DNA of 64,000 nt from Gemmatimonadales bacterium (GTDB lineage: Bacteria; Gemmatimonadota; Gemmatimonadetes; Gemmatimonadales; GWC2-71-9). Both the position numbers and the translations under genes were made by a program. Shown piece after piece: positions 1-64,000 of the stretch. How positions within the stretch are numbered: the first letter of the stretch is position 1; each line of letters starts with the position of its first letter. The notes below the pieces were generated by a model that saw nothing but the letters and a program-made list of their open reading frames with translations, had not been told where the DNA came from and did no database searches. The stretch covers positions 22,056 through 86,055 of the forward strand of contig DATDFC010000102.1 in NCBI GenBank assembly GCA_036522815.1, read 5' to 3'.

Positions 1-2
1 GT

Positions 3-143
3 GTCACGAGCACGACCGCCTTCACCGTCAAAGCCTGCGACAACGGCCTCGGCCCACTCGGTGGGGACACGTTCAGCGTGGACATCGCGGAAAACGGCTT
101 CCACGCCGACGGCCCGGTCACGGGGGACATTCAGAAACACTGA
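3..143 (+). CDS. 3' end of a CDS truncated by the window edge; C-terminal domain of a secreted protein
   Basis: Frame 3 is open from the window edge to TGA at 141-143. It reads ...TAFTVKACDNGLGPLGGDTFSVDIAENGFHADGPVTGDIQKH with GC-rich third positions. By eye it aligns with the C-terminus of the 5533-7707 product (TLTVCDNGPAGSGSDFFQVFIPSEGFGVSGAVTSGDVSKR). Confidence 0.5.
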   Translation, partial: VTSTTAFTVKACDNGLGPLGGDTFSVDIAENGFHADGPVTGDIQKH

Positions 144-158
144 GTCGACGCCGGGCGG

Positions 159-779
159 TTATGGCCGGTACAGCTTGGGAAACCGCTGTTCCAACTGCTT
201 CAGTTTGGGCAGGTCGTTGTACACGATGTACGGGCTGGTGAGGTGGTGGGCCAGGTAGTCCTGGTGATACGCCTCCGCCGGAAAAAAGCGCTCGAACGGC
301 ACTACCTCCGTCACGATAGGACGGGGGTAGGCCGTCGCCCGCTCGAGCTGCGCGATCATCGCGACCGCCGCCGCGTGCTGCTCCGGCGTCCGGTAGAACA
401 CCACGGAGCGGTACTGGCTCCCCACGTCTGGCCCCTGGCGATCGCGCTCGGTGGGGTCGTGCGCCACGGTAAAGAACACCCGCAGCAGCTCCTCATACGA
501 CACGCGCGCCGGGTCGAACGTCACCTCGACCGACTCGGCGTGGCCCGTGGTCGACGTGCTGACGATGTCGTAGTGTGCGGTCGCGGCGCCGCCCCCCGCG
601 TACCCGGACACGACCGTGGTCACCCCGCGCACATGGCGGAACACGGCGTCGACGCCCCAGAAGCAGCCCCCGGCGAACACGGCCGTCTCGCTCTGCTGGC
701 GCGTCGCGCCGGTCTGGGCCGCACCCGGCGCCGCCGCCGCCGTGACCCCCGCGAGCACGAGCAGCACACGCGCCCTCAT
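159..779 (-). CDS. msrA: peptide-methionine (S)-S-oxide reductase MsrA, exported form
   Basis: 206-aa product from ATG at 779. It has the MsrA active-site motif GGCFWG and family-wide similarity (SQYRSVVFY, YHQDYL). N-terminal signal peptide MRARVLLVLAGVTAAAAPGAAQ. The upstream part of the 448-aa ORF is Arg/Gly/Ala-rich and was rejected. Confidence 0.9.
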   Translation of the reverse strand: MRARVLLVLAGVTAAAAPGAAQTGATRQQSETAVFAGGCFWGVDAVFRHVRGVTTVVSGYAGGGAATAHYDIVSTSTTGHAESVEVTFDPARVSYEELLRVFFTVAHDPTERDRQGPDVGSQYRSVVFYRTPEQHAAAVAMIAQLERATAYPRPIVTEVVPFERFFPAEAYHQDYLAHHLTSPYIVYNDLPKLKQLEQRFPKLYRP

Positions 780-1429
780 GGCTGGCGCCACGTGGGCCGC
801 AGGTCCTCGGTCACCAGCTCGATCAGGCGATTCACCATCCGGCCATAGGCTTCCTTCGGGTCCTTGGCCCCGAAGAACAGCTGCCCGTCCACCAGCGCCA
901 CATGGCCGACCTTGTCCGTCGCCCATGCACTCGAGCGCCACAGCGTCGCGCCGGAGCGGGTCGAGAGCAGGCGCACCGTGAGGTCGAGCCGCACGGTGGC
1001 GTCGAGGTGCGGGCTCACGAGCCCGGCAAGCCCGCCGCCGGGCTTGGGATTGGTGACTTTCAGGTGCCCCGCGAACACAGCCTCGATGTCGCGCTGCTTG
1101 CCCAGCTCCTGCGCCGCCGCGATCCCCAGGTCCTGCTCGCCCACCCGCTTCACCAGCGAGTCGACTGAGCCGAGCTCGAGCACTTCCGTGCCGGGTTGAG
1201 CGGCGAGGATCTCTTCCGAGAAGCGGTCGGTCGCGAACTGGTGCAGCGACCCCTTGGCGTTTTCCACGGTGAACGTGACCAGCCCCAGACGGCCGTACGG
1301 CTTCAGGTCGAGTCGTGCCGGGACGGGGACCGGCGCCGGACGGGGGCTGCCGCCGCAGGCGGCCACCGAGCAGAGCGTCAGGAGCGTCAGGGTCCGGGAG
1401 ACGGGTGCCTTCACTAGTAGACTCCGCAC
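776..1429 (-). CDS. lipoprotein of unknown function
   Basis: Last 217 codons of ORF 776-2962. GTG at 1429 (alternative GTG at 1414) gives a signal peptide with lipobox LCSVAAC. The stop overlaps the msrA start (ATGA at 776-779). The rest of the long ORF is antisense to the acyl-CoA ligase gene. Confidence 0.6.
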   Translation of the reverse strand: MRSLLVKAPVSRTLTLLTLCSVAACGGSPRPAPVPVPARLDLKPYGRLGLVTFTVENAKGSLHQFATDRFSEEILAAQPGTEVLELGSVDSLVKRVGEQDLGIAAAQELGKQRDIEAVFAGHLKVTNPKPGGGLAGLVSPHLDATVRLDLTVRLLSTRSGATLWRSSAWATDKVGHVALVDGQLFFGAKDPKEAYGRMVNRLIELVTEDLRPTWRQP

Positions 1430-1513
1430 GTGAGGGGTGAGGCAAAGGTAATTCAGTGGCTCCGGCCGCGCCCGCTCTTGACCCGCCGCCGGCCGGGCCG
1501 TACATCGATCGGC

Positions 1514-3082
1514 GTGATCTTCAAGAGCCCGTATCCCGACGTCGCGCTGCCGGACGTCCCGCTGCACGAGTTCGTGCTCCGCAGGGCGGCAGCGCTGGGC
1601 GACAAGCCCGCCCTGGTCGACGCGGCGAGCGGCCGCTCGCTGACCTACGCTGCGCTCGCCGCCGGCGTCGCGCGCGTCGCCGCGGGCCTGGCCGCGCGCG
1701 GTTTCCGCCCCGGCGACGTGCTGGGCGTGTTCATGCCCAACGCCCCCGAGTTCGCCCTCGCCTTCCATGGCACGCTCGCGGCCGGCGGCGTCGTGACGAC
1801 GATCAACTCCCTCTGCACCGTGCAGGACGCCGTATTCCAGCTGCGCGATGCGCGAGCCCGATTCCTCGTCACCGTGCCCCCGTTTATGGACCGGGCCGGG
1901 CCCGTGGCGCAAGAACTCGGAATCGAAGCGGTTTTCGTGATCGGCAGCGCGCCCGGCGCTACGGCGTTCGCCGCCCTGCTCGAGCACGATGCCCCCGTGC
2001 CCCACGTGTCCATCGATCCCGCTAGGGACCTGGCGGTGCTGCCGTACTCGAGCGGCACCACGGGGTTCCCCAAAGGCGTCATGCTCACGCACCGCAATCT
2101 CGTCGCCAACCTGCTCCAGACCGACGCGGTGCACACGCTGGTCGAGCAGGATCGCGTCATGGCGGTGCTGCCATTTTTCCACATCTACGGGATGCAGGTG
2201 GTCCTCAACCTGGCGCTGGGCCGCGGCGCGACCCTGGTGACGATGCCCAAGTTCGAGCTGGAGCCGTTGCTCGGCGCCCTGCAACGCTACCGTGTCACGC
2301 GAGCGTTCGTGGTTCCGCCACTGGTGCTGGCCCTCGCCAAGCACCCGGCCGTGGACCGCTACGACTTGTCGAGCCTGCGCGGCATGATGTCCGGCGCCGC
2401 TCCGCTCGACGCGGCGCTCGAAACCGCGTGCGTCCGGCGCGTCGGCTGCCGTCTCCTCCAGGGGTACGGCCTCACCGAGGCCAGCCCGGTGACCCATGCA
2501 AACCCGGACGAGCCAGGCAAGATCAAGCCGGGGACCGTGGGCGTGCTCCTCCCGAACACGGAGTGCCGCATCGTCGATCCGGCGACGGGCGTGGATCTGG
2601 GCATAGAAGAGGATGGAGAGCTGCTGATCCGGGGGCCGCAGGTGATGCGCGGCTACCTGAACAACCCGGAGGCGACGGCGGCCACGCTCGACCGCGACGG
2701 CTGGCTCCACACCGGCGACATCGGGCACGTCGACGCGGCCGGGTACTTCACGATCGTGGACCGGTTGAAGGAGCTGATCAAGTACAAGGGCTTCCAGGTC
2801 GCCCCCGCCGAGCTGGAAGCGGTGCTGTGCGCGCACCCGGCCGTGACGGACGCCGCGGTGATCCCCATTCCCGATGACGAGTGCGGTGAGGTTCCGAAGG
2901 CGTTCGTGGTCTTGAAAGGAGAGACGACGCCCGCGGCGCTGCTCGCTTACGTAGCCGAGCATGTCGCACCCTACAAGAAGATCCGGGTGATCGAGGTGAT
3001 CGACGCGATCCCCAAGTCACCGTCCGGCAAGATTCTGCGACGGGTGCTCAAGGAGCGGGAGCGGGCAGCGGCGGTCAGTTGA
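1514..3082 (+). CDS. 4-coumarate-CoA ligase-like acyl-CoA synthetase (AMP-binding family)
   Basis: AMP-binding motif LPYSSGTTGFPKGVMLTHRN and C-terminal GWLHTGD...KYKGFQV...SPSGKILRR. GTG at 1514 gives the typical VIFKSPYPDV N-terminus, so the ATG at 1430 is probably too far upstream. Confidence 0.85.
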   Translation: MIFKSPYPDVALPDVPLHEFVLRRAAALGDKPALVDAASGRSLTYAALAAGVARVAAGLAARGFRPGDVLGVFMPNAPEFALAFHGTLAAGGVVTTINSLCTVQDAVFQLRDARARFLVTVPPFMDRAGPVAQELGIEAVFVIGSAPGATAFAALLEHDAPVPHVSIDPARDLAVLPYSSGTTGFPKGVMLTHRNLVANLLQTDAVHTLVEQDRVMAVLPFFHIYGMQVVLNLALGRGATLVTMPKFELEPLLGALQRYRVTRAFVVPPLVLALAKHPAVDRYDLSSLRGMMSGAAPLDAALETACVRRVGCRLLQGYGLTEASPVTHANPDEPGKIKPGTVGVLLPNTECRIVDPATGVDLGIEEDGELLIRGPQVMRGYLNNPEATAATLDRDGWLHTGDIGHVDAAGYFTIVDRLKELIKYKGFQVAPAELEAVLCAHPAVTDAAVIPIPDDECGEVPKAFVVLKGETTPAALLAYVAEHVAPYKKIRVIEVIDAIPKSPSGKILRRVLKERERAAAVS

Positions 3083-3596
3083 CCTTCAGCACCGCTTCGA
3101 TGAAGCTCAGCGTCTTGGTCTCGACCCACTCCACCGATATGGCCTCGACCTTCATGGTGCCGATGCGGTCGCTGCTGGTCGTCACCACGCGTCCCTTGGC
3201 GGGGGATGGCTTGATGTCACGCGCCACGGCGATGCCGCGGCGGGGATCGCATCGGAAGGTGAGCACCGACGTCAGTGCCGTGCCAGCCGGCGAGCGCGGC
3301 GTGAACGCAAGCTCCACGTTGGGATAGGCGCCCGCGGTGGCGCTCTGGTCCTCGATCGCCGCTTCGTGCCCGGCATTCTTGAGCTCGTCGACGACGCGGT
3401 CGAGCACGGCGCGCACCACCTTCTGGAGCCGCTCTCCGCAGGCGCGCCGCCGCCGCTCGCTTTCGTCATGAACGGGCTTGACGTCCGTCCCCGCCGCCCC
3501 CGTCCCTGCCCCCGTACCCGTCCCCGTGCCGCCGCCCGTGCGCTCGGCATAGCCCTTCAAGAGCACCCGCAGCTTCTCCAAGCTTTTTTCGCTCAT
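3075..3596 (-). CDS. hypothetical protein with Gly/Thr-rich linker
   Basis: ATG at 3596 (MSEKSLEKLRVLLKGY...), 173 aa with GC-rich third positions. No family recognised. The upstream part of the 282-aa ORF looks non-coding. Confidence 0.5.
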   Translation of the reverse strand: MSEKSLEKLRVLLKGYAERTGGGTGTGTGAGTGAAGTDVKPVHDESERRRRACGERLQKVVRAVLDRVVDELKNAGHEAAIEDQSATAGAYPNVELAFTPRSPAGTALTSVLTFRCDPRRGIAVARDIKPSPAKGRVVTTSSDRIGTMKVEAISVEWVETKTLSFIEAVLKVN

Positions 3597-3685
3597 GAGT
3601 CGTCCCGGTCGTCGCGAGCCCGCAAGAGATGATACGGCGCAGGGGTACTCGCGCGATAGGGGACCGCTGGATGGGGCGGGGGGGC

Positions 3686-4246
3686 CTACAGGTTGAGAGC
3701 CTGGAGGAGCCGCTGCACGCGGGGCCACTCGCTCAGCGGCAGCATGTCGTCGTCCGATTCCAGGATGAAGGAGGGCTCGCTCACACAGCCCGTGGTCGTG
3801 AGCGCAGCGCGCTGCGCGCACACCAAGTAGGGATACACTGCGTCGCGGTGCAGCACCCACACGGCGGAATCGCCCGGGGCGGGGTGCGGCCCGGGGCCGA
3901 GCCGGAAGAACATCAGGGTCCACTCGTGACCGTCGAACGCCTTGATGCGCGCGTCGTAGGCCTCGGTCTCGTCGCAGCGGCGCATGATGTGCGCGATGAT
4001 CCCGCAGGGGGCCTCGTAACGGATGTCGCGCTGCGCCCGCGTCAGCACGCCGGCGACGACGACGTCGGCCGTCGCGAGCCGCCCGGCCAGGATGTGATCG
4101 CCTGGAGGCGTGAGCCGCACGCGGTCGACCGCGGGGTGATGGGAGACCGCGCAGGCCGAGAGCACCACCAGGAGCACGCTCGCGGCCGCCCCTGTGCGTG
4201 CGCCGGTTGCGACGCGGGTGACGTGCCGGTAATTCGTGCTGTCCAT
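3686..4246 (-). CDS. lipoprotein of unknown function
   Basis: 186-aa ORF with a signal peptide and lipobox (LLVVLSAC). No family recognised. Confidence 0.55.
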
Positions 4247-4452
4247 ACGACCGATCCTCAGCTCACTGTCTCCGTTTCAACAAGAAGCAAGAGCGGTGCC
4301 ACTCGGAAGCCGACGCGGGCGGCCAAAAGGTGTGGCGCGATTGCAGCACCGAGATGCGAGGGGAGGAACCACGCTGCCTTTCATGCGGTTACACGGTGCG
4401 GTGGTCACGCACATTCGCAGTGTTTCACCCGACACACAGGTTTGGGACCAGT

Positions 4453-5331
4453 ATGACACAATCGGTCGACCTTCCGGTCGCGCACAGCGGCAGCTTTCTC
4501 CTGGGCGGCGAGCGCCGCGTGTACCGGCTCGGCTTCGGCGCCATGCGGCTCACCGGTAAAGGCATCTGGGGCGAGCCGCGCGACCACGACGAGGCGATCG
4601 CCGTGCTGCGACGGGCGCTCGAGCTCGGCGTCAACCTGATCGATACGGCCGATTCCTACGGTCCGGCAGTGAGCGAGCGTCTGATCGCGCAGGCTCTCTA
4701 CCCGTATCCGTCGGAGCTGGTGATCGCCACGAAAGGCGGGCTCGAGCGGCCCGGTCCCGACCGATGGACACCGAACGGCCGGCCGGAGCACCTGCGCGCC
4801 GCCTGTGAGGGCAGCCTGCGTCGCCTCAAGCTCGAGCGCATCGAGCTGTACCAGCTGCACCGCATCGATCCCGCCGTCCCGCTCGAGGATCAGCTGGGCA
4901 CACTGCGCGAGCTGCAGCACCAGGGGAAGATCCGTCACATCGGGCTGTCGGAGGTGTCCGTGGCGGACATCGAGCGGGCTCGCCAGCTCGTGCCGATCGT
5001 CTCCGTGCAGAACCGGTACAACCTCGTCGAGCGCCGCGCGACCCCGGCGGCGGAGCAGGTGCTCGATCATTGCGAGCGCACGGGCATCGCCTTCATCCCG
5101 TGGTTCCCACTCTTGGCGGGTGATCTCGCGAAGCCGCGCGGGCCCGTGGCGCGCGTCGCCGGGCGATTGCACGCGACACCGTCGCAGGTGGCGCTCGGGT
5201 GGCTGCTGCGGAGATCGCCCGTGATGCTTCCCATTCCCGGCACGTCGCGCGTCCGCCACCTCGACGAGAACGTCGCGGCGGCGCTGCTCGAGCTGAGCGA
5301 TCAGGACTTCCAGGAACTCGAGCGCGGCTGA
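4453..5331 (+). CDS. aldo/keto reductase
   Basis: Family-wide similarity ([36 protein letters not shown]). ATG at 4453 (MTQSVDLP...) fits the family N-terminus better than ATG at 4330. Confidence 0.85.
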
Positions 5332-5532
5332 CGTGTGCCACGCGCCGCGACGGCGCGACCGCAGCATCGCGAGCGCGCGCTGCTGCGCACCGGCCACGGC
5401 GCAGGCGCGCCGCACCGGAATGCCTCGCGCGACCTGTTTTCACCACACCACGGATCGGTCCGGTTTTTGCCCTCCCCCCTTAGAGCGATGTAGTGGCGAC
5501 ACAAAAAACGATTACGGGGCGAGGGCGCGACG

Positions 5533-7707
5533 ATGGCACGCACGACGAGTTGGACCTTGTTGGCCACGACGGCCGCAACACTGATGGTTGCCGTCGCATG
5601 TAACGATTCGCAGAGTCCGAGGCCCCGAGCGTTGCTCGGTCTGCCGGACCTCGGCACGCTCGCCGTGACCGTCACCACCTCGGGCTCGAACACGCCGTCC
5701 GGCTACACGGTGATAGTGGATGGCTCCTCCAGCCAGTCGGTCGGTGCCAACGCCGTCGCCACGTTCCTGGGGCTCCCGGCGGGCGATCACACCGTGTTGC
5801 TGTCGGGCGTCCCCTCCAACTGCTCAGTCAGCGGAGCTAATCCGCGCACCGTCTCACTCATCGCCGGCCTGGTCGCGGCCACGACGTTCTCCGTCACCTG
5901 CACGGCGCCACCGCCGCCGCCCACCACCGGAGACCTGGCGGTCACCACCGCAACGAGCGGCTCGAACATTGACGCGGACGGCTACACCGTCACCGTCGAC
6001 GGTGGCGCGAGCCAGGCCATCAGCACGAACGGCAGCGTCACCTTCAGCGGGCTCTCGGCGGCGAGCCACACCGTGGTGCTGTCAGGCGTGGCGAGCAACT
6101 GCTCGGTGAGCGGCGGCACCTCCCGCACGGTGAGCGTGCCGGCAGGCGGCACCGCCACGACGTCGTTCGCCGTGAGCTGTACGGCTCCGCCGCCGCAGAC
6201 GGGGAACCTCACGGTCACCACCAGCACCAGCGGCTCGAACCTCGATCCGGACGGCTACACGGTCACCGTCGACGGTGGCGCGAGCCAGGCTATCAGCACG
6301 AACGGCAGCGTCACCTTCAGCGGGCTCTCGGCGGCGAGCCACACCGTGGTGTTGTCGGGCGTGGCGAGCAACTGCTCGGTGGGCGGCGGCACCTCCCGCA
6401 CAGTGAGCGTGCCGGCAGGCGGCACCGCCACGACGTCGTTCGCCGTGAGCTGTACGGCTCCGCCGCCGCAGACGGGCAACCTCACGGTGACCGCGAGCAC
6501 GTCGGGATCGAACCTCGATCCCGACGGCTACACCGCGACGGTGGACGGCGGTGCGAGCCAGAGCGTCGCGACCAACGGGAGCGTGACCTTCACGGGGCTC
6601 TCGGCGGGGAGTCACTCGGTGGCGCTGTCCGGAGTCGCCGCGAACTGCTCGGTGAGCGGGGCGAACCCGCAGACCGTCACCGTGCCCTCGGGCGGGACCG
6701 CGACGGCGACCTTCACCGTGAGCTGCGCCCCGACCGGCGGTGGTAACGGCACGCTGACGGTGACGACCAGCACCACGGGCTCGGACCTCGACCCCGACGG
6801 GTACACCGTCATTGTCGACGGCGGGGCGGCGAGCCAGCCGATTGCGACGAACGGCAGCGTCTCGTTCACCGGACCGGCGGGGGATCACACCGTGGCGCTG
6901 TCCGGCGTGGCGGCGAACTGCAGCGTGAGCGGGGCGAACCCGCGCACTGTCACCGTACCGTCCGGTGAGACCGTGTCCACGACCTTCAGCGTGACGTGCG
7001 CGGCGACCGGTGGAGGCACCGGCAGCGTGACGGTCACCACCAGCACGACGGGCTCGAACCTCGATCCTGACGGCTACACGGTCACGATCGACGGCTCGTT
7101 CAGCCAGCCGATCGCGACCAACGGCAGCGTGACCTTCACGGGTCCGTCGGGCGACCATTCGCTCGCGTTGTCGGGCGTGGCCTCGAACTGCACCGTCAGC
7201 GGGGCGAACCCCCGCACCGTCACCGTGCCGTCCGGCGGCACCACCACCACGACCTTCTCCGTGAGCTGCGCGGCAACCGGCGGTGGCGGCAGTGGTGAAG
7301 TCATCGGTCAGGGGCAGATCGGGAGCGGCTCGCCCACTCCGGGGAGCGATGCGACCACGTTCAACTTCGACATCCGGTCCGACCTCACGGGACGGTTCAC
7401 TGGGACCGACTGGGCCGACCTGCACGCCCCCAATCAGCCCGCCACTCTGACCACCGACCCGGTGGCCGATCCCGCCACGTCGTTCACGGCGTACCGCAAC
7501 AGCTCGAGCGCCTGCAGCGACCCGACCCGCGGCGTGGAGGTCGACGCCGTGGGTCGTGAGGATACCGGCAATCTCGTGGCCTATACCCTGACCGTGTGCG
7601 ACAACGGCCCGGCCGGGAGCGGCAGCGACTTCTTCCAGGTGTTCATTCCGTCGGAAGGGTTCGGCGTCTCCGGCGCCGTGACCAGCGGCGACGTCTCCAA
7701 GCGCTGA
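5533..7707 (+). CDS. tandem-repeat surface lipoprotein (six ~91-aa Ig-like repeats plus C-terminal domain)
   Basis: Signal peptide with lipobox (LMVAVAC). Six repeats of the type GNLTVTTSTSGSNLDPDGYTVTVDGG.SQ...NGSVTF.GL....H.V.LSGVA.NCSVSG...RTVTVP.GGT....F.V.C, each with two Cys. A unique ~135-aa C-terminal domain follows. Confidence 0.8.
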   Translation: MARTTSWTLLATTAATLMVAVACNDSQSPRPRALLGLPDLGTLAVTVTTSGSNTPSGYTVIVDGSSSQSVGANAVATFLGLPAGDHTVLLSGVPSNCSVSGANPRTVSLIAGLVAATTFSVTCTAPPPPPTTGDLAVTTATSGSNIDADGYTVTVDGGASQAISTNGSVTFSGLSAASHTVVLSGVASNCSVSGGTSRTVSVPAGGTATTSFAVSCTAPPPQTGNLTVTTSTSGSNLDPDGYTVTVDGGASQAISTNGSVTFSGLSAASHTVVLSGVASNCSVGGGTSRTVSVPAGGTATTSFAVSCTAPPPQTGNLTVTASTSGSNLDPDGYTATVDGGASQSVATNGSVTFTGLSAGSHSVALSGVAANCSVSGANPQTVTVPSGGTATATFTVSCAPTGGGNGTLTVTTSTTGSDLDPDGYTVIVDGGAASQPIATNGSVSFTGPAGDHTVALSGVAANCSVSGANPRTVTVPSGETVSTTFSVTCAATGGGTGSVTVTTSTTGSNLDPDGYTVTIDGSFSQPIATNGSVTFTGPSGDHSLALSGVASNCTVSGANPRTVTVPSGGTTTTTFSVSCAATGGGGSGEVIGQGQIGSGSPTPGSDATTFNFDIRSDLTGRFTGTDWADLHAPNQPATLTTDPVADPATSFTAYRNSSSACSDPTRGVEVDAVGREDTGNLVAYTLTVCDNGPAGSGSDFFQVFIPSEGFGVSGAVTSGDVSKR
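5650..7294 (+). repeat. in-frame tandem coding repeats, about 6 x 273 bp
   Basis: Repeat units start near 5650, 5929, 6202, 6475, 6748 and 7021. Units 2 and 3 (5929-6474) differ at only a handful of nucleotides over their last ~220 bp, which also produces twin antisense ORFs (5982-6227 and 6255-6500). Confidence 0.85.
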
Positions 7708-7729
7708 CAGCCACGGAGCCCAGCACCGC

Positions 7730-7761
7730 GACGCGCCTCGGCGACCCCGTCGAGGCGCGTC
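7730..7761 (+). terminator. hairpin downstream of the repeat-protein gene (no U-tract)
   Basis: Perfect 11-bp inverted repeat GACGCGCCTCG (7730-7740) / CGAGGCGCGTC (7751-7761) with a 10-nt loop, 23 nt after the stop at 7705-7707. No T-run follows. Confidence 0.4.
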
Positions 7762-7894
7762 GTGCGTCAGGGAGCGGTCCGGGCCCCGTGCGGGTCCGCG
7801 CCGCGAAACTCTCCGCGGGAACATCTCGTCGTCCAACCGTGTCTTGTGGCGCGAGTGCCGTCGCCACAGCCGCACCCGGGAGACGGGAGGACGT

Positions 7895-8572
7895 ATGGAG
7901 CTCAGACTGCTCGAGACGAAGCGCAAGTTCCAGAAGAAGACATTGTTCCGCGTGGGAGCCACGTCGCTCGCGCTGCACGCCGCGGTGATCGGCGGCGCCG
8001 TGTACGTGACGCTGTCCGCCCGGCCGGCGGATACCGCCGTGCGGATGGACACCAGCGTCGTGCTGCTCGCGCCGGCGCAGCGGCAGCCGGCCCTGCCTCC
8101 CCCCGCCCAGCTCGCGGAGCCGCTGCGGGGATTTCAGACCGTGACCGTCCCGACCCAGCTGCCCACGTCCATGCCGAAGCTCGACCTGCAGGAGCGATTC
8201 GACCCGAAGGATTACTCCGGGATCGGCGTCGAAGGCGGCCGCGCCAACGGGGTCGTGCCTTCGGGAAACGAGGTCTACTCGGAGGCGCTGGTGGAGGAGC
8301 GCCCCGCGCTGCTCTCCGCGCCGCCCGCGCCCTACCCCGATCTCTTGAAGCGGGCCGGGATCCACGGCCGCGTGCTGCTGCGGGCCATCGTCGACACCAC
8401 GGGTCGCGTGGAGCCCAGCTCGATCGAGATCGCCACCAGTCCTAACCCCGGCTTCGATCAACCCGCCCGCGAGTGGATCCTCAAGGCGCTGTTCCGGCCG
8501 GCCCGGGTGCACGGCAGGGCGGTCCGTGTCCACATCACTCAGCCGCTCGACTACTCGGTCACCTCTGGCTGA
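7895..8572 (+). CDS. TonB-family energy transducer
   Basis: N-terminal TM helix, a Pro-rich linker (QRQPALPPPAQ) and a TonB C-terminal domain pattern (YPDLLKRAGIHGRVLLRAIVDTTGRV...FRPARVHGRAV). ATG at 7895 is preceded by GGGAGG. Confidence 0.75.
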   Translation: MELRLLETKRKFQKKTLFRVGATSLALHAAVIGGAVYVTLSARPADTAVRMDTSVVLLAPAQRQPALPPPAQLAEPLRGFQTVTVPTQLPTSMPKLDLQERFDPKDYSGIGVEGGRANGVVPSGNEVYSEALVEERPALLSAPPAPYPDLLKRAGIHGRVLLRAIVDTTGRVEPSSIEIATSPNPGFDQPAREWILKALFRPARVHGRAVRVHITQPLDYSVTSG

Positions 8573-8593
8573 CGCGCCACGAAGGAGTCGCTC

Positions 8594-8794
8594 ATGTCCA
8601 AGCCCATCCTGCAGCTCGCCGCACTCGGCCTGCTCGGTCTTTCCCTGTGGAAGGTCGGGTCGTTGTTCTTCATACCGCTGGTCTTCCTGGTGCTCAAGAT
8701 CGCGCTCGTCGTGGGCATCGTGTTGTTCGCCGTGTGGCTGTTCAAGCGCAACGACCGCAAAGGCACGTCGGACTCGGAGACCGGCTCGGCGTGA
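8594..8794 (+). CDS. small membrane protein (two TM helices)
   Basis: 66-aa hydrophobic ORF. GAAGGAG lies 7 nt upstream of the ATG. Confidence 0.6.
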   Translation: MSKPILQLAALGLLGLSLWKVGSLFFIPLVFLVLKIALVVGIVLFAVWLFKRNDRKGTSDSETGSA

Positions 8795-8797
8795 CGC

Positions 8798-9571
8798 TCA
8801 CGCGCCGCCGGGGCGGCGCACCAGCAGCCACACGAACGCCGCCAGGCCGATCGCCACGATGGCGTGCCGCACCGCTTGCTGCCCGACGCGCTGCGCGAAC
8901 CGGGAGCCTGCGTAGCCACCCAGCATCCCGCCCACGGCCATGGTCAGGGCGATCGGCCAGTGTACGATGCCGCCGCCCGCGAACATCACCACCGCCACGG
9001 CGTTGATGCACAGCGCGCCCCAGTTCTTGAGGCCGTTCATGCGGTGGATGTTGGTGAGGCCCATGAACCCCAGCACGGCGAGCATGAGGATCCCGATCCC
9101 CGCCCCGAAGTAGCCCCCGTACACGGCGACCAGGAACTGGGCCGCGAGGAAGCTCCACCGCGGGGCGGGGTCCGTCGTCGCCGGTGCGCTCGGGCGCAGC
9201 CGGCGCAGCAGCGGTCCCTGGACGAGGAACAGGAGTGTCGCTCCCAGGACGAGGAACGGCACGATGCGGTCGAAGGCGGCGGGCGGCGTGTGCAGCAGCA
9301 GCCATGCGCCGAGCGTCCCGCCGATGAGGCTCGGCGCCGTGAAACCGATCACCCAGCGGCGCGCGCCCGTGAGCTCGTGCCGATAGCCCCACATGCTGCC
9401 CAGCGAGCCGGGCCAGAGCGCCACGGTGCTGGTGGCGTTGGCGACGAGCGGCGTGACGCCGAGCCCGACGATGGCTGGAAAGGTGAGCAGCGTGCCGCCG
9501 CCGGCGATGGCGTTCACCGCGCCCGCAGCCGCAGCGGCGAGGAGCGCGAGCACGAGGCGCAGGGCGGTCAC
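8798..9571 (-). CDS. TauE/SafE-family anion exporter
   Basis: Polytopic membrane protein with family-typical segments (AGAVNAIAGGGTLLTFP, GGYFGAGIGILML). GTG at 9571 (VTALRLVLALL) is chosen as the start; the ORF extends to 9673. Confidence 0.8.
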   Translation of the reverse strand: MTALRLVLALLAAAAAGAVNAIAGGGTLLTFPAIVGLGVTPLVANATSTVALWPGSLGSMWGYRHELTGARRWVIGFTAPSLIGGTLGAWLLLHTPPAAFDRIVPFLVLGATLLFLVQGPLLRRLRPSAPATTDPAPRWSFLAAQFLVAVYGGYFGAGIGILMLAVLGFMGLTNIHRMNGLKNWGALCINAVAVVMFAGGGIVHWPIALTMAVGGMLGGYAGSRFAQRVGQQAVRHAIVAIGLAAFVWLLVRRPGGA

Positions 9572-9666
9572 GCCACTAGTGTAGTCGCCAGCGGGCCTTG
9601 CGGCCACGTGCTCCCATCGTCCATCGTTGCCCGCGGGGCGCAGTCCAACCACAAGGAGGAGCTCGG

Positions 9667-9912
9667 ATGGCACCGGTCACGGTTCAACGCTTCGTCAAGG
9701 AGCTGGAAAAGTTGAAGCAGCAGGTGGACGCGGGAACCCTCACGCCTCCGGATTACGATAGTCGCCTGGCGCGCATCATCCGCGAGCTGCGCGAGCAGGG
9801 TCTGGACGCCGATCGCGCCGCGATCACGGCGGCGCTCGCCGACGCGGCCAAACGAGGCATCATCACGCCCGAGGTGCAGGAGCACCTCCGCCACCGGCTC
9901 GGGCTCGCCTGA
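9667..9912 (+). CDS. small helical protein, translationally coupled to xoxF
   Basis: ATG at 9667 preceded by AAGGAGGA. 81 aa (MAPVTVQRFVKELEKLKQQV...). Its TGA (9910-9912) overlaps the xoxF ATG (9912-9914). Confidence 0.55.
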   Translation: MAPVTVQRFVKELEKLKQQVDAGTLTPPDYDSRLARIIRELREQGLDADRAAITAALADAAKRGIITPEVQEHLRHRLGLA

Positions 9913-11681
9913 TGGGGAAGGGGGCGGGCGCGCTCGCCCTGCTGTTCGTCACGCTCGGTCCGAGGCATGCTCGGGCACAGGACGCCGGCGAGGACGGCCA
10001 GTGGACCATGCCCGGCCGGGACTATGCCGCCACGCGCTACAGTCCGTTGGCGCAGATCAGCGTGGCCAACGCGAGCCGGCTGCGGCCCGTGTGGACGTTC
10101 TCGACGGGCGTGCTGGGCGGCCACGAGGGCCAGCCGCTGGTCGTGGGCCACACGCTGTACGTGGTGACCCCGTACCCGAACGTGCTGTACGCGTTCGACC
10201 TCACCAAGCCCGACTATCCGCTCAAATGGAAGTACCGCCCCGACGTGGATCCCAACGCCGTGGGGATCGCCTGCTGCGATGCGATCAACCGCGGCGCGTT
10301 CTACGCCGAGGGAAGAATCGTCTACAACCTGCTGGACGGCCGGACCGTGGCGATCGACACCGCCACCGGGGAAGAATTATGGAAGACGAAGATCGCCGAT
10401 CTGTCGCAGGGCGAGACCACACCCGTCGCCCCGTTCATCGTCAAGCGTCGTGTGATCGTCGGCGCGTCGGGGGGGGAGTTCGGCATCCACGGCTGGGTAA
10501 AGGGGCTCGATCTGCGCACCGGCCGGATCGCGTGGACGGCGTACAACATGGGACCGGACAGCGAGATGCTCGCGTGGCCGGGGACGGTGCGGTCGTTCTA
10601 CGGGAAGCAAAAAGACCTGGGCGTCACGACCTGGCCGAAAGACGGCTGGGCCCACGGCGGCGGGCCGGTCTGGGGATGGATGTCCTACGACCCCCGTCTC
10701 GACCTGGTGTACTACGGCGTTGGCAACCCCGGCCCGTACAACCCGGAGCAGCGTCCGGGCGATAACAAGTGGACCGCCAGCGTGGTCGCCCGGCGGCCCG
10801 ATGACGGCGCTCTCGTGTGGGCCTACCAGTTCACGCCGCACGACAGTTGGGACTACGACGCCACCGCCGAGAATATCCTCGCCGACTTGGTCCTCGGGGG
10901 TGAGGAGCGGAACGTCTTGGTCCATTTCGACAAGAACGGCTTCGCGTACACGCTCGATCGCGCCACGGGCGAAGTGCTCGTCGCCGAGCCGTTCGTGCCC
11001 GTGAGCTGGGCCACGCGCGTGGACCGGGCGAGCGGCCGGCCGGTGATCGACTCGACCAAGCTCACGGGCGCGTCGCGCGGCAACGTGAAGGACATCTGTC
11101 CCAGCCTCGAGGGCGGCAAGACGCCCGCCGCACCGGCGGCGTACTCGGCGCGCACGAAGCTATTCTACGTTCCCACCAACAACCTCTGCATGGACTACGA
11201 GGCGGTGCCGGTGACCCGCATCGCCGGCACGCCGTTCATCGGGGCGAATACACCGTACCACGCCGGCCCGGGCGGGCAGATGGGCGCGTTCATCGCGTGG
11301 GATGCGGCCCGCGGCCGCAAGGTGTGGGCGATCGAAGAGCCGTACCCGGTGTGGAGCGGCGTGCTCGCCACGGCCGGAAACGTCGTCTTCTACGGGACGC
11401 TCGATGGCTGGTTCAAGGCCGCCGACGCGACGAGCGGGCGGCTGCTGTGGAAGTTCAAAGTCGGTTCGGGGGTCGTGGGGAATCCCATCGCCTACACCGG
11501 CCCCGACGGCAAGCAGTACGTGGCGGTGTACGCCGGGATCGGCGGCGACTGGTTCCTGCTCGCCGGGGACGTGCGCTCCGATGACCCGGCCGACGTGCGG
11601 CCGCCCGCCGATTTCATGCGCGACATCGCGCGCCACACGAGCCAGGGCGGCATGGTGTGGCTGTTCGGACTGGGTCCATGA
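9912..11681 (+). CDS. xoxF: PQQ-dependent methanol/alcohol dehydrogenase, XoxF-type
   Basis: Signal peptide, vicinal disulfide motif GIACCDAINRG, quinoprotein propeller repeats, and TPHDSWDYDA carrying the D-x-D signature of lanthanide-dependent enzymes (MxaF has DYA). Confidence 0.85.
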   Translation: MGKGAGALALLFVTLGPRHARAQDAGEDGQWTMPGRDYAATRYSPLAQISVANASRLRPVWTFSTGVLGGHEGQPLVVGHTLYVVTPYPNVLYAFDLTKPDYPLKWKYRPDVDPNAVGIACCDAINRGAFYAEGRIVYNLLDGRTVAIDTATGEELWKTKIADLSQGETTPVAPFIVKRRVIVGASGGEFGIHGWVKGLDLRTGRIAWTAYNMGPDSEMLAWPGTVRSFYGKQKDLGVTTWPKDGWAHGGGPVWGWMSYDPRLDLVYYGVGNPGPYNPEQRPGDNKWTASVVARRPDDGALVWAYQFTPHDSWDYDATAENILADLVLGGEERNVLVHFDKNGFAYTLDRATGEVLVAEPFVPVSWATRVDRASGRPVIDSTKLTGASRGNVKDICPSLEGGKTPAAPAAYSARTKLFYVPTNNLCMDYEAVPVTRIAGTPFIGANTPYHAGPGGQMGAFIAWDAARGRKVWAIEEPYPVWSGVLATAGNVVFYGTLDGWFKAADATSGRLLWKFKVGSGVVGNPIAYTGPDGKQYVAVYAGIGGDWFLLAGDVRSDDPADVRPPADFMRDIARHTSQGGMVWLFGLGP

Positions 11682-12184
11682 TCGACACGCTCGCCGTTGT
11701 GCTGCTCGCGCTGTGCTGCATCGCCGGTCTGGTGCTCGTTCCGCTCGGGCTGCCGGGGCTGTGGGTGATGGTGGGCGGGGTCTTGGGCTACGGCGCGCTC
11801 ACCGGATTTCGCACCATCGGGATCGCCACGCTGGCGATCGTGCTGGGGCTCGCGCTGCTGGGCGAGCTCCTGGAGTGGTGGGTGGGGTTCGGGCTGACCG
11901 AGCGGTACGGCGGCTCGCGCCGCTCCGGCTGGGGCGCCCTGGTCGGCGGGATCGCGGGCGCCATGGTGGGCGTGCCGGTCCCGATCGTGGGGAGCGTGAT
12001 CGGCGCCTTCCTCGGCGCGTTCGTCGGCGCCGCCGTGTTCGAGTACTCAGTGTCGCGCGCGCCGGGTGTGGCGGTGCGGGCGGGGTGGGGTGCGGTGCTG
12101 GGTCGCGCCGCCGGTGCCGCCGCGAAGATCGCGCTCGGGGTGGTGATCGCCGTCATCGGCGGCTTCGCGGCGGTAAAGGGATGA
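11678..12184 (+). CDS. DUF456-family membrane protein
   Basis: ATG at 11678 overlaps the xoxF stop (ATGA). Gly-rich polytopic membrane protein (LPGLWVMVGG...GGSRRSGWGALVG). Confidence 0.7.
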   Translation: MIDTLAVVLLALCCIAGLVLVPLGLPGLWVMVGGVLGYGALTGFRTIGIATLAIVLGLALLGELLEWWVGFGLTERYGGSRRSGWGALVGGIAGAMVGVPVPIVGSVIGAFLGAFVGAAVFEYSVSRAPGVAVRAGWGAVLGRAAGAAAKIALGVVIAVIGGFAAVKG

Positions 12185-12636
12185 GGGCCGTTCTGGTCGC
12201 CCTGCTCGTGGCGCTGGCCGCGTGCGGGCGCGGCGCGCCCCCGGCCGACCCGCGCGCCGGCCTGCCCGAAGTGCGTCATGACGAGCACGTGTTCGCGGGC
12301 GGCGCCCCCCCCGCCCCCAAAGCGGTGCCGTGGCAGAATCCTTACCGGCGCGACCAGCGGGCGGCTGCGGAAGGAGCGAAGATCTTCACGGCGATGAACT
12401 GCGACGGATGTCACGGCGGCGGGGGCGCCGGGTGGGTGGGACCGAGTCTGGCGGACGGACGGTGGCGGTTCGGCGGCGCGGACGGCGCGATCTTCCAGTC
12501 GATCTATTACGGCCGCCCGCACGGCATGCCTGCCTACGGCGGGCTGCTGCTCGCGCCCGACGCGGTGTGGAAGCTCGTCACCTATATCCAGTCGCTCGAG
12601 CCCCCGGCGGACCTGCCGACGGAGGCGTGGCGCTGA
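12181..12636 (+). CDS. mono-haem c-type cytochrome lipoprotein (candidate XoxG-like electron acceptor)
   Basis: ATG at 12181 overlaps the previous stop (ATGA). Lipobox LVALAAC, haem motif CDGCH, and a distal Met region GRPHGMPAYG. Only the last 151 codons of ORF 11302-12636 are used. Confidence 0.8.
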   Translation: MRAVLVALLVALAACGRGAPPADPRAGLPEVRHDEHVFAGGAPPAPKAVPWQNPYRRDQRAAAEGAKIFTAMNCDGCHGGGGAGWVGPSLADGRWRFGGADGAIFQSIYYGRPHGMPAYGGLLLAPDAVWKLVTYIQSLEPPADLPTEAWR

Positions 12637-12829
12637 GGGAGGTCCACAGCGCCACGCTCGTCACCAGGACATTGGCGACGATCACCGGCCACGCGTGTAT
12701 CGCCACGCCGTACGACGCCCAAACGAGCGCGGCCATTCCCTGGACCCGGCGCAGCGTGACCGGCTGCTTGGTGAAGTACGACACCAAGAACACCGCGGTC
12801 GCAAGCCAGCCGAGCCAGTCGTAGCTCAT
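12578..12829 (-). CDS. small membrane protein (about 83 aa)
   Basis: ATG at 12829 (MSYDWLGWLATAVFLVSYF...) with two or three TM helices. The 3' end overlaps the cytochrome c gene by 59 nt in convergent orientation. Confidence 0.5.
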   Translation of the reverse strand: MSYDWLGWLATAVFLVSYFTKQPVTLRRVQGMAALVWASYGVAIHAWPVIVANVLVTSVALWTSLSATPPSAGPPGARATGYR

Positions 12830-12849
12830 CTCCCCCCCTCCCTCCCCAG

Positions 12850-13650
12850 TCAGGCGACGAGTGGTGGCGCGGAATCGGTCTCGCGGATCGTCAACAGGTC
12901 GGTCTGGACCTTGTCCCACTCCTGGAGCACCAGCCCGTGGGACTCGAACAGCGCGTGAATGCCCCGCTCGTCCATCCGGACGATTTCTTCCAGGATCGGC
13001 ACCAGCACGCTCACCGCGTCATCGGAGAGCACCGAGCGCTTCGCGATCTGCGCGAGGTACTTGTTCTCGGACACTGCAATAGTGAGGCCGTTGAGCCGGT
13101 TGACATGCAGCATCACGTGAATGTCGGAGCCGCCGTCGCCGACGTAGATGACACGGTCGTGCCCCACGTGCAGCTTGGCACGCAATTCCTCGAGCAGCGC
13201 CATCTTCCCGTACCCGGCCGTGACCCGCTCGATACCCTGGATTTCTCCCGACGTGGGATCGTAGCGAAACCGCGTCCCGTAGATATGGTCTGCCGGGACG
13301 ATGCCCTCGAGGGCGGATTGAATCACTTCCTGCGGAGCGGCGGAGATCACGTAGAACGCGAACTCGTAGCCATCCAGCTCGCCGAGCAGGCGGGTCAGCA
13401 GGTGGAGGTTCTGCTTCAAGCGAATGCGCTTGCCTACCTCGACCAAGTGCTCCTGACGCACGCGGCGGTACTCCGGATCGTGCAGCAACAGATAGGCGAG
13501 CTCGGCCCCCTGCTGCACCAGATGAATCCGGGACAGTCCCTCGATGCGCTCCTGGAATCCGGAGAGGCCGAGCAGGTCGCTCAAGACGATCCCCGAATCG
13601 TTGAAGCTGAGGGTCTGGTCGAAGTCGCTTGCCAACAGGTATCGCTTCAT
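12850..13650 (-). CDS. HAD-superfamily hydrolase (subfamily IB-like)
   Basis: Motif I DFDQTL and motif [10 protein letters not shown], in a 266-aa ORF with a clean ATG start. Confidence 0.8.
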
Positions 13651-13680
13651 CGGTCGTGCCTCATAGTCGTTCAGGTCGCG

Positions 13681-13726
13681 GAAAATTCAACGCCCCCCGC
13701 CGGGACAGCTCCGGAGGGGGGCGTTG
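13681..13726 (-). terminator. intrinsic terminator-like hairpin after the BNR-protein gene
   Basis: 11-bp arms CAACGCCCCCC (13688-13698) / GGGGGGCGTTG (13716-13726). On the minus strand the hairpin is followed by AATTTTC (13681-13687). Confidence 0.5.
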
Positions 13727-13912
13727 GCACATCATCGTGCCACCCAGCGGGCCGGCTCGCTCAGGGACTCATCCAGCAGCAATTAGGCTTCAACACCGCG
13801 CGATCCATACCGGGTTCCAGCCCTCGTGGGTTCTGATACGCACTCTAGACACAACCGTAACCGGTGTCAACCCGCATGGGACCGACAACCGTGTGATGCG
13901 CGACACGATGGC

Positions 13913-16900
13913 TCACGGCTTGTTCCCGCCGGTGACAATGTCTCTGAGCGGCGCCTTGCGCAGCTCGGCGCCGAACGCCGGCAGCTCGCGCTCCATGAAG
14001 CCGGCGAAGCGCACGGACGCGTCGGCCAGGCGCTGCGTGAACAGCTCGAACACCGCCTGCTGCTGCGCCGTGGGCGCGAAGTCGGCCCCGCTCTCGGAGA
14101 CGTCGGACTGCAGTGCCGCGAGCCGGCCGTAGAGCTGCATCGGGCCGCGGAACGCATCCTCGCGCGCGCCCGTCAGATGGACGTCGAACAGCACGCCCTC
14201 GACGGCGCCGGCGTGGCGGTCGAGCGAATCGGCGAGGCCGGCGAGCCGCTTGGCGCTCGAGTCACCGGTGAGGGCGGTGTCGCCCCGCAACTGACCGGTC
14301 AAATCCGCGAGCTGTTTCCGCACCCACTCGAGCCGGTTGATCATGCGCGCCACGCTGTCCTGCGCGCTGCGGATCGCGAGCGCCAGCCGGGTCTGCGCCA
14401 CGACGTCGGTGTCGCTCGCCGTCGTGTTCGGGTCCTTGAGCACCGTGAGCGTCTGCGTGAGCGTGGTCCGGGTGGCTGCGCTGTCCCCCACGGTGACCCG
14501 CACGGTGTAGCTGCCCGGCGGCACGAGCGGACCCCGCAGCGATAGGTCCAGGTCCCAGCTCACGAGGGGCCGGGTGCCGTCGGCGCCGACGCGCACCCAC
14601 GCCTTGCCGGGCGGTGGCGTCCGCAGCTTGGGTGTGGCGGGTGACGTGTAACGCAGGTTCCACCAGACACGATTCAACCCCGGCTTGCGCTCTCCCTCGA
14701 GCACCCGCACCGTGTCGCCGCCCGATCCGAGAATGACGATCTTGGCGGGACGCAGACGGTGCGCGCTGTCGGCCGCGGTCGCGGTGTCGGCGAGCCCCGC
14801 GGGCAGGTAGTAGGTCAGGCCCGCCCCGTCGGGTACGCTGTCCACCTGGACGGCGCTGTTGGGCGCGCTGATGATGCCCTGCTGCGCGCGGAAGCGATAC
14901 GCGGGGCGTGGTTTGAACATTATGGCCCCGCCCGCAAGGGCGGGGAAACCAGGGTCCTCCAGCGGCGAGATGTCGTCCAGGATCCAGATGCCTCGCCCGT
15001 AGGTCGAGACCACCAGGTCGTGGAAGTGCGGCTGCACCGTGATCCACGAGATCGGCGCGTGCGGCAGGTTGGTCTGAAGCGGGAGCCACCGAGCCCCGTC
15101 GTCCAACGTCACGTACACGCCGCTCTCGGTGCCCGCGAACAGCAGGCCCCGGCGCACGGGGTCTTCCGTCACCACGTGTACGAACGCCAGGGACGAGCGC
15201 GGCAGGCCGTCGGAGATCTTCTTCCAGCTCTTGCCGAAGTCCGTCGTCTTGAAGATGTAGGGATCGAGGTCGTCGAGCTCGTGCAGGTCGACCGAGAGGT
15301 ACGCCGTCCCGGCGTCGAAGTGCGACGGCTCGATGTTGGAGATCTTCCCCCAGGGCGGAAGCTTGGGGATTCCCCCGGTCACGTCATTCCAGGTCGCGCC
15401 GCCATCGCGGGTGACGTGCACCACGCCGTCGTTCGAGCCCGCCCAGATCACGCCGGCGCCCCCCTGCGCCGGTGACTCGGCGAGCGCGAACAGCGTGGCG
15501 CCGTCGAACGTCATGAGGTTGTCGGTGGTAACGCCCCCCGAGCTGCGCTGGTGGGTCGTGTCGTTCCGCGTGAGGTCCGGGCTCACCACCTTCCAGCTCG
15601 CGCCGCCGTCGGTGGTGAGGTGCACGTACTGGCTGCCCGCGAACACCTTCCGATGGTCGTGCGGCGAGATCATGATCGGGAACGTCCAGTTCCAGCGATA
15701 CTTCAAGTCGGCGGGCCGCCAGCCGTAGCCCGCCTCGGGCCAGACGCGCACGTTGCGCGCGTGGTTGCTGCGCGCGTCGTACACCTCGAGGCCACCGTCG
15801 TAGCACCCCGACCAGACCGTGACGTTGTCCACCGTGTCGGGGATCCCGAAGCCGCTTTCGCAGCCGCCGATGTGTCGCCAGTCGCCCTCGCTGATCCCGT
15901 CCCCCAGGCCGCGGCTCGGCATGCGATACGACGTCCCGTCCTGGCGGTTCCCGTACACGTTGTACGGGACGCGCGTGTCGGCATAGACGTGGTACATCTG
16001 GGCGATGGGGAGCACCACGCGCTGGAACGATCGCCCGCGGTTGAGCGTGATGCTGGCGCCGCCGTCGTGCGCCACCATGAAGCGGTCGGGGTTCACGGGA
16101 TCGATCCAGATGTCGTGGTTGTCGCCTCCTCCCTGATAGCCCGAGCGGGCGAGGGTGCGGCCCCCGTCGCGCGACATGCTGAACCGCACCGACACGAAGT
16201 ACAACCGCTCCTCGTCGTCCGGCGCCACCGCGAAGCGCACGTAGTAGGGCGCGCGCTCGGCCATGGAGTGGTCCCGGCTCACGACGTGCCAGGTCACGCC
16301 GCGGTCGTCGCTGCGGTACAGCGTCGGGTCCTGATCCTCGATCAGCGCGTACACCGTGTTGGGATTGGACGGCGCGACCGCCACCGCGATCTTACCGACC
16401 ACGTGCTGGGCCTCCGGGAGCCCGTGTCCCGCCAGCCGCTTCCAGGTCACTCCCCCGTCGCGCGACACCCACAGCCCGCTCCCGGGCCCGCCGCTCTGCA
16501 GGTGCCAGGTCTTCACTTCGAATTGCCACATACCGGCGAATAGCGTATTCGGGTCTCCCGGATCGATCGCCAGGTCGGAGCACCCCGTGTTCGTGTCGAC
16601 GAACAGCACGCGGGTCCACGTCTTGCCGCCGTCGGTGGTGCGGTACACGCCGCGGTCCTGGGCCGGCCCGTACGCCCGTCCCAGCGCGCACACCAGCACC
16701 ACATCGGGGTTCGCGGGATGGATCACGATGCGCGCGATGCGTCCCGTGCCGTCGAGCCCCTGGTGTTGCCAGCTGCGGCCCGCGTCGGTCGAGCGGTACA
16801 CGCCGTTACCGAGCGCGGTCGTCGAGCGGATGAAGAAGGTCTCGCCGGTGCCGGCCCAGAGGACGTTGTGGGCCGACGGCGCCAGCGCCAGCGCGCCGAT

Positions 16901-17143
16901 CGCCTGCGCCGGCTGGCTGTCGAACACCGCGCGCCAGTGCACGCCACCGTCCTCGGTCTTCCAGATGCCCCCCGACGCGGCCCCCACGTAGGCCACCAGC
17001 GGATTGCCGGGCTCCCCGGTCGCGGCCACGGCGCGGTTGCCCTCGGGGCCGACGAAGCGGTACCGCAGGCGCGTCCACAGTGTGGTGTCGGGTTGCTGCG
17101 TGGCGACCGCAGCGGCCAGGGCGTACAACGCGATGAGCGGCAT
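13913..17143 (-). CDS. exported BNR/Asp-box (sortilin/VPS10-like) repeat protein
   Basis: Multiple Asp-box-like repeats (STDAGRSW, TTDGGKTW, SRDGGVTW, SDDRGVTW, TTDGGASW, TRDGGATW, TTDFGKSW, LDDGARW). The ATG at 17143 gives signal peptide MPLIALYALAAAVATQQ; an alternative ATG lies at 17179. Confidence 0.8.
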   Translation of the reverse strand: MPLIALYALAAAVATQQPDTTLWTRLRYRFVGPEGNRAVAATGEPGNPLVAYVGAASGGIWKTEDGGVHWRAVFDSQPAQAIGALALAPSAHNVLWAGTGETFFIRSTTALGNGVYRSTDAGRSWQHQGLDGTGRIARIVIHPANPDVVLVCALGRAYGPAQDRGVYRTTDGGKTWTRVLFVDTNTGCSDLAIDPGDPNTLFAGMWQFEVKTWHLQSGGPGSGLWVSRDGGVTWKRLAGHGLPEAQHVVGKIAVAVAPSNPNTVYALIEDQDPTLYRSDDRGVTWHVVSRDHSMAERAPYYVRFAVAPDDEERLYFVSVRFSMSRDGGRTLARSGYQGGGDNHDIWIDPVNPDRFMVAHDGGASITLNRGRSFQRVVLPIAQMYHVYADTRVPYNVYGNRQDGTSYRMPSRGLGDGISEGDWRHIGGCESGFGIPDTVDNVTVWSGCYDGGLEVYDARSNHARNVRVWPEAGYGWRPADLKYRWNWTFPIMISPHDHRKVFAGSQYVHLTTDGGASWKVVSPDLTRNDTTHQRSSGGVTTDNLMTFDGATLFALAESPAQGGAGVIWAGSNDGVVHVTRDGGATWNDVTGGIPKLPPWGKISNIEPSHFDAGTAYLSVDLHELDDLDPYIFKTTDFGKSWKKISDGLPRSSLAFVHVVTEDPVRRGLLFAGTESGVYVTLDDGARWLPLQTNLPHAPISWITVQPHFHDLVVSTYGRGIWILDDISPLEDPGFPALAGGAIMFKPRPAYRFRAQQGIISAPNSAVQVDSVPDGAGLTYYLPAGLADTATAADSAHRLRPAKIVILGSGGDTVRVLEGERKPGLNRVWWNLRYTSPATPKLRTPPPGKAWVRVGADGTRPLVSWDLDLSLRGPLVPPGSYTVRVTVGDSAATRTTLTQTLTVLKDPNTTASDTDVVAQTRLALAIRSAQDSVARMINRLEWVRKQLADLTGQLRGDTALTGDSSAKRLAGLADSLDRHAGAVEGVLFDVHLTGAREDAFRGPMQLYGRLAALQSDVSESGADFAPTAQQQAVFELFTQRLADASVRFAGFMERELPAFGAELRKAPLRDIVTGGNKP

Positions 17144-17302
17144 AGCGACGCAGCCTCGGTGCAGGGGGAGGGATAGCATGGCGCCGGCGCTGCACCCGCG
17201 CCAGGTTCTCTACGGCAACAGTCGCGGCGGAACCCGGCCGGGGTGGGGTGTGTTTTTCACCATGTTCTCCCGCGTCGTCCGCCGCCACCCTGAGAGGCTC
17301 GC

Positions 17303-20300
17303 ATGTGGATCGTTCGACTGGCTCTGCGCCGGCCGTACACGATTGCGGTGATGGCCCTGCTCATCCTCGTGCTGGGCACGTTGTCCCTCACGCGCATGAT
17401 CGTGGACATCTTCCCCGCCATCGACATCCCGGTCGTCGCCGTCGTGTGGAACTACCCGGGGCTCTCGGCCGAGGAGATGGAGCGGCGGGTGGTGATCATC
17501 AGCGAGCGCGGCTTCTCGACCACGGTCAACGGGATCGAGCGCATCGAGTCCCAGTCGATCCCCGGGATCGGGTTGCTGAAGATCTACTTCCAGCCCGGGA
17601 CGGACATCGGCGGCGCCATCGCGCAGATCGGGGCGCTTTCGAGCACTATCCTGCGCATCGCGCCGCCGGGGATGCAGCCGCCCACGCTGGTCCAGTTCAA
17701 CGCGTCCAACGTGCCGGTGGCGCAGCTCACCGCCTCGAGCGCCACGCTCCCCGAGGACCGCATCTTCGACTATGGACTGAACTTCATCCGGGTCCGCCTG
17801 TTCACCATCCCGGGGCTCTCGACGCCGGCGCCGTTCGGCGGCCGGCAGCGTCAGGTCTCGATCGACATCGACCCACAGGCCCTGGCGGCGAAGGGGCTGT
17901 CGCCGGCCGACGTGGTCGGCGCGCTGCAGGTATCGAACGTGATCGTCCCGGCCGGCACGGCGCGCATCGGCTCCACGGAGTACAACGTGGCCTTGAACTC
18001 GAGCCCGTCCGTGGTGGCGGAGTTCGAGCGGATCCCGCTCAAGGTGGTGAACGGGGCACCGGTGCTGCTGGGAGACGTGGCGCGCGTGTCCGACAGCTAC
18101 GCCCCCCAGTCCAACATCGTGCGGGTGAACGGCAAGCGCGCGACCTATCTCGCGATCCTCAAGCACGCCGACGCGTCCACGCTCGCGGTGGTCGAAGCGA
18201 CCCGCCGGGCTATCCCCTCGATTCAGGCGGTGGCCCCGGAAGGGCTCGACCTGAAGATCGATTTCGACCAGTCGCTGTTCGTACGGGCGGCGATCTCGGG
18301 CGTGGTGCGCGAGGCGATCCTCGCCTCGGTGCTCGTCTCGTTGATGATCTTCGCGTTCCTGGGGAGCTGGCGCAGCGTGGTCATCGTGTCCACGTCGATC
18401 CCGCTCGCCATCTTCACGGCGTTCCTGGGGCTCAAGTTCACGAACCAGACGATCAACATCATGACGCTGGGCGGACTGGCGCTCGCGATCGGGATGCTGG
18501 TGGACGACGCCACCGTGGCGATCGAGAACATCCATCGCAACCGGGCGCTGGGGAAGCCGCTCACGGTCGCCGTGCTGGACGGTGCCCGGCAGGTGGCCGT
18601 GCCGGCGATCGTGGCCACGCTGGCGATCTGTATCGTGTTTTTCCCGGTCGCGCTGCTGTACGGACCGGCCAGATACCTGTTCACGCCGCTCGCGCTCGCC
18701 GTGGTGTTCGCGATGCTCGCGTCGTACGTGCTGTCGCGGACGCTGGTGCCGCTCCTGGCCCGGCTGCTGATGCCGGGTGAAGAGCATGCGGCCGCAACGC
18801 CCTCCGCTCTGCAGCGGCAGCGGGACGAGATCTGGGAGCGGTTCCAGGCCGGGTACGGCCGGGCGCTCGAGACGGTGCTCGCCCACCGCCGCTTCACACT
18901 GGTGACGGCGCTGGTGCTGGCGGTCAGCGGCGTGGCGTTGCTCACGGTCGTGGGCACCGACTTCTTCCCCGCCGTCGACGCCGGTCTCATGAAGCTGCAC
19001 TTCCGGGCCCCCGCCGGGACCCGCATCGAGGAGACCGAGCGGCTGGTGGAGCAGGTGGAGCGTCGCATCCGCGAGACGATCCCGGCGGGCGAGCTCGAGA
19101 CCGTCAACGACATGATCGGGGTGCCGCTCTTCTATAACCTGGCATTCGTCCCCACCGACAACATCGGGGCCATGGACGCGGAAGTGCTGATCGCGCTCAA
19201 GCCGGGGCATCGTCCGACGGAGCGCTACATGCGGGCGTTGCGGGCGACGCTGCCGGCGGATTTCCCGGGCTCGAGCTTCTACTTCCAGCCGGCGGACATC
19301 GTGAGCCAGGTACTGAACTTCGGCGTGTCCGCACCGGTGGACGTGCAAATCGAGGGGGCCAACCTCGCCCGCTCCTACGAAGTCGCGCGGCGGCTGCGCG
19401 ACGCGATCCGTACCGTGCCGGGCGCGGTGGACGTACACGTGCCGCAGGTGCTCGACTATCCCGCGCTCAAGGTGCAGGTGGATCGGGTGCGCGCCGCGCA
19501 GCTCGGTCTGACCCAGCGGGACGTGGCGAACAGCATGCTCATCTCCCTCTCCTCGAGCGGGCTGATCGCGCCCTCGTTCTTCCTGAACCCGGCGAACAAC
19601 GTGAACTACACGGTGGCGGTACAGACGCCGATCGCCCGGCTGGCCTCGGTGCCGAGTCTGCTCGCCACGCCGCTCACGCCCGCATCCGGCGTTCGGCCGG
19701 CCGATCCCAGCGGCGCGCCGTCGCTCGCCGAGCCGCCCGAGGCGCCCGCCGTGATGCTCGGCAACGTGGCGAGCGTGTCTCCCGGCGCCGCGCCCGGCGT
19801 GGTGAACCATTACACGGTGCAACGAGTGCTCGACGTCGAGGCGGGAGTGGAGGGTCGGGACCTGGGCGGCGTGGTGCGCGACATCCGCTCGCGCATCGCC
19901 GCGCTCGGTGCCCTGCCACCCGGCATGCGCATCACGGTGCGAGGACAGGGCGAGGTGATGGCGGCGTCGTTCCGGAGCCTGGGCCTGGGCCTGATCCTGG
20001 CGATCGTGCTGGTGTACTGCCTGATGGTGGTGTTGTTTCAATCCTGGCTCGATCCGTTCATCATCATGGCCGCCGTGCCGGGCGCCCTGGTGGGCATCCT
20101 CTGGATGCTCGCCCTCACCGGCACCACGCTGAACGTCGAATCGCTGATGGGCTCGATCATGGCGGTGGGGATCGCCGTGTCCAACTCGATTCTGCTCGTG
20201 AGCTTCGCCAACGACCGGCGGGTCGAGACGGGCGGCGATGCCCTCGCGGCCGCGCTCGAGGCCGGCAAGACCCGGCTGCGCCCCGTGCTGATGACCGCGC

Positions 20301-20518
20301 TGGCGATGATCATCGGGATGGTCCCCATGGCGGTGGGGCTGGGCGAGGGCGGGGAGCAGAACGCGCCGCTCGGCCGCGCGGTGATCGGCGGGCTGGTGCT
20401 GGCGACCGCGGCCACGCTGTTCGTGGTCCCCGTCCTGTATTCCTTGATCCGGACCGAACCGCCGACCAGCCACCTGCTGGACGAGCGGTTCCTGGCAGAA
20501 GAGAGAGGGGAAGCGTGA
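17303..20518 (+). CDS. RND efflux transporter permease (AcrB/HAE family)
   Basis: 1071-aa, 12-TM architecture with an N-terminus typical of the family (MWIVRLALRRPYTIAVMALLILVLG) and full-length similarity. Confidence 0.9.
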   Translation: MWIVRLALRRPYTIAVMALLILVLGTLSLTRMIVDIFPAIDIPVVAVVWNYPGLSAEEMERRVVIISERGFSTTVNGIERIESQSIPGIGLLKIYFQPGTDIGGAIAQIGALSSTILRIAPPGMQPPTLVQFNASNVPVAQLTASSATLPEDRIFDYGLNFIRVRLFTIPGLSTPAPFGGRQRQVSIDIDPQALAAKGLSPADVVGALQVSNVIVPAGTARIGSTEYNVALNSSPSVVAEFERIPLKVVNGAPVLLGDVARVSDSYAPQSNIVRVNGKRATYLAILKHADASTLAVVEATRRAIPSIQAVAPEGLDLKIDFDQSLFVRAAISGVVREAILASVLVSLMIFAFLGSWRSVVIVSTSIPLAIFTAFLGLKFTNQTINIMTLGGLALAIGMLVDDATVAIENIHRNRALGKPLTVAVLDGARQVAVPAIVATLAICIVFFPVALLYGPARYLFTPLALAVVFAMLASYVLSRTLVPLLARLLMPGEEHAAATPSALQRQRDEIWERFQAGYGRALETVLAHRRFTLVTALVLAVSGVALLTVVGTDFFPAVDAGLMKLHFRAPAGTRIEETERLVEQVERRIRETIPAGELETVNDMIGVPLFYNLAFVPTDNIGAMDAEVLIALKPGHRPTERYMRALRATLPADFPGSSFYFQPADIVSQVLNFGVSAPVDVQIEGANLARSYEVARRLRDAIRTVPGAVDVHVPQVLDYPALKVQVDRVRAAQLGLTQRDVANSMLISLSSSGLIAPSFFLNPANNVNYTVAVQTPIARLASVPSLLATPLTPASGVRPADPSGAPSLAEPPEAPAVMLGNVASVSPGAAPGVVNHYTVQRVLDVEAGVEGRDLGGVVRDIRSRIAALGALPPGMRITVRGQGEVMAASFRSLGLGLILAIVLVYCLMVVLFQSWLDPFIIMAAVPGALVGILWMLALTGTTLNVESLMGSIMAVGIAVSNSILLVSFANDRRVETGGDALAAALEAGKTRLRPVLMTALAMIIGMVPMAVGLGEGGEQNAPLGRAVIGGLVLATAATLFVVPVLYSLIRTEPPTSHLLDERFLAEERGEA

Positions 20519-21636
20519 AGACCGAATTGCCGCAGTCGCGATCGGGGCGCCGCCTGCTCGTGGGGGGCGTGGTGTCGATGGTGGCCTCGGTCGCCATCGT
20601 CGCCGGGCTGCTCGCCCGCAAGGTGAGTCTGGTGCGCGCGGAGGGGCGGGCGCGCGCCGCCGCGGTGGCGGCGGGGCCGCACGTGCGCGTGGTGCGCGTG
20701 ACGGCGCCGCAGGGCGTCCAGACGCTGACGCTCTTGGGCGAGGCGCGGCCCTACGCGGCCGTCACGCTGTACGCCAAAGTCAGCGGCTACCTGCGCCAGA
20801 TCCTGGTCGACAAGGGCGACGCCGTGGGCGCGGGCCAGGTGCTCGCGGTGATCGAGTCGCCCGAGCTGGACCAGCAGTACGAGGCGGCGCTCGCCGACGC
20901 GCGCAACAAGCGCGTCAACGCCGACCGGTTCCGCGCCCTCGCGAAACAGAATGCCAGCTCGGCGCAGGAGGCCGAGCGCTATGAGACCGACGCAGCCGTG
21001 GCCGAAGCCAACCTCAAGGGCATCGAGACACTCAAGTCGTACGAGGTCATCCGGGCGCCGTTCACCGGACGCGTGACGGCGCGCTACGCCGACCCCGGCG
21101 CCCTGGTGCAGAACGCCACCAACGCGCAGACCGGTGCGCTCCCCGTCCTCACCGTGTCGGAGACGGGGCGGCTGCGCGTATACGCCTACGTGGACCAGCA
21201 GGATGCCCCCCTCGTCGGCGTCGGCACACCGGCGGAGATCACCGTGCCCGACCGGCCCGAGGGCCGGCTCACGTCGCGCGTGACGCGCGTCAGCGGGTTG
21301 CTCGACCCGCGCACGCGCACGCTGCTCGCCGAGGTGGACCTCGAGAACCAGGGCGGCGCCATTTTCCCCGGGAGCTACGTGACGGTGAAGCTCGCCGCCC
21401 GGGCGCGGGGCTACCCGGAGCTGCCGGCGGGCGCGCTGATCGTGCGCGGTGACACCACGCTCGTGGCTGTGGTGGACTCGGCTGGCCACGTCGCGTTTCG
21501 CCGCGTGGTCGTGGCGCGCGACGACGGCCAGAGCGCGCAGATCGCCGGCGGCGTGGTGCCGGGGGAGCGCGTCGCCCTGAACCTGGGGGAAAGCGTCGCC
21601 GAGGGCGCACGGGTCCAGCCGGTGGAGCAGCAGTGA
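20515..21636 (+). CDS. RND efflux periplasmic adaptor (membrane fusion protein)
   Basis: The GTG start overlaps the permease stop (GTGA). TM anchor, coiled-coil hairpin region and beta-barrel segments are typical of the HlyD/AcrA family. Confidence 0.85.
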   Translation: MKTELPQSRSGRRLLVGGVVSMVASVAIVAGLLARKVSLVRAEGRARAAAVAAGPHVRVVRVTAPQGVQTLTLLGEARPYAAVTLYAKVSGYLRQILVDKGDAVGAGQVLAVIESPELDQQYEAALADARNKRVNADRFRALAKQNASSAQEAERYETDAAVAEANLKGIETLKSYEVIRAPFTGRVTARYADPGALVQNATNAQTGALPVLTVSETGRLRVYAYVDQQDAPLVGVGTPAEITVPDRPEGRLTSRVTRVSGLLDPRTRTLLAEVDLENQGGAIFPGSYVTVKLAARARGYPELPAGALIVRGDTTLVAVVDSAGHVAFRRVVVARDDGQSAQIAGGVVPGERVALNLGESVAEGARVQPVEQQ

Positions 21637-22895
21637 TGCTGGGCGTCCTGGCGATCGTTTTCCCGCTCGCGCTCGACACGCTGCCAACTGTCTCGCTGGG
21701 CGAAGCGATCCAGCGCGCCGCCCGGCTCGATCCCGCGTACGTCGACGCGCTCGGCCAGGTGGAGAACGCCGCCTGGGCGCGGCGCGCGGCGCGCCTCGCC
21801 TTTATCGTGCCGTCGCTCGAGATCGGCGTCGACGCCACGAAATATTCGTCACCCTTCTTTAATCCCGGCACGGGCCAGCAGGGCACGAGCGCGGTGACGA
21901 CCCATGTCGCCGCGAGCTACGAGCTCCTGTCCGTGCGGAAGATCGCCGATCTCGCGGCGACCGACGCCGGGCACGAGGCCGCGGCGGCGGGGGAGCTGGC
22001 ACAACGCTTCCAGACGGCCATGGCGACGGAGGCCGACTATTACGATGTCCTGGCGAACCAGGAGCTGTTGCGGGTCGCCACGGAGCGGCTGAACCGGGCG
22101 CGGGAGCAGCTGGCGGTGGCGCGCGCCCGCGTCACTCAGGGCGTCGCCGTGCAGACGGACTCGCTGCAGGTGGCGCTGGAAGAGACGCGGGCGGAGATCG
22201 ATTCCGCGCGTCAGGCGGTGTCCCTCGCGGTGGCCCGGCTGCAGCTGGGCCGGCGCGTGGGCGCGGCCGGACCGGTGGCGGCACAGCCGCTCGATACGCT
22301 CCCGGCGCCCGCGCTGCCGATCTCGCTCGAGGAGGGCGTGGGCCTCGCGCTGCACGAGGGGCCCCGGTTCCGCATCGCGCGCGCCAACGAGCGCGTCGCG
22401 TCGGCCCTGCTCGCCGGCACCCGCGGGACGTACCTCCCCGAGCTGACGCTCTTCGGGGAGAACGAGCAGTTCGACACCCATTTCCTTCCCGAGGCGCGGA
22501 ACCTGTCGCTGGTGACGTTCCGCGTGAGCCTGCCGATCTGGACCGGGGGAGCGCGCGAGATCGCGATCAGCGAGGCGCGTGTGAACCGCGATGTCGCGCG
22601 CGCGGCTCGGGAGGACGTCGAGCGCGCCGCGCGACGCGATGTCACCGAGGCGTATGAGACCTACACCACGGCGCGCGACAACTACGCCCTGTCGATCCGG
22701 GCCCTCGCGACCGCCGCCGAGAATTTCCGGGTGCAGGACCAGCGCTATCGCGCCGGCGCGACGACCATCCTCGAGCTGGTGGATGCGCAGGTGCAGCTGA
22801 CCCAGGCGGGATCGGACGTCGTGCAGACGCGTTACGCCACGCGACTCGCGCTCGCCGGCCTGGAGGCGATCCTGGGACGGAGGCTGTTCGGCTAG
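21633..22895 (+). CDS. TolC-family outer-membrane efflux protein
   Basis: Overlaps the adaptor stop. Two OEP-type helical repeats are present (ELLRVATERLNRAREQLAVARARV...; ILELVDAQVQLTQAGSDVVQTRY). Confidence 0.85.
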   Translation: MMLGVLAIVFPLALDTLPTVSLGEAIQRAARLDPAYVDALGQVENAAWARRAARLAFIVPSLEIGVDATKYSSPFFNPGTGQQGTSAVTTHVAASYELLSVRKIADLAATDAGHEAAAAGELAQRFQTAMATEADYYDVLANQELLRVATERLNRAREQLAVARARVTQGVAVQTDSLQVALEETRAEIDSARQAVSLAVARLQLGRRVGAAGPVAAQPLDTLPAPALPISLEEGVGLALHEGPRFRIARANERVASALLAGTRGTYLPELTLFGENEQFDTHFLPEARNLSLVTFRVSLPIWTGGAREIAISEARVNRDVARAAREDVERAARRDVTEAYETYTTARDNYALSIRALATAAENFRVQDQRYRAGATTILELVDAQVQLTQAGSDVVQTRYATRLALAGLEAILGRRLFG

Positions 22896-22896
22896 G

Positions 22897-23703
22897 CTAG
22901 CTGCCGGCCGCCGTGCTGGGCGTGCCGTCGCCCCAGTTCGGCGGGAGTCGCATCCGGGCGAGCTGCTCGGCGGGCCCCGCTTCCCGGGCGCGCCGGGGCG
23001 TCTCGTCGCGATGCACGTACACGCTCCTCGCCAGCAGTCCCGGCCACCCCAGCTGATGCCGCGTGATGGTGCCGAAACGCCGCCAGCCGGCTGCTTCCGC
23101 CCATGCACGCACCATCCGGTGGCTCTCGTGGATGTGCATGACGAGCGTTTGCAGCCCGGCCCGCCGCGCCTCGTCGAACAGTGCGTGCGAGAAGTCCGTG
23201 GCGACGCTGGAAAACCGGGCCGCCGCAAACGCGAACAGGTTGTCGACCTGCCCGGTGCCGCGCGGCAAGGGCCCGTACAGCCCCGCCCACCCGTTCAAGC
23301 GCCGCAGCTGACGGTGGTCCTCCGTCAGGAGCAGCCACTGGATACAGAGCGGCCCGTCCGGGCCGATCCAGATGTACGCGCGCCGCAGTCCCTCATCCCA
23401 GAACCGCAGCCCCGACTTGAAGTTGGTCTCCGCCCGATCGGGGCGCTGCCGCAGCTCGCCGATGATCGGGTCGGTCACGCGCGTCAGCCGCACGTGCGGC
23501 GGCGGCGCAGGGGTGTTGGCCAGGTCGATGCGGTAGCGGATCCACCGCTGCCGCAGCACAAGACGCGGGAAGGCCGCCCGCGCGAGCCGCAGCAAGCCTG
23601 TCACCGCCAGGCGCACGGGGGCCCGGCCGCGCCAACAGGCCCGGCCGAGACAGAGCCACTCGCTGGTGTCGTGGGTCATGGATGCGTGGCGATGCCGCTG
23701 CAA
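22897..23703 (-). CDS. hypothetical protein, weakly GNAT-acetyltransferase-like
   Basis: The C-terminal half resembles a GNAT fold (DEARRAGLQTLVMHIHESHRMVRAWAEAAGWRRFG). The start is uncertain (ATG at 23703 or 23679). Confidence 0.4.
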   Translation of the reverse strand: MQRHRHASMTHDTSEWLCLGRACWRGRAPVRLAVTGLLRLARAAFPRLVLRQRWIRYRIDLANTPAPPPHVRLTRVTDPIIGELRQRPDRAETNFKSGLRFWDEGLRRAYIWIGPDGPLCIQWLLLTEDHRQLRRLNGWAGLYGPLPRGTGQVDNLFAFAAARFSSVATDFSHALFDEARRAGLQTLVMHIHESHRMVRAWAEAAGWRRFGTITRHQLGWPGLLARSVYVHRDETPRRAREAGPAEQLARMRLPPNWGDGTPSTAAGS

Positions 23704-23843
23704 TTCCCGCGCACACTCTCGCCATGCGCGTAAGCGGGTGCCCCACCGCCAGATAGGGCGATAGATTCAACGTGTGACGTGGCGTTGGTGCTGCAGCCAA
23801 GGAGTCATCTGCTGCCTAGACGCAACACCCAGTGCGCTGCGGC

Positions 23844-25535
23844 CTACTGGCGGCATGGCGCGTTGGGATCCGGTTTGGGGTGGTCCACCGCTACCCGGTG
23901 ATCCAAGGCGGCCACGCGCACGGCGACGTCTGCGACCAGGTTGGCCACCCGGGCCATGTGCTCGTAGTCGATGTATTCAGGCTCGTCCGAGACCTGGTGG
24001 TAGTCGGAATGCAGGCCGGTGGTGAAGAACGTGATCGGGATGCCGTAGCGCGCGTATTCGTAGTGGTCCGAGCGACAGTAGATGTTGGACGGGTGGCCGT
24101 CGGCATCGATCGCGTAGTCGAACACGAGTCCGTGGCGGCCCGCCCGGTTGACTTGCTCCACCAGATCGCCCAGCTCGGTCGAGAGGCGGCGCGAGCCGAC
24201 GAGCTGGACGTAGCCGGGGCCGCCGTGCAGCGGCGCTCCGTCCTTGGTGCGCCCCGTTTCGTCGCCGGCGGCGCCGCGGCCGACCATGTCCATGTTCAGC
24301 TGCGCCACGATCGAGTCGCGCGGCACGGTCGGGTGATCGGTGAAGTAGCGCGACCCCAGCAGGCCCTTCTCCTCGCCGGTGTGCCACACGAACAGGATGG
24401 ACCGCTTCGGTTTGCGCTTGAGCGAAGCGATTCGCTCCGCGATCTCGAGCGCCGCCACGGAGCCGGAGCCGTCATCGTCGGCGCCGTTGGCGATCGAGTC
24501 GACGCGGCTCCGGCCCGGATGCCCCGATCGGAACCGGGCGAGCAGGGAGTCGACGCCCGCCTGCTGCTCGGGCGTGGCCTGCTTGCCGGCGTCGTCGGCG
24601 CCCTCCGGGCGCACCACGTGATTCCAGATGCGGATCGAGTCGTGGTCCACGGCGCCGCGGCTGAGCCCGATGTGATCGTTGTGCGCGCCGATGGCGACGT
24701 ACTCGCTCTTGAGTTTCGGATCGCTGCCGGGCACGATGCCGACGACGTTGCGCGCGGGATCCGCGATCGGCACCACGTCGAACCGCACAGCGACGGCGGC
24801 GGTCGTGCCGGCCGCACCGGGGGTGAGCTGCTCCAGCGGTGTGGTGAACATCCTGGCCGCGGTGGCGCCGCTGATGAGGAATACCGGGGGCTGCGTCGCC
24901 AGCGCCGCGGGGGTATCGTCGAGCACCGTGCGCGGGCGCCGCAGGAACGCGAGGGCCTGTGGCGTGAGACTGTCCAGGGCGACGAGCGCGACGGCCGCGG
25001 CGCCCGGCACGCCCGGCGCGGCCCGCAGCGGGCGCAGTCCCAGCCCCCTGCCGTGCACCCGCAACACGACCAGCTTTCCGCTCGCCTGCTCCGGCGCGAT
25101 CAGCGCGGACGAGTCGCCCACCTCGCCGCCGAACACGATGGCGAGCGACTGGCTCTCGAGCGACCGCGGTCCGACCGGCACGTAATCGATGAACGCCGTG
25201 AGGGGAGCTCCCGCGACCGCGAACGTGGACGTCGTGTCGAACGTGCGCGTCTTGAGCGGGATCGTCTGGAAGTAGGTGCCGTCGTCTCCCGCCGGCACGA
25301 GGCCCGCGCGCTTGATCTCGGCCGCGATGTAGTCGGTGCCTTTGACGTTGCCGATCGTCCCGGCCTCGCGCCCCTGCATCGAATCGTCGGCGAAGATGTA
25401 CAGCCGCGTCATCAAGTCGCCGGGCGTGATCGCCGGGACCGTCGGCGCCGGCCGGTGGGTGCGCGGCAGCTCGGACTGGGCTCGGCCGACGGCCGGCGCG
25501 CACAGCGCGAGCAGCAACAGGCAAGGGCGATGCAT
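23844..25535 (-). CDS. M28-family metallopeptidase, exported
   Basis: ATG at 25535 (MHRPCLLLLALCAPAVGRAQS, signal peptide). M28 metal-ligand blocks are present (GAHNDH, NGADDDGSGSVAALE, FVWHTGEEKGLLGS, HSDYHQVSD). Confidence 0.85.
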   Translation of the reverse strand: MHRPCLLLLALCAPAVGRAQSELPRTHRPAPTVPAITPGDLMTRLYIFADDSMQGREAGTIGNVKGTDYIAAEIKRAGLVPAGDDGTYFQTIPLKTRTFDTTSTFAVAGAPLTAFIDYVPVGPRSLESQSLAIVFGGEVGDSSALIAPEQASGKLVVLRVHGRGLGLRPLRAAPGVPGAAAVALVALDSLTPQALAFLRRPRTVLDDTPAALATQPPVFLISGATAARMFTTPLEQLTPGAAGTTAAVAVRFDVVPIADPARNVVGIVPGSDPKLKSEYVAIGAHNDHIGLSRGAVDHDSIRIWNHVVRPEGADDAGKQATPEQQAGVDSLLARFRSGHPGRSRVDSIANGADDDGSGSVAALEIAERIASLKRKPKRSILFVWHTGEEKGLLGSRYFTDHPTVPRDSIVAQLNMDMVGRGAAGDETGRTKDGAPLHGGPGYVQLVGSRRLSTELGDLVEQVNRAGRHGLVFDYAIDADGHPSNIYCRSDHYEYARYGIPITFFTTGLHSDYHQVSDEPEYIDYEHMARVANLVADVAVRVAALDHRVAVDHPKPDPNAPCRQ

Positions 25536-25573
25536 GCGGATCTCCGAACGAGAGGACGTGACGACCGCGGCGC

Positions 25574-27259
25574 TCAGCGCCGCGGTCGGTGCTGCTCGAT
25601 GTGGCGGGCCATAATGCGCATCAGCTCCGCGTTGGTCCACGGCTGCCAGCCGTGCGGCTTGAGCGGGCGCCCGTACGCGACCTCGGCGGCGGCGGCGGGG
25701 TGCGCGCGCTTGAGGAACTCCTCGAGGCGATAGACGGCGAGATTCAGGTAGAACGTGTCCATGTCCCCCACGAAGACATGGAGCTGCCCCTTGAGCTTGG
25801 GGCCGAGTGTGGCCCAGTTCCGCTCCAGATAATCGCGCAGGTCGTAATCGTGGGCCTTGAAGTACTCGGCTACCGCATGGTCGATCTTGCCCGTCGCGAG
25901 GTTCCACAACTCCGCGGGATAGCCGTCGGGGCCGACCGGACCGTACGTCGCCTCCCAGATGGCGAACTGCTCGCCCGAGCGCGCGCGGCTGCCCAGCACC
26001 GCCTCGAACTGGCTCTCCTGGCGCACGCTGATGCGCGGCTGCCCCGTGACCTCCTGCTCGGCCGGCACGTCGTAGCTCATCCATCCGGCCACGGGATGCA
26101 CGAACGCGCTCGTGTCGCTGTAGATGTCGGGGATCTCGTAATTCCGGAAGTCGACCGGGTCCGGATACAGCACCCACGTTCCCCCGAAAAAGTCCGGATG
26201 ATACAGCTGCAGGGCGAGCGCCTCCCAGCCACCAGTGGAGCCACCGGTGAGCAAGCGCGCCCAAGGCGCCCGGATCATGCGGAAGTGGTCTTCCAGATAG
26301 GGAATGAGCTCCCGCAGGATCGCGTCGCCGTAGGGTCCGTTGTTCGCGGAGTTCACGGCGTAGGAGTCGTCGAAGTAGGGCGTCGGATGCTGGAACGTGA
26401 CGGCGATCAGGCGCGGGAACTGCGCTGAGCTCCACGCCTGGTAGAACTCGTACCCGGGCTCGCGCGCCGTGCGCGCCAGCCGGGCCGTCCGCTGCTCCGG
26501 CGTCTCGACGCTCGAATCGGTCGAGAATCCGAACGGCGGTCGGAGATTGAAATGTCCCTGCTCGTACACCGTGGCGTAGCGGCGCGCCGTGTCGGTCTCG
26601 TAGCCGCGCGGCAGTAGCACCGTGGCGCCCAGGTACATGGGACGCCCCCACCAGGCCGTGAGCATCTCGCTCCGGATCTTGATGTGCTTCACCCATTTCG
26701 TGTCCGGCGGCAGCTCGATCGGTGGCAGCGCGCGGGTGAGCTCGAGCCGCACCGTATCCGGCGCGGCCGGATCGAGGTGCACCTTGCGCACCTCGCTCAC
26801 CAGGTTGCCGGGAGACTTGTTGAACTGCTGCCCCTCCCACTGGTCGTCATGCAGCCAGAGGGTGTGCCCGTCGGCGCGGTGGAACTCCGAGTAGACGTTG
26901 AGCAGCCCCTGCACGTAATAGTCGCCGGCGGGAATCTCCTTGAGGCTCGCGACCGGATAGCCGAGCGTGGCGGCGTCGATCACGCCCGCGGTACCGGCCG
27001 GGAGCGCCGTCACGTCGACGCCGAAGAAGGGCGTGCAATCGCTTTCGTGCCGGACCTGGAGGCGGGGTTCGGCGTCGTCGCCGCGGCTCACGAAGACGTA
27101 CATGCGGCCCGTGACCGGTGTGGCCCGGAGCGCCGCGGAGACCCGGATCTCGATGCGCTGTGCGGCTGATGGGGACGCGAAGGCGACGGTGACGAGAGAC
27201 GCGAGCGTAGCGAGCCGCAACGGACCAGTCCTGGAAGGGGCGCGGTACAGTGACCTCAT
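25574..27259 (-). CDS. exported esterase (esterase-D / enterochelin-esterase-like alpha/beta hydrolase)
   Basis: Signal peptide. The C-terminal half has a nucleophile elbow LLTGGSTGGWEAL within an esterase-like context. Confidence 0.7.
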   Translation of the reverse strand: MRSLYRAPSRTGPLRLATLASLVTVAFASPSAAQRIEIRVSAALRATPVTGRMYVFVSRGDDAEPRLQVRHESDCTPFFGVDVTALPAGTAGVIDAATLGYPVASLKEIPAGDYYVQGLLNVYSEFHRADGHTLWLHDDQWEGQQFNKSPGNLVSEVRKVHLDPAAPDTVRLELTRALPPIELPPDTKWVKHIKIRSEMLTAWWGRPMYLGATVLLPRGYETDTARRYATVYEQGHFNLRPPFGFSTDSSVETPEQRTARLARTAREPGYEFYQAWSSAQFPRLIAVTFQHPTPYFDDSYAVNSANNGPYGDAILRELIPYLEDHFRMIRAPWARLLTGGSTGGWEALALQLYHPDFFGGTWVLYPDPVDFRNYEIPDIYSDTSAFVHPVAGWMSYDVPAEQEVTGQPRISVRQESQFEAVLGSRARSGEQFAIWEATYGPVGPDGYPAELWNLATGKIDHAVAEYFKAHDYDLRDYLERNWATLGPKLKGQLHVFVGDMDTFYLNLAVYRLEEFLKRAHPAAAAEVAYGRPLKPHGWQPWTNAELMRIMARHIEQHRPRR

Positions 27260-27295
27260 ACGCGCCGGTTGGCAAGGAGCGGGGGGACGCCGTCT

Positions 27296-27327
27296 CCAAA
27301 AGAAAGAGGGCGGCCTCTGCCGCCCTC
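27296..27327 (-). terminator. rho-independent terminator after the ABM-like gene
   Basis: 9-bp stem GAGGGCGGC (27306-27314) / GCCGCCCTC (27319-27327) with loop CTCT. On the minus strand it is followed by TTTCTTTT (27298-27305). Confidence 0.65.
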
Positions 27328-27371
27328 CTCCTCCGAAACAGACCGGTCCGCTTACCGCGGATCAGTCGACT

Positions 27372-27686
27372 CTAGCTGCGAGCGGCGATCTTGTGGAACG
27401 TGGAGTTGGACACGTCGAAGCTGGCCACCTCGGGCGTTCCCTCGACCACCTTCGCCAGACCCTTCAGCACTTCGGGATACGTCTCGCGCGCATAGGCTTC
27501 CGCGCTCTCTTTGCGGTCCCACAGACTGATGGCAAGTGCTTCCTTGCCGTCCTGGGCAACGAACGTGATCTCGTCCGCGAACCCTGTGCGCTTCCGAAGC
27601 AGGGGCAGGATGTCCTTCTCGAGCGTCTGCGTGAACTCACCCACCGTATTGGGCTTCAGGTGCATCGTGACATTGCGTGCGTACAT
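27372..27686 (-). CDS. ABM/Dabb-like small ferredoxin-fold protein
   Basis: ATG at 27686 (MYARNVTMHLKPNTVGEF...ISLWDRKESAEAY), about 104 aa. This pattern is typical of antibiotic-biosynthesis-monooxygenase-like domains. Confidence 0.6.
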   Translation of the reverse strand: MYARNVTMHLKPNTVGEFTQTLEKDILPLLRKRTGFADEITFVAQDGKEALAISLWDRKESAEAYARETYPEVLKGLAKVVEGTPEVASFDVSNSTFHKIAARS

Positions 27687-27833
27687 GTGGCGACTCCTTG
27701 GCAACCAACATGAACCTCTGCGACAACGGGCACTGCGTGAGCTTGCCCAACGTACCGTACTTTACTAGATTTGTCAAGTAGGGACCTGCATGAGCAGTAC
27801 TGTTTTACCAACCATTGTTAATGAGGGAGAGGG

Positions 27834-28715
27834 GTGCCAGTGGACGTGCCTTTTGTGATTCGTCAGCGGCTGGAGGAACTGGGGTTGGAGCAGCGCGATC
27901 TCGCCCGCGCCGCCCGCGTGACCGAGTCCTACATCTCGCAGCTGCTCACACGGCGCAAGTCGCCCCCCGCCCCGAACCGCACCGACATTTACGACCGGAT
28001 GGACAAGTTCCTGCGATTGCCCACCGGGGAGCTGGCCCGGCTGGCGGAGCTGCAACGCAAGCAGCAGCTCAAGCGCGAGCTGGGCGACGAGCCCGCGGCC
28101 CTGCTGGGCGAAGTTCGCGAGCTGATCTTGCGAAAGTGTAACCCCGACAAGGAACGCCAGATTCGCGCGATCTTCGAGCAGCAACCCCTGGGTGAGCTGG
28201 AGCGACTGATCACGGCGAAAGTCTTGGAAGTGGCGAAGCAGCTGGCCCGGCTGGAATTGGACAACGAATACTGGATCCGCATGATGGCGCAGCTCGGCGG
28301 CCGCAGTTACGAAGAGATGCGTGTGATCGTGCTCGAGTTCCTCGATAGCGACATCTTCCACGTGTCGGCCGAGAACTGCGTGTCGTTCCTGGGCCCGCTG
28401 ATCGAGTCGTGGGACATCGACCTCGCCACGTTCGCACTGCAAATCGTCCTGAACCGACAGATAGCGGCCGGCCATGTGAAGCGCTTCGAGTTCATCGAAC
28501 GGGAATTCGACGAGCCCGCGAGCGAGGAGCCGGGGCTCACGGCGTTCCTGCACGACCCCGCCCTGAGCGGCACGGCGACGGTGGAGGAGCTGGCGTTTCT
28601 CAAGCGGCTGCGGTTCACCCACAAGCGGCCGACGCCGCTGTTTTACTACCGCGAGCTCCAGAGCCTGCGGGATCCTCTGCACTTTCGGACCCCGCCGTCC
28701 GGCGAACCTCGCTAG
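27834..28715 (+). CDS. XRE-family HTH protein with ~220-aa uncharacterised C-terminal domain
   Basis: N-terminal HTH (IRQRLEELGLEQRDLARAARVTESYISQLLTRRK). GTG start preceded by GGGAGAGGGG. The C-terminal domain matches nothing I recognise. Confidence 0.7.
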   Translation: MPVDVPFVIRQRLEELGLEQRDLARAARVTESYISQLLTRRKSPPAPNRTDIYDRMDKFLRLPTGELARLAELQRKQQLKRELGDEPAALLGEVRELILRKCNPDKERQIRAIFEQQPLGELERLITAKVLEVAKQLARLELDNEYWIRMMAQLGGRSYEEMRVIVLEFLDSDIFHVSAENCVSFLGPLIESWDIDLATFALQIVLNRQIAAGHVKRFEFIEREFDEPASEEPGLTAFLHDPALSGTATVEELAFLKRLRFTHKRPTPLFYYRELQSLRDPLHFRTPPSGEPR

Positions 28716-29323
28716 GGCCGTCCCAGGACGGCCCGCGCGATCCGCAGCACGATCGGCGCGACCTGCGCGGGCGTCCGCGTCGGCCCGGCGAGCAGGTCGA
28801 ACGTCTCGAATCCCGTGAGTGCGAACAGGGCGTCGATGGTCTCCTCCGGCGAGGCCGCCGCGGGCCCAGCGGCGCGCTCCCGCAAGCGACCCACGATCAC
28901 CCGCAGTCCCTGACGCCGCCATTCCTGCCGGGCCCGCAAGGTTCGCTCGAGCCCTGGGTCCAGCGCCGCCAGCGCCAGCAGGCGCCGGTGAATCGGCCGG
29001 TGCGCCGTCCAGAAGCGGGCGAAGGTCGCCACGAACCGCCCCAGCGCCTCATGCGGATCGGGCTGGCGGAAGGCATCCGCCAGCTCCCACATCCCGCCCT
29101 GGCGGGCGAGATCGTCGAACAGCGCCTCGAGCAGCTTGGACCGCGAGCCGAAGCGCTGATACACGGTCACCCGGGTGACGCGTGCCCGCCGGGCGACCGC
29201 CTCGATGCTGAACGCGCCGGCGCCGCGGGCGACGAGCAGCGCGCGCGCGGCCTTGAGGATGCGGGCCCGGGTGCGGTCGACCGCCTTCTGGCGGCGGCCC
29301 AGCCGGTAGGGCCGCCGGGTCAC
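28712..29323 (-). CDS. TetR-family transcriptional regulator
   Basis: TetR HTH (RILKAARALLVARGAGAFSIEAVARRARVTRVTVYQRFGSRSKLL). GTG at 29323 is chosen as the start (alternative TTG at 29350). The rest of ORF 28712-30142 is rejected. Confidence 0.8.
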   Translation of the reverse strand: MTRRPYRLGRRQKAVDRTRARILKAARALLVARGAGAFSIEAVARRARVTRVTVYQRFGSRSKLLEALFDDLARQGGMWELADAFRQPDPHEALGRFVATFARFWTAHRPIHRRLLALAALDPGLERTLRARQEWRRQGLRVIVGRLRERAAGPAAASPEETIDALFALTGFETFDLLAGPTRTPAQVAPIVLRIARAVLGRP

Positions 29324-29355
29324 GGGACGGGGTGCCTTGATAGGAAACAATTTAG

Positions 29356-29372
29356 CTATACATATCGTATAG
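29356..29372. promoter_or_regulatory. candidate TetR operator palindrome
   Basis: CTATAC-ATATC-GTATAG, with perfect 6-bp arms, lies in an unusually AT-rich 76-bp divergent spacer between the TetR gene and the 29400 gene. Confidence 0.5.
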
Positions 29373-29399
29373 TCAATTATACTCCACCGGAGGTGTCCC

Positions 29400-29897
29400 G
29401 TGGTCTGGCTGCGCTTGGTGCATATCGTCGCAGGCGTCGTCTGGGTCGGCTCGGCCGTGTTCGCCGCCCTGTTCGTCCTTCCCACCGCCCGGGCCTTGGG
29501 CCCCGAGGGCAGCCGCTTCGTGGCGCGCCTGATGCCGCGCTCGGGCCCCGTGCTCGGCAGCGCCATGCTGTTGACGATCGTCTCGGGATTCATCATGTAC
29601 GGGCGGCTCTCCGCCGGATTCAACCGGGGCTGGGTGACGTCGCGCGTGGGGCTCGCGCTCGGCGCCGGGGCGGTCGCCGCCCTCCTCGCGGTGATCGTGG
29701 GTGTGGCCGTGAACGCCCCCGCCGGCGCCAAGATGGCCAGGCTCCGCAAGGGCCTCGAACCGCAGGGCGGCACCCCGACCGCGGCGCAGGCCGCAGAGCT
29801 CGCCACCCTGCAGGCACGCGTGGAGCGGGGAGCCCAGCTCGTGGCCCTGCTGCTCCTGACGGCGGCCGGGGCGATGGCGGTCGCCCGGTACCTGTGA
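29400..29897 (+). CDS. membrane protein (four TM helices), unknown function
   Basis: GTG at 29400 preceded by GGAGGTG. Hydrophobic 165-aa ORF divergent from the TetR gene. Confidence 0.65.
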   Translation: MVWLRLVHIVAGVVWVGSAVFAALFVLPTARALGPEGSRFVARLMPRSGPVLGSAMLLTIVSGFIMYGRLSAGFNRGWVTSRVGLALGAGAVAALLAVIVGVAVNAPAGAKMARLRKGLEPQGGTPTAAQAAELATLQARVERGAQLVALLLLTAAGAMAVARYL

Positions 29898-30194
29898 GCG
29901 CTCTCGCCGGGAAGGTGGTGCTCGTCACCGGCAGCTCGCGGGGCATTGGTGCCGCGATCGCGACACTGTTCGCGCAGCACGGCGCCAGGGTGGCGCTGCA
30001 CGGCCGGGATGAGGAGGCGCTCTCGGCCGTGCGGGCCGCCATCGGGCGCGGCGCGGCCGCGAGATGTCGCGCGCGCGGCCGTATTCCTCGCGTCGGACGA
30101 GGCGGGGTGTCCCCGTGATGGGCCCCATGGGATTCGAATCAACGATCATAGCCTGGCGACCGGATTTGTCGTCGGGCTGCGCTCCCCCCGCTAA
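29894..30194 (+). pseudogene. short-chain dehydrogenase/reductase remnant (internal deletion plus frameshift)
   Basis: The GTG at 29894 (GTGA-coupled to the previous gene) opens a normal SDR N-terminus (LAGKVVLVTGSSRGIGAAIATLFAQHGARVALHGRDEEAL). Near 30050-30062 the sequence jumps to a typical SDR C-terminus in another frame (DVARAAVFLASDEAG). The central ~170 aa, including the catalytic YxxxK region, is missing. Confidence 0.6.
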
Positions 30195-30213
30195 CGCCTT
30201 TCTCCCCTGCCGG

Positions 30214-30295
30214 TTGAGTCCGGACACTGCCACGTTGCCCGGCTATTGCTCGCGTCTCCGTAGCTTGGGTCGCGTGACATGTGCGACACCAACGC
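30214..30295 (+). promoter_or_regulatory. conserved upstream element, copy A (phased TTGnnnn heptamers plus TAGCTT)
   Basis: 53/62 identity (hand count) to 31039-31100. TTGAGTC at 30214, TTGCCCG at 30235, TTGCTCG at 30246, an 8-bp spacer, then TAGCTT at 30261-30266. It begins 123 nt upstream of the ATG at 30337. Confidence 0.45.
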
Positions 30296-30336
30296 AAGCC
30301 ATGGCAGGTGAAGGAAACAGGGAGAAAGGCGGAGCA

Positions 30337-31035
30337 ATGACCTCGACCATCACAGCGGCTCTCCTGGGTCTGATGTCCGGGTCCGCTGAAAGCGCATTGC
30401 CCCGCCTCGAGCTCGCGCCGGCTGCTCGTGCGGTCCTCGCCGCGTTCGCGGCCAGCCCCACGGAGCGCCTCGCCTGCCTGCTCGGCTCCGTTGACGGCCC
30501 GACGGTTCGGGTCAAGTCCGTGTCGGAGACTGACGACAGCGGCGCGACGGCCACGCGCGTGGTCGCCCGCGCCCCATGCCCGCCTGGAGCGGTGGGGCGA
30601 GTCCACTCCCACCCGGGCGCCGAGCGGTGCTGGTACTGGTTCCCGGGCACCCAAGTCGAGACCTCGGACGCCGTCTCGTTCCGCCGCGGCGGCTACCCAG
30701 TCGACGCCATCGTGTGCGGTCCGACGCTGGTCTATGTCACCCGCGCCGGCGGCGCCGAGGCCCAGAGCCTCGCGTTAGTGGGCCGCAACGTGCCGGTCCT
30801 GCTGGTGGCTGCCGCGGTCGCGTTCGCGACCGCCCAAGACTCCACCATGCGCAGGCCGTGCGGAGGCCAAATCGTGGCGTCGGACGAGCGCGAGCCCGAC
30901 GGGAGCTTCCTCGTGCGCTGGGCGCGCGCGATTCGCTCGGCTGCTCTGAAACCGCGGATCTCCCAGTCCGCGCGACTCACGTTGCAGTATCGGCGTCCGC
31001 TGGGCGCGCAGCTCGGGATTACGCTCCACCTCTAG
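30337..31035 (+). CDS. hypothetical membrane-anchored protein with a JAB/MPN-like E...HSHP...D pattern
   Basis: ATG at 30337 preceded by GGAGAAAGGCGGAG; GC-rich third positions. It has a signal-like N-terminus, the segments TERLACLLGSVDG and GRVHSHPG...ETSD, a TM helix (VPVLLVAAAVAFATA) and an Arg-rich tail. The JAB assignment is tentative. Confidence 0.55.
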   Translation: MTSTITAALLGLMSGSAESALPRLELAPAARAVLAAFAASPTERLACLLGSVDGPTVRVKSVSETDDSGATATRVVARAPCPPGAVGRVHSHPGAERCWYWFPGTQVETSDAVSFRRGGYPVDAIVCGPTLVYVTRAGGAEAQSLALVGRNVPVLLVAAAVAFATAQDSTMRRPCGGQIVASDEREPDGSFLVRWARAIRSAALKPRISQSARLTLQYRRPLGAQLGITLHL

Positions 31036-31038
31036 CCA

Positions 31039-31122
31039 TTGACTCCGGACATCTCCGCGTTGCCCGGCCATTGCTCGTGTCTCCCTACCTTGGGTCGCGT
31101 TCACATGAACGCCACACCGACG
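31039..31122 (+). promoter_or_regulatory. conserved upstream element, copy B (phased TTGnnnn heptamers plus TACCTT)
   Basis: TTGACTC at 31039, TTGCCCG at 31060, TTGCTCG at 31071, an 8-bp spacer, then TACCTT at 31086-31091. It begins 137 nt upstream of the ATG at 31176. Confidence 0.45.
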
Positions 31123-31175
31123 GGTTGCAGGAGTGGCGGTGCTAGACCGGAAGCGACCCACACCAGGAGGCATAT

Positions 31176-31748
31176 ATGCTTGGATTGATCGCAACACTCA
31201 CTCGGGGTCGCGTGCTTCGCGCCCTGGCGACCGCAGGCATCATCGGCGCTGCAGCGTGTCAGGATGCCAGCAGAGCCGTCGGGCCCACCAAAGACGTCGG
31301 GGAGGCCAACGCCCTTTTCTTGGCCGCACCCCAACCCGACCTGATCGTGAAGAGTTTTACCTACGCACCAATCGATCCGAATTATCCCGGCTACGCGTGG
31401 TCGACGGACGTCGAGCTTACAGCAGTCGTCAGCAATGTCGGCCTCGCGACGGCGGGCGCCTCGATCCTCAGTTTCAGCGGCTGGGCTCCCGCGACGTTGC
31501 AGCCGCTCTCTCCGGTGCTGTCGCCATCCTCACCCTGGCTCGCCTGCACCATGCCGCTGCGGGACGGGCAGTTTTGGGTGCCGGCGCTTGCCCCGGGTCA
31601 GGACTACATCGTGCACTGGACTGTCCATCTCCAAGACGGGTCTTACTACCAGATCACGGCGACCGCCAATTCGCCCCAGTGCACCTCAGAATGGGACCTG
31701 TCGAACAACTCGGCGCTCGTCCACTTCCAGGTAATCATCATCAATTGA
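31176..31748 (+). CDS. CARDB-domain lipoprotein
   Basis: AGGAGG lies 6 nt upstream of the ATG. Lipobox IIGAAAC. CARDB-like pattern PDLIVKSF...VVSNVG...ending in EWDLSNNSA. GC is visibly lower than in neighbouring genes. Confidence 0.7.
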   Translation: MLGLIATLTRGRVLRALATAGIIGAAACQDASRAVGPTKDVGEANALFLAAPQPDLIVKSFTYAPIDPNYPGYAWSTDVELTAVVSNVGLATAGASILSFSGWAPATLQPLSPVLSPSSPWLACTMPLRDGQFWVPALAPGQDYIVHWTVHLQDGSYYQITATANSPQCTSEWDLSNNSALVHFQVIIIN

Positions 31749-31788
31749 CGGCCCCCGTGAGGCACCGGTGCCGTTCCGTAGCTGTGAG

Positions 31789-31826
31789 GCAGCGCCGCGC
31801 TCCCGCGCGGCGCTGCACTGCGTTTT
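31789..31826 (+). terminator. terminator hairpin between convergent genes
   Basis: Perfect 12-bp stem GCAGCGCCGCGC (31789-31800) / GCGCGGCGCTGC (31805-31816) with loop TCCC, followed by ACTGCGTTTTCT. Confidence 0.6.
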
Positions 31827-33962
31827 CTAGGCGGGCAGTCGTGCCCGCAGCTCGGCGAGGGCGCGACGGCCCTGCTCGTCACCCGGCTCGAGCACCCGCT
31901 CGGCCGCGGCGAGCGCCCGGCGCGCAGCGCGCGGAGCGGATTCGGCGAGCGCCGCGTGCACCGCTGCCACTGCCTCGGCGAACGCGGCCGCGGGCGGTCC
32001 CGTCCGGGCCAGGAGCTCCGCTCGCAACAGGCGCGATTCCAGGTCGGGGCGCGACGCCAGCGCTGCCGCAGCGCGGGCCCGCAGTGCGCGTCGCTCGCCG
32101 GCCAGGAGGCGCTCCCCGCTCACGACTTCGGCGATGAGCGGCGCGGCGAAGCGATAGCGCTCCCCGTCGAAGGTGAGCAACCCGTGGCGCTCCAGGACGG
32201 CGAGCAACTGCTCGATGCGCTCGGGTGCGACGCCGGTGAGCGCGGCGATGAGCTCCGGGTCCACGGCGAGCGCGCCGATGCTCGCCGCGCGCAGCACCTG
32301 CAGGGTCGCCGCGTCCAGCTCCGCGACCCGGGCCAAGACTGCCTGGCGCGCCAGGCTCGGGACCGACATCGGGAGCGGTTCCTCGATGGTGACGCCCGGA
32401 CGGGGCCAGGTGAGCGCCTCCGCGCGCAGGATCGCGGTCTTCTCGAGCCCTTGCAACATGGTGACGATCAGAAACGGGTTCCCGCTCGTCTCGAAGAAGA
32501 CACGACGAGCCAGGCGATCGAGATCCGCCTGGTTCACGCACCAGGCGCTGCCGTGCAGTACGAGCTCCCGCGTCTCGGCCGCGGAGAGGGGCTCGAGCTG
32601 CACCGTCTGGCCCGGCACTCTTCCCGCGCGTCCGACGTCGCTCCGCAGGCGAACCAGCGCGCGCGAGGGCTCCTGGAATGTCGCGCGCGCGCTCAGCACC
32701 AGCAGCACCGGCAGCCCGGCGAGCTGCGGCATGGCGCCACCGAGCGCCTCGATGCTGGCGCCGTCCGCGCAATGCGCCTCGTCCACCGCCAGCGCCACGG
32801 GTTGCTCCTCAGCGAGCGCCCGCAGCAGCGACGCCAGGGCCGCCGCCACCTCGGCGTGGTCGGCGGGTGCGCGCGATGCGACGCCTGGGAACGCTTCGGG
32901 CGCCAGGGTCGCGAGCGCGGCGAGCGCGTAGGGGTCGGCGGCGGCGCTGCCTGGCGCGCGCATCAGGCCCGCGCGCAACAGAGTCCGGAGCGTGCTCCAG
33001 GGGGCGTCGCGGTCGCTCTCGAGCGGCGTGGCGACCGCCGCCACCGCGCCCTGGAGCGCGAAGCGGTCCACGCACTCGGTCAGAAGCCGGGTCTTTCCCG
33101 TCCCCGGGTCACCGGTGATCAAAACGGTCTGCGGGCCCCGTTGTAACGTCTCCGCGACCAGCGTGAACGCCTCCCGATGCGCCCGTGCCTGGCCCACCAG
33201 CGGCGGCCTCGTTTCCCCGGGCGGCCGCGTGTGCCGCCGCCAGCGCTGCCCCCGGATGCGGTCGGCGAGCGCCGCCAGCTCGCGGCCCGGTTGCTCGCCC
33301 AGGGCCGCCAAGCGGGTGGCGAACTCGTGAAACGCCGCGAGCGCCCCGGCGGCGTCCCCGCTCAGCGCGCAGGCGCGCATCAATAGCTGCACGGCTGGCT
33401 CTCCATACGGCTGCAGGGCGAGTGCGCGACGGGCCGACGCGCTCGCGTCGGACTCGCGCGCTGTGGCCAGTGCCTCCTCACCGGCCGCGACCAGCGCGGC
33501 GGCCGCCCGCGCGCGATACCGGTCCCGCTCCTGTGCTGCCCACTCCTCGAACGCGGGCGCGCCCTCGAGGGCGAAGCCCTCGAGAAAATCGCCCTCCACG
33601 AGACGGGCGGCATCGGCAGGGCTGCGGTCCAGCAGCGCGTCGAACCGCAGCGCATCCACCTCGAGTGCGTCCTCGCGCAGCAGGATCGAGTCGCTATCGG
33701 ACGCGAGGCGCGCCTCACCGACGTGCGCCCGCAGCCGCCGGATCGCCTCGTTGAGCGAGTGGCGCGCCCGGGCGTCGTCGGTCTCCGGCCAGAGCACTCC
33801 CACCAGATGCGCCCGGGTCCGTCTGCGCTTAGGAGAAAGGGCGAGGTAGACGAGCAACGCGAGATGCTTGCGACGCAACACCTCGGGCGGCGCCGGGCCG
33901 CCGGCGAGGCGCGCGGTCGGCACCCCGAAGCAATGAAGCTCCAGGGGAGGCAGTCCGGACAT
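31827..33962 (-). CDS. AfsR-like SARP-family regulator (wHTH + BTAD + P-loop NTPase + helical repeats)
   Basis: N-terminal OmpR-type winged helix (LELHCFGVP...RRKHLALLVYLAL), a BTAD region (DALRFDALL...QPYGEPAVQLLMRACALSGDAAGAL), Walker A GDPGTGKT, and a long Ala/Leu-rich C-terminal part. Confidence 0.85.
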   Translation of the reverse strand: MSGLPPLELHCFGVPTARLAGGPAPPEVLRRKHLALLVYLALSPKRRRTRAHLVGVLWPETDDARARHSLNEAIRRLRAHVGEARLASDSDSILLREDALEVDALRFDALLDRSPADAARLVEGDFLEGFALEGAPAFEEWAAQERDRYRARAAAALVAAGEEALATARESDASASARRALALQPYGEPAVQLLMRACALSGDAAGALAAFHEFATRLAALGEQPGRELAALADRIRGQRWRRHTRPPGETRPPLVGQARAHREAFTLVAETLQRGPQTVLITGDPGTGKTRLLTECVDRFALQGAVAAVATPLESDRDAPWSTLRTLLRAGLMRAPGSAAADPYALAALATLAPEAFPGVASRAPADHAEVAAALASLLRALAEEQPVALAVDEAHCADGASIEALGGAMPQLAGLPVLLVLSARATFQEPSRALVRLRSDVGRAGRVPGQTVQLEPLSAAETRELVLHGSAWCVNQADLDRLARRVFFETSGNPFLIVTMLQGLEKTAILRAEALTWPRPGVTIEEPLPMSVPSLARQAVLARVAELDAATLQVLRAASIGALAVDPELIAALTGVAPERIEQLLAVLERHGLLTFDGERYRFAAPLIAEVVSGERLLAGERRALRARAAAALASRPDLESRLLRAELLARTGPPAAAFAEAVAAVHAALAESAPRAARRALAAAERVLEPGDEQGRRALAELRARLPA

Positions 33963-33983
33963 TTGGGAAGAAACTAACGCCTA

Positions 33984-34044
33984 GGCGTCTGGGCGCCTCG
34001 CTACAGCCACCATACCTCTAGACGCCCAGACGCCCGGACGCGCA
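33984..34044. promoter_or_regulatory. inverted repeat and tandem octamers in the divergent promoter region
   Basis: GGCGTCTGGGCG (33984-33995) and its exact reverse complement CGCCCAGACGCC (34023-34034). Three tandem octamers GACGCCCA GACGCCCG GACGCGCA lie at 34021-34044. Confidence 0.35.
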
Positions 34045-34170
34045 GGAACCCAATCTAACGGATCACCTCTCGCGCCCGAAGCGCTCGGCCCGCCCTTTGA
34101 ACCCGGGTCTGCTCGCAAGCATCCTACACGCAGGCCACGCTGTGTCGTGAAACCCCCGTCAGGAGGGACA

Positions 34171-34584
34171 ATGAAACGCGAGCGACTCCTCATCGCCCTG
34201 AGCGCCGTCAATGTAGCCGTGCTGGCGTTCTCCCTGGCCCAGGCGCCGCGCGCCGGGGCCCAGGACGTGGCACCGGTGCTGCGGGGCCGTTCGCTGGAAA
34301 TCGTGGACGCACACGGCCACGTCCGCGCCAGCATCACCATCTACCCGGCCGATCCCACGGTCAAAATGCCCGATGGCACCACCGGGTACCCGGAGACCGT
34401 GCTGCTTCGGCTGATCAGCTCGACGGGCCGCCCGAATATCAAGATTGCCGCCAGCGAAGATGGATCGGGCATGGTGCTCGGCGGCGAATCGGATCCGGCC
34501 TACATTCAGCTGCTCGCGAGAGGCACCAATACGTCCGTGAAGATGATCAACAAAGACGGGCGGGAGCAGGTGATCAAGCCGTAA
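34171..34584 (+). CDS. small exported protein, unknown function
   Basis: ATG at 34171 preceded by AGGAGGGA. Signal peptide MKRERLLIALSAVNVAVLAFSLAQA. 137 aa, with lower GC than the surroundings. Confidence 0.6.
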   Translation: MKRERLLIALSAVNVAVLAFSLAQAPRAGAQDVAPVLRGRSLEIVDAHGHVRASITIYPADPTVKMPDGTTGYPETVLLRLISSTGRPNIKIAASEDGSGMVLGGESDPAYIQLLARGTNTSVKMINKDGREQVIKP

Positions 34585-34847
34585 CGATCAGGGGTCCGCC
34601 CACCGCGGGAGACCGCCCCGGGGTCGCCTGCTCGGCGTAGCAGCGCCGGAACGGCGTGGAGCGGTCATGGGGTGAGGCTTGCGGGTCCCGCCCGGCCGCC
34701 CACCCGGTTACCTTGGGGGTCGGCCCGGCGGGGGAGCGCGATCGGCGCAGCTCCCATTGCTGGCGCGACCCGTTGTCGCGGATATGTTCAGACACCAGCT
34801 CAGGAGCCGCACCATGGCGACGTCTCGCTCGGGGGAACCCGCCCGGC

Positions 34848-35651
34848 GTGGCTGACCTGCGAACGGCGCTGCAGGACGCGCTGGGCCCGACCTACCGGGT
34901 CGAGCGCGAGGTGCGTCCGGTAGGCACCTGCCGCATGTTCGTCGCGCTCGAAGGAGCGAGCGGACCGGCTCTCCTCGTGAAAGTCCTGCCGGGGGAGCTG
35001 TCGCTCGCGTTGGACACGGCGCTGCTCGAGCGCGAGCTCCAGATGCTGGCGGAGCGTCTGAGCGCGCCGCCCCTCGTGCCTCCGCGCGGCTCCGGACGCG
35101 CCGGCGCGTTGGTATATCACTCGCGCGCGTTCGTGGAAGGCACCACGCTGCGCGCCTGGCTCACCCGCAACGGCGAGCTGCCGCTGCGCCGGGCGGTCGA
35201 GATTCTGCGCGACGTGCTCAGCGCGCTGGCCCACGCGCACGCCGCCCACATCGCCCACGGCGACCTGAAGCCCGAAAACGTCCTCCTCACCGAAGGCCAC
35301 ACGCTGGTCGCCGATACCGGGATCGTGGGAGCGGTGGAGCGTTCTCTGCCGCGCGGCGCGCCCGGGGCGGTGACCGGGGCGCTGTGCGCCACCACCTATG
35401 TGGCGCCGGAGCGGCGCGCGCCCGGAGGGAAGAACGGCGCGGCGGCGGCCACGCCGGCCGACGACATGTTCGCCGTGGGCGTGCTGGTGCACGAGATGTT
35501 GACGGGTCGCCCGCCCACGCCGGAATCGGAGCCACTCGAGGAGGTCCGCTCGGTGCCCCCGTGGCTCGCCGAGCTGGAGCGGCGCTGCCTCGCGCCCGAC
35601 CCGGCGAGCCGCTGGCCGGATGGCGGCGCGGCGCTCGCCGCAATGAGCTGA
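34848..35651 (+). CDS. stand-alone Ser/Thr protein-kinase-like protein (non-RD, degenerate Gly loop)
   Basis: Catalytic loop HGDLKPENVLL, DTG in place of DFG, YVAPER, and DMFAVGVLVHEMLTGRPP. The Gly-rich loop is replaced by VRPVGTCRMF. The GTG at 34848 is chosen as the start because the family N-terminus usually begins there; the ORF is open from 34656. Confidence 0.6.
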   Translation: MADLRTALQDALGPTYRVEREVRPVGTCRMFVALEGASGPALLVKVLPGELSLALDTALLERELQMLAERLSAPPLVPPRGSGRAGALVYHSRAFVEGTTLRAWLTRNGELPLRRAVEILRDVLSALAHAHAAHIAHGDLKPENVLLTEGHTLVADTGIVGAVERSLPRGAPGAVTGALCATTYVAPERRAPGGKNGAAAATPADDMFAVGVLVHEMLTGRPPTPESEPLEEVRSVPPWLAELERRCLAPDPASRWPDGGAALAAMS

Positions 35652-35661
35652 CTGCTCCTCC

Positions 35662-36465
35662 TCACCCGCTCGCGCCCGAGTAGCGCTTGAGCGCGGTGCG
35701 CCACAAGAGCCGGGTCAGCGCGAACACGACTCCCGCCACCACCGCCGCGACCAGCGCGAACCCGGGCTCGAGTCGTCCCGTGAGAGCGGACGCAGGGATC
35801 GTCGTGGTCCAGGCGATGGGGATGAGGTACACGAAGACGAATCGCAGCGCGCCCGGATAGGCCGACACCGGATAGCGGGCGCCCTCATACACCGCGTCGA
35901 ACAGCACCGAGAGGTTCTCCACCGACACGAACCAGAAGGCCAGGCTCATCAGCGCCACCCACAGCGCGTATACCACGACAACGGCAGCCGCAAGCGTCAA
36001 GCCGAACGCCGCAAGCTGCGCGACCGACGGCATCCGGCCGAGCCGGTACAGCGCGTAGCCCGCCAGGACGAGGCCGAGCACGACATCGGAGAATCGCCAC
36101 ACGTCGAGGCGGCGGAACGAGACGAACCCCTGCGCGTCTACTGGCTTCGCGAGCACCAGATCGAGGCCGCCGCTCTTCACTTCTCCCGCGAGCCGACCGA
36201 TGCCTGGCCGCAGCACGGCTTCGATCACTCCGGTGAGCGTGTTGAACACTCCCAGCAGGACGACGACCTCCCAATAGTCCCAGTCCCCCAGCCGCGTTGT
36301 GTGCCGGAAGAACACCGCCAGCGTGAGCAGCGCCGTGACGATCCAGAACAGCGTGCCGAGCAGACTGGCCACAAGGTTGGCGCGATACTGCACCTCTTCG
36401 GCGACGTTGAGGCGGAACAGGGCGATCAGAACGCGGAACGCGGAAGTCGGAACGCGTAACATCAT
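35662..36465 (-). CDS. ABC-2-type transporter permease
   Basis: Six-TM protein (MMLRVPTSAFRVLIALFRLNVAEEVQYRANL...). The start overlaps the stop of the upstream permease gene. Confidence 0.8.
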   Translation of the reverse strand: MMLRVPTSAFRVLIALFRLNVAEEVQYRANLVASLLGTLFWIVTALLTLAVFFRHTTRLGDWDYWEVVVLLGVFNTLTGVIEAVLRPGIGRLAGEVKSGGLDLVLAKPVDAQGFVSFRRLDVWRFSDVVLGLVLAGYALYRLGRMPSVAQLAAFGLTLAAAVVVVYALWVALMSLAFWFVSVENLSVLFDAVYEGARYPVSAYPGALRFVFVYLIPIAWTTTIPASALTGRLEPGFALVAAVVAGVVFALTRLLWRTALKRYSGASG

Positions 36466-37255
36466 CCGCCCACCGCACCGTACTTGCGCAGCCCCCGGGT
36501 CCACGCCAGGCGGTAGGCACCCAGCCACACCGCGAGCCACAGGATCTGCCCCACGAAGCCCTGCACGACCGCGGCGCCGTGCACGGCACCGGTGAGCAGG
36601 TCCACCGGGAATGCCAGCATGTAGGGGAACCATAAGAACCCCGCCACCCGCGCTACGGTGGGCGGGAGCAGGGCGAGCGGCGCGAGCCGGCCGGAGAGAA
36701 ACAGCGAGATCCCGGCGTGCAGCTCCATGATGGCGGTGGCGCGGGTGGTCCAGAACGCGAGCAGCCCCGTGGCGAAGCTGATGAAGAACCGCATCGCCGC
36801 AGCGAGCAGCACCGCTATAGCGGTGAGGGCCCACCGCCCCGTTTCGAACGGCAGCCGCACCGCGGGCCACGCCGCCGCGACGATCAGCCACACCACGAGG
36901 ATCATGCCGGCGGTCCGCGCCTTGTAGGCCATGTTCTCCGCCACCGCCTCGTGCGCCGGGTGAATCGGGCGGGCCAGGCGGAAGTTCAGCTCGCCCTCAC
37001 GGATCCACGAATCCAAGTACCACGAGTCCCAGGCGATGGTGAGCTGGTTGACGAGCATCAGGGCGAAGAAATAGCGCGCGAAGTCGGCGCGGGCATACCC
37101 CTGCACGGGGCCGTCCGCCGCGATCGCCCACCAGATGCCGAGCGCGACGGCCGGCTCGGTCACGCCCCAGAGCAGCCACAGGACGATGGATGCCCGGTAC
37201 TGCAGGTCCTGCAGCCAGGCGGCGCGCAGCAGCGCGCCGTAGCGCCGCGGCCAGC

Positions 37256-37259
<4 letters not shown>
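36462..37259 (-). CDS. ABC-2-type transporter permease
   Basis: ATG at 37259 (MSWPRRYGALLRAAWLQDLQYRASI...), ATGA-coupled to the ATPase gene. Six-TM profile. Confidence 0.8.
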
Positions 37260-38260
<1,001 letters not shown>

Positions 38261-38333
38261 GGGTGGTGGGGGAATTTAGCCGGGTCTCTGGCGCGGCTGC
38301 GCCGCGCACCTACCTTGGGGGCCGGAGGCACCC

Positions 38334-40121
38334 ATGATCGGCGTACCGCGGCGCGGCGTATCCATCTCCGTCAAGCTGCCCCTTCTCATTGGGGGTCTGC
38401 TCGTCGCGGTCACCGCCATCTACTCCGGGGCGGCCTACGAGAGGGTTCGCGGCACCTCACGGGCGGCCGTCACCGAGCGTCTCGGCACGGTCGCCGACCA
38501 GTACGCCCGAGCCCTGAAGACGCAGCGCGACCAACTGGTCGCGGGACTGCAGAGCATGGCCGACCTTGCGGCAGTCCGCGCGTATGCCGCCCACCCGAGC
38601 GTCGCCGGCCGGGCGGGCGCGCAGGCAGCGCTCCAACCGGTCGGCCTGCAGGCGCAGCAGGTCGTCGCCGTGGAGTTGTGGAGTGCGGATCGGCATCGGC
38701 TGCTCGCGATCGGCGATCCCGACCGGTGGGGCGGTGGTGCGGCCGTCGACCTCGTGCGGGACCTCGCCGCCGCCGACTCCGGAGCGGTAGGCCCGTTCCG
38801 CGCGGTCGGCGACACCATCGTCTATCCCGTGGGCGCGAGGATCCGCGCCGGTGAGGCCACGCGCGGCTATATCGTGCAGTGGCGTTTGATCGCGCTGTCG
38901 CCGCAGGCCCGCGAGCAAGTGAGTCGCCTGATCGGCTCGGACGCCCACCTGTTCGTTGGAAACGCCGCCACGGACGTCTGGACCGACCTGAGCCGGCGCG
39001 TCGCCGCGCCGCCCGTGGACGTCGTCCACGCGACGGGCGTGCTGCACTATGAGCGTCCCGGTGCCGGCGTCGTGCTCGCCGCCGCGCGCGCGGCCCCGCG
39101 CACACCCTGGCTGGTGCTCGTGGAGTTCCCAGGCGACGCCATTCTCGCTCCCGCGCGCCTCTTCCTGCGGCAGCTCACCCTCATCGGCTCGATCATTCTG
39201 GCCATCGGCTTGCTCGCCGCGTGGGCGATGAGCCTTACGCTAACGCGGCCGCTGGTGCGGCTGACCCACGCAGCTGAAGCGGTGGCCGGAGGGGATTACA
39301 CGCAGCCCATCGCGGCCCGTCAGGGGCGGGACGAGCTGGGACGCCTCGCCGGCGCGTTCGCCGTCATGGTGGCGCACGTGCGGGAGTCGCGGCAGGGTCT
39401 CGAGGAGCGGGTGCGGGCGCGGACCGCCGAGCTCGAGGACCGCAACGCGGAGCTCGAGGCGTTCGCCTATTCGATCTCACATGATCTGCGCGCGCCGCTG
39501 CGCGCGATGCAGGGGTTCAGCCTGGCGCTGCTCGAGGATTACGGCGACCGGCTGGACGAGGCCGGCCGCCGCTACGCCGAGCGTGTCATCACGGCCGCGC
39601 GGACGATGGACCGGCTGATCGACGACCTGCTGGCGTACAGTCGACTCGCCCGGGCCGAGCTGCGTCTGGTCCCGCTCGATCTCGGGCGGCTGATGCGCTC
39701 GTCGCTCGACCAGCTGGACGGCGAGGTCCAGAGTCGCGCGGCACGAATCACCGTCGCGGAGCCCCTCCCCGCGGTGGTGGGGCACGGGGCTACGCTGGCC
39801 CAGGTGTTCGTGAACTTGATCGCGAACGCGATCAAGTTCGTGCCCGCGGACCGCGCACCGGAGGTGCTCGTCCGGGCCGAGCCGCAGGGCGAGCGCGTGC
39901 GCCTGTGGGTCGAAGACAACGGCATCGGCATCGCGGCGGAGCACCACGAGCGCATCTTTCGGGTGTTCGAGCGGTTGCACCGCGCGGAGGACTATCCGGG
40001 CACCGGCATCGGCCTTGCCATCGTGCGCAAGGGGGTCGAGCGCATGGGTGGACGCGTGGGGCTCGAGTCGGCGCTCGGGAGCGGGAGTAAGTTCTGGATC
40101 GACCTGCCCCGCGCGTCCTGA
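38334..40121 (+). CDS. sensor histidine kinase (periplasmic sensor, HAMP, HisKA, HATPase)
   Basis: Two TM helices flank a ~260-aa domain. HAMP (LTRPLVRLTHAAEAVAGGDY), H-box SHDLRAPL, N/G boxes NAIKF, DNGIGI, GTGIGLAIV. GGAGG lies upstream of the ATG. Confidence 0.85.
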   Translation: MIGVPRRGVSISVKLPLLIGGLLVAVTAIYSGAAYERVRGTSRAAVTERLGTVADQYARALKTQRDQLVAGLQSMADLAAVRAYAAHPSVAGRAGAQAALQPVGLQAQQVVAVELWSADRHRLLAIGDPDRWGGGAAVDLVRDLAAADSGAVGPFRAVGDTIVYPVGARIRAGEATRGYIVQWRLIALSPQAREQVSRLIGSDAHLFVGNAATDVWTDLSRRVAAPPVDVVHATGVLHYERPGAGVVLAAARAAPRTPWLVLVEFPGDAILAPARLFLRQLTLIGSIILAIGLLAAWAMSLTLTRPLVRLTHAAEAVAGGDYTQPIAARQGRDELGRLAGAFAVMVAHVRESRQGLEERVRARTAELEDRNAELEAFAYSISHDLRAPLRAMQGFSLALLEDYGDRLDEAGRRYAERVITAARTMDRLIDDLLAYSRLARAELRLVPLDLGRLMRSSLDQLDGEVQSRAARITVAEPLPAVVGHGATLAQVFVNLIANAIKFVPADRAPEVLVRAEPQGERVRLWVEDNGIGIAAEHHERIFRVFERLHRAEDYPGTGIGLAIVRKGVERMGGRVGLESALGSGSKFWIDLPRAS

Positions 40122-40162
40122 GGCTGGCCGTCGGGGCGTGCCGGAGGCACATTACCAGCTCC

Positions 40163-40480
40163 GTGACGCCCACCCGCCTCTTCGCCGATCGCCGCCATGG
40201 TGTGGACCGACGCTCGTCCGCCCGGCGCCGGGCGGTGGCGAGGGCGCCGCTCGAGCGCCGCCGCGTGGTGGACCGGCGGCGCGGCGCGGAACGGCGCAGT
40301 ACGCTGGAGCGGCGTGGCCGCGCCGTACGTCTTCCCGCGGCCGAATCCCCAGCCGAGCATCTCCGCAACGCCCTCCAGGTGCTCGCGCTCAGGGGCGGCG
40401 TGGGCGACACGGATTTCGGAGCCGCGCTGGCGCGGTTGCGGCGTGCCCTGGAGCTGTTGGAGGCGCATCGCGAGCGGTGA
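40163..40480 (+). CDS. Arg-rich small protein with reiterated (D/E)RR units
   Basis: GTG at 40163. 105 aa: ADRRHGVDRRSSARRR...LERRRVVDRRRGAERRSTLERRGR, then a helical C-terminal half. GC-rich third positions. The stop overlaps the GNAT start (GTGA at 40477-40480). Confidence 0.5.
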   Translation: MTPTRLFADRRHGVDRRSSARRRAVARAPLERRRVVDRRRGAERRSTLERRGRAVRLPAAESPAEHLRNALQVLALRGGVGDTDFGAALARLRRALELLEAHRER

Positions 40481-40959
40481 AGGGGCTCTCGATCCGCCCG
40501 GCGACGGCCGCGGACGCGGGCGTGCTCGCGCGCCATCGCGCCGACATGTTCCGCGACATGGGCCAGCTGAGCGACGACCTGCGCGACACGTTGCTCGAAG
40601 CGGCGCGCGCGTATTTCGCCGCCGCGATCCCGGACGGCCGCTATGTCGCCTGGCTGGCCGAGGCCGGGGGCGAGATCGTGGGTGGGGCGGGGCTGCAGCT
40701 GCGCGAGCTGTTGCCGCGCCCCGCGCCCGGGGGCTCGCGCCTGGTACGCGGACCGCAGGGTCTGGTCATGAACGTATTCACCGAGCACGCGTGGCGGCGC
40801 CGGGGCGTGGCCGCGGCGCTGTTGCGTGAGCTGCTGCGCTGGTGCCGGGCGAGCGGCATCGAGAGCGTGGTGCTGCACGCCTCGGCGGATGGGCGTCCCC
40901 TGTACGAGAAGCTGGGCTTCACGCCGACGAATGAGATGCGGTACGCGGGGGACGGGTGA
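40477..40959 (+). CDS. GNAT-family N-acetyltransferase
   Basis: 160 aa with the acetyl-CoA-binding motif (VFTEHAWRRRGVAAALLRELLRW) and a C-terminal YEKLGF. Uses only the last part of ORF 40015-40959. Confidence 0.8.
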   Translation: MKGLSIRPATAADAGVLARHRADMFRDMGQLSDDLRDTLLEAARAYFAAAIPDGRYVAWLAEAGGEIVGGAGLQLRELLPRPAPGGSRLVRGPQGLVMNVFTEHAWRRRGVAAALLRELLRWCRASGIESVVLHASADGRPLYEKLGFTPTNEMRYAGDG

Positions 40960-43900
40960 CACCCGCGCCCCGGGCGTAGGAGCCATCGGAGGCGAGACTC
41001 CAGGCATCGGCGTCGGCGAGCTCGCGCTCGAGAATGCCGTCCAACCGCTCCCGTGCGGCGGCGTCGTCCACGGGCGTAACGACTTCGATGCGGCGGCGCA
41101 GATTGCGGGGCCGCCAATCGGCCGACCCGATGTAGTACTCCGGGGCTCCGCCGTTCCCGAAGTGATAGATGCGCGCGTGCTCGAGGAAGCGGCCCAGCAC
41201 GCTCACCACCTTGATCCGCTCGGATAGCCCCGGCACGCCGGGGCGCAGCATGCACACTCCCCGCACCACCAGACGCACGTCCACGCCGGCTTGCGACGCG
41301 CGGTACAGCGCGCCGATCACGCTGCAGTCGGCCAGGCCGTTGAGCTTGGCGCGGATGCGCCCGCCGCGGCCGGCGCGCGCGTGCTCCGCCTCGCGCGCGA
41401 TGAGGGCGAGGAACCGGTCGAACATGTTGGTGGGTGCGACGAGCAGCCGCCGGAACGCCGCCCGCGGGGCGCGCGAGGAGCCGGTGAGCTCGTTGAAGAG
41501 CGCGTGCAGGTCGGCCGTGATCGCCTCATCCGTGGTGAACAACCCCAGATCGGTGTACAGCCTGGCGGTGTCGGGGTTGTAGTTGCCGCTCCCGACGTGG
41601 GCATAGCGCCGCGTGCGATCGCCCGTCCGCCGGATGACGAGGGCGATCTTGGCGTGGGTCTTGAGGGTCGCGACGCCGGTGATCACGTGGATGCCCGCCG
41701 CCTCGAGGCTCTGCGCCCAGTCGATGTTCAGCTGCTCGTCGAAGCGCGCTTTCAGCTCGACGAACACGGATACGTCCTTGCCGCGGGCGGCCGCGCGCCG
41801 CAGCGCGTCTCCCAGCGCCGAGGGGCCGCCGGGCCGATACAGCGTGAGCTTGATCGCGGCCACCGCGGGGTCGTCCGCCGCCTCGGCGATGAAGCGCTCG
41901 AAGCTCTGGGCGAAACCGTCGTAGGGATGGTGCACCAGGACGTCGCGCGAGTCGAGCGCGTCGAACACGCCGCGACTGGCCGGAAAGGGATCGCGCGCGG
42001 CGAGCGGAGGGTAATCGAGCTCCGGGCGGGGGTGAGCGCCGGCCAGCTCGGTGACGGCGCCGAGATGCACCGGCCCGTCGGCCGTGTAGACGTCCGACGG
42101 CCCGAGCGCGCTCGCGAGCTCGCTCTCCTCGAAGCGCAGCTCGCGCTGCAGCAGCTCGCGCAGCGCCGGCGGCATCGCACGCTCGACCTCGAGGCGCACC
42201 ACCGGTCCCCAGGGCCGCCGTCGCACTTCCTCGGCGACCGCCTGCACGAAGCTCGCCGCCCCGAGCTCGTCCAGCTGAATGTCACCGCTGCGCGTCACGC
42301 GAAACGCATGCGCCTCCAGGATCTCGCGTCCCGGGAACAGCGTGTCGAGGTGAGCGCGCAGCAGCGTCTCGAGCGCGACCACGCCGCCCTCTCCACCCAG
42401 GGCCAGGAAGCGGGGCAGGGAGGGGGGCAGCTCGACCGTCGCGAAGTGGGGCGGGCCGTCGGGCCCGTCCCGCAGCATGACCGCCAGGCTCACCCGCCGG
42501 TCCGCCAGGTGCGGAAAGGCATGCCCGGGGGCGCGGGTGAGCGCCTTAGGCGTGAGCAGCGGCGCCACGTCGTCCGCGAAGCGGCGCGCCAGGGTGGTGC
42601 GCTGGCTCAGGTCGAGCTCCGCCCAGTCGCGGACACAGATCCCCTGTGCGGCGAGCGGGCCCCGCAACAGCTCGTGAAACGAGCGATACTGCCGCGCGAT
42701 GAGCGGATGCAGCCGGATCGCGATCGCGTCGAGCTGCTCGGCCGGTGTGAGGCCGTCGGGTGAGCGCTCCACCACGCCCGCCGCCACCTGGTGCTGCAGC
42801 GCGCCGACGTCGACCATGAAAAACTGATCCAGGTTCGTGCTGAAGATCGCGAGAAAGCGCAGCCGCGCGAGCAGCGGAACACGGGGATCTTCGGCCAGCT
42901 CGAGCACCCGGACGTTGAACTCGAGCGTGGAGAGCAGCGCATTGACGAACTGATCGGGCGACTGGCGCGCGGCGTCGAGGGCCCGGCGCGGCAGCGCCGG
43001 CACCCGCAACTCGCTCAGTGTGAGCCGGCTGGACTCGTCGGTCGTGCCGCCGGTGGGTGCCGTCGGCTGCACCGGCGCGAGTGGCGCGGCGGACCACTCC
43101 GGCACGAGCTCCGAGCGCGCCGCGACCGCCAGCGCCGAGAGCGTCGTCGGATCCCGCAACACAGGCGAGCCTACGCGCGCGATCACGTCCGCCGGCGTGA
43201 ACCATTGCAGCCCGCCGGGCGGGGCCGCGCTGAGGTCACGGCGCAGGCGCCGCACCAGCCAGACCTCGACCGCGGGTCGCCGGTCCGCCGCCCGCACCAC
43301 ACCGATCAGGCGGGTCTCGCCTTCGACGCTCCCGAACAGGCGGCGCATCGCCCGGCGGCACGTCTCCTCGCCGCCCCCCGGCTCGAGCGGCAGCTCGAGC
43401 GCGGCGCCGCTGCGCCACAGCGCCAGCCGCCCGTGCACCACCGCCAGTATGGCGATCTGCCGCGCGTCCTGGGTGGGGCCGTGCGCCGTCTCGAGCGCGA
43501 GGCGCAGCGTTCGGGCGCGCTCCACCCGGTCGACCGCGGCGCGGGGGAGGCCGTAGCGGCGCTCGATCGAGCGGGCCAGGCGTCCCGCCGGGATCAGGCA
43601 CCAGGGGCGCCGCGTGATCACCAGCTCGCGGAACACCGGCGACGAGTCGGTCCCGCGCACCGTCACCGTGTCGTAGGCGAGGTCGAGCTGCGGCAGCGGC
43701 ACGAACGGGAGGCGGGCGCCGCGCAGCTCACGCTCGACCTCGAGCTCCCACACGAGCACCAGCCGCTCCGGATCGACCAGCGCCCGCAGCCGGCGCGCCG
43801 GCTCGGCGTCGCCGCGGAACGCCTCCCGCGGCTCGAGCTCGACGACCGGGGTAACGTAGCGGGCCGTCCCCACGTCCAGGGCGAGCTCGCGCCGATCGTC

Positions 43901-44092
43901 CACGTCGAAGCGCATGCCGCAGGTGATGCCGCGCCGGCGCAGGTCGCCGGCCGGCGTGTCGAAATACAGGTCGCGGTGAAACGTGCGCCGCGGCGGTGCC
44001 GCCGCGAGGCCGAGCGGTGGAGGCGCGGCGACCAGCTCGGCCAGGCGCGCGGCGCTCGGCACGTCCCAGCGCAGCTCGGTCACGGAGGGCAC
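40919..44092 (-). CDS. ppk: polyphosphate kinase 1 with ~375-aa N-terminal extension (CYTH-like plus Nudix-like regions)
   Basis: The PPK1 core runs from about residue 380 (FVNALLSTLEFNVRVLELAEDPRVPLLARLRFLAIFSTNLDQFFMV, THAKIALVIRR, C-terminal PLD-like repeats). The start is set at GTG 44092 (alternative 44083) because the ATG at 44308 would overlap the upstream gene by 211 nt. Confidence 0.85.
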   Translation of the reverse strand: MPSVTELRWDVPSAARLAELVAAPPPLGLAAAPPRRTFHRDLYFDTPAGDLRRRGITCGMRFDVDDRRELALDVGTARYVTPVVELEPREAFRGDAEPARRLRALVDPERLVLVWELEVERELRGARLPFVPLPQLDLAYDTVTVRGTDSSPVFRELVITRRPWCLIPAGRLARSIERRYGLPRAAVDRVERARTLRLALETAHGPTQDARQIAILAVVHGRLALWRSGAALELPLEPGGGEETCRRAMRRLFGSVEGETRLIGVVRAADRRPAVEVWLVRRLRRDLSAAPPGGLQWFTPADVIARVGSPVLRDPTTLSALAVAARSELVPEWSAAPLAPVQPTAPTGGTTDESSRLTLSELRVPALPRRALDAARQSPDQFVNALLSTLEFNVRVLELAEDPRVPLLARLRFLAIFSTNLDQFFMVDVGALQHQVAAGVVERSPDGLTPAEQLDAIAIRLHPLIARQYRSFHELLRGPLAAQGICVRDWAELDLSQRTTLARRFADDVAPLLTPKALTRAPGHAFPHLADRRVSLAVMLRDGPDGPPHFATVELPPSLPRFLALGGEGGVVALETLLRAHLDTLFPGREILEAHAFRVTRSGDIQLDELGAASFVQAVAEEVRRRPWGPVVRLEVERAMPPALRELLQRELRFEESELASALGPSDVYTADGPVHLGAVTELAGAHPRPELDYPPLAARDPFPASRGVFDALDSRDVLVHHPYDGFAQSFERFIAEAADDPAVAAIKLTLYRPGGPSALGDALRRAAARGKDVSVFVELKARFDEQLNIDWAQSLEAAGIHVITGVATLKTHAKIALVIRRTGDRTRRYAHVGSGNYNPDTARLYTDLGLFTTDEAITADLHALFNELTGSSRAPRAAFRRLLVAPTNMFDRFLALIAREAEHARAGRGGRIRAKLNGLADCSVIGALYRASQAGVDVRLVVRGVCMLRPGVPGLSERIKVVSVLGRFLEHARIYHFGNGGAPEYYIGSADWRPRNLRRRIEVVTPVDDAAARERLDGILERELADADAWSLASDGSYARGAGVTRPPRTASHSSA

Positions 44093-44097
44093 GGCCC

Positions 44098-45174
44098 TCA
44101 GCTCCGCGGGCACGCCAGGATGAACTCGCGACGCGTGCGCCCGGGGTCGTTGATGGTCTTGAAGAACTCGTCGTAGTAATCGAGCGCCTGCGAGATCCGT
44201 TTGGCCTCGAGCCCCTCCGCGGCCATCCCGCGGTACAGCGCGTAGATCGTGTCCTTCTGGGCGTTGAAGCGCGCGAACAGCGTGGCGAGCTCCTGCGACG
44301 AGCGGCACATGCCGCGAAACGCGCGCTGGCGCACGGTGGGGATGTTGAGCCGCGGATCGGGCTGGGCGTACGGCGTCCAGATGACGCCGGACCAGTCGAA
44401 ATCGTACGGTACCGGGTAGACTACGCCGGTCGAGTCCTCAGTGAGCACGATGTTGTGCAGCGCCGACACCGCCCAGTCGGTGTTGCCGATCATGTACTGG
44501 AACACGACGACCACGCCCATCTGCTGGAAGTCGACGTCGGCCTGGGACAGTCCCTTCGAGTCGATGACGTGCGTTGCGTTACGCCGGGCCAGGCGGTCGT
44601 CGTCCTCGACAAAGAACGCCCGCCGCACTTCGGGAGCGTGCTTGCCGTCCGCGTCCACATAGGTGACCCGCGCCAGGCGCACCCGGAAGCTGCGATCGGT
44701 GAGCAGGTTGTAGGCCCGGTAGATGAGGTACTCTTCCAGCAGGTAGTTGGCGTACGTCTGGCCGCCACGACACTGCACCGCGAGTTTGAGGCTCCCCTGG
44801 TGAGCGAAGGCCGTGTGCGCCGTCTGCTCGCGGTTGAAGACGATCTTGAGCGGCGGGTACTGGCAGTGCGCCAGCCGAAAGTGCCCACGGGTGTGCAGCT
44901 GGACGTCGAGCGCAACGGTGTCGCCGGCCGCGGTGACATAGGAGAGCACACCGGGGTGGTCCGGCTTGTCGTTGCCGCGATTCTTGTTGATGGCGGCGAA
45001 GTCGGCCTTGAGGCTGAAGTCGAGCGGCTCGGTCGCTGCGAATAGGCGGTCCGCAGTCCGTGGCGGAGTCGAGTCGACCGGTGTCTGGCTCGCCGACGCA
45101 CCCGTAGCGACGCACACGCCCACCAGGGCGGTGAGCGCAGCACCGCACCTGCGCCTCACCCGGTCGAAGCTCAC
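44098..45174 (-). CDS. exported protein of unknown function
   Basis: 358-aa ORF with a signal peptide (ALTALVGVCVATGASASQ). Its stop lies 5 nt before the ppk start, so it is probably co-transcribed. Confidence 0.7.
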   Translation of the reverse strand: MSFDRVRRRCGAALTALVGVCVATGASASQTPVDSTPPRTADRLFAATEPLDFSLKADFAAINKNRGNDKPDHPGVLSYVTAAGDTVALDVQLHTRGHFRLAHCQYPPLKIVFNREQTAHTAFAHQGSLKLAVQCRGGQTYANYLLEEYLIYRAYNLLTDRSFRVRLARVTYVDADGKHAPEVRRAFFVEDDDRLARRNATHVIDSKGLSQADVDFQQMGVVVVFQYMIGNTDWAVSALHNIVLTEDSTGVVYPVPYDFDWSGVIWTPYAQPDPRLNIPTVRQRAFRGMCRSSQELATLFARFNAQKDTIYALYRGMAAEGLEAKRISQALDYYDEFFKTINDPGRTRREFILACPRS

Positions 45175-45210
45175 CGAGCAAGTTTACCGGCGCCGCGGAA
45201 GGCTCGCCAG

Positions 45211-45243
45211 CCGTTATCCCGGGCTTGCGCCCGGGGTCAGTCC
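45211..45243. repeat. REP-like palindromic element
   Basis: CCGTTATCCCGGGCTTGCGCCCGGGGTCAGTCC, with hairpin CCCGGGC-TTGC-GCCCGGG at 45218-45235. Nearly identical to 55252-55285. Confidence 0.6.
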
Positions 45244-45283
45244 GACTGTTTCGTCATGCGTCTCGGGCCCAGGAGCGGCGGTC

Positions 45284-46423
45284 ATGCGCTGGATCACCGG
45301 TGTGGGGGGCGCGGTGCTGCTTGCCGTGGTCTTGTGGGACGCGTTCGAGACCATCATCCTGCCACGGCGGGTGAGCGCGCGGATCCGCGTCACCAAGATG
45401 TTCTACCGGTACACGTGGGCGCCGTGGCGCGCCACCGCCCGGTTGCTCACGGGCCGGCGGCGCGAGGCGTTTCTGTCGTTCTACGGCCCCCTCTCCCTCA
45501 TCGCGCTGCTGGCCCTGTGGGCGGCGGGCAGCGTGTTCTCGTTCGGGCTGCTGCAATGGGCCGCCGGCTCGGCCATGACGGTGGCGGGCGGCGGCGGCAC
45601 GGGGTTCTGGTCGGACCTGTACATGAGCGGCACGACGTTCTTCACGCTCGGCCTCGGAGACGTCGTGCCCCGGAGCGCCTTCGCCAAGACGCTCACCGTG
45701 GTGGAGGCGGGAACCGGATTCGCCTTCCTCGCAGCCGTGATCGGATACTTTCCGGTGATCTATCAGGCGTTCTCGCGCCGCGAGGTCGCGATCTCGCTGC
45801 TCGACGCGCGCGCCGGCTCACCGCCCAGCGCGGCCGAGCTCTTGTGGCGGCACCGCGCGGATCCGCGCGCCGCGGCGCTGGCCGAGCTGCTCAAAGAATG
45901 GGAGCGCTGGGCCGCCGACGTGCTCGAGAGCCATCTGTCGTATCCACCGCTCGGCTATTTCCGGTCGCAGCACTACAACGAGTCGTGGGTGGCGGCCCTC
46001 ACGACCATCCTGGACGCGAGCGCGCTCGTGATCGTGGGGCTCGAGGGGTGGTGCGTGCGGCAGGCCGAGCTGACGTTCGCCATGGCGCGACATGCGGTGG
46101 TCGATCTGGCGCAGGTGTACAGCACGCCGCCGCGGCGGCCCGAGGAGCGGCTGGAGACGGCGCGGCTGGCACGGTTGCGCGACCGCCTCGCAGGCGGCGG
46201 CCTGGCGCTCAAGGCCCGGTCCGACTTCGAGGAGCGGCTCACCGAGCTGCGCCGCATGTACGAGCCCTACGTCGAGGCGCTCTCCGGCTACCTCGCGCTG
46301 CCCCTGCCACCCTGGGTGCGCGAGCGCGACCGGCCCGACAACTGGCAGACGAGCGCGTGGGACCGCGTGGTGCAGCTGCCCGCCCCGCCGCCCGCGCGGG
46401 AGGACGAGCACTTCTCGGGATGA
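45284..46423 (+). CDS. two-TM pore-loop ion channel (K+-channel-like) with large cytoplasmic C-terminal domain
   Basis: ATG at 45284 (MRWITGVGGAVLL...). Pore signature FFTLGLGD between two TM helices, followed by a ~230-aa soluble domain. Confidence 0.7.
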   Translation: MRWITGVGGAVLLAVVLWDAFETIILPRRVSARIRVTKMFYRYTWAPWRATARLLTGRRREAFLSFYGPLSLIALLALWAAGSVFSFGLLQWAAGSAMTVAGGGGTGFWSDLYMSGTTFFTLGLGDVVPRSAFAKTLTVVEAGTGFAFLAAVIGYFPVIYQAFSRREVAISLLDARAGSPPSAAELLWRHRADPRAAALAELLKEWERWAADVLESHLSYPPLGYFRSQHYNESWVAALTTILDASALVIVGLEGWCVRQAELTFAMARHAVVDLAQVYSTPPRRPEERLETARLARLRDRLAGGGLALKARSDFEERLTELRRMYEPYVEALSGYLALPLPPWVRERDRPDNWQTSAWDRVVQLPAPPPAREDEHFSG

Positions 46424-46424
46424 C

Positions 46425-47111
46425 CTACGGAGGGGTGCTGCCCAGGCGCACGCCGACCTCGTCGAGGTGATCGAGCAGGTCGGCGGGGTCCTGATACACG
46501 CGATACGCGCCGGCCCGCTCGAGCTCTTCTTCTCCGTACCCGCCGGACAAGAGCCCGACCCCCAGCGCCCGCGCGCGCCGCGCCGCCAACAGGTCCCACA
46601 CGCTGTCCCCGACCACGATCGACTCGTCGATCGGCACGCCCAGCCGCTGGGCCCCGGCGAGGAACAGATCGGGATCGGGTTTCGCGTGCTCCACCTGGTC
46701 GCGGGTCACGATGGGGACGCCGGCGGGGATCGCCAGCACGTCGAGGTTGGGCCTGGCGCTCTCCATCCGGCCGCTCGTCCCGATCGCCCAGGGGACGCCC
46801 GCCTTCGTGAGATAGGCGAGCAGCTCGCGGGCGCCCGGGAGGGGACGCACTTGCGATACCTGGCGCGCGTAGGCCTCGGCATGAGCGCGCCGGATCTGCG
46901 CCGCCTGTTCCGGCTTCAGCTCCCGTCCCGTCTCACGGAACAGCGCGTGCACGAACAAGCCGCCGCTCATGCCGATGCGGCGGTGGATGCGCCACACGGA
47001 GAGCTCGATTCCCACACTCTCGAGCGCCTCGCGCCAGGCGAGCACGTGCTGGTACACGCTGTCGACCAGCGTGCCGTCGAGATCGAAAAGGAAGGCGGGA
47101 CCCGAGGGCAT
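46425..47111 (-). CDS. HAD-superfamily phosphatase (beta-phosphoglucomutase/phosphoglycolate phosphatase-like)
   Basis: Motif I FLFDLDGTLVDS and motif IV VVGDSVWD. The ATG at 47111 is chosen. An in-frame ATG at 47183 would add 24 aa encoded entirely by the 9-bp palindromic repeat. Confidence 0.8.
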   Translation of the reverse strand: MPSGPAFLFDLDGTLVDSVYQHVLAWREALESVGIELSVWRIHRRIGMSGGLFVHALFRETGRELKPEQAAQIRRAHAEAYARQVSQVRPLPGARELLAYLTKAGVPWAIGTSGRMESARPNLDVLAIPAGVPIVTRDQVEHAKPDPDLFLAGAQRLGVPIDESIVVGDSVWDLLAARRARALGVGLLSGGYGEEELERAGAYRVYQDPADLLDHLDEVGVRLGSTPP

Positions 47112-47113
47112 CG

Positions 47114-47181
47114 GAAGGTTGTGGAGGTTGTGGAGGTTCTGGAGGCTTACCTCCACAACCTCCACGACCTCCTGAACCTCC
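47114..47181. repeat. 9-bp-periodic palindrome of GGAGG / CCTCC units filling an intergenic spacer
   Basis: (GAAGGTTGT) GGAGGTTGT GGAGGTTCT GGAGG-CTTA-CCTCCACAA CCTCCACGA CCTCCTGAA CCTCC. It folds into a hairpin of about 32 bp with 4-5 mismatches or wobbles (hand pairing). Confidence 0.8.
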
Positions 47182-47187
47182 ATGACC

Positions 47188-48387
47188 TCATTTCAGCAAC
47201 ATGTCGTGCGGCCGCGCCTCGCCCGTCGGCAGGTGTTCGAAGTCGACGTCGAATTTGGGATCGAGCGTCATGCCCTTCGCGCTCACCTCGATGAGGCGTA
47301 CGCGGTAGGGCACCTTGCCGTCCAGGTTCGAGAGCAGCGAGTTGCTCACGTACAGGCGCTTGTTGTCGGGCGTGAGCTTCATCATCTGCGCCTGGGGGAA
47401 GGCGACCGTGCTGACGAGCTTGGGGTGCAGCGGGTCGGCGATATCGTACTGCTGTACCGCACCGCCACCGAACAGCGACACGAACAGGAAACGGTTGTCG
47501 TAAGAGATCCGCATGTCCGCCGGGATCGCATTGTCGGCCAGCTTGAGCACGCGCGTGAACGCGAGCTTGCCGTCGTTTCCTACCTGCCAGTGCCACACGC
47601 TGTTGCCGAAGGCGCAGTTGATGAAGCCGCCGCGCGCCGTCGCCCCGTGCAGCCAGCGCACCTCGAGCGGCGCTTTGTCGAGGTGCTCCTCCTGGAGCAC
47701 TTTGCCGGTCTTGTAGTCCCAGGCGACCACGACGTCCCCCACCTGGTCCATCGGCGTATTGCCGGCCTTCACCGCGTGCGGGTGCGCCCAGCTCGAGGTC
47801 ACGATCAGGTTCAGCTCCGGCTTGATCCCGACGTCGTACATGTAATCCGGCGCTGGGAGCGCCTTCACAAAGTTGCCATCGTTGTCGAGCTGCACCAGCG
47901 CGCCCGGCGCACCGCCGTCCTTCGCCCCCAGCATTGCGATCATCACGCCGCCGGGGACGGCATAGAAGGTGTGCGGCCCCGAGAAGCCGGTGCTCGTCGC
48001 CAGGTCGGGCACCGTCTTGACGAGCGTGGGATGCTTCGGGTCGGTGGCGACGTCGTAGATGAACAGCCGGTTGGAGAACAGTCCGCCCGCGAAGATGCGG
48101 TCGGCGTTGACGGTGTAGCCGAAGTGGTGGGCCTCGTTAGCGGGCGCGCTGGTCGGCACGGTCGCGATAATCGTTCCGTAGGCCGACGAGGTGGGGCTCG
48201 CGTCGATCACGGTGAGAAAGTCGGGGTCCTTCTGGTCGGCGTCGCTGGTCCAGACGTACAGCACGGACTCGTGCTGGTCGGGGCGGAGGCCCCGGACGAA
48301 GACCGATTCGTCCTCCGGGCCGGGGCGCGCGGTGAGGAGGCCGGCGGGCAGGGCGGCGACGAGCAGCAGCGTAGCGGTGCGATTCAC
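47188..48387 (-). CDS. selenium-binding protein (SBP56) family / methanethiol-oxidase-like, exported
   Basis: Block-wise similarity to SELENBP1 (DFLTVIDASP, NRLFIYDVATDPKHPTL, PLEVRWLH, DNRFLFVSLFGGGAVQQYDIADPLHPKL, DNKRLYVSNSLLS, LDPKFDVDF). GTG at 48387 with GAGAGGA upstream gives a signal peptide. Confidence 0.8.
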   Translation of the reverse strand: MNRTATLLLVAALPAGLLTARPGPEDESVFVRGLRPDQHESVLYVWTSDADQKDPDFLTVIDASPTSSAYGTIIATVPTSAPANEAHHFGYTVNADRIFAGGLFSNRLFIYDVATDPKHPTLVKTVPDLATSTGFSGPHTFYAVPGGVMIAMLGAKDGGAPGALVQLDNDGNFVKALPAPDYMYDVGIKPELNLIVTSSWAHPHAVKAGNTPMDQVGDVVVAWDYKTGKVLQEEHLDKAPLEVRWLHGATARGGFINCAFGNSVWHWQVGNDGKLAFTRVLKLADNAIPADMRISYDNRFLFVSLFGGGAVQQYDIADPLHPKLVSTVAFPQAQMMKLTPDNKRLYVSNSLLSNLDGKVPYRVRLIEVSAKGMTLDPKFDVDFEHLPTGEARPHDMLLK

Positions 48388-48497
48388 GTGTGGATCCTCT
48401 CGCGAGAGCGTTGGGCGCGGCGGAAACGGTGAAGCTACCGCCGGGCCCCCTCCGGGCAAGACCCGCCCCGTCGCTAGATTACCCGCGGGGAGATCGC

Positions 48498-49583
48498 ATG
48501 AAACAATGGCTTGAAACGCGCGAGGTGCTCGATTTCCTGGCCGGGGCCCGCCGCGGGGGAAAGCCCGCCGCCTTGGCGACGGTCGTGCGGGTCCGCGGCT
48601 CGGCCTACCGGCACGAGGGCTCGAAGCTCGCCGTCGCGGGCGACGGCAGCAGCGCGGGCAACGTGAGCGGTGGCTGCCTCGAGCAGGACGTGCGCGAAGT
48701 GGCGCTGCAGGTCATCCGCAGCGGAGCGCCCGAGCTCCGGAGCTACTGCTCCAGCGCCGACGAAATCGCCGCCTGGGACCTGGGCGTGGGGTGCGAAGGA
48801 CAAGTCGAGGTGTACGTGGAGCCGGCGCCGGACGCCCGTTCGCGTGAACGGGACCTGCTCGAGGGGCGGGAGCCGTTTGCCGTCGCGACGCCCATCGGGA
48901 TGCGAGCTGCGAAATGCGGGATGCGACTGATCGTGACGGGCGCAGGCGTCGAAGGTGATCTCGGATCGATAGATCTGAATTCCCGCGTCGCGGCCAAGGC
49001 GCGCGAGCTGCTCGCAACCGGAGAATCCGGGATCCACGAGATCGGCGGCGGGTCGGTGTTCTTCGACGTGTTGCTGCCTCCGCCCCAGCTGGTGGTGCTG
49101 GGCGCGGGCGACGACGCCCGGCCACTGGTCCGGTTCGCGGCCGACGTCGGGTTCCGCGTCGTGGTCGTCGATCGGCGGGTCGGGTTGCTCACCCACGAGC
49201 GGTTCCCGGCCGCGGCGCTGGTGCGGAGCACGGGCGACGAGCTGGGAGAAGCGACGCCGCTCGACGCCGAGTGCTACGCCGTCGTGATGAACCACAACTT
49301 CGCGGACGATCAGGCGTATCTGCGCGCGCTCCTGAAAACGCCGGTCTGCTACATCGGCGTGCTGGGTCCGCGCCAGCGCACCGATCGTATGCTGCGGAAC
49401 CTCGCCGCCCAGGGCCCCCTGGACGAGGGGCGCGTGTACGGGCCCGTGGGCCTGGACATCGGGACCGACGGCGCCGAACAGGTGGCGCTGGCCGTGATCG
49501 CGGAGGTTCTCGCGGTGCGCTCCGGCCGGCGGGCCCGGTCGCTGCGAGAGCGCCTCGCGCCCATCCATGCTCCGGGCGACTGA
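48498..49583 (+). CDS. XdhC/CoxI-family molybdoenzyme maturation protein
   Basis: N-terminal XdhC_CoxI block (VVRVRGSAYRHEGSKL...NVSGGCLE) and a C-terminal Rossmann-like block (LVVLGAGDDARPL...YIGVLGPRQR). ATG at 48498. Confidence 0.8.
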   Translation: MKQWLETREVLDFLAGARRGGKPAALATVVRVRGSAYRHEGSKLAVAGDGSSAGNVSGGCLEQDVREVALQVIRSGAPELRSYCSSADEIAAWDLGVGCEGQVEVYVEPAPDARSRERDLLEGREPFAVATPIGMRAAKCGMRLIVTGAGVEGDLGSIDLNSRVAAKARELLATGESGIHEIGGGSVFFDVLLPPPQLVVLGAGDDARPLVRFAADVGFRVVVVDRRVGLLTHERFPAAALVRSTGDELGEATPLDAECYAVVMNHNFADDQAYLRALLKTPVCYIGVLGPRQRTDRMLRNLAAQGPLDEGRVYGPVGLDIGTDGAEQVALAVIAEVLAVRSGRRARSLRERLAPIHAPGD

Positions 49584-50181
49584 GCCTGTGAATGTGGCCG
49601 GCGTCGTGCTCGCCGCTGGCGCCTCGCGCCGCATGGGACCGGGCCGGAACAAGATGCTGCTCGAGCTCGCGGGCGAGCCGCTGGTACGCCGCGCCGCCCA
49701 CCGGGCGCTCGCGGCCGGACTGTCGCCCGTGGTGGTTGTGCTCGGCCACGAGGCCGACCGGGCCCGCGCCGCCCTCGCGGGGTTGCCCGTGGAAATCACC
49801 GTGAACCCCGATTTCACTGGGCCCACCAGCGGTTCGCTGCACGCAGGGCTCGACGTGCTGGGAGCGGATGTGGAGGCGGTGGTGGTCCTGCTGGCCGACA
49901 TGGTGCACGTGACCGCCGCCGCGCTCGCCGAGCTCGTGACCCGGACCCGCACCAGCGATGCGCCGCTCGTCGTGTCGCGCTACGGCGACGTCACCGCACC
50001 ACCGCTGCTATTTCGCCGCGCGCTGTTCAGCGAGCTGCTGGCGTGGACGGGAGAAGGGTGCGGCAAGGTGGTCGTGCAGGCGCACAAGCACGAGGCGCTG
50101 TACGTCGACCGGTCGGCCGCGGTGCTGCTGGACGTGGACACGCCGGAGGACTTCCAGGCGGCTCAGAACAGCTCCAGCTGA
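49567..50181 (+). CDS. MobA/MocA-like molybdenum-cofactor nucleotidyltransferase
   Basis: VAGVVLAAGASRRMG...NKMLL N-terminal motif. Overlaps the xdhC 3' end by 17 nt. Confidence 0.75.
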   Translation: MLRATEPVNVAGVVLAAGASRRMGPGRNKMLLELAGEPLVRRAAHRALAAGLSPVVVVLGHEADRARAALAGLPVEITVNPDFTGPTSGSLHAGLDVLGADVEAVVVLLADMVHVTAAALAELVTRTRTSDAPLVVSRYGDVTAPPLLFRRALFSELLAWTGEGCGKVVVQAHKHEALYVDRSAAVLLDVDTPEDFQAAQNSSS

Positions 50182-51662
50182 TCCGCCACCAGGCTCCGCA
50201 GTTTCTCGAGCAGCTTCACCATCGCCCACGTGTCGCGCTCGCAATAGCGCAGCAGCGCGTCCCGCAGCGCCGCCCGCTCATCCGCCGGCAGCTCGGCGCC
50301 CCGCAGCATCAGGCGCTGGAGCTCGACCGTCGCGGCCTCGCCGTCCTGGACCTGCAAGTCCGCGTACGACAGCCCCGGGACGAGCGCGGGCAGCGTCTTC
50401 TTGATGCTGAAGCCGCCGCCGAAGTCGGGGTGGTAGACATGTCTCCGGATCACCGGCAACAAGTCCACGAGGCGCCGTTCGATGCGCTCGAGCTCTTTGG
50501 CGCAGCCGGGCACCGCCTCCCGCAGCTGTCTGATGCAGTCCCGCTCGAAGCTCGCGTAATACGCCACGATCTTTTTCGCCCCGGCGCATGCCTCCACCAG
50601 GGCCGCGGCGAGCGCCGGGCGCGGATCCGCGGGCCCCTCCGCGATCCATTCACGGTGCACCAGGGCCCCCCGCTCTTCGGCATGCACGCTGAACTGCACC
50701 GGCACCTGCTGCCACGGTCGGCACCCCGCCCAACGGGGGACCGCGAGGCTCACCGTCTCGAAATCGAGAAACGCGAGCGGTGACGCGAACTGGGCGAGCG
50801 GCTTTGTGAGCGTGGGCTCTACGACCATCCGCCCGCTCTGAACGGCCTTCACCTGGCGTGCATGGATCACCGAGAGCTCCAGGTCGGACGGCAGGTCGTA
50901 GATGGTCGCAAACCCGTCGGCCTCGAGCTCGAGGGCCCGCTTCCGGTCGATGCGGTACAGGCTGCTCACGTGATGATCGGACGTCTTGGGCCAGCAGCGC
51001 GCGATGAACGGGCAGTCGTGCGGCGTGGTGCAGTGCTCGCCGATGGGGACGTCCGGGACCGGTCCTGCGAGCATCGCCCGCTGGGCCGCGAGCTCGTCCG
51101 GCACGCCGATCAGCGCCCCCTCCACCAGCGCCGTCACGTCTTCGCGGATGAACAGGTTGGCCAGGTCGGGGTAGCGGCATTGCGGGTTGAGGTGCATGAC
51201 CTCGGCGCGCTCCACCGGGAGGCCCGCCTGCCGCAGCACGTACACCTGGACGGCCGCGTCGGGAAGGTGCTCCGGCTTGCGGCTGTTGGACGCCTTCACC
51301 TCGATCACGCCGTAGCCCCGGGCGGTGCGCTCCAGGATGTCCACACCCACGTAGGTGTCGTCCGCCAGAAACCAGGCCTCGTAAATCGCCGGCACGTCGT
51401 GTTGCAGGGCCGCGCGCGTGGCGGCTACCATGTTGTCGTGCTGATAAGACGGCAGATCGATCAGCTGCCCGCCCGGCACGTGCTGGCGGGCGCGCACGCC
51501 CACCTCGCGCCCCTGGGCGAGCCGGTTCTGCTGTCCCGCCGACGGCGACAGCTCCGGGGCGTCGGGGTCGTGCACCCGCCACCACAGCTGCTTGTGACAC
51601 TGGAGGCCCGACAGATAGCGCGACTTGGAAAGCCGCGGCGGCGCGGGGAGGGCGGACGGCAT
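50163..51662 (-). CDS. DUF2779-family protein (PD-(D/E)xK nuclease-like N-domain plus RNase-H-fold exonuclease-like C-domain)
   Basis: ATG at 51662. Characteristic N-terminus LSKSRYLSGLQCHKQLWW, a Cys cluster CTTPHDCPFIARC, the FLDFET block and the C-terminal YCERDTWAM. Confidence 0.75.
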   Translation of the reverse strand: MPSALPAPPRLSKSRYLSGLQCHKQLWWRVHDPDAPELSPSAGQQNRLAQGREVGVRARQHVPGGQLIDLPSYQHDNMVAATRAALQHDVPAIYEAWFLADDTYVGVDILERTARGYGVIEVKASNSRKPEHLPDAAVQVYVLRQAGLPVERAEVMHLNPQCRYPDLANLFIREDVTALVEGALIGVPDELAAQRAMLAGPVPDVPIGEHCTTPHDCPFIARCWPKTSDHHVSSLYRIDRKRALELEADGFATIYDLPSDLELSVIHARQVKAVQSGRMVVEPTLTKPLAQFASPLAFLDFETVSLAVPRWAGCRPWQQVPVQFSVHAEERGALVHREWIAEGPADPRPALAAALVEACAGAKKIVAYYASFERDCIRQLREAVPGCAKELERIERRLVDLLPVIRRHVYHPDFGGGFSIKKTLPALVPGLSYADLQVQDGEAATVELQRLMLRGAELPADERAALRDALLRYCERDTWAMVKLLEKLRSLVADQLELF

Positions 51663-51774
51663 GACTAGAACTGTAACCGGTAACTCACGCGTCGATGGGA
51701 ACTTCGCGTTCGGGGGGACACGGGCGCTTGACGCCGCGCCCGCTCGCTCCGTATAAGAGGAGCCCGGAGGAAAC

Positions 51775-52407
51775 ATGGTGTTACGCGTAGTACTGGCCGA
51801 CGACCACGTGGTGCTGCGGCAGGGCGTGCGCGCCCTGCTCGAGCGTCACGGATTCGCGGTGGTGGCCGAGGCATCCGACGGGCGGGCGGCCGTGGAGGTG
51901 GCGCGCGAGCTCGAGCCCGACGTCGCGGTGCTCGACATCATGATGCCGTTGCTCAACGGCATTGATGCCGCGGGCCAGATCGTCGCGGCCTGTCCCAACA
52001 CCCAGGTCGTGATGCTGACGGCGCTCGAGCAGGAGCGCCTGGTGACGGACGCGGTCCGTGCGGGCGTGCGCGGGTTCGTGCTCAAGACCCAGGCGGGAGA
52101 GGATCTCGCCCAGGCCATCGAGCAGGTGTCGCGCGGCGGGTTCTACGTCGGCGCGGGCGTCTCGCAGGCGGTGGTGGAGGCCTGCCGCGCAGCCGCCGCG
52201 GCGGACCGCGGCCGGCTGACCTCACGTGAGCGCCAGGTCGTGCAGCTCGTGGCCGAGGGCAAGTCGACCAAGCAGGTCGCCGCGCTGCTCGCGATCACTC
52301 CCAAGACGGCCGAGTTCCACCGCACGCGCGTGATGAAGAAGCTGAACGTGCACGATGTCGCCGGTCTCGTCCGCTACGCGATCCGTGAGGGCCTCATCGA
52401 GCCGTGA
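51775..52407 (+). CDS. NarL/FixJ-type response regulator (REC + LuxR HTH)
   Basis: VVLADDH...VAVLDIMMP receiver motifs. LuxR HTH LTSRERQVVQLVAEGKSTKQVAALLAITPKTAEFHR. GGAGG upstream of the ATG. Confidence 0.9.
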   Translation: MVLRVVLADDHVVLRQGVRALLERHGFAVVAEASDGRAAVEVARELEPDVAVLDIMMPLLNGIDAAGQIVAACPNTQVVMLTALEQERLVTDAVRAGVRGFVLKTQAGEDLAQAIEQVSRGGFYVGAGVSQAVVEACRAAAAADRGRLTSRERQVVQLVAEGKSTKQVAALLAITPKTAEFHRTRVMKKLNVHDVAGLVRYAIREGLIEP

Positions 52408-52541
52408 CGCCCCCGGGTCTTCTCCCCGCCTGATCTAGGGGTTCGCCCGGTTTTTCCCAAGGGCTTCCGCTGCGACATTCTAGAGCACGCAGCACGGGCG
52501 CCCTAATCTGTCATGCACGCCCTCATTGCGAGAGCACCAGC

Positions 52542-53480
52542 TTGCCTCAGCGCGCGCCCTTCATCCGCATACCCGTGGTCTTCGTTGCCCACGCCGGCAC
52601 CTGGCTCACCCGGGCGCTCGACAGCATGCTCGCTCCTCAGGGATACAGGGTGCTGTCCGTGGCGAGCGGGCGCGAACTGTTGGAGCAGGCGCCGGAGCTG
52701 CGGCCGGACGTGGTCCTCCTCGACGCGAACCTCCAGGATCTCGACAGTATCGTCGTGTGTCGCCGGCTGCGGCAGCACCGGGCCGTGTCGTGGCACACGC
52801 CCGTCATCATGATCACTTCGACTCCGGCGACCAAGCAGCAGCGGCTCGCGGCGCTCGAGGCGGGGGCGTGGGACTATCTGAGCCTCGGGCTCAACGCTGA
52901 GGAGCTCCTGTTGAAGGTCGACGCGTTCACTCGCGTCAAGCTCGAGACCGACCACGTGCTGGAAGAGGATACGGAGGCGGCGAGCGGATTGTACACGAAA
53001 CGGGGTCTCGAGCGACGCGCCCGCGAGCTGGTCTCCGACGCGTTTCGCCGCCACGCCCCGCTCGCCTGCGTGGCGCTCGCCGTGGAGCCGGAAGCCCCCC
53101 AGGCTCGGCCGGCGGCCGCGACTGCGCCGCCGACCGTCGTCGACTTCGCATCGCGGCTGCTCCAGGCGAGCGGCCGTGCCTCGGACGCCATCGGTCGAGC
53201 CGCGGGCGGCGAATTCCTCGTGCTCGCTCCCTCGACCACGCCCGCCGGAGCGGCGCAGATGGCGCGCCGGCTGTCGCAGGTGATCGAGGGTGGCCCGCGG
53301 CCCGCCGGGCTGCCGCCGCTCGAGGTACGGGCGGGGTTCGAGGCGGTCATGGATCTGCACGAGACGCCGCTCGACCCCGCCAGCCTGCTCGGGCACGCGA
53401 GCGCGGCCCTCGTCCGAGCCCGCGCCGCCGGCAACGGGTCGCGGATTCAGCGCTACGAAAGCGTAGTGGGTGGCTCCTAG
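52542..53480 (+). CDS. pseudo-receiver plus degenerate GGDEF-domain protein
   Basis: REC-like fold lacking the N-terminal acidic pair and the conserved Lys. The GGDEF domain has AGGEF in place of GG(D/E)EF, but RASD (RxxD) sits five residues upstream. The start (TTG at 52542) is uncertain. Confidence 0.65.
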   Translation: MPQRAPFIRIPVVFVAHAGTWLTRALDSMLAPQGYRVLSVASGRELLEQAPELRPDVVLLDANLQDLDSIVVCRRLRQHRAVSWHTPVIMITSTPATKQQRLAALEAGAWDYLSLGLNAEELLLKVDAFTRVKLETDHVLEEDTEAASGLYTKRGLERRARELVSDAFRRHAPLACVALAVEPEAPQARPAAATAPPTVVDFASRLLQASGRASDAIGRAAGGEFLVLAPSTTPAGAAQMARRLSQVIEGGPRPAGLPPLEVRAGFEAVMDLHETPLDPASLLGHASAALVRARAAGNGSRIQRYESVVGGS

Positions 53481-53986
53481 GACGCCGCCAGCGGGACCGG
53501 CACGACGGTCTCGCCCCACTGCAGGTACAGGAGAGCCTGGTCCGCGTCCGCGGCCGGAAAGTAGAATGCCAGCGCTTCCATGAACGGTCCCGCCTGCGGT
53601 TTCAGCGTGACGCGCAGCGCGTCCTGAGCCGGACCGGGATAGGGGATGTGGAAGACGTCGGCCGCCTTGCTGAAGATCAGCGTCCATTCCGAGGGGCCGG
53701 GAATCGCCCAGATGCTGTACTTACCGGCGGGGAGTCGCTGTCCGGCGACCAGCACGTCCCTGGTGACCGCGATCGTCGTCGCCTCGTCGGCTCCCGGACA
53801 CCACACCTTGCCCCAGGGCACCAGCTCGCCGAACAGGTTGCGGCCGCGCGCGCCCGGTCGGTTGTAGACGATCGTCACCTGGGTTGCGCCGATCGCCTGC
53901 ATGACCGTCGCGTGTTGGCTCTTGCGAGTCTGGGCGGGCAGCGCCGCCACGGGGATCGCCAGCCACAACGTGACCCGCCCGATCAT
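53477..53986 (-). CDS. DUF2911-domain exported protein
   Basis: Family pattern VTIVYNRPGARGRNLFGELVPWGKVWCPGADEATTI...GKYSIWAIP...WTLIF. ATGA-coupled to the upstream aminotransferase gene. Confidence 0.75.
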   Translation of the reverse strand: MIGRVTLWLAIPVAALPAQTRKSQHATVMQAIGATQVTIVYNRPGARGRNLFGELVPWGKVWCPGADEATTIAVTRDVLVAGQRLPAGKYSIWAIPGPSEWTLIFSKAADVFHIPYPGPAQDALRVTLKPQAGPFMEALAFYFPAADADQALLYLQWGETVVPVPLAAS

Positions 53987-55191
53987 CGGCGTACGAGGTT
54001 GATCAGCGCCGCGACGGCGGCATCGAGCTCGTCTTCCGTATTGTAGTAGTGTGGCGAGAAGCGGAGCACTGTGGCCGCGCCTTTATCGTCCATATCGAGC
54101 ACGCCGGACATGCGGTCGGCGGAGCTGGTGTTGACGCCGCGCTCGCGGAGACGCAGCTCGAGCTCGGCGGCGTTCTGTCCCCGGACGTCGAGTGTGACGA
54201 TGGCGCACCGCTCCCGGCCGCGGTCGAGCACCCGCCCCTCCGGCACCGTCCCGAGCCGCTCGCGCAGCAGCGCGGCGAGCCGCCAGGCTCGCTCATGACC
54301 GAGCCGGCCGGTGGCGAGCGCATAACGCGCGGCGGCGCCGAGGCCGACGATGAGGGCGTAGGCGAACTCCCAGTTCTCGAAGCGGCGCGCACCGTCCGCC
54401 AGGCGGAACGCGTCGGGGTCGGTCCAGTCGGCGCCGCGCATGTCGAGAAACAGCGGGAACGCCCCCCGCTCGAGCATCCGGTCGGACACGTACAGGAAGC
54501 CGATGCCGCGGGGGCCGCGCAGGAACTTGCGCCCCGTGGCGGCGAGGAAATCGCACCGCAGCGCGTTCACGTCGACCGCCATCTGGCCCACGGTCTGACA
54601 GGCGTCGACCACGTACGGCACCCCCAGCTCGGCACACACCCCGCCGACGGCGCAGGCGTCCTGCACCAGCCCCGAATTGGTCGGCACCCACGAGAGCGCG
54701 ACCAGCCGGGTGCGGGGATCGCGTGCCAGGCGGCGGACGCTCTCCGGGTCGACGCCGCCCTCGGGGAGATCGTCGGCGCGCAGCGTCTCCACGCCGGCGC
54801 GCTGCGCCAGCGACAGGTACATCAGCTGGTTCGACGGGTAGTCGGCGCGCGTGGTGACGATGCGGTCGCCAGGACGGAAGTCGAACGCGGAGAGCGCCTG
54901 GGAGAACGCGGCGGTCGCGTTCTCGACCAGCGCGATGTTCTTGGGCGCCGCGCCGACCAGCTGCGCCACGAGGGCGTAGGTCTCGCGCACGAGCGGCTCC
55001 GCTTCGTCGGCCGCCTCGTAGCCGCCGATCGCCGCCTCCCGCGCCAGGTGATCGGTGAGTGCCTCGAGCACGGGACGGGGCATCAGCCCGGCGCCCGCGT
55101 TGTTCAGATGAATGCGCTCCCGGCACCCGGGCGTGTCGCGGCGCCAGCGGTCGAGCTCTACGGGAGCGGAGGTCGTTGTGTGGGTGACCAT
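53983..55191 (-). CDS. class-V aminotransferase-fold PLP enzyme (cysteine-desulfurase-like)
   Basis: 402 aa. PLP-lysine context ATGRKFLRGPRGIGFLYV and family-wide similarity. Confidence 0.8.
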   Translation of the reverse strand: MVTHTTTSAPVELDRWRRDTPGCRERIHLNNAGAGLMPRPVLEALTDHLAREAAIGGYEAADEAEPLVRETYALVAQLVGAAPKNIALVENATAAFSQALSAFDFRPGDRIVTTRADYPSNQLMYLSLAQRAGVETLRADDLPEGGVDPESVRRLARDPRTRLVALSWVPTNSGLVQDACAVGGVCAELGVPYVVDACQTVGQMAVDVNALRCDFLAATGRKFLRGPRGIGFLYVSDRMLERGAFPLFLDMRGADWTDPDAFRLADGARRFENWEFAYALIVGLGAAARYALATGRLGHERAWRLAALLRERLGTVPEGRVLDRGRERCAIVTLDVRGQNAAELELRLRERGVNTSSADRMSGVLDMDDKGAATVLRFSPHYYNTEDELDAAVAALINLVRR

Positions 55192-55210
55192 CGATGAGAA
55201 AACAGGCCGC

Positions 55211-55285
55211 TAGTAACCCCGGGCGCAAGCCCGGGGCTCCCGGCATGGGGTCCGTAATCCCCGGGCTTGCGCCCGGGGTCAGTAC
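55211..55285. repeat. pair of inverted REP-like hairpins
   Basis: CCCCGGGC-GCAA-GCCCGGGG (55217-55236) and its reverse complement CCCCGGGC-TTGC-GCCCGGGG (55258-55277). The second copy with its flanks matches 45211-45243. Confidence 0.65.
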
Positions 55286-55287
55286 TC

Positions 55288-56274
55288 CTATCCCAGCAGG
55301 TGGCGCATCACAAACCAGACATTCGCCGGTCGCTCCGCCAGGCGCCGCATGTACCACGGAAACCAGTGCGTCCCGTAGCTGATCAGTACGCGCACGGGCA
55401 CGCCTTGCTGCGCGAGAGTGCGCTGCGCGGCGGCGCGGATGCCGTACAGCATGTGCACCTCGTAGCCTCCGCCCGCGACCCCAAGCGCCAGGGCGCGGGC
55501 GCGCAGCCGCTCGATGAGGTCGAGATCGTGCGTACCGAGCACGACACGCGCCGCACCGGCTGCCGCGCGCTCCAGCAGGCGGCCGGCGAGCACCTCATAG
55601 GCGGCGTCGACGTCGCGTTTTTTCGGAAACGCGACGTCGGGCGGTTCGTTGTAGGCGCCTTTCACGACACGAATGGCGGGCGCGAGCGGCAGCAGTGCCT
55701 CCAGGTCGGCGGGGGTGCGACGCAGGTACGCTTGCAGGCACACTCCCACGTCGGGACGGGCGGCGCGGACCGCGCGGTACAGCTCCAGCGTCGCGTCCAC
55801 GTAGCGCGACTCCTCCATGTCGATCCAGAGAAATGACTTGGCGGCGGCCGCACGCGCCGCGAGCGCCAGCAGGTCCTGGAGACACGCCTTGGGATTCACG
55901 TCGAGGCCCAGGTGCGTGAGCTTCACGGAGATCTCCGTCGGCAAGTCGCGCGACCGGATTTCGTCGAGCAGCCGCAAATACTGATCGCGTACCCCGGCGC
56001 CTTCGTTGCGGTTGGTGACCTGCTCCCCCAGCTGCGTCAGCACGCTGCCGATCCCGTCGCGGGCGAGGGCGGCGGCGGTGTCGAGCGCAGCACCCACGTG
56101 CTCCCCGGGCAGGAAGCGGCGCACGGCCCGGCGGAAGAACGCCCGGCGCCGCAGCGTGCGGGCGAGCCAGGCGCTGCGGGAGGCGCGGAGCAGCAGGCTG
56201 CGGGTGAGGGACACGAGGGGGAAATAGAAGGCCGGACGCGGGACACGGCAACGCCGTGCTCCCGCGACCGGCAA
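55288..56274 (-). CDS. proline dehydrogenase family protein
   Basis: PRODH TIM-barrel blocks (ISVKLTHLG, LWIDMEES, VCLQAYL, IRVVKGAY, VLGTHD, LYGI). Start at ATG 56274 or GTG 56214. Confidence 0.8.
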   Translation of the reverse strand: MPVAGARRCRVPRPAFYFPLVSLTRSLLLRASRSAWLARTLRRRAFFRRAVRRFLPGEHVGAALDTAAALARDGIGSVLTQLGEQVTNRNEGAGVRDQYLRLLDEIRSRDLPTEISVKLTHLGLDVNPKACLQDLLALAARAAAAKSFLWIDMEESRYVDATLELYRAVRAARPDVGVCLQAYLRRTPADLEALLPLAPAIRVVKGAYNEPPDVAFPKKRDVDAAYEVLAGRLLERAAAGAARVVLGTHDLDLIERLRARALALGVAGGGYEVHMLYGIRAAAQRTLAQQGVPVRVLISYGTHWFPWYMRRLAERPANVWFVMRHLLG

Positions 56275-56306
56275 AACTGTCCGGCAGGGGGTCTAGCCGA
56301 TCGGGG

Positions 56307-56723
56307 TCAGCCCGCCCGAGCCCAGCTCGGTGCTTCCACGCGCCGATCGCTGCCCGCCCGGCGCTCCGGCCCGTCCCACGCCGTCGCCCCGACGAGGGCG
56401 AGGCGACGCCGATCCACCGTGCGCCGGCGATCGGCCGTGGCGCGCGCCAGCACCTCGCCCGTCACCACTTCCGGGGGGAGCGGCCGGAACGAGGACCACT
56501 CGTCGCGGAACCAGTCGCGCGACGCACGCACGGCAGCCTCGGCGGCTTCCTCGGTTTCGAGCAGCGCCATCCAGGTCAGCACGTCGTTTCCCTCGTCCAG
56601 CAGATGGGAGGACACGAAGCCCGGAATGCCCCGTAGGATGGGCAAGAACCCCTTCTCGGTGTAGCGGGCGGCCTGCGCTACCGTGCCCAGCCGCACGCGA
56701 TACCGCCTGATCACGCCATGCAT
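56307..56723 (-). CDS. ABM/Dabb-like domain protein with C-terminal (D/E)RR-repeat tail
   Basis: ATG at 56723 preceded by GAGGGGG. N-terminal ~95 aa ferredoxin-like (MHGVIRRYRV...LTWMALLETEEAAEAAV). Tail TADRRRTVDRRRLALVGATAWDGPERRAGSDRRVE. Confidence 0.65.
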   Translation of the reverse strand: MHGVIRRYRVRLGTVAQAARYTEKGFLPILRGIPGFVSSHLLDEGNDVLTWMALLETEEAAEAAVRASRDWFRDEWSSFRPLPPEVVTGEVLARATADRRRTVDRRRLALVGATAWDGPERRAGSDRRVEAPSWARAG

Positions 56724-56895
56724 GATTCCCCCTCGCGTCAGTCGTACGTCCGCACCGCGAACCTGTCGCAAATCCCGCGCCCTGCAGTCGGCACCGGGTC
56801 AGGGCTCGGGGCGCCGGGCGCTTGCGGGGGAGAACAGGTTGTTGCGTATGAGCTACAGCAAAATCGTAAGGAACGGCCTACAAGGGAAGGGTCGG

Positions 56896-56926
56896 GGCCG
56901 GAGGTGCGACGTCCGCACCCCCGGCC
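56896..56926 (-). terminator. GC-rich hairpin after the coiled-coil lipoprotein gene
   Basis: 13-bp arms GGCCGGAGGTGCG (56896-56908) / CGCACCCCCGGCC (56914-56926) with one mismatch, 9 nt beyond the stop at 56935-56937 on the minus strand. No clear U-tract. Confidence 0.4.
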
Positions 56927-56934
56927 CGCAGCGG

Positions 56935-57813
56935 TCAGCCTTCGACGATGATGAGGTATTTCGAGTTGGCCCAGAAGCGCGCCGTGTCCGCGATCTTCAC
57001 GGCGTGTCCGGAGAGCTTGCCGTCGTGGTCGGGCGGCGTCTCGAGGGCGGAGGTGTCCTGGCGCGACACGATGCGGTATTCCTTGTCCGACTCGGGCAGC
57101 GGCAGCTCGGTCAAGTGGCGGCGGTCGGCCTGCGTGAACTCGCTGGGATCGAGGTTGCGCGCCGGCACGAGCGTCTTGCCGCTCTTCCACAGGACGAACA
57201 GGAAGCGGGCGCCGCCTTCCTCCTGAATGAGACCCTTGCGCTCGAGCTCATCCTTGGTCCCCACCACGTAATAGACCGTGTTGGAGATCGTGGACATGTT
57301 CTCCAGCGTGTCTTTCAGGGCCAGGTTCTCCGCGGTGAGCGTCTCGACCTGCTGGTTGAGCGCGTCGATCGTCTCCTTCTGATTGTCGATCACGCCCTGG
57401 AGGTTCTGCATGGTCGCCGCCAGGTCGTTGCGCAGGCTGTCGGAGATCGTGGTGAGCTCTTTGATCCGGTTTTCGCTTTCCTTGAGACGGGGCTCGAGCT
57501 CCCGCACTCGCGAGGTCACGTAGCGGATCTTCTGGATGAGCGTGTCGCGCGAGGCCCGCAACGGCGACTCCGCGGAGATCTTGAGGGCCCGTCCCGGAAC
57601 GTTCACCTTGGAGATCTCCCGGCTCACCTCGCTCACGAGACGCGTGTTCTCCGCCACCTCCTGCATCAGGCGATCGCGCTCGCTCGACGCTTGCGACAGG
57701 CTGTCGATACGCGCCTGTACCTCCGGTGACGGTCCCTGCTTGCAGCCCGCCGCGACGAGCAACGCGAGGGGAACCCACGCGCCGCGGGCCAGGAGACGGC
57801 TGGTGCGAATCAT
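56935..57813 (-). CDS. coiled-coil lipoprotein
   Basis: ATG at 57813 preceded by GAGGAGG. Lipobox LLVAAGC. About 150 aa of heptad-like sequence, then a globular C-terminal domain. Confidence 0.75.
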   Translation of the reverse strand: MIRTSRLLARGAWVPLALLVAAGCKQGPSPEVQARIDSLSQASSERDRLMQEVAENTRLVSEVSREISKVNVPGRALKISAESPLRASRDTLIQKIRYVTSRVRELEPRLKESENRIKELTTISDSLRNDLAATMQNLQGVIDNQKETIDALNQQVETLTAENLALKDTLENMSTISNTVYYVVGTKDELERKGLIQEEGGARFLFVLWKSGKTLVPARNLDPSEFTQADRRHLTELPLPESDKEYRIVSRQDTSALETPPDHDGKLSGHAVKIADTARFWANSKYLIIVEG

Positions 57814-57945
57814 GTTCTCAAACCTCCTCAACGTGACAAGGCTCACTAAGGCTGATGCGGGAGTGCTACACCGGAAGGCTCGGTACGGTTCGCCGCGCGG
57901 ACGTATTCCTTCAATAGTTAATCGCCCGCATCTTGGGGCACAACG

Positions 57946-59457
57946 ATGGACATCACCGAGGCTTGGGCCACGCGTCCGGCCGACCCCCCTGCGTACCTGC
58001 TCTCCCGCTGGCTGTTTCTGCGTGCGCTCGGCGCCGTTTACCTGATCGCCTTTGTCTCGCTGGCGGTGCAAGTCTCGGGCCTCCTGGGTGAACGCGGCAT
58101 CCTGCCGGCCGGGTCGTCGCTGCAACAGGCCCATGCGCTGTACGGCGGCGCGGCCTACCGCCTGTTTCCCACCCTCTGCTGGCTCGGCGCGGGCGACGGC
58201 ATGCTGAAGCTGCTCTCCTGGGGTGGCGCCGCCCTGGCGGTCTTGCTCATCGCCGGCGTCGCGCCCGCTCCTGTCCTGCTGCTCCTCTGGATGGGCTACC
58301 TGTCGCTCAGCGTCGCGGGCCAGGCCTTCCTTTGGTTCCAGTGGGACGGCCTGCTGCTCGAGACCGGGCTGCTGGCGGTGCTGTATGCGCCCAGCCGGCT
58401 CGTCCCCAGCCTGACGCGAGACCAGGCGCACTCGCCCTGGATGCGCTGGCTGATGTGGTGGCTGCTGTTCCGCCTCATGTTCCTCTCGGGGCTGACGAAG
58501 CTCGTGAGCGGGGACCCGGCGTGGCGCCATCTCAGCGCGCTCGATTACCACTTCTGGACGCAGCCACTCCCCACCTGGCCCGCGTGGTACGCCCAGTGGG
58601 CTCCCACGTGGGTGCACGGGGCCATGACACTCGTGATCCTCGCCATCGAGCTGCTCGTTCCCTGGCTCATTTTCGTCCCCGAGCGGTGGCGCCGCGCGCG
58701 CTATGCCGCCTGCGCGCTGCTGGTGCTGGGCCAGCTCGCGATCGCCCTCACGGGAAACTACGGTTTTTTCAACCTGCTGGCGATCGTGTTGTGCGTCCCG
58801 CTGCTCGACGACGGCGTGCTGCAGCGCGTCCTGCCCCTACAGCTCACGGCCACGGAACCCGAGCCGCGGTGGCGGCGTCGCGCGATTGCCGGCGTCGCGC
58901 CCGCGCTCGCACTGCTCTCGTTGCTCGCGTTCGCGCGCGAGATCGTGCAGACCCTCCCCGGTGCACGGCGGGGGCTCGACAACCCGCTGCTCCGTGCCAT
59001 CGAGCCGCTGCGCTCGGTGAACGGGTACGGGCTGTTCCGCGTGATGACGACCGAGCGCTTCGAGATCGTGATCGAGGGGAGCCGCGACGGCGTGCAGTGG
59101 AGCGAGTACGGCTTCCGCTGGAAGCCGGGCGATGTGCAGCGGCGACCGGCGTTCGTGGCTCCGTACATGCCGCGGCTCGACTGGCAGATGTGGTTCGCGG
59201 CACTCAACCCGGAAGGGGCGCGGGAATGGCTCCCGTCGCTGCTGCGGCACGTCCTGACGGGGACGCCCGAGGTGCTCGCGCTGCTCGGGCACGACCCCTT
59301 TCCGGATGCACCGCCGCGCTACGTGCGGCTCGGCTATTTCCGCTACCGTTTCAGCACGCCGTCCGAGCGGGCGGCGAGCGGCGCGTGGTGGCAGCGGGAG
59401 CGCCTGGGGGACCTGACCAAGCCGCTGTCCCTGGAGGAGCTTGCGCCGCCCCGTTGA
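57946..59457 (+). CDS. lipase-maturation-factor (LMF1)-like membrane protein
   Basis: Polytopic N-terminal part and a conserved C-terminal block (YGLFRVMTTERFEIVIEGS...YMPRLDWQMWFAAL). Confidence 0.75.
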   Translation: MDITEAWATRPADPPAYLLSRWLFLRALGAVYLIAFVSLAVQVSGLLGERGILPAGSSLQQAHALYGGAAYRLFPTLCWLGAGDGMLKLLSWGGAALAVLLIAGVAPAPVLLLLWMGYLSLSVAGQAFLWFQWDGLLLETGLLAVLYAPSRLVPSLTRDQAHSPWMRWLMWWLLFRLMFLSGLTKLVSGDPAWRHLSALDYHFWTQPLPTWPAWYAQWAPTWVHGAMTLVILAIELLVPWLIFVPERWRRARYAACALLVLGQLAIALTGNYGFFNLLAIVLCVPLLDDGVLQRVLPLQLTATEPEPRWRRRAIAGVAPALALLSLLAFAREIVQTLPGARRGLDNPLLRAIEPLRSVNGYGLFRVMTTERFEIVIEGSRDGVQWSEYGFRWKPGDVQRRPAFVAPYMPRLDWQMWFAALNPEGAREWLPSLLRHVLTGTPEVLALLGHDPFPDAPPRYVRLGYFRYRFSTPSERAASGAWWQRERLGDLTKPLSLEELAPPR

Positions 59458-59508
59458 CCCTATCCCCACCCCGCTTATCTTCCCGCCTCTTGAAGAAGGC
59501 GTTCTGAA

Positions 59509-60066
59509 ATGAAAGCGACCGACATTCGCCGCGGCCACGTCGTCATGATCGACGGGCAGCCGTGCCGCGTGATGGACTTCACGCACCGCACCCCCGGCAA
59601 CCTCCGGGCGTTCGTGCAGGTACGGTTCCGCAACCTCGTCACCGGGAACACCTTCGATACGCGTCTCGCCGCCACCGACTTCGTGGACGAGGCGCCGCTC
59701 GAGACCAAGGAATTCCAGGTTCTGTACCGCGACCAGGGCGGCGTGCACGTGATGGACACGACGAGCTACGAGCAGCACACCCTCGACGCCGAAGCCACGG
59801 GCGTTGATGCCGACTGGCTGCAGCCGGAGATGCACATTCAGGTCGAGTGGCTGAACGGTCGGCCGGTCGGGATCGAGCTGCCGTCGGTGGTCGAGCTGAC
59901 CGTGGTGCAGACGTCGCCCGTGATGCGGGGGGCTACGAAGACCGCGAGCACCAAGCCCGCCAAGCTCTCGAACGGCGTCACCATTCAGGTGCCGGAGTTC
60001 ATCAGCGAGGGGGAGAAGGTGCGGGTCGATCCCCGCGAGGGCGTCTACCTGGAACGCGCCAAGTAA
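59509..60066 (+). CDS. efp: elongation factor P family protein
   Basis: 185 aa with full-length EF-P similarity (KATDIRRGHVVMIDGQPCRVMDF..., VELTVVQTSPVMRGAT, IQVPEFISEGEKVRVD). The loop reads TPGNLRAF. Confidence 0.9.
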   Translation: MKATDIRRGHVVMIDGQPCRVMDFTHRTPGNLRAFVQVRFRNLVTGNTFDTRLAATDFVDEAPLETKEFQVLYRDQGGVHVMDTTSYEQHTLDAEATGVDADWLQPEMHIQVEWLNGRPVGIELPSVVELTVVQTSPVMRGATKTASTKPAKLSNGVTIQVPEFISEGEKVRVDPREGVYLERAK

Positions 60067-60074
60067 GGCTCCCC

Positions 60075-61271
60075 ATGCATACCGCTGCCCGCCTGGACAT
60101 GCTCGGCACCGAGCAGGCGTACCTGGTGCTCGCCGCCGCGCGGCAGCTCGAGGCCGCGGGTCATTCGGTGGTGCATCTCGAGATCGGCGAGCCCGACATG
60201 CCGACGCCGCCGCACGTCGTGGAGGCGGGCGTGCGGGCGTTGCGTGACGGGCTCACGCGCTACGCGCTGGCCGCGGGAGTGCCGGAGCTGCGCGAGGCGA
60301 TCGCGCGCTCGCTCGCCGCGCGGGGCGTGCGCGCCGGGCCCGACAACGTCGTCGTCACGCCCGGCGCGAAGCCGATGCTGTTTTGCGCGGCCCTGGCACT
60401 GATCGAGCCGGGCGCCGAGGTCCTGACGCCCGATCCGGGCTTCCCGATCTACGAGTCGGTGGTGCGGTTCGCGGGTGGCCGGCCCGTGTGCTACCCGCTC
60501 GACAAAACACGGGACTTCGCACCCGACGTCGCGGCGATCGCCCAGCGGATCACGCCGCGTGCGCGGGTGCTGATCCTCAACCTGCCGCACAACCCCACCG
60601 GCGGCGTAGCGGCAACGCGCGATCTCGAGGCGCTCGCCGAGCTGGCGCAGCGCCACGACCTGTGGGTGATCTCGGACGAGGTCTACGGGCAGATCCGCTA
60701 CGACGGGCGGCGCGACAGCATCGCCGCGCTGCCGGGGATGTCGGAGCGGACGGTGATCGTGGACGGGTTCTCCAAGGGCTACTCGATGACGGGGTGGCGG
60801 CTCGGGTTCGGCGTGATGCCCGCGACGCTCACCGGGGCCATGACCACCCTGCTCATCAACAACGTGTCATGCACGGCGACCTTCGTGCAGTACGCGGGGC
60901 TGGCGGCGCTCACGGGCTCGCAGGAGCCGGTCGCCCGCATGGTGGCGGGGCTCAAGGTGAAGCGTGACCAGCTGGCGCGCGGCCTGAACGCGATCGCTGG
61001 CGTCCGCTGCGCCACTCCCGCAGGCGCCTTCTATTGCTTTCCCGACATTGGCGGAGTGCTCGAGCGCACGGGCCTCACCTGCGAGGCGTTCGCGCAGCGG
61101 CTCCTCGCCGAGCAGCACGTGGCGGTGCTCGCGGGGACCGCGTTCGGGCCCGGGGGCGCGGCGCATCTGCGGATGTGCTATGCCACGGAGCCGGGGGAGC
61201 TCGAGCGGGCGCTGGGCGCGCTGCGGCGCTTTGTGGGCGCCTTGACGCCTGTGGGGACGGGGATATCTTGA
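60075..61271 (+). CDS. class-I/II pyridoxal-phosphate aminotransferase (aspartate aminotransferase-like)
   Basis: ATG at 60075. PLP-lysine motif FSKGYSMTGWRLG, plus NLPHNPTG. Confidence 0.85.
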   Translation: MHTAARLDMLGTEQAYLVLAAARQLEAAGHSVVHLEIGEPDMPTPPHVVEAGVRALRDGLTRYALAAGVPELREAIARSLAARGVRAGPDNVVVTPGAKPMLFCAALALIEPGAEVLTPDPGFPIYESVVRFAGGRPVCYPLDKTRDFAPDVAAIAQRITPRARVLILNLPHNPTGGVAATRDLEALAELAQRHDLWVISDEVYGQIRYDGRRDSIAALPGMSERTVIVDGFSKGYSMTGWRLGFGVMPATLTGAMTTLLINNVSCTATFVQYAGLAALTGSQEPVARMVAGLKVKRDQLARGLNAIAGVRCATPAGAFYCFPDIGGVLERTGLTCEAFAQRLLAEQHVAVLAGTAFGPGGAAHLRMCYATEPGELERALGALRRFVGALTPVGTGIS

Positions 61272-61392
61272 GACGTACGCACAACTGACGTCTCGTGGTG
61301 CTTTGCCGCGTATTGCCGCCACGTAAAACAAGGTGCTAAAAAGCGACCGCCCGCGGCGTCTGTTGCCCGGGTTTTTTTGTTGAGGTTCCCGT
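61272..61392 (+). promoter_or_regulatory. structured leader of the ThrC-like gene (hairpin, possible pseudoknot, terminator)
   Basis: GAGACGT/ACGTCTC hairpin at 61270-61294. GTGG (61295-98) pairs with CCAC (61319-22), enclosing GCTTT (61300-04), which can pair with AAAGC (61340-44). GGTGCT occurs twice. The terminator lies at 61350-61378. Confidence 0.4.
61350..61378 (+). terminator. intrinsic terminator/attenuator 15 nt upstream of the ThrC-like start codon
   Basis: Stem CCCG(C)GGC (61350-61357) / GCCCGGG (61365-71) with a 7-nt loop, followed by TTTTTTT (61372-61378). This is the longest T-run I saw in the window. Confidence 0.55.
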
Positions 61393-62640
61393 ATGACGCA
61401 GGCATTCATCGCTTCGCCGCCGCTCACCGCGCGGCCGCTCCGCTGCCGCAACTGCGGCGTCATGGGCGCCCCCGCCCCGGTCGCCATCTGCGGGCAGTGC
61501 CTCGGCCCGCTCGATCCCGTGTACGATCCGGAGCGTCCGCTCCCCGACCGCGACACCATCGCCGGCCGGCCGCCCTCCCTGTGGCGCTACCGCGAATGGC
61601 TGCCGTTCGACGGCGAGCCGACGCTGTCGCTCGACACCGGGTTCACGCCGCTCGTCGACGCGCCCGCCCTGGCGCGGCGCCTCGGCGTGGCACGCGTATG
61701 GATCAAGAACGACACCGTGTCGCATCCGTCGCTCTCGTTCAAGGACCGGGTCGTGGCCGCCGCGATCAACGCGGCCGCGGCGTTCGGTCTCGACACGATC
61801 GGCTGCGCCTCGACCGGCAACCTCGCGAACGCGGTCGCCGCCCACGCCGCCCGCGCCGGGCTCACGGCCTGGATCTTCATCCCCGAGGAGCTGGAAACGG
61901 CCAAGATCGTGGGGACGAGCGTGTACGGCTCCCGCCTCGTGCGCGTGCGCGGGACGTACGACGACGTCAATCGCCTGTGCGCACAGGTGGCGGACCGCTT
62001 CGGCTGGGGAATCGTGAACGTCAACCTGCGCGCCTATTACGGCGAGGGCTCGAAGACCGTGGCCCACGAGATCGCGGAGCAGCTCGGCTGGCGTCTGCCG
62101 AGTGCCGTGGTGGCGCCGATGGCGGGCGGATCGCTGCTCACCAAGCTGCGCAAGGGATTCGGCGAGTTCATCGCGGCCGGCCTGGTCGCGGGCGCCGTCC
62201 CCCGGTTGTATGGCGCCCAGGCGTCGGGCTGCGCGCCGATCGTGCGCCTGGTCGAGCGTGGTGGCGGCGAGCTGCAACCGGAGCTGCCCCGCACCATCTG
62301 CCGGTCGCTCGCGATCGGCAACCCCGCGGACGGGGCGTTCGCCGCGCGGGCCATTCGGGAGACGGGCGGTTGGGCGGCCGCGGTAAGCGACGCCGAGCTG
62401 GTGGATGGCATCCGCTCTCTCGCGGAGGACGCTGGGATCTTCGCGGAGACGGCGGGCGGCGTCACCGCCGCGGCCGCCCGGGCGCTCGCGCGGGATGGCC
62501 GGCTCGGGCCCGAGGACGAAGTCGTACTGTGCGTGACGGGACACGGTCTGAAGACGCTCGACGCGGTGCGCGACACGCTTCCCGAGGCGCCGGTGATCGC
62601 GCCCCGGCTGCGCGAAGTCGCCGCCCTGGTGGAACGGTGA
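61393..62640 (+). CDS. threonine-synthase-like PLP enzyme with N-terminal zinc ribbon
   Basis: CRNCG...CGQC ribbon. PLP-lysine motif HPSLSFKDR. Tryptophan-synthase-beta-fold blocks (ASTGNLANAVAAHAARAG, MAGGSL). Confidence 0.85.
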   Translation: MTQAFIASPPLTARPLRCRNCGVMGAPAPVAICGQCLGPLDPVYDPERPLPDRDTIAGRPPSLWRYREWLPFDGEPTLSLDTGFTPLVDAPALARRLGVARVWIKNDTVSHPSLSFKDRVVAAAINAAAAFGLDTIGCASTGNLANAVAAHAARAGLTAWIFIPEELETAKIVGTSVYGSRLVRVRGTYDDVNRLCAQVADRFGWGIVNVNLRAYYGEGSKTVAHEIAEQLGWRLPSAVVAPMAGGSLLTKLRKGFGEFIAAGLVAGAVPRLYGAQASGCAPIVRLVERGGGELQPELPRTICRSLAIGNPADGAFAARAIRETGGWAAAVSDAELVDGIRSLAEDAGIFAETAGGVTAAAARALARDGRLGPEDEVVLCVTGHGLKTLDAVRDTLPEAPVIAPRLREVAALVER

Positions 62641-62667
62641 TCAACCGCATGGCGCGGAGGAGCTGAT

Positions 62668-62943
62668 ATGGCGATCACGGTGAATCTGCCCTCGGTGCTC
62701 GCGGCCCACGCGGGCGGGGCGCGCACCATCGAAGCCGCGGGCCGGACGCTGGGCGAGGCGGTCGCCGATGTGGCGACGCGCTTCCCGGCGCTGGGGCCGC
62801 GGCTCCGCGACAAGGACGGCAAGCCCTACCCGTTCGTGAACTTCTACGTGAACGACGAGGACGTGCGCTTCCGCGGCGGCTTCGCGGCGCCGGTCCAGGA
62901 CGGCGACGAGGTGACCGTCATTCCGGCGATCGCGGGCGGGTGA
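62668..62943 (+). CDS. MoaD/ThiS-family ubiquitin-like sulfur-carrier protein
   Basis: 91 aa ending ...[14 protein letters not shown] directly before the stop. GGAGG-like AGGAGC upstream of the ATG. Confidence 0.8.
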   Translation: MAITVNLPSVLAAHAGGARTIEAAGRTLGEAVADVATRFPALGPRLRDKDGKPYPFVNFYVNDEDVRFRGGFAAPVQDGDEVTVIPAIAGG

Positions 62944-63817
62944 GCCCCGCATCGGCTGCGGCGATGCGTGCCAACCCTGCCCAGTCGATGTCGCCCCAAC
63001 CGCGGGCGACCCCGGACAGATAGCGGTCGCGAATCAGGCTGGCGAGCGGCATCGGCGCGGCGACCTCTTCCGCGGCCCCGAGCGCGAGCCGCACGTCCTT
63101 GAGTCCGTAGCGCAGCTTGAAACCCGCCGGCTCGTATCGCTCGTCGGCGATCAGCTTGCCGTAGTTCTCGTAGATGGGCGACCGGAACAGGCGGCCGTTC
63201 ACGATTTCCAGCAGGTCCGCCGGCGCGACGTCGTACTTGCGGACCAGGGCGAAAGCTTCGCCCATCGCCTCGATCGCCGCGGCCAGCAGGAAGTTGCCCG
63301 CCAGCTTGATCACGTTGGCGCGGCCCGGGTCGTCACCGGCGACGATCACGCCCTGGCCCACGGCGTCGAGCAGGGGGCGGCAACGCTCGATCGCCGGCGC
63401 GGGCCCCGCCGCCACGATCCACAGCTGCTTCGCCTCCGCCGCCTGCGGGCGCCCGAACACCGGCGCGGCCACGTACTCCTGACCCGCCGCCCGGTGCCGC
63501 TCGGCGAGCGTGCGTGACAATTTCGGGCTGATCGTGCTCATCGACACGTGGATCGCCCCGCGGGCGAGGGCGGGCAGCGCGCCCGAGGAGCCCAGCATCA
63601 CCTCTTCGAGCGCCGCGTCGTCGGCCACCATCGTGACCAGCACTTCGGCGCCCCGCGCCGCGGCGGCGGGGCTGTCCGCGACCGTCGGCCGCAGCGGCTT
63701 GAGCGCGTCCGCTCGGCTGCGCGTGCGGTTGTAAACGACGACCGTGTGGCCGGCCTGCAACACGTGCCGAGCGATCGGCAGTCCCATGCTGCCGAGACCG
63801 ATGACCCCGACTTTCAC
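62918..63817 (-). CDS. NAD(P)-dependent oxidoreductase (3-hydroxyisobutyrate / 6-phosphogluconate dehydrogenase-like)
   Basis: GTG at 63817 preceded by AAGGAGA. Rossmann motif [14 protein letters not shown] and family blocks ([10 protein letters not shown]). Confidence 0.85.
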
Positions 63818-63844
63818 GTGGAACTCTCCTTTAAGTTTCCAGGC

Positions 63845-64000
63845 ATGAAAGCTATTCGCGTGCACACCCCGGGCGGGCCCGAGGCGCTGCGTCTCGACGA
63901 TGTTCCGGAGCCCAAGCCCGAAGCGGGCCAGGCCGTCGTGAAGATCGAGGCCGCGGGCGTGAACTTCATCGACGTGTATCAGCGCACCGGCCTATACAAG
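63845..64000 (+). CDS. quinone oxidoreductase / zinc-type alcohol dehydrogenase family, 5' part (truncated by window end)
   Basis: My own translation from the ATG at 63845: [52 protein letters not shown]. This is a typical Qor N-terminus. The frame is open to the window end. Confidence 0.75.

Follow-up and report, generated by a model that had tools for sequence, protein, structure and literature searches.

The conserved core at positions 30188 to about 34012 of the window (the whole 64,000-nt stretch analyzed here, from Gemmatimonadales bacterium GCA_036522815.1, contig DATDFC010000102.1) consists of a gene for a 711-aa SARP-AAA regulator convergent with the genes of a JAB/MPN-fold protein and a CARDB-type lipoprotein. 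This core is probably a regulatory cassette complete in itself, found in soil Gemmatimonadales and pairing a SARP activator with its own local regulon of envelope genes. Both genes facing the regulator follow a copy of the same conserved 62-nt element, which is associated exclusively with these genes and SARP paralogues; the regulator is predicted to bind the boxes of this element, to activate the genes and to sense a signal. A preliminary description of positions 30195-35651 had named five genes and their domains (JAB-like, CARDB, 711-aa regulator, 137-aa exported protein and kinase-domain protein), all of which are borne out. The co-occurrence it proposed to look for is found as well, with the CARDB, HSHP (JAB) and SARP-ATPase genes forming a conserved unit in related genomes. 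The extent of the module changes, in that the kinase falls outside and the inserted DNA is 30110-34655.

Table 1. Features of the cassette and its surroundings, in window coordinates.
Feature	Position	Strand	Basis and detail
5' part of decayed SDR gene	29894..30109	+	N-terminal Rossmann piece, frameshift, then ...PRDVARAAVFLASDEAG; left edge of insertion
Inserted segment, 4546 bp, interrupting SDR gene	30110..34655		X2 contig, L103/L104, X1 contigs
JAB-gene promoter element	30214..30275	+	Direct repeat D1, pattern matches, conservation, three-box scan; R1 TTGAGTC 30214-30220, R2 TTGCCCG 30235-30241, R3 TTGCTCG 30246-30252, 8-bp gap, -10-like TAGCTT 30261-30266
JAB/MPN-fold ("HSHP") protein, 232 aa	30337..31035	+	Pfam, alignment, AF2, Foldseek
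CARDB-gene promoter element	31039..31100	+	Begins 3 nt past JAB stop codon; R1 TTGACTC 31039-31045, R2 TTGCCCG 31060-31066, R3 TTGCTCG 31071-31077, 8-bp gap, -10-like TACCTT 31086-31091
CARDB-type lipoprotein, 190 aa, lipobox IIGAAAC	31176..31748	+	Pfam CARDB
G+C-rich 12-bp hairpin then T-run, between convergent CARDB and SARP genes; likely terminator	31789..31816		
SARP-AAA regulator, 711 aa	31827..33962	-	Pfam, NCBIfam; wHTH, BTAD, AAA_16
Inverted repeat AGGCGTCTGGGCG / CGCCCAGACGCC of GGCGTCT units, surrounding tRNA remnant	33983..34034		
Probable tRNA-His 5'-end remnant (TGGTGGCTGTAGC)	34000..34012	-	Alignment, ARAGORN; right end of cassette homology
Membrane-anchored 137-aa protein	34171..34584	+	N-terminal TM helix and beta-meander domain
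SDR last codons and stop (...GGAVMG*)	34656..34675	+	X2 contig; right edge of insertion
Stand-alone Hanks-type kinase, 267 aa, GTG start, flank gene	34848..35651	+	Pfam, alignment A5

The two copies of the element form a direct repeat with 85% identity and the consensus TTGACTC-N14-TTGCYCG-N4-TTGCTCG, 8 bp, TA(G/C)CTT. Two matches to the repeat core are found against 0.05 expected, and two to the R2-R3/-10 pattern against 0.02 expected. No canonical sigma-70 promoter was found before the JAB or the CARDB gene. In SARP promoters, direct repeats 11 or 22 bp apart overlap the -35, and 8 bp separate the 3' repeat from the -10 (PMC10936776; PMC5930380). Judged by its sequence, the 62-nt element fits this published rule save for the R1-R2 spacing, which is 21 bp and not 22.

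The same element precedes JAB, CARDB and PD40 genes in four relatives (L001, L002, L003 and L006). Scanning metagenomes with a pattern derived from the element itself recovered 22 stretches, all from one clade, and brings the total over metagenome stretches, genome loci and the window to 38 copies (26 unique; 36 beyond the window's own). Every copy with a downstream gene on its contig precedes a JAB, CARDB or PD40 lipoprotein gene, and a SARP orthologue of 72-91% identity adjoins the copies wherever the contig is long enough. A generic three-box scan of 1.42 Mb returned 57 matches, against 0-2 in ten shuffles, and these adjoin SARP paralogues of only 36-56% identity. At 13 distant paralogue loci there are 14 matches, none of them farther than about 1.7 kb from the SARP gene, and 15 of the 16 downstream ORFs examined at paralogue loci begin with a lipobox or signal peptide, both ORFs and lipoboxes in relatives being called heuristically. 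At a sister paralogue, another predicted target gene encodes a metzincin-like lipoprotein.

Just downstream of the -10 sits the strongly conserved TTGGGTCGCGT, of which the SARP model gives no account; another factor could bind there. The whole repeat might then be the operator or promoter of such a factor (an alternative sigma, or a repressor binding TTGGGTCGCGT) or a leader RNA, with the SARP regulating something else. The invariance of TTGGNTCGCGT downstream of the -10 speaks for this reading, as does R1 (TGACTC), whose retention across paralogues with differing R2 and R3 could reflect a shared factor. We nevertheless consider it unlikely: the motif always lies beside a SARP gene, even among the 36-56% identical paralogues, and apart from the 21-bp R1-R2 spacing its geometry agrees with the SARP rule. 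Nor is any RNA structure conserved (-7.5 kcal/mol, with a covariation term of -0.17), and Rfam gives no match.

The JAB protein retains a conserved Glu, the HSHP motif, an ERCWY insert, TSD and four conserved Cys, alongside a hydrophobic segment and a C-terminal extension, and is probably exported. Its match to Pfam Prok-JAB (E=0.0024) is below the cut-off; the AF2 model (core pLDDT 76-90 over residues 21-90) matches Rpn11, CSN5 and JAMM1 in Foldseek with E from 6e-5. The CARDB assignment is similarly marginal for the window protein (E=4.5e-4, 20.8 bits vs a cut-off of 22.7) and reaches E=7e-17 in a two-domain orthologue. This lipoprotein evolves fast, being 66% identical to its L001 counterpart where the SARP is 90% identical. 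A 151-nt metatranscriptome contig identical to 31210-31360 of its gene shows only presence in an RNA library. Regulation of envelope proteins, as previously proposed, is retained as a prediction for JAB and CARDB, which have SARP-type promoters, and dropped for the 137-aa exported protein: its gene has no SARP box, so nothing marks it as a target. That gene lies in the inserted DNA outside the conserved cassette and adjoins the SARP in run X2 too; its product has no match in Pfam, PDB or PADLOC, belongs to a family of 793 representatives and is modeled at pLDDT 91, with OspA as the best Foldseek match (E=0.046).

Contig comparisons place the cassette, together with this unrelated small membrane protein gene, as an insertion within the SDR gene. 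The SDR gene was correctly described as decayed: its 5' part matches adh_short positions 1-46 (E=1.7e-9) and then runs through the frameshift to the C-terminal piece, adh_short_C2 matching weakly at 201-222. In run X2, one contig reads on past 30109 into an SDR C-terminus that is intact, bridging to 34656 by 29 nt that complete the reading frame, and independent contigs of run X1 span all insertion junctions at 0 mismatches. The segment comprises 78 nt of unassigned origin, then the JAB-CARDB-SARP cassette, the remnant of tRNA-His, the gene of the exported protein and a further 47 nt; relatives share DNA homology with the window over exactly 30188-34000. The block is strain-variable accessory DNA, as first supposed, since in L103 (lacking 28753-34702) and L104 (lacking 29987-34845) the left flank runs straight on to the kinase, and the site itself varies, bounded by a TetR/DUF2269 pair and the conserved kinase-ABC-2 block.

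The cassette stands between tRNA-His and tRNA-Trp in several relatives, and tRNA-His is called in L001, L002, L003, L086, L096 and L098. The window holds no intact tRNA; the remnant matches an ARAGORN-called tRNA exactly over 11 nt, or 13 nt with the two preceding bases, and occupies the position that the complete tRNA-His takes in relatives, where 62 nt separate it from the SARP gene downstream. A tRNA-His origin for this sequence has moderate support, chance 11-mers occurring elsewhere as well. The surrounding inverted-repeat region is missing from the X2 variant, where 34000-34088 is skipped. The earlier statement that integrase, tRNA and flanking direct repeats are absent was wrong as to tRNA and direct repeats, given the tRNA-His remnant and the 62-nt repeat, although the window has no integrase and showed no direct repeats at the flanks. 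The cassette shares with tRNA-linked genomic islands its strain variability, its tRNA-His/tRNA-Trp position in relatives, the remnant and the interrupted gene, but differs in having no integrase, no flanking direct repeats found and no compositional deviation.

The regulator combines an OmpR-type wHTH (~29-84; Pfam score 24.4, just below the gathering value of 26.2), a BTAD (114-237) and a P-loop AAA_16 ATPase (256-421) with Walker A GDPGTGKT and Walker B-like LAVDEAH, followed by a C-terminal ~290 aa without a Pfam match. Homologues of comparable length, mostly ~700-720 aa, number more than 850. Across the regulator's paralogues the recognition helix hardly varies, yet their heptamers differ. 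EmbR, likewise of SARP type, governs envelope-related genes, those of the embCAB operon, and is under Ser/Thr kinase control. Among solved structures, this Mycobacterium tuberculosis protein (wHTH, BTAD and FHA; partner kinase PknH; PDB 2FEZ) is the best match to the profile of the regulator's family (9e-11 over residues 9-248), but the window regulator has a P-loop ATPase in place of FHA, and a kinase linkage is seen only for its paralogues.

The same profile matches AfsR (9e-4), a large SARP of Streptomyces coelicolor (SARP domain, NOD/NB-ARC and TPR; PDB 8HVR). Both have an N-terminal OmpR-type wHTH and BTAD followed by a P-loop STAND-like ATPase, and both are associated with direct repeats that overlap a poor -35 and end 8 bp from the -10 (PMC10936776). 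AfsR, however, is an actinobacterial protein of ~990 aa directed at afsS and antibiotic pathways, whereas the Gemmatimonadales protein has 711 aa, no detected TPR or NB-ARC Pfam match, and adjacent lipoprotein and exported-protein genes as predicted targets; a conserved AfsK-like partner was not found for its orthologue group. Medium SARPs such as CdaR, CpkO and FdmR1 (~600 aa, SARP and NB-ARC) are similar in size class and two-module architecture (PMC10972967) and share three heptameric repeats at their binding sites, but are cluster-situated polyketide or peptide activators in Streptomyces, in contrast to the extra ~290-aa C-terminus and predicted lipoprotein regulon here. SARP-LAL proteins (PimR, FilR, SanG) likewise join a SARP domain to an ATP-binding module, and their heptamers recur with a period of 11 bp (PMC5930380). 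Their C-terminal halves differ from that of the window regulator, and the sites used by polyene SARP-LALs are located upstream of the -35 (class I activation), whereas the window boxes overlap the -35 position as in classical SARPs.

On another reading, the regulator would, like classical SARPs, activate a biosynthetic gene cluster in which it sits, with the envelope genes as incidental neighbors. In L001, L002 and L096 an NRPS gene (~1960 aa) and a thioesterase gene are indeed found immediately upstream of tRNA-His and the SARP, but the tRNA gene stands between them and the cassette, and no three-box site was found in this NRPS flank. In the window, the surroundings of the regulator hold no biosynthetic genes; around the L003-type cassette (L086) no NRPS match turned up, and nothing NRPS-like appears in the L006 and L094-type relatives, making this reading very improbable.

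The kinase gene follows the insertion, and the preliminary description had likened it and the regulator to an AfsK/AfsR pair. Under that proposal the kinase phosphorylates the SARP-ATPase and the pair controls three envelope proteins within a horizontally acquired lower-GC island. The regulator is AfsR/EmbR-like, and Ser/Thr kinases are enriched beside its paralogues (15 of 149 adjacent genes vs 4 of 514 distant ones, Fisher p=2e-7, in a count that takes in orthologous, non-independent loci), with a kinase within three genes at 6 of the 13 box-positive paralogue loci. A kinase-SARP link may hence exist in the wider regulator family, but the enriched kinases are other genes than the window's, mostly large. 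The latter (Pfam Pkinase E=6e-22) has a degenerate Gly-loop (REVRPVGxCR) with Lys, HGDLKPEN, DTG and APE conserved, and shares its GTG start and 267-aa length with hundreds of homologues. This conserved Gemmatimonadales family (261-297 aa at 64-94% identity) is found in other contexts too and is absent from every orthologous SARP cassette for which 3-10 kb of flank is at hand, so the AfsK/AfsR reading reflects accidental adjacency. In the cassette-free L103 and L104, the kinase still adjoins the ABC-2 operon; kinase and operon are conserved flank, not cassette members. Nor is the block lower in GC: 30195-35651 has 0.712 against 0.701 for the window, at the 83rd percentile of equal-sized sliding windows, and the genuinely lower-GC stretch close by (27200-28700) lies outside it. 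GC3 is typical for JAB (0.857), SARP (0.875) and kinase (0.891). The A/T-ending codons reported earlier hold for CARDB, the sole codon-usage outlier of the block and lowest among the window's credible genes (0.762), while the 137-aa gene, which has no SARP box, is only at the low end (0.831). A functional regulator-kinase pair in an acquired island is on these grounds clearly improbable.

STAND ATPases, JAB domains and kinases are all known from defense systems, and the kinase matches PADLOC kinase models (PD-T4-6, E=1e-32), which would suit a STAND-type anti-phage system with JAB and kinase effectors. These matches reflect only the generic kinase fold of a core flank gene, however; the regulator, JAB, CARDB and exported proteins have no meaningful PADLOC match, and the regulator has a DNA-binding SARP domain with predicted cognate promoters. 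We regard a defense role as extremely improbable.

Returning to the SARP cassette, the ATPase and C-terminal part would act, by analogy with AfsR and other STAND regulators, as a nucleotide- and signal-dependent switch. Once it is on, the SARP domains would occupy three directly repeated heptamers, TTGACTC, TTGCYCG 21 bp on and TTGCTCG a further 11 bp on, which would stand in for the missing -35, the last ending 8 bp before the TA(G/C)CTT -10. RNA polymerase would thereby be brought to JAB and CARDB, two genes that otherwise lack a promoter. One predicted target is thus a metalloprotease-like protein, probably exported, and the other a fast-evolving lipoprotein; in relatives, a PD40 beta-propeller lipoprotein with the same promoter would be a third. 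This matters since descriptions of SARPs limit them to actinobacteria and antibiotic clusters, whereas the cassette would represent a SARP regulon that lies outside Actinobacteria and serves envelope lipoproteins.

The region is best read as a mobile SARP-STAND activator cassette that carries its own regulon of lipoprotein and exported-protein genes and has inserted in an SDR gene, next to a conserved but unrelated kinase. ORF and domain searches bore out the five genes of the preliminary description (see table), together with its decayed SDR gene, which matches adh_short over positions 1-46 (E=1.7e-9) and then runs into a frameshift.

Features of the insertion and its right flank (window coordinates)
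Feature	Position	Strand	Description
Insertion in SDR gene	30110-34655		
Element copy, 5' of JAB gene	30214-30275		62-nt direct repeat
JAB-like protein	30337-31035		HSHP motif
Element copy, 5' of CARDB gene	31039-31100		62-nt direct repeat
CARDB lipoprotein	31176-31748		CARDB Pfam score 20.8 bits (cut-off 22.7)
Regulator	31827-33962	minus	711 aa; OmpR-type wHTH, BTAD, AAA_16 P-loop with GDPGTGKT
tRNA-His remnant	34000-34012		TGGTGGCTGTAGC, probable 5' end of the tRNA-His found there in relatives
Exported protein	34171-34584		137 aa, membrane-anchored
Surviving last SDR codons	34656-34675		
Kinase	34848-35651		267 aa, GTG start

The block had been described as lower in GC. Its GC is 0.712 against 0.701 for the window (G+C 70%; nearest relatives soil Gemmatimonadales MAGs), which places it at the 83rd percentile of equal-sized sliding windows. 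GC3 is typical in the JAB, regulator and kinase genes (0.86-0.89); the CARDB gene is the only outlier among credible genes (0.762), and the exported-protein gene (0.831) lies at the low end. A foreign origin argued from composition is rejected, since the GC of the block and the GC3 of three of its five genes are typical. Locally, GC is lowest (0.61-0.63) outside the block, at 27200-28700, in a stretch that holds a 110-aa ORF and a 293-aa HTH_31 gene; because GC3 is normal there, this dip stems from amino-acid composition.

Two sequencing runs with contigs matching the window, X1 and X2, bear on the insertion. Independent X1 contigs (~100-140x, 0 mismatches) tile 27500-36500 over every junction, so the arrangement is no assembly chimera. 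An X2 contig comprises 30056-30109, 29 nt and then the sequence from 34656 onward, and its translation is a textbook SDR C-terminus ending in RLATPRDVARAAVFLASDEAGWITGVVLDVAGGAVMG and a stop codon. Because this contig restores the C-terminus, the 4546-bp segment of the window interrupts the SDR gene, whose last codons survive beyond its right end. In X2 the exported-protein gene has this SDR piece on its right, and the 89 nt of 34000-34088 are absent, so the junctions vary within the population, as judged from this single contig at 13x. The preliminary description had seen neither tRNA nor integrase. The tRNA-His 5' remnant overturns the first statement; as to the second, the domain assignments for 27.3-35.7 kb include no integrase-like gene. 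Searches at the left junction (30110-30187) and between the junctions showed neither another tRNA remnant nor a direct repeat at the flanks. Among genomic-island traits, strain-variable presence and gene interruption are present, the tRNA link is partial and composition is typical. The tRNA-His remnant lies within an inverted repeat of GGCGTCT/AGACGCC units (33983-34034); in the relative L002, units like these come after the intact tRNA-His.

A resemblance of kinase and regulator to the AfsK/AfsR pair had been noted, but the kinase belongs to the conserved flank and is kept in L103 and L104, two relatives without the cassette. L103 has a kinase of 90% identity; there, 39 bp separate the HTH_31 gene from the kinase upstream region, and window 28753-34702 is missing. 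L104 has the order TetR, DUF2269, kinase and ABC-2 operon, with window 29987-34845 missing. The kinase family is conserved and stand-alone in Gemmatimonadales and occurs in unrelated genomic contexts too, and the flank kinase is absent from all orthologous cassettes. Since L103 and L104 keep the kinase without the cassette and the family is stand-alone, the adjacency of regulator and kinase is a by-product of the insertion. The protein matches Pkinase (E=6e-22) and shares K45, HGDLKPEN, DTG and APE with its whole family, in which the Gly-rich loop is replaced by an invariant REVRPVGxCR (homologues P0121-P0240). A 331-aa ORF was rejected in favour of a start further downstream, at the tabulated GTG, because homologues at 64-94% identity are all ~267 aa long. 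Relative to L103 and L104, the interval from the esterase-like gene to the kinase (27154-29986) is a mosaic hotspot: L103 has only the 110-aa and HTH_31 genes, L104 only the TetR and DUF2269 genes, and the window both pairs plus the insertion. Further upstream, an RND efflux operon (17303-22895; pump, membrane-fusion protein and outer-membrane factor) is collinear with both relatives.

The extent of the cassette was defined by a neighbourhood comparison in which 80 genome loci recovered with a regulator profile were set against the window. The CARDB and JAB genes co-occur with the regulator, in the closest relatives only; the exported protein and the kinase do not. DNA homology to these closest relatives covers exactly window 30188-34000. 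In its full form in relatives the cassette comprises tRNA-His, the regulator gene, convergent genes for a protein with one or two CARDB domains, a JAB protein and a PD40 beta-propeller lipoprotein, and tRNA-Trp; a minimal form consists of the regulator and PD40 genes only. The metagenome contig L100 (253-664 and 3054-5195) carries two cassettes in tandem, the first with a truncated regulator beside JAB and CARDB genes (CARDB 96% identical to that of the window) and the second with a full-length paralogue (76%) and a PD40 target. Directly beyond tRNA-His, three relatives have an NRPS gene (~1960 aa) and a thioesterase gene (L001:2927-9846, L002:2909-9846 and L096:1-4332); no SARP box was seen in these NRPS flanks. 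No biosynthetic genes adjoin the regulator in the window.

The genes convergent with the regulator share a promoter-like element. A 62-nt direct repeat, missed in the preliminary description, precedes both the JAB and the CARDB gene, in copies that are 85% identical; the CARDB-side copy begins 3 nt past the JAB stop codon. Its core reads TTGACTC, N14, TTGCYCG, N4, TTGCTCG, N8, TA(G/C)CTT, and the core patterns give two matches in the window against 0.02-0.05 expected. The exact pattern has no match in the first 80 loci; copies in relatives were found with short-word BLAST and a degenerate pattern. The element also precedes JAB, CARDB and PD40 genes in the relatives L001, L002, L003 and L006, and a metagenome scan with the degenerate element added 22 further stretches. 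This brings the count to 38 copies (26 unique), and all that have a downstream gene on the contig precede JAB, CARDB or PD40. A regulator orthologue (72-91% identity) adjoins the element wherever the contig is long enough.

In published SARP promoters the direct repeats are spaced by 11 or 22 bp and overlap a weak -35, and 8 bp separate the 3' repeat from the -10 (PMC10936776; PMC5930380). The geometry of the element, R1-(21 bp)-R2-(11 bp)-R3-(8 bp)-TAnnTT for its three heptamers, fits this rule, except that R1 and R2 are 21 rather than 22 bp apart. No canonical sigma-70 promoter was found before the JAB or CARDB gene, and transcription-start evidence in public RNA runs amounts to one short contig. 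An RNA element was considered as an alternative and rejected: RNAalifold gave -7.5 kcal/mol and no covariation, no Rfam family corresponds to it, and an Rfam search of 27-39 kb yielded nothing above noise. Directly 3' of the -10-like hexamer, an 11-nt block, TTGGGTCGCGT (window 30252-30275 and 31077-31100), is invariant in all copies; it is unaccounted for by the SARP-box model.

The JAB family is specific to Gemmatimonadales, with conserved PTE, HSHP, a 15-residue insert (ERCWYxFPGTQV), TSD and four Cys. These conserved residues, the four Cys among them, suggest a protein that may be exported. Its motif is atypical of the JAMM pattern E...HxH...S..D, and Pfam Prok-JAB falls below the cut-off. 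A single-sequence search of solved structures gave chance matches only. The core of the AF2 model finds Rpn11, CSN5 and JAMM1 in Foldseek (E from 6e-5), in agreement with an MPN fold; the TM is ~0.3-0.5, which is low because half of the model is of low confidence. The CARDB protein is fast-evolving, with 66% identity to its L001 orthologue against 90% for the regulator; in that orthologue the first domain matches CARDB at E=7e-17, and the window protein is homologous to the second, which is DUF11/CARDB-like. The 137-aa exported protein belongs to a family of 793 representatives at 50% clustering, and its AF2 model (pLDDT 91) consists of a TM helix and a beta-meander; it has no Pfam, PDB-profile or PADLOC match, and the model has no significant Foldseek match. 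Anti-phage defence was considered and rejected, PADLOC returning only generic kinase-fold matches, for the flank kinase; the best regulator match (E=0.006) is on the P-loop, and the JAB, CARDB and exported proteins have none.

The regulator combines a SARP domain with an ATPase. Its wHTH matches Pfam Trans_reg_C over residues 29-84 (E=3e-5; 24.4 bits, slightly below the cut-off of 26.2) and its BTAD spans residues 114-237 (E=5.6e-12; 46.7 bits, cut-off 22.1). The ATPase matches AAA_16 (E=9e-15), with a Walker A GDPGTGKT and a Walker B-like LAVDEAH, and AAA_22 as well. A single-sequence search of solved structures gave no match; with the family profile, EmbR (9e-11) and AfsR (9e-4) were matched in their SARP domains. 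The Walker A and B P-loop and the fused effector, here the SARP domain, are those of a STAND NTPase. Large SARPs of the AfsR type have an NB-ARC/NOD ATPase and a C-terminal TPR sensor. The regulator has an AAA_16 module, and Pfam gave no NB-ARC or TPR match, not even when the last 290 aa were searched at E<=1. In TIGR03903 it aligns to the AAA-TPR part, at a score far under the cut-off of that model. The close homologues all come from Gemmatimonadota MAGs, and the recognition helix, RHSLNEAxRRLR, is almost invariant among paralogues.

Distant SARP-AAA paralogues have comparable boxes of their own. A generic scan, which required TGACTC (<=1 mismatch) 21 bp upstream of two heptamers 11 bp apart (<=2 differences), then an 8-bp gap and TAnnnT, gave 57 matches in 1.42 Mb; ten shuffles gave 0-2. 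Outside the cassette clade there are 14 matches in 13 loci, whose regulators are 36-56% identical to that of the window (L005, L007, L008, L010, L011, L021, L025, L029, L044, L049, L052, L062 and L074). None of these boxes is more than ~1.7 kb away from the regulator gene, and most of them converge with it; the heptamers vary (TTGTCTG, GTGACCG, TTGACTG, TTGAGAT). Among the downstream ORFs checked, 15 of 16 have a lipobox or signal peptide at the N-terminus, one being a metzincin-like lipoprotein; many are tiny genes whose lipoprotein products measure 61-83 aa and carry a LAAC or TGC lipobox. In a sister paralogue group (78-79% identity), the box TTGACTC..TTGCCCG..TTGACCG..TAACGT faces away from the regulator start (L085:3165(-), L094:3992(+) and L097:3120(-)) and precedes a putative target, a 350-aa lipoprotein with a metzincin-like HELGHGFSLHH motif.

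Kinases recur near these regulators. Of the 149 genes adjoining the 80 regulators, 15 are kinase-domain ORFs, and of 514 genes at least four positions off, 4 are (Fisher p=2e-7, with orthologous loci non-independent), and a kinase lies within three genes at 6 of the 13 box-positive paralogue loci. A link of kinase, SARP and envelope genes, the theme of the preliminary description, may thus be real for the paralogues, though it is accidental in the window.

A 2024 review (PMC10972967) calls SARPs "exclusively found in actinobacteria" and presents them as switches of antibiotic clusters, and the literature searched contained no paper linking SARPs to Gemmatimonadota. An actinobacterial host and control of secondary metabolism are descriptive, not mechanistic, features of the SARP family. 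For the cassette, we infer that the SARP binds the boxes and activates transcription, that a signal is sensed, and that the target proteins have a role. A broader proposal, on which our judgement is evenly balanced, is that Gemmatimonadales have an expanded, phylum-specific family of ~710-aa SARP-STAND proteins, each wired by three heptamers to one or a few adjoining lipoprotein genes (many of 60-85 aa), often with Ser/Thr kinases alongside as the likely input. The family would then form a general "local regulon" device for remodelling the envelope, of which the window holds one mobile copy.

If this is true, SARPs are neither an actinobacterial nor an antibiotic-specific invention. A complete SARP promoter grammar in another phylum, ahead of genes for lipoproteins and exported proteins, provides a testable set of regulator, operator and target outside the actinobacterial and antibiotic framework. 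The attractive pairing of kinase and regulator is set aside as accidental. For genome mining, a SARP outside Actinobacteria would be no marker of a biosynthetic cluster. For the Gemmatimonadota, which are abundant in soil and genetically little studied, the cassette would offer a first entry to gene regulation and envelope biology.

Follow-up and report, generated by a model that had tools for sequence, protein, structure and literature searches.

The window analysed here (i.e., the whole stretch of 64,000 nt) carries two consecutive genes on the plus strand, each preceded by a copy of one 62-nt element, and a large regulator gene that converges on them from the minus strand. The features of this locus are given below with their positions in the window; because the -10 assignment is a predicted one, all promoter coordinates counted from it are predicted as well.

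30214..30275, plus strand: promoter element copy 1 (predicted), 62 nt, 5' of the JAB-like gene; repeat family D17, family HMM E=9e-25
30214..30220, plus strand: copy 1 heptamer R1, TTGAGTC (consensus TTGACTC), predicted -59..-53
30235..30241, plus strand: copy 1 heptamer R2, TTGCCCG, predicted -38..-32, 21 nt after R1
30246..30252, plus strand: copy 1 heptamer R3, TTGCTCG, predicted -27..-21; R2 starts 11 nt earlier and the -10 follows after 8 nt
30261..30266, plus strand: copy 1 predicted -10 hexamer, TAGCTT (TA and the last T invariant in all copies)
30267..30275, plus strand: copy 1 GGGTCGCGT, predicted discriminator and start-site region; predicted TSS ~30273-30274, counted from the -10
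30337..31035, plus strand: proposed target gene 1, 232 aa, weak Prok-JAB match (PF14464, E=1.3e-3, under the curated cut-off), HSHPG motif
31039..31100, plus strand: promoter element copy 2 (predicted), 62 nt, 5' of the CARDB lipoprotein gene; D17, HMM E=1.2e-26
31039..31045, 31060..31066 and 31071..31077, plus strand: copy 2 heptamers R1 TTGACTC, R2 TTGCCCG and R3 TTGCTCG
31086..31091, plus strand: copy 2 predicted -10 hexamer, TACCTT
31092..31100, plus strand: copy 2 GGGTCGCGT; predicted TSS ~31098-31099
31176..31748, plus strand: proposed target gene 2, 190-aa lipoprotein, lipobox GAAAC, CARDB-like domain (PF07705, E=4.5e-4, under the cut-off)
31789..31816, no strand: GC-rich hairpin between convergent genes (terminator scan: 12-pair stem, 11 G-C, then a T run), likely a bidirectional terminator
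31827..33962, minus strand: proposed activator, 711 aa, SARP (wHTH + BTAD; Pfam, fold), STAND/AAA_16 NTPase (Pfam) and helical C-terminal region
34097..34130, plus strand: "looser" third site, not accepted as a family member; 12-nt phasing, 9-nt spacer, TACACG without T at -7
34848..35651, plus strand: Ser/Thr kinase, 267 aa, two genes from the SARP gene (Pfam Pkinase 6e-22; gene calls L001-L003)

The repeat finder recovered the two elements as a two-copy, 62-nt family that aligns without gaps at 53/62 identical positions (85%), which reproduces the hand count of the first-pass annotation; the coordinates given there for the heptamers, spacers, -10 hexamers and start codons likewise all agreed with the sequence. 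The similarity reached ~84 nt at 81% identity in gapped BLAST and, in fixed register, fell from 75-90% in the core to 25-50% in every flanking 20-nt block. The consensus layout is TTGACTC-N14-TTGCYCG-N4-TTGCTCG-N8-TAnnTT-GGGTCGCGT. The copies start 123 nt (copy 1) and 137 nt (copy 2) before the ATGs at 30337 and 31176, with copy 2 beginning only 4 nt past the stop codon of gene 1, and no third copy of the 62-nt element was found in the 64-kb window. Their match is not due to chance, since the core 25-mer with <=3 mismatches occurred at these two places only (vs 0.00 expected in the window), and both TTG-N8-TTG-N12-TAnnnT and TAnnTTGGnTC occurred twice (vs 0.01 and 0.16 expected, respectively). 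The restriction of the latter two patterns to the two elements within 64 kb also led us to reject the idea that the element as a whole is a general housekeeping motif in this phylum; a -10 of the form TAnnTTGG may be characteristic of the phylum.

Several other identities were considered for the element. A canonical sigma-70 promoter was rejected, as a promoter scan found no -35/-10 pair at 16-18 bp in either copy: R2 overlaps the expected place of the -35 and its hexamer (TTGCCC/TTGCTC) leaves a spacer of 20 bp to the -10, and the gap between R3 and the -10 is 9 bp. A sigma-54 promoter was rejected because no GG-N10-GC was seen by eye and the regulator is a STAND NTPase rather than an enhancer-binding AAA+ protein. 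As coding sequence, the sole open frame, which in copy 1 is in frame with 30337, would make nearly all of the 9 differences between the copies nonsynonymous, and the orthologues share the ATG. A defence system found no support, PADLOC having returned matches to generic kinases only. The third, looser site that had been proposed at 34097-34130, upstream of another gene, reads as described, but its spacings are off (12 rather than 11 nt, and 9 rather than 8 nt), and the family HMM missed it even with filters off and a threshold of E<=100; in the closest relatives, a tRNA-His gene and other genes lie where it would be.

The product of the gene at 31827-33962 contains, by Pfam, a BTAD domain (residues 114-237, 46.7 bits vs a cut-off of 22.1) and an AAA_16 domain (residues 256-421, 55.9 bits) with the Walker A (GDPGTGKT) and Walker B (LAVDEAH) motifs of a STAND/NOD NTPase. 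Trans_reg_C scored slightly below its cut-off (24.4 vs 26.2 bits), and this family (PF00486) is precomputed in many homologues; the strand-helix-helix-helix-hairpin order of an OmpR-type winged helix-turn-helix is present in the AF2 model (pLDDT 95). Residues 430-711 matched no Pfam family at E<=0.01, and a weak collinear match to TOMM_kin_cyc extended over residues 145-681. Profile and fold searches were needed because phmmer against the PDB, with either the full protein or residues 1-149, gave nothing useful. The profile search found EmbR (3e-14) and AfsR (~1e-6), with collinearity to EmbR and to AfsR residues 26-349, and Foldseek with the model of the first 250 residues placed AfsR in the transcription complex 8k60 first (TM 0.73, alignment of ~253 columns). 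The top six Foldseek matches were all AfsR (8k60, 8hvr) or EmbR (2fez, 2ff4) structures, with TM 0.71-0.73 and E 5e-9 to 1e-7, and the next were generic TPR proteins at E>8e-3. Judged by its predicted model, the N-terminal domain is structurally a SARP domain, and such proteins already carry the label "AfsR/SARP family" in source databases. Relatives are encoded in at least 544 stretches of GTDB species representatives. The first-pass annotation had placed the gene immediately downstream of the two target genes; it does adjoin gene 2, but on the minus strand and convergently, with the terminator between them.

Searches in relatives recovered 31 unique copies of the element in related soil Gemmatimonadota (GTDB genomes and JGI metagenome contigs). 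All 31 are sense-oriented, and 19-75 nt separate the end of the core from a start codon; on this orientation and placement we rejected a dispersed or mobile repeat set down without regard to gene starts. A SARP gene adjoins the element in 18/18 loci long enough to tell, with zero counter-examples. Copy-1 orthologues precede JAB-like genes in five loci (L004, L005, L023, L036, and L040), the genes following copy 1 in other loci being 232-aa orthologues as well, and copy-2 orthologues precede CARDB genes, whose version in the relatives has two domains and ~302 aa (gene 2 in the window has a strong AGGAGG RBS). Three gene families lie 3' of the 31 copies and a fourth target family, found in a sister clade, flanks the SARP gene on its opposite side; three of these four are lipoproteins (a TolB-like propeller, a CARDB protein, and a metzincin-like protease) and the remaining one is the JAB-like protein. 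The gene content between repeats varies by strain (PD40 only, JAB+CARDB, or all three), and JAB-type and PD40-type copies have part of the leader in common. In relatives, tRNA genes flank the module. The strict pattern did not occur again in the MAGs that carry the element, although the copy number is here a lower bound because these MAGs are incomplete, and the exact core 25-mer had no match in GTDB genomes.

Conservation within the copies follows the proposed parts of the element. Information content was maximal in R1, R2, R3, the -10 and the discriminator and minimal in the spacers; in the 9 copies found without using the pattern, the means were 1.82, 1.82, and 1.68 bits for R1, R2, and R3, respectively, and GGGTCGCGT was the most conserved block (1.94 bits). 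The R2-R3 period was 11 nt in all copies, the gap from R3 to TAnnTT was 8 nt in all copies (a count that depends on the register chosen for the heptamers and on the predicted -10), and the R1-R2 distance was 21 nt, or 22 nt in L039 and L042. Constraint on the core, as read from sequence divergence, appears clearly only at deeper divergence: there, the 41 nt from R2 to the end were 71-78% identical vs 51-56% at four-fold degenerate sites of the downstream gene, a comparison in which L008 had been retrieved independently of the pattern and some deep copies with a pattern fixing 25 positions. At shallow divergence (window vs AG20/AG21), the whole 62-nt core was 82-85% identical vs 83-86% at four-fold sites, i.e., there was no excess. 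The element is a discrete, conserved sense block just 5' of genes, and it is linked to SARP genes.

The same spacing rule recurs around far more distant SARP genes. Across 78 loci (879 kb) surrounding SARP homologues at 42-67% identity, TTG-N8-TTG-N12-TAnnnT occurred 32 times vs 0-5 times for each of 89 other spacings, these 32 sites being phylogenetically non-independent (e.g., L063, L074, L076, L078, and L083 belong to one clade). Within 1.5 kb of the SARP gene, the pattern reached 12.6 occurrences per 100 kb, vs 0.59 farther off (21-fold). A third TTG, which was not part of the search pattern, lay exactly 21 nt upstream in 24/32 sites with the consensus TTGACT, and the letters of TTGACT were recovered unsearched at the R1 position in 21-29/32 sites. 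An ORF of >=40 aa followed 28/32 sites (ORF scan, looser criteria), and a lipobox pattern matched 25 of these 28 ORFs, ~23 of them clearly and two doubtfully (L072, with the lipobox at residue 33, and L116, with it at residue 1). No sites were found in the short flanks of two 52-55% identical paralogues (L009 and L010). The pattern TTGnnnn-N14-TTGnnnn-N4-TTGnnnn-N8-TAnnnT is specific to SARP-gene neighbourhoods across Gemmatimonadota, and its heptamer letters vary between SARP clades: all four loci with Arg for His in the recognition helix (ARRSLNEA) have TTGGCCG or TTGGCCC at R2, and L088 has TTGGCCG at R2 with His retained. R1 (TTGACT) was better conserved across clades than R2 and R3, unlike what would be predicted if each SARP had its own code, and a shared factor could act on R1.

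SARP sites have been described as direct repeats spaced by 11 or 22 bp, of which the 3' one stands 8 bp before the -10, and in the afsS promoter of Streptomyces coelicolor the afs box is centred at -29.5 with the -35 at -38..-33 (PMC10936776). The element agrees with the afs box in having two direct repeats with an 11-bp period centred at -29.5, and R2 here takes the place of the upstream repeat at -38..-33 (PMC10936776), so that 20 bp separate it from the -10 and there is no usable -35. Different from the afs box are the heptamer (here TTGCTCG/TTGACnn) and the third repeat 21 bp upstream. AfsR, the best fold match, likewise has a STAND/NOD NTPase, complete with Walker A and B motifs, after its SARP domain, but it is actinobacterial, shares ~26% sequence identity with the protein studied here and is larger (993 vs 711 aa; no TPR was detected by Pfam here), and its targets are afsS and antibiotic pathways instead of adjacent envelope/lipoprotein genes. 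A Ser/Thr kinase gene lies nearby in this lineage, as is the case with AfsK for AfsR; it is possibly an AfsK-like partner and is particular to this lineage, being absent beside the SARP gene in AG20, AG21, and AG28. EmbR of Mycobacterium tuberculosis is also similar in its SARP fold (profile E=3e-14, Foldseek TM 0.72) and is regulated by a Ser/Thr kinase, but it is actinobacterial and has an FHA domain in place of the NTPase.

ActII-ORF4, DnrI, and RedD recognise heptamers of the TCGAG type. These small, pathway-specific SARPs differ from the protein studied here in consisting of the SARP domain only and in targeting biosynthetic operons. They share with it heptameric direct repeats 11/22 bp apart and 8 bp from the -10, three repeats at some sites, a regulator encoded inside the controlled cluster, and a site per target promoter (PMC10936776, PMC10972967). 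The large SARP-LAL proteins PimR, SanG, and PolR have a C-terminal NTPase region and heptamer doublets or triplets with 4-bp spacers (PMC5930380), as found here; they differ in being actinobacterial and in acting on regulators of antibiotic clusters, and the operator of PimR lies clear of the -35 (PMC5930380). The TTG heptamers had been taken to imply a distinct recognition code, and they do differ from TCGAGnn; such a difference is not unusual, as PimR, SanG, and PolR use CGGCAAG, which is unrelated to TCGAG, so that the code varies within the SARP family (PMC5930380).

Taking together the conservation, the placement, the linkage to SARP genes, the spacing rule at distant loci, the SARP fold and the match to the afsS promoter, which all agree with the promoter of SARP geometry first proposed for this locus, we consider it probable that each 62-bp element is a promoter dependent on the adjoining SARP-type activator encoded at 31827-33962. 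Mechanistically, by analogy with the AfsR-RNA polymerase complex, two SARP protomers would sit side by side on R2 and R3 (-38..-21, centred at -29.5) and replace the -35, with sigma region 4 docking on the protomers instead of on DNA, and R1 at -59..-53 may take a third protomer two helical turns upstream. The housekeeping holoenzyme would read the TAnnTT -10 and the GG(G) discriminator, and transcription would start ~7 nt downstream of the -10, near 30273 and 31098. The NTPase and the helical C-terminal part probably gate activity via nucleotide binding and oligomerisation, to which the nearby Ser/Thr kinase may contribute in this lineage. Because each gene has its own copy of the element, the one to four genes of a module would be switched on together.

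Winged-helix response regulators of the OmpR/PhoB type also bind direct repeats of 7 bp, set 4 bp apart, in place of the -35 in sigma-70 promoters, so geometry alone does not identify a SARP. The element could thus be an activator-dependent promoter that is bound by such a regulator, with the SARP gene a co-inherited neighbour or itself a target, and this is the alternative that fares best, though we regard it as unlikely. Beyond the identical geometry of Pho-box-type sites, it draws on a histidine kinase a few kb off in the window's lineage, a receiver-domain gene upstream of the SARP gene in L008, and the retention of R1 across clades with differing SARPs. These kinase and receiver genes are lineage-specific, however, and neither a response-regulator gene nor any other regulator is consistently linked, whereas all informative loci have the SARP gene as a neighbour and, in distant genomes, the sites are 21-fold denser in the 1.5 kb around SARP genes. 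In addition, SARPs that differ in clade and recognition helix go with different heptamer letters, and the linked protein has BTAD and NTPase domains but no receiver domain.

Less probable still is that the phased TTGs are incidental and that a constitutive promoter of the ordinary housekeeping kind was carried along with 5' regions when genes were locally duplicated and rearranged. The copies are clearly of shared descent (85% identity, and a leader part common to the JAB-type and PD40-type copies), and at shallow divergence the core is conserved no better than synonymous sites. Against this stand the lack of a -35 at 16-18 nt, the restriction of the motif to the two elements within the 64-kb window, and the recurrence of the spacing rule with other letters at 42-67% identical SARP paralogues, which is beyond detectable DNA descent and concerns essentially one of 90 spacing combinations only. 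A function at the RNA level (as a leader or riboswitch), or a role as a recombination or mobile site (a MITE end or attC-like cassette boundary), might be suggested by the strain-variable gene content between repeats, the flanking tRNA genes in relatives and the start of copy 2 just 4 nt past a stop codon, but we consider it highly improbable. There was no Rfam match at gathering thresholds, folding z-scores were -0.93 to +1.11 vs shuffled sequences with the core folding worse than shuffles, and repeat searches and folds gave no inverted-repeat partner or core hairpin. In the one frame that stays open through the core, nearly all differences would alter the amino acid. The copies are always sense to a downstream gene and none lies inside a gene or at a random place, and no integrase is among the gene calls.

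We know of no characterised SARP binding site or structure from outside Streptomyces or Mycobacterium, and we found nothing relevant in the literature on Gemmatimonadota promoters or on SARPs in that phylum. SARPs were called exclusive to actinobacteria in a 2024 review (PMC10972967), whereas the relatives of the window are Gemmatimonadetes/Gemmatimonadales MAGs. With a SARP-dependent promoter as the preferred reading, we lean, by a narrower measure, towards a wider one, in which Gemmatimonadota possess a large undescribed SARP-STAND family whose members each activate one to four adjacent lipoprotein/envelope genes via a fixed three-heptamer promoter (predicted as TTGACnn at -59, -38, and -27, then TAnnTT-GG). 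If true, the "sigma adaptation" of SARPs would not be an actinobacterial speciality tied to antibiotic production, but an older, portable wiring of a signal-sensing NTPase to local envelope genes, and a cassette made of the promoter, and possibly of the signal-peptide region too, would be set before unrelated genes. Sequence alone has provided a complete, testable candidate pair of regulator and operator in a barely studied soil phylum; its pieces are the defined 62-bp element, the predicted heptamer code TTGCTCG (more generally TTGACnn) and the predicted start site, together with natural variants, dozens of them, whose heptamer letters and recognition helix change together. Annotators gain a simple rule for finding regulated promoters in Gemmatimonadota genomes, and it now becomes testable whether sigma adaptation of the SARP type can operate with a polymerase from outside the actinobacteria, in what way the wHTH domains of SARPs recognise DNA, and what role signal-sensing STAND regulators may have for the Gemmatimonadota cell envelope.

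Two copies of a 62-bp element lie in the window, one ahead of a JAB-like gene and one ahead of a CARDB gene, and both stand next to a gene for a SARP, a member of the Streptomyces-type activator family typified by the AfsR and EmbR domain. The features, as read from the sequence, are as follows.

30214-30275: element copy 1
31039-31100: element copy 2
R1, plus strand: first TTG heptamer, TTGAGTC (copy 1) or TTGACTC (copy 2)
R2, plus strand: second heptamer, TTGCCCG in both copies, 21 nt after R1
R3, plus strand: third heptamer, TTGCTCG in both copies, 11 nt after R2
Predicted -10, plus strand: TAGCTT (copy 1) or TACCTT (copy 2), after an 8-nt spacer from R3
GGGTCGCGT, plus strand: invariant block following the -10 hexamer in both copies
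30337-31035, plus strand: first target gene, 232-aa protein with a weak Prok-JAB match
31176-31748, plus strand: second target gene, lipoprotein of 190 aa with a CARDB-like domain, preceded by a strong ribosome-binding site (AGGAGG)
31789-31816: hairpin (12-pair stem, then a T run) separating the second target gene from the SARP gene
31827-33962, minus strand: SARP gene, 711 aa, with Trans_reg_C, BTAD and AAA_16 domains

The ungapped match at 53 of 62 positions claimed in the first-pass annotation was confirmed, a repeat finder reporting the two copies as a 62-nt direct repeat (85% identity), and the weaker similarity proposed past the core was also recovered, with gapped similarity reaching about 84 nt. 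In fixed register, identity was 75-90% within the core versus 25-50% in 20-nt blocks on either side. The sub-block positions likewise held, as did the distances from element start to start codon, 123 nt for the gene at 30337 and 137 nt for that at 31176. A core 25-mer with up to three mismatches matched solely at the two copies in the window (0 expected), the pattern TTG-N8-TTG-N12-TAnnnT occurred twice (0.01 expected), and neither the TTG pattern nor TAnnTTGGnTC was present in the 64 kb outside the two copies, ruling out a general motif of this genome. The core is not coding, because nearly all nine differences between the copies alter the amino acid in the one frame open through it and all orthologues of the first gene share the same start ATG (30337). 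Readings as a structured RNA or a mobile element fail as well, since the element had no Rfam match, its folding energies were no different from or worse than those of shuffled sequence (z -0.9 to +1.1), and within the window the motif is confined to the two copies. A canonical sigma-70 promoter was also ruled out by a promoter scan, which found no -35 at 16-18 nt from the TAnnTT hexamer in either element (TTGCCC lies 20 nt and TTGCTC 9 nt from it).

The SARP-like geometry proposed for the element agrees with published promoters. Known SARP target promoters carry direct repeats 11 or 22 bp apart, the 3' repeat lying 8 bp from the -10 (PMC10936776), and some sites have three repeats (reviewed in PMC10972967). 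The afs box spans 22 bp (-40 to -19, centre -29.5), its upstream repeat overlaps a poor -35 at -38 to -33, and in the AfsR structure sigma region 4 rests on the SARP dimer rather than on DNA (PMC10936776). With TAGCTT set as -12 to -7, R3 falls at -27 to -21, R2 at -38 to -32 and R1 at -59 to -53; the R2-R3 pair is also centred at -29.5 whichever heptamer register is chosen, and the 11-nt phasing and 8-nt spacer from the predicted -10 follow the published SARP rule. The heptamer does differ from the Streptomyces consensus, as had been remarked, but this is not unusual for SARPs: PimR, SanG and PolR use CGGCAAG (PMC5930380), and the new heptamer thus lies within the known variation of the family.

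The SARP gene is adjacent as originally described, although on the minus strand and convergent with 31176-31748, with the hairpin between them, rather than simply downstream. Its product contains Walker A (GDPGTGKT) and Walker B (LAVDEAH) motifs, a PDB search with a profile of its N-terminal 250 residues recovers EmbR (E=3e-14) and AfsR (E about 1e-6), and an AlphaFold2 model of residues 1-250 (mean pLDDT 95) has as top structural matches the AfsR SARP domain in a transcription initiation complex (8k60, TM 0.73) and EmbR. Given these domain, profile and structural matches, the product is a true SARP-domain protein and belongs to the large type that carries an NTPase. The source organism is a soil Gemmatimonadota; counterparts of the SARP gene in the metagenome-assembled genomes (MAGs) AG20, AG21 and AG28 share 88-91% identity with it, and three metagenome contigs carry an identical gene.

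Loci reached through the SARP protein (the three MAGs and a further locus, L008) contained seven further copies. With the window's two these make nine, and a pattern built from the columns invariant in all nine matched 7 GTDB genome stretches and 22 stretches of JGI metagenome contigs, for 31 unique copies in total. All are sense to the downstream gene, with the core ending 19-75 nt before the start codon, a placement contrary to the dispersed repeat heedless of gene starts that the first-pass annotation had set against its own promoter claim. Three families account for all the downstream genes: a TolB/PD40-like beta-propeller lipoprotein (~312 aa), the JAB-like protein (232 aa) and the CARDB lipoprotein, in the module order [element>PD40][element>JAB][element>CARDB]<SARP. 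Module content varies by strain (JAB and CARDB in the window, PD40 only in AG28 and L008, all three in AG20), the SARP gene adjoins in 18 of 18 loci long enough to show the neighbour, and the strict pattern was not found elsewhere in the MAGs carrying the element. Profile search added a fourth, more divergent copy, carried by a sister clade (L025, L034, L037, L041), on the opposite side of the SARP gene and directed away from it, which precedes a 350-aa lipoprotein with a HELGHGFSLHH metalloprotease motif in the first three loci and just a 25-codon ORF in L041. This clade does have a genuine copy on the side where a looser third site had been suggested in the window (34097-34130, TTGAACC-N5-CTGCTCG-N9-TACACG), and there it precedes a different gene. 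We rejected the third site as a family member: its phasing is 12 nt and its spacer 9 nt, it has no T at -7, and the family HMM, run without filters, missed it even with the threshold relaxed to E<=100. In the closest relatives the corresponding position is taken up by a gene for tRNA-His together with unrelated genes, so they offer no orthologous region for comparison.

Across the nine copies obtained without the pattern, mean information was highest in the functional blocks (GGGTCGCGT 1.94 bits, R1 and R2 1.82 each, -10 1.72, R3 1.68) and lower in the spacers (N8 1.45, the 4-nt R2-R3 spacer 1.38, N14 1.26), with 1.44 bits in the downstream and 0.86 in the upstream flank. Among close orthologues the comparison is uninformative, the whole 62-nt core being 82-85% identical versus 83-86% at four-fold degenerate sites. 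Deeper comparisons, of AG20 with L008, L025 or L030, give 71-78% identity over the last 41 nt (R2 onwards) versus 51-56% at four-fold sites. L028 and L040 retain R2, R3 and the -10 but have other sequence in place of the R1+N14 half.

Several observations concern the surroundings of the module. The SARP gene is immediately preceded by a tRNA-His gene in AG20, AG21, AG28 and L036 (L004, the AG20 locus, 9864-9938; L005, AG21, 9864-9938; L006, AG28, 9887-9961), and tRNA-Trp stands at the far module end in AG20, AG28 and L036. The window has no tRNA gene and keeps a 12-nt tRNA-His remnant (GCTACAGCCACC) at 34000-34011. The module resembles a small islet with a tRNA gene at each end, and it seems to have undergone rearrangement in the lineage of the window. 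In L004, a 19-nt copy of the tRNA-Trp 3' end (AGGCCCGGCAGGAATCGAA, minus strand) lies ~950 nt past the tRNA gene (about 16349-16367 and 15389-15407), resembling an att-type duplication around a small insertion holding an SDR-like gene. In AG21 the PD40 gene is directly followed by 137 nt left over from the terminator hairpin and the 3' end of a SARP gene (L005 14147-14278; 76% identity to window 31789-31925), and L040 (256-5190) has two tandem SARP modules, SARP-A with CARDB and JAB and SARP-B with PD40. Together these suggest an ancestral pair of paralogous modules with later loss of one regulator, the orphaned promoter presumably now being served by the remaining SARP. Just upstream of copy 1, a short-chain dehydrogenase gene (29897-30118; a 74-aa adh_short fragment in the gene calls) is truncated: its Rossmann N-terminus (GKVVLVTGSSRGIGAAI) is intact, the frame is lost after ~50 codons and a C-terminal SDR segment (...AAVFLASDEAG-like) lies in another frame, which suggests an internal deletion. 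The CARDB protein is a two-domain protein of ~302 aa in relatives versus 190 aa in the window (a difference of ~360 nt; window 31316-31327 versus L004 12618-12977), and two independent assemblies, L001 and L003 (ENA k141_16924 and a k127 soil contig), end inside this gene at 31254; the length difference is probably a strain polymorphism breaking assembly graphs. At 5650-7290, about six 273-nt coding repeats in tandem (91 aa; 64-92% identity; repeat families D1-D8) probably encode a repetitive Ig-like surface protein, unrelated to the element.

The architecture recurs beside distant SARP genes. A SARP-domain profile found relatives encoded in 544 stretches from GTDB species representatives, the best 80 of them 42-67% identical and nearly all from Gemmatimonadota. 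In 78 new loci (879 kb) around the best relatives, TTG-N8-TTG-N12-TAnnnT occurred 32 times versus 0-5 times, mostly 0 or 1, for each of 89 other gap combinations (4-13 and 8-16 nt). The density per 100 kb was 12.6 at up to 1.5 kb from the SARP gene, 0.59 at greater distances and 1.26 inside the gene; the 32 sites are not independent and come from well over a dozen lineages. A third TTG, outside the search terms, lies exactly 21 nt upstream of R2 in 24/32 sites. The position matrix gives TTGACT for R1 (each position 21-29/32), TTG[A/T]C[C/T]G for R2 and, directly after the -10, G at -6 (24/32) and -5 (20/32). An ORF begins 24-117 nt downstream at 27 of the 32 sites in a first scan, and one of at least 40 aa at 28 under looser criteria; 25 of these 28, many of them small proteins of 60-100 aa, have a lipobox pattern (~23 clear, with residue 33 in L072 and residue 1 in L116 doubtful). 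In L063, a tandem pair of genes for small lipoproteins converges on the SARP gene, and each of the pair has an element of its own. Heptamer letters vary between SARP clades, TTGCTCG here and TTGACTG, TTGTCTG, TTGGCCG, TTGATCT or TTGACCC elsewhere. R2 is TTGGCCG or TTGGCCC in 4/4 loci whose recognition helix reads ARRSLNEA instead of ARHSLNEA, though TTGGCCG also occurs with the His-form helix in L088; one evolutionary event may account for this correlation.

Even where their mature parts are unrelated, targets have very similar N-termini (roughly MS.K..L..GA..LAAC(D/S)S(P/T)T.PN; L004, L006, L042, L063, L074, L076 and others), so the unit copied before new genes may include promoter, leader and lipoprotein signal peptide. 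One of the 80 closest relatives, L090 (VAWK01000076.1), lies on a contig of 2.6 kb that was assigned to the bin 'Actinobacteria bacterium AC_4' in the soil study that also produced the AG MAGs; in its ARRSLNEA helix and its TTGGCCC-type heptamers it resembles some Gemmatimonadota loci, and the contig is probably mis-binned. The predicted -10 is usually TA(G/C)(C/G)TT followed by GG (window 30261-30268 and 31086-31093; position matrix), and TAnnTTGG resembles the Bacteroidota -7 motif TAnnTTTG. As Gemmatimonadota and Bacteroidota both belong to the FCB superphylum, it may reflect a property of the Gemmatimonadota housekeeping sigma factor.

The best-supported reading is that the element is a SARP-dependent, class-II-like promoter. 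Its DNA anatomy, its linkage to the SARP gene and the fold of the regulator follow directly from the computation; SARP binding, activation and the start site we infer. Two SARP protomers would sit on R2 and R3, replacing the -35 contact, a third protomer or another factor would occupy R1, and the housekeeping holoenzyme would recognise TAnnTT and the GG(G) discriminator, with transcription starting near 30273 and 31098 and the NTPase part of the regulator gating activity. Across clades, conservation is higher in R1 than in R2 and R3, and R1 could be a high-affinity anchor site or serve a shared factor. The main rival is that a different winged-helix activator binds the heptamers, PhoB-type sites having the same repeat geometry, but no second regulator is consistently linked and the pattern accompanies SARP genes throughout the phylum. 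If the element were a constitutive promoter copied by descent, the spacing-specific recurrence near distant paralogues would be left unexplained.

The presence of such a protein is not new, since databases already label its kind 'AfsR/SARP family' or 'BTAD domain-containing'. A 2024 review describes SARPs as exclusive to actinobacteria (PMC10972967), and we found no literature on SARPs or on promoters in Gemmatimonadota. What is new is a predicted, defined operator/promoter architecture and local regulon for SARP-type regulators outside Actinobacteria, with a TTG-based heptamer and mostly lipoprotein targets, recurrent across a phylum.
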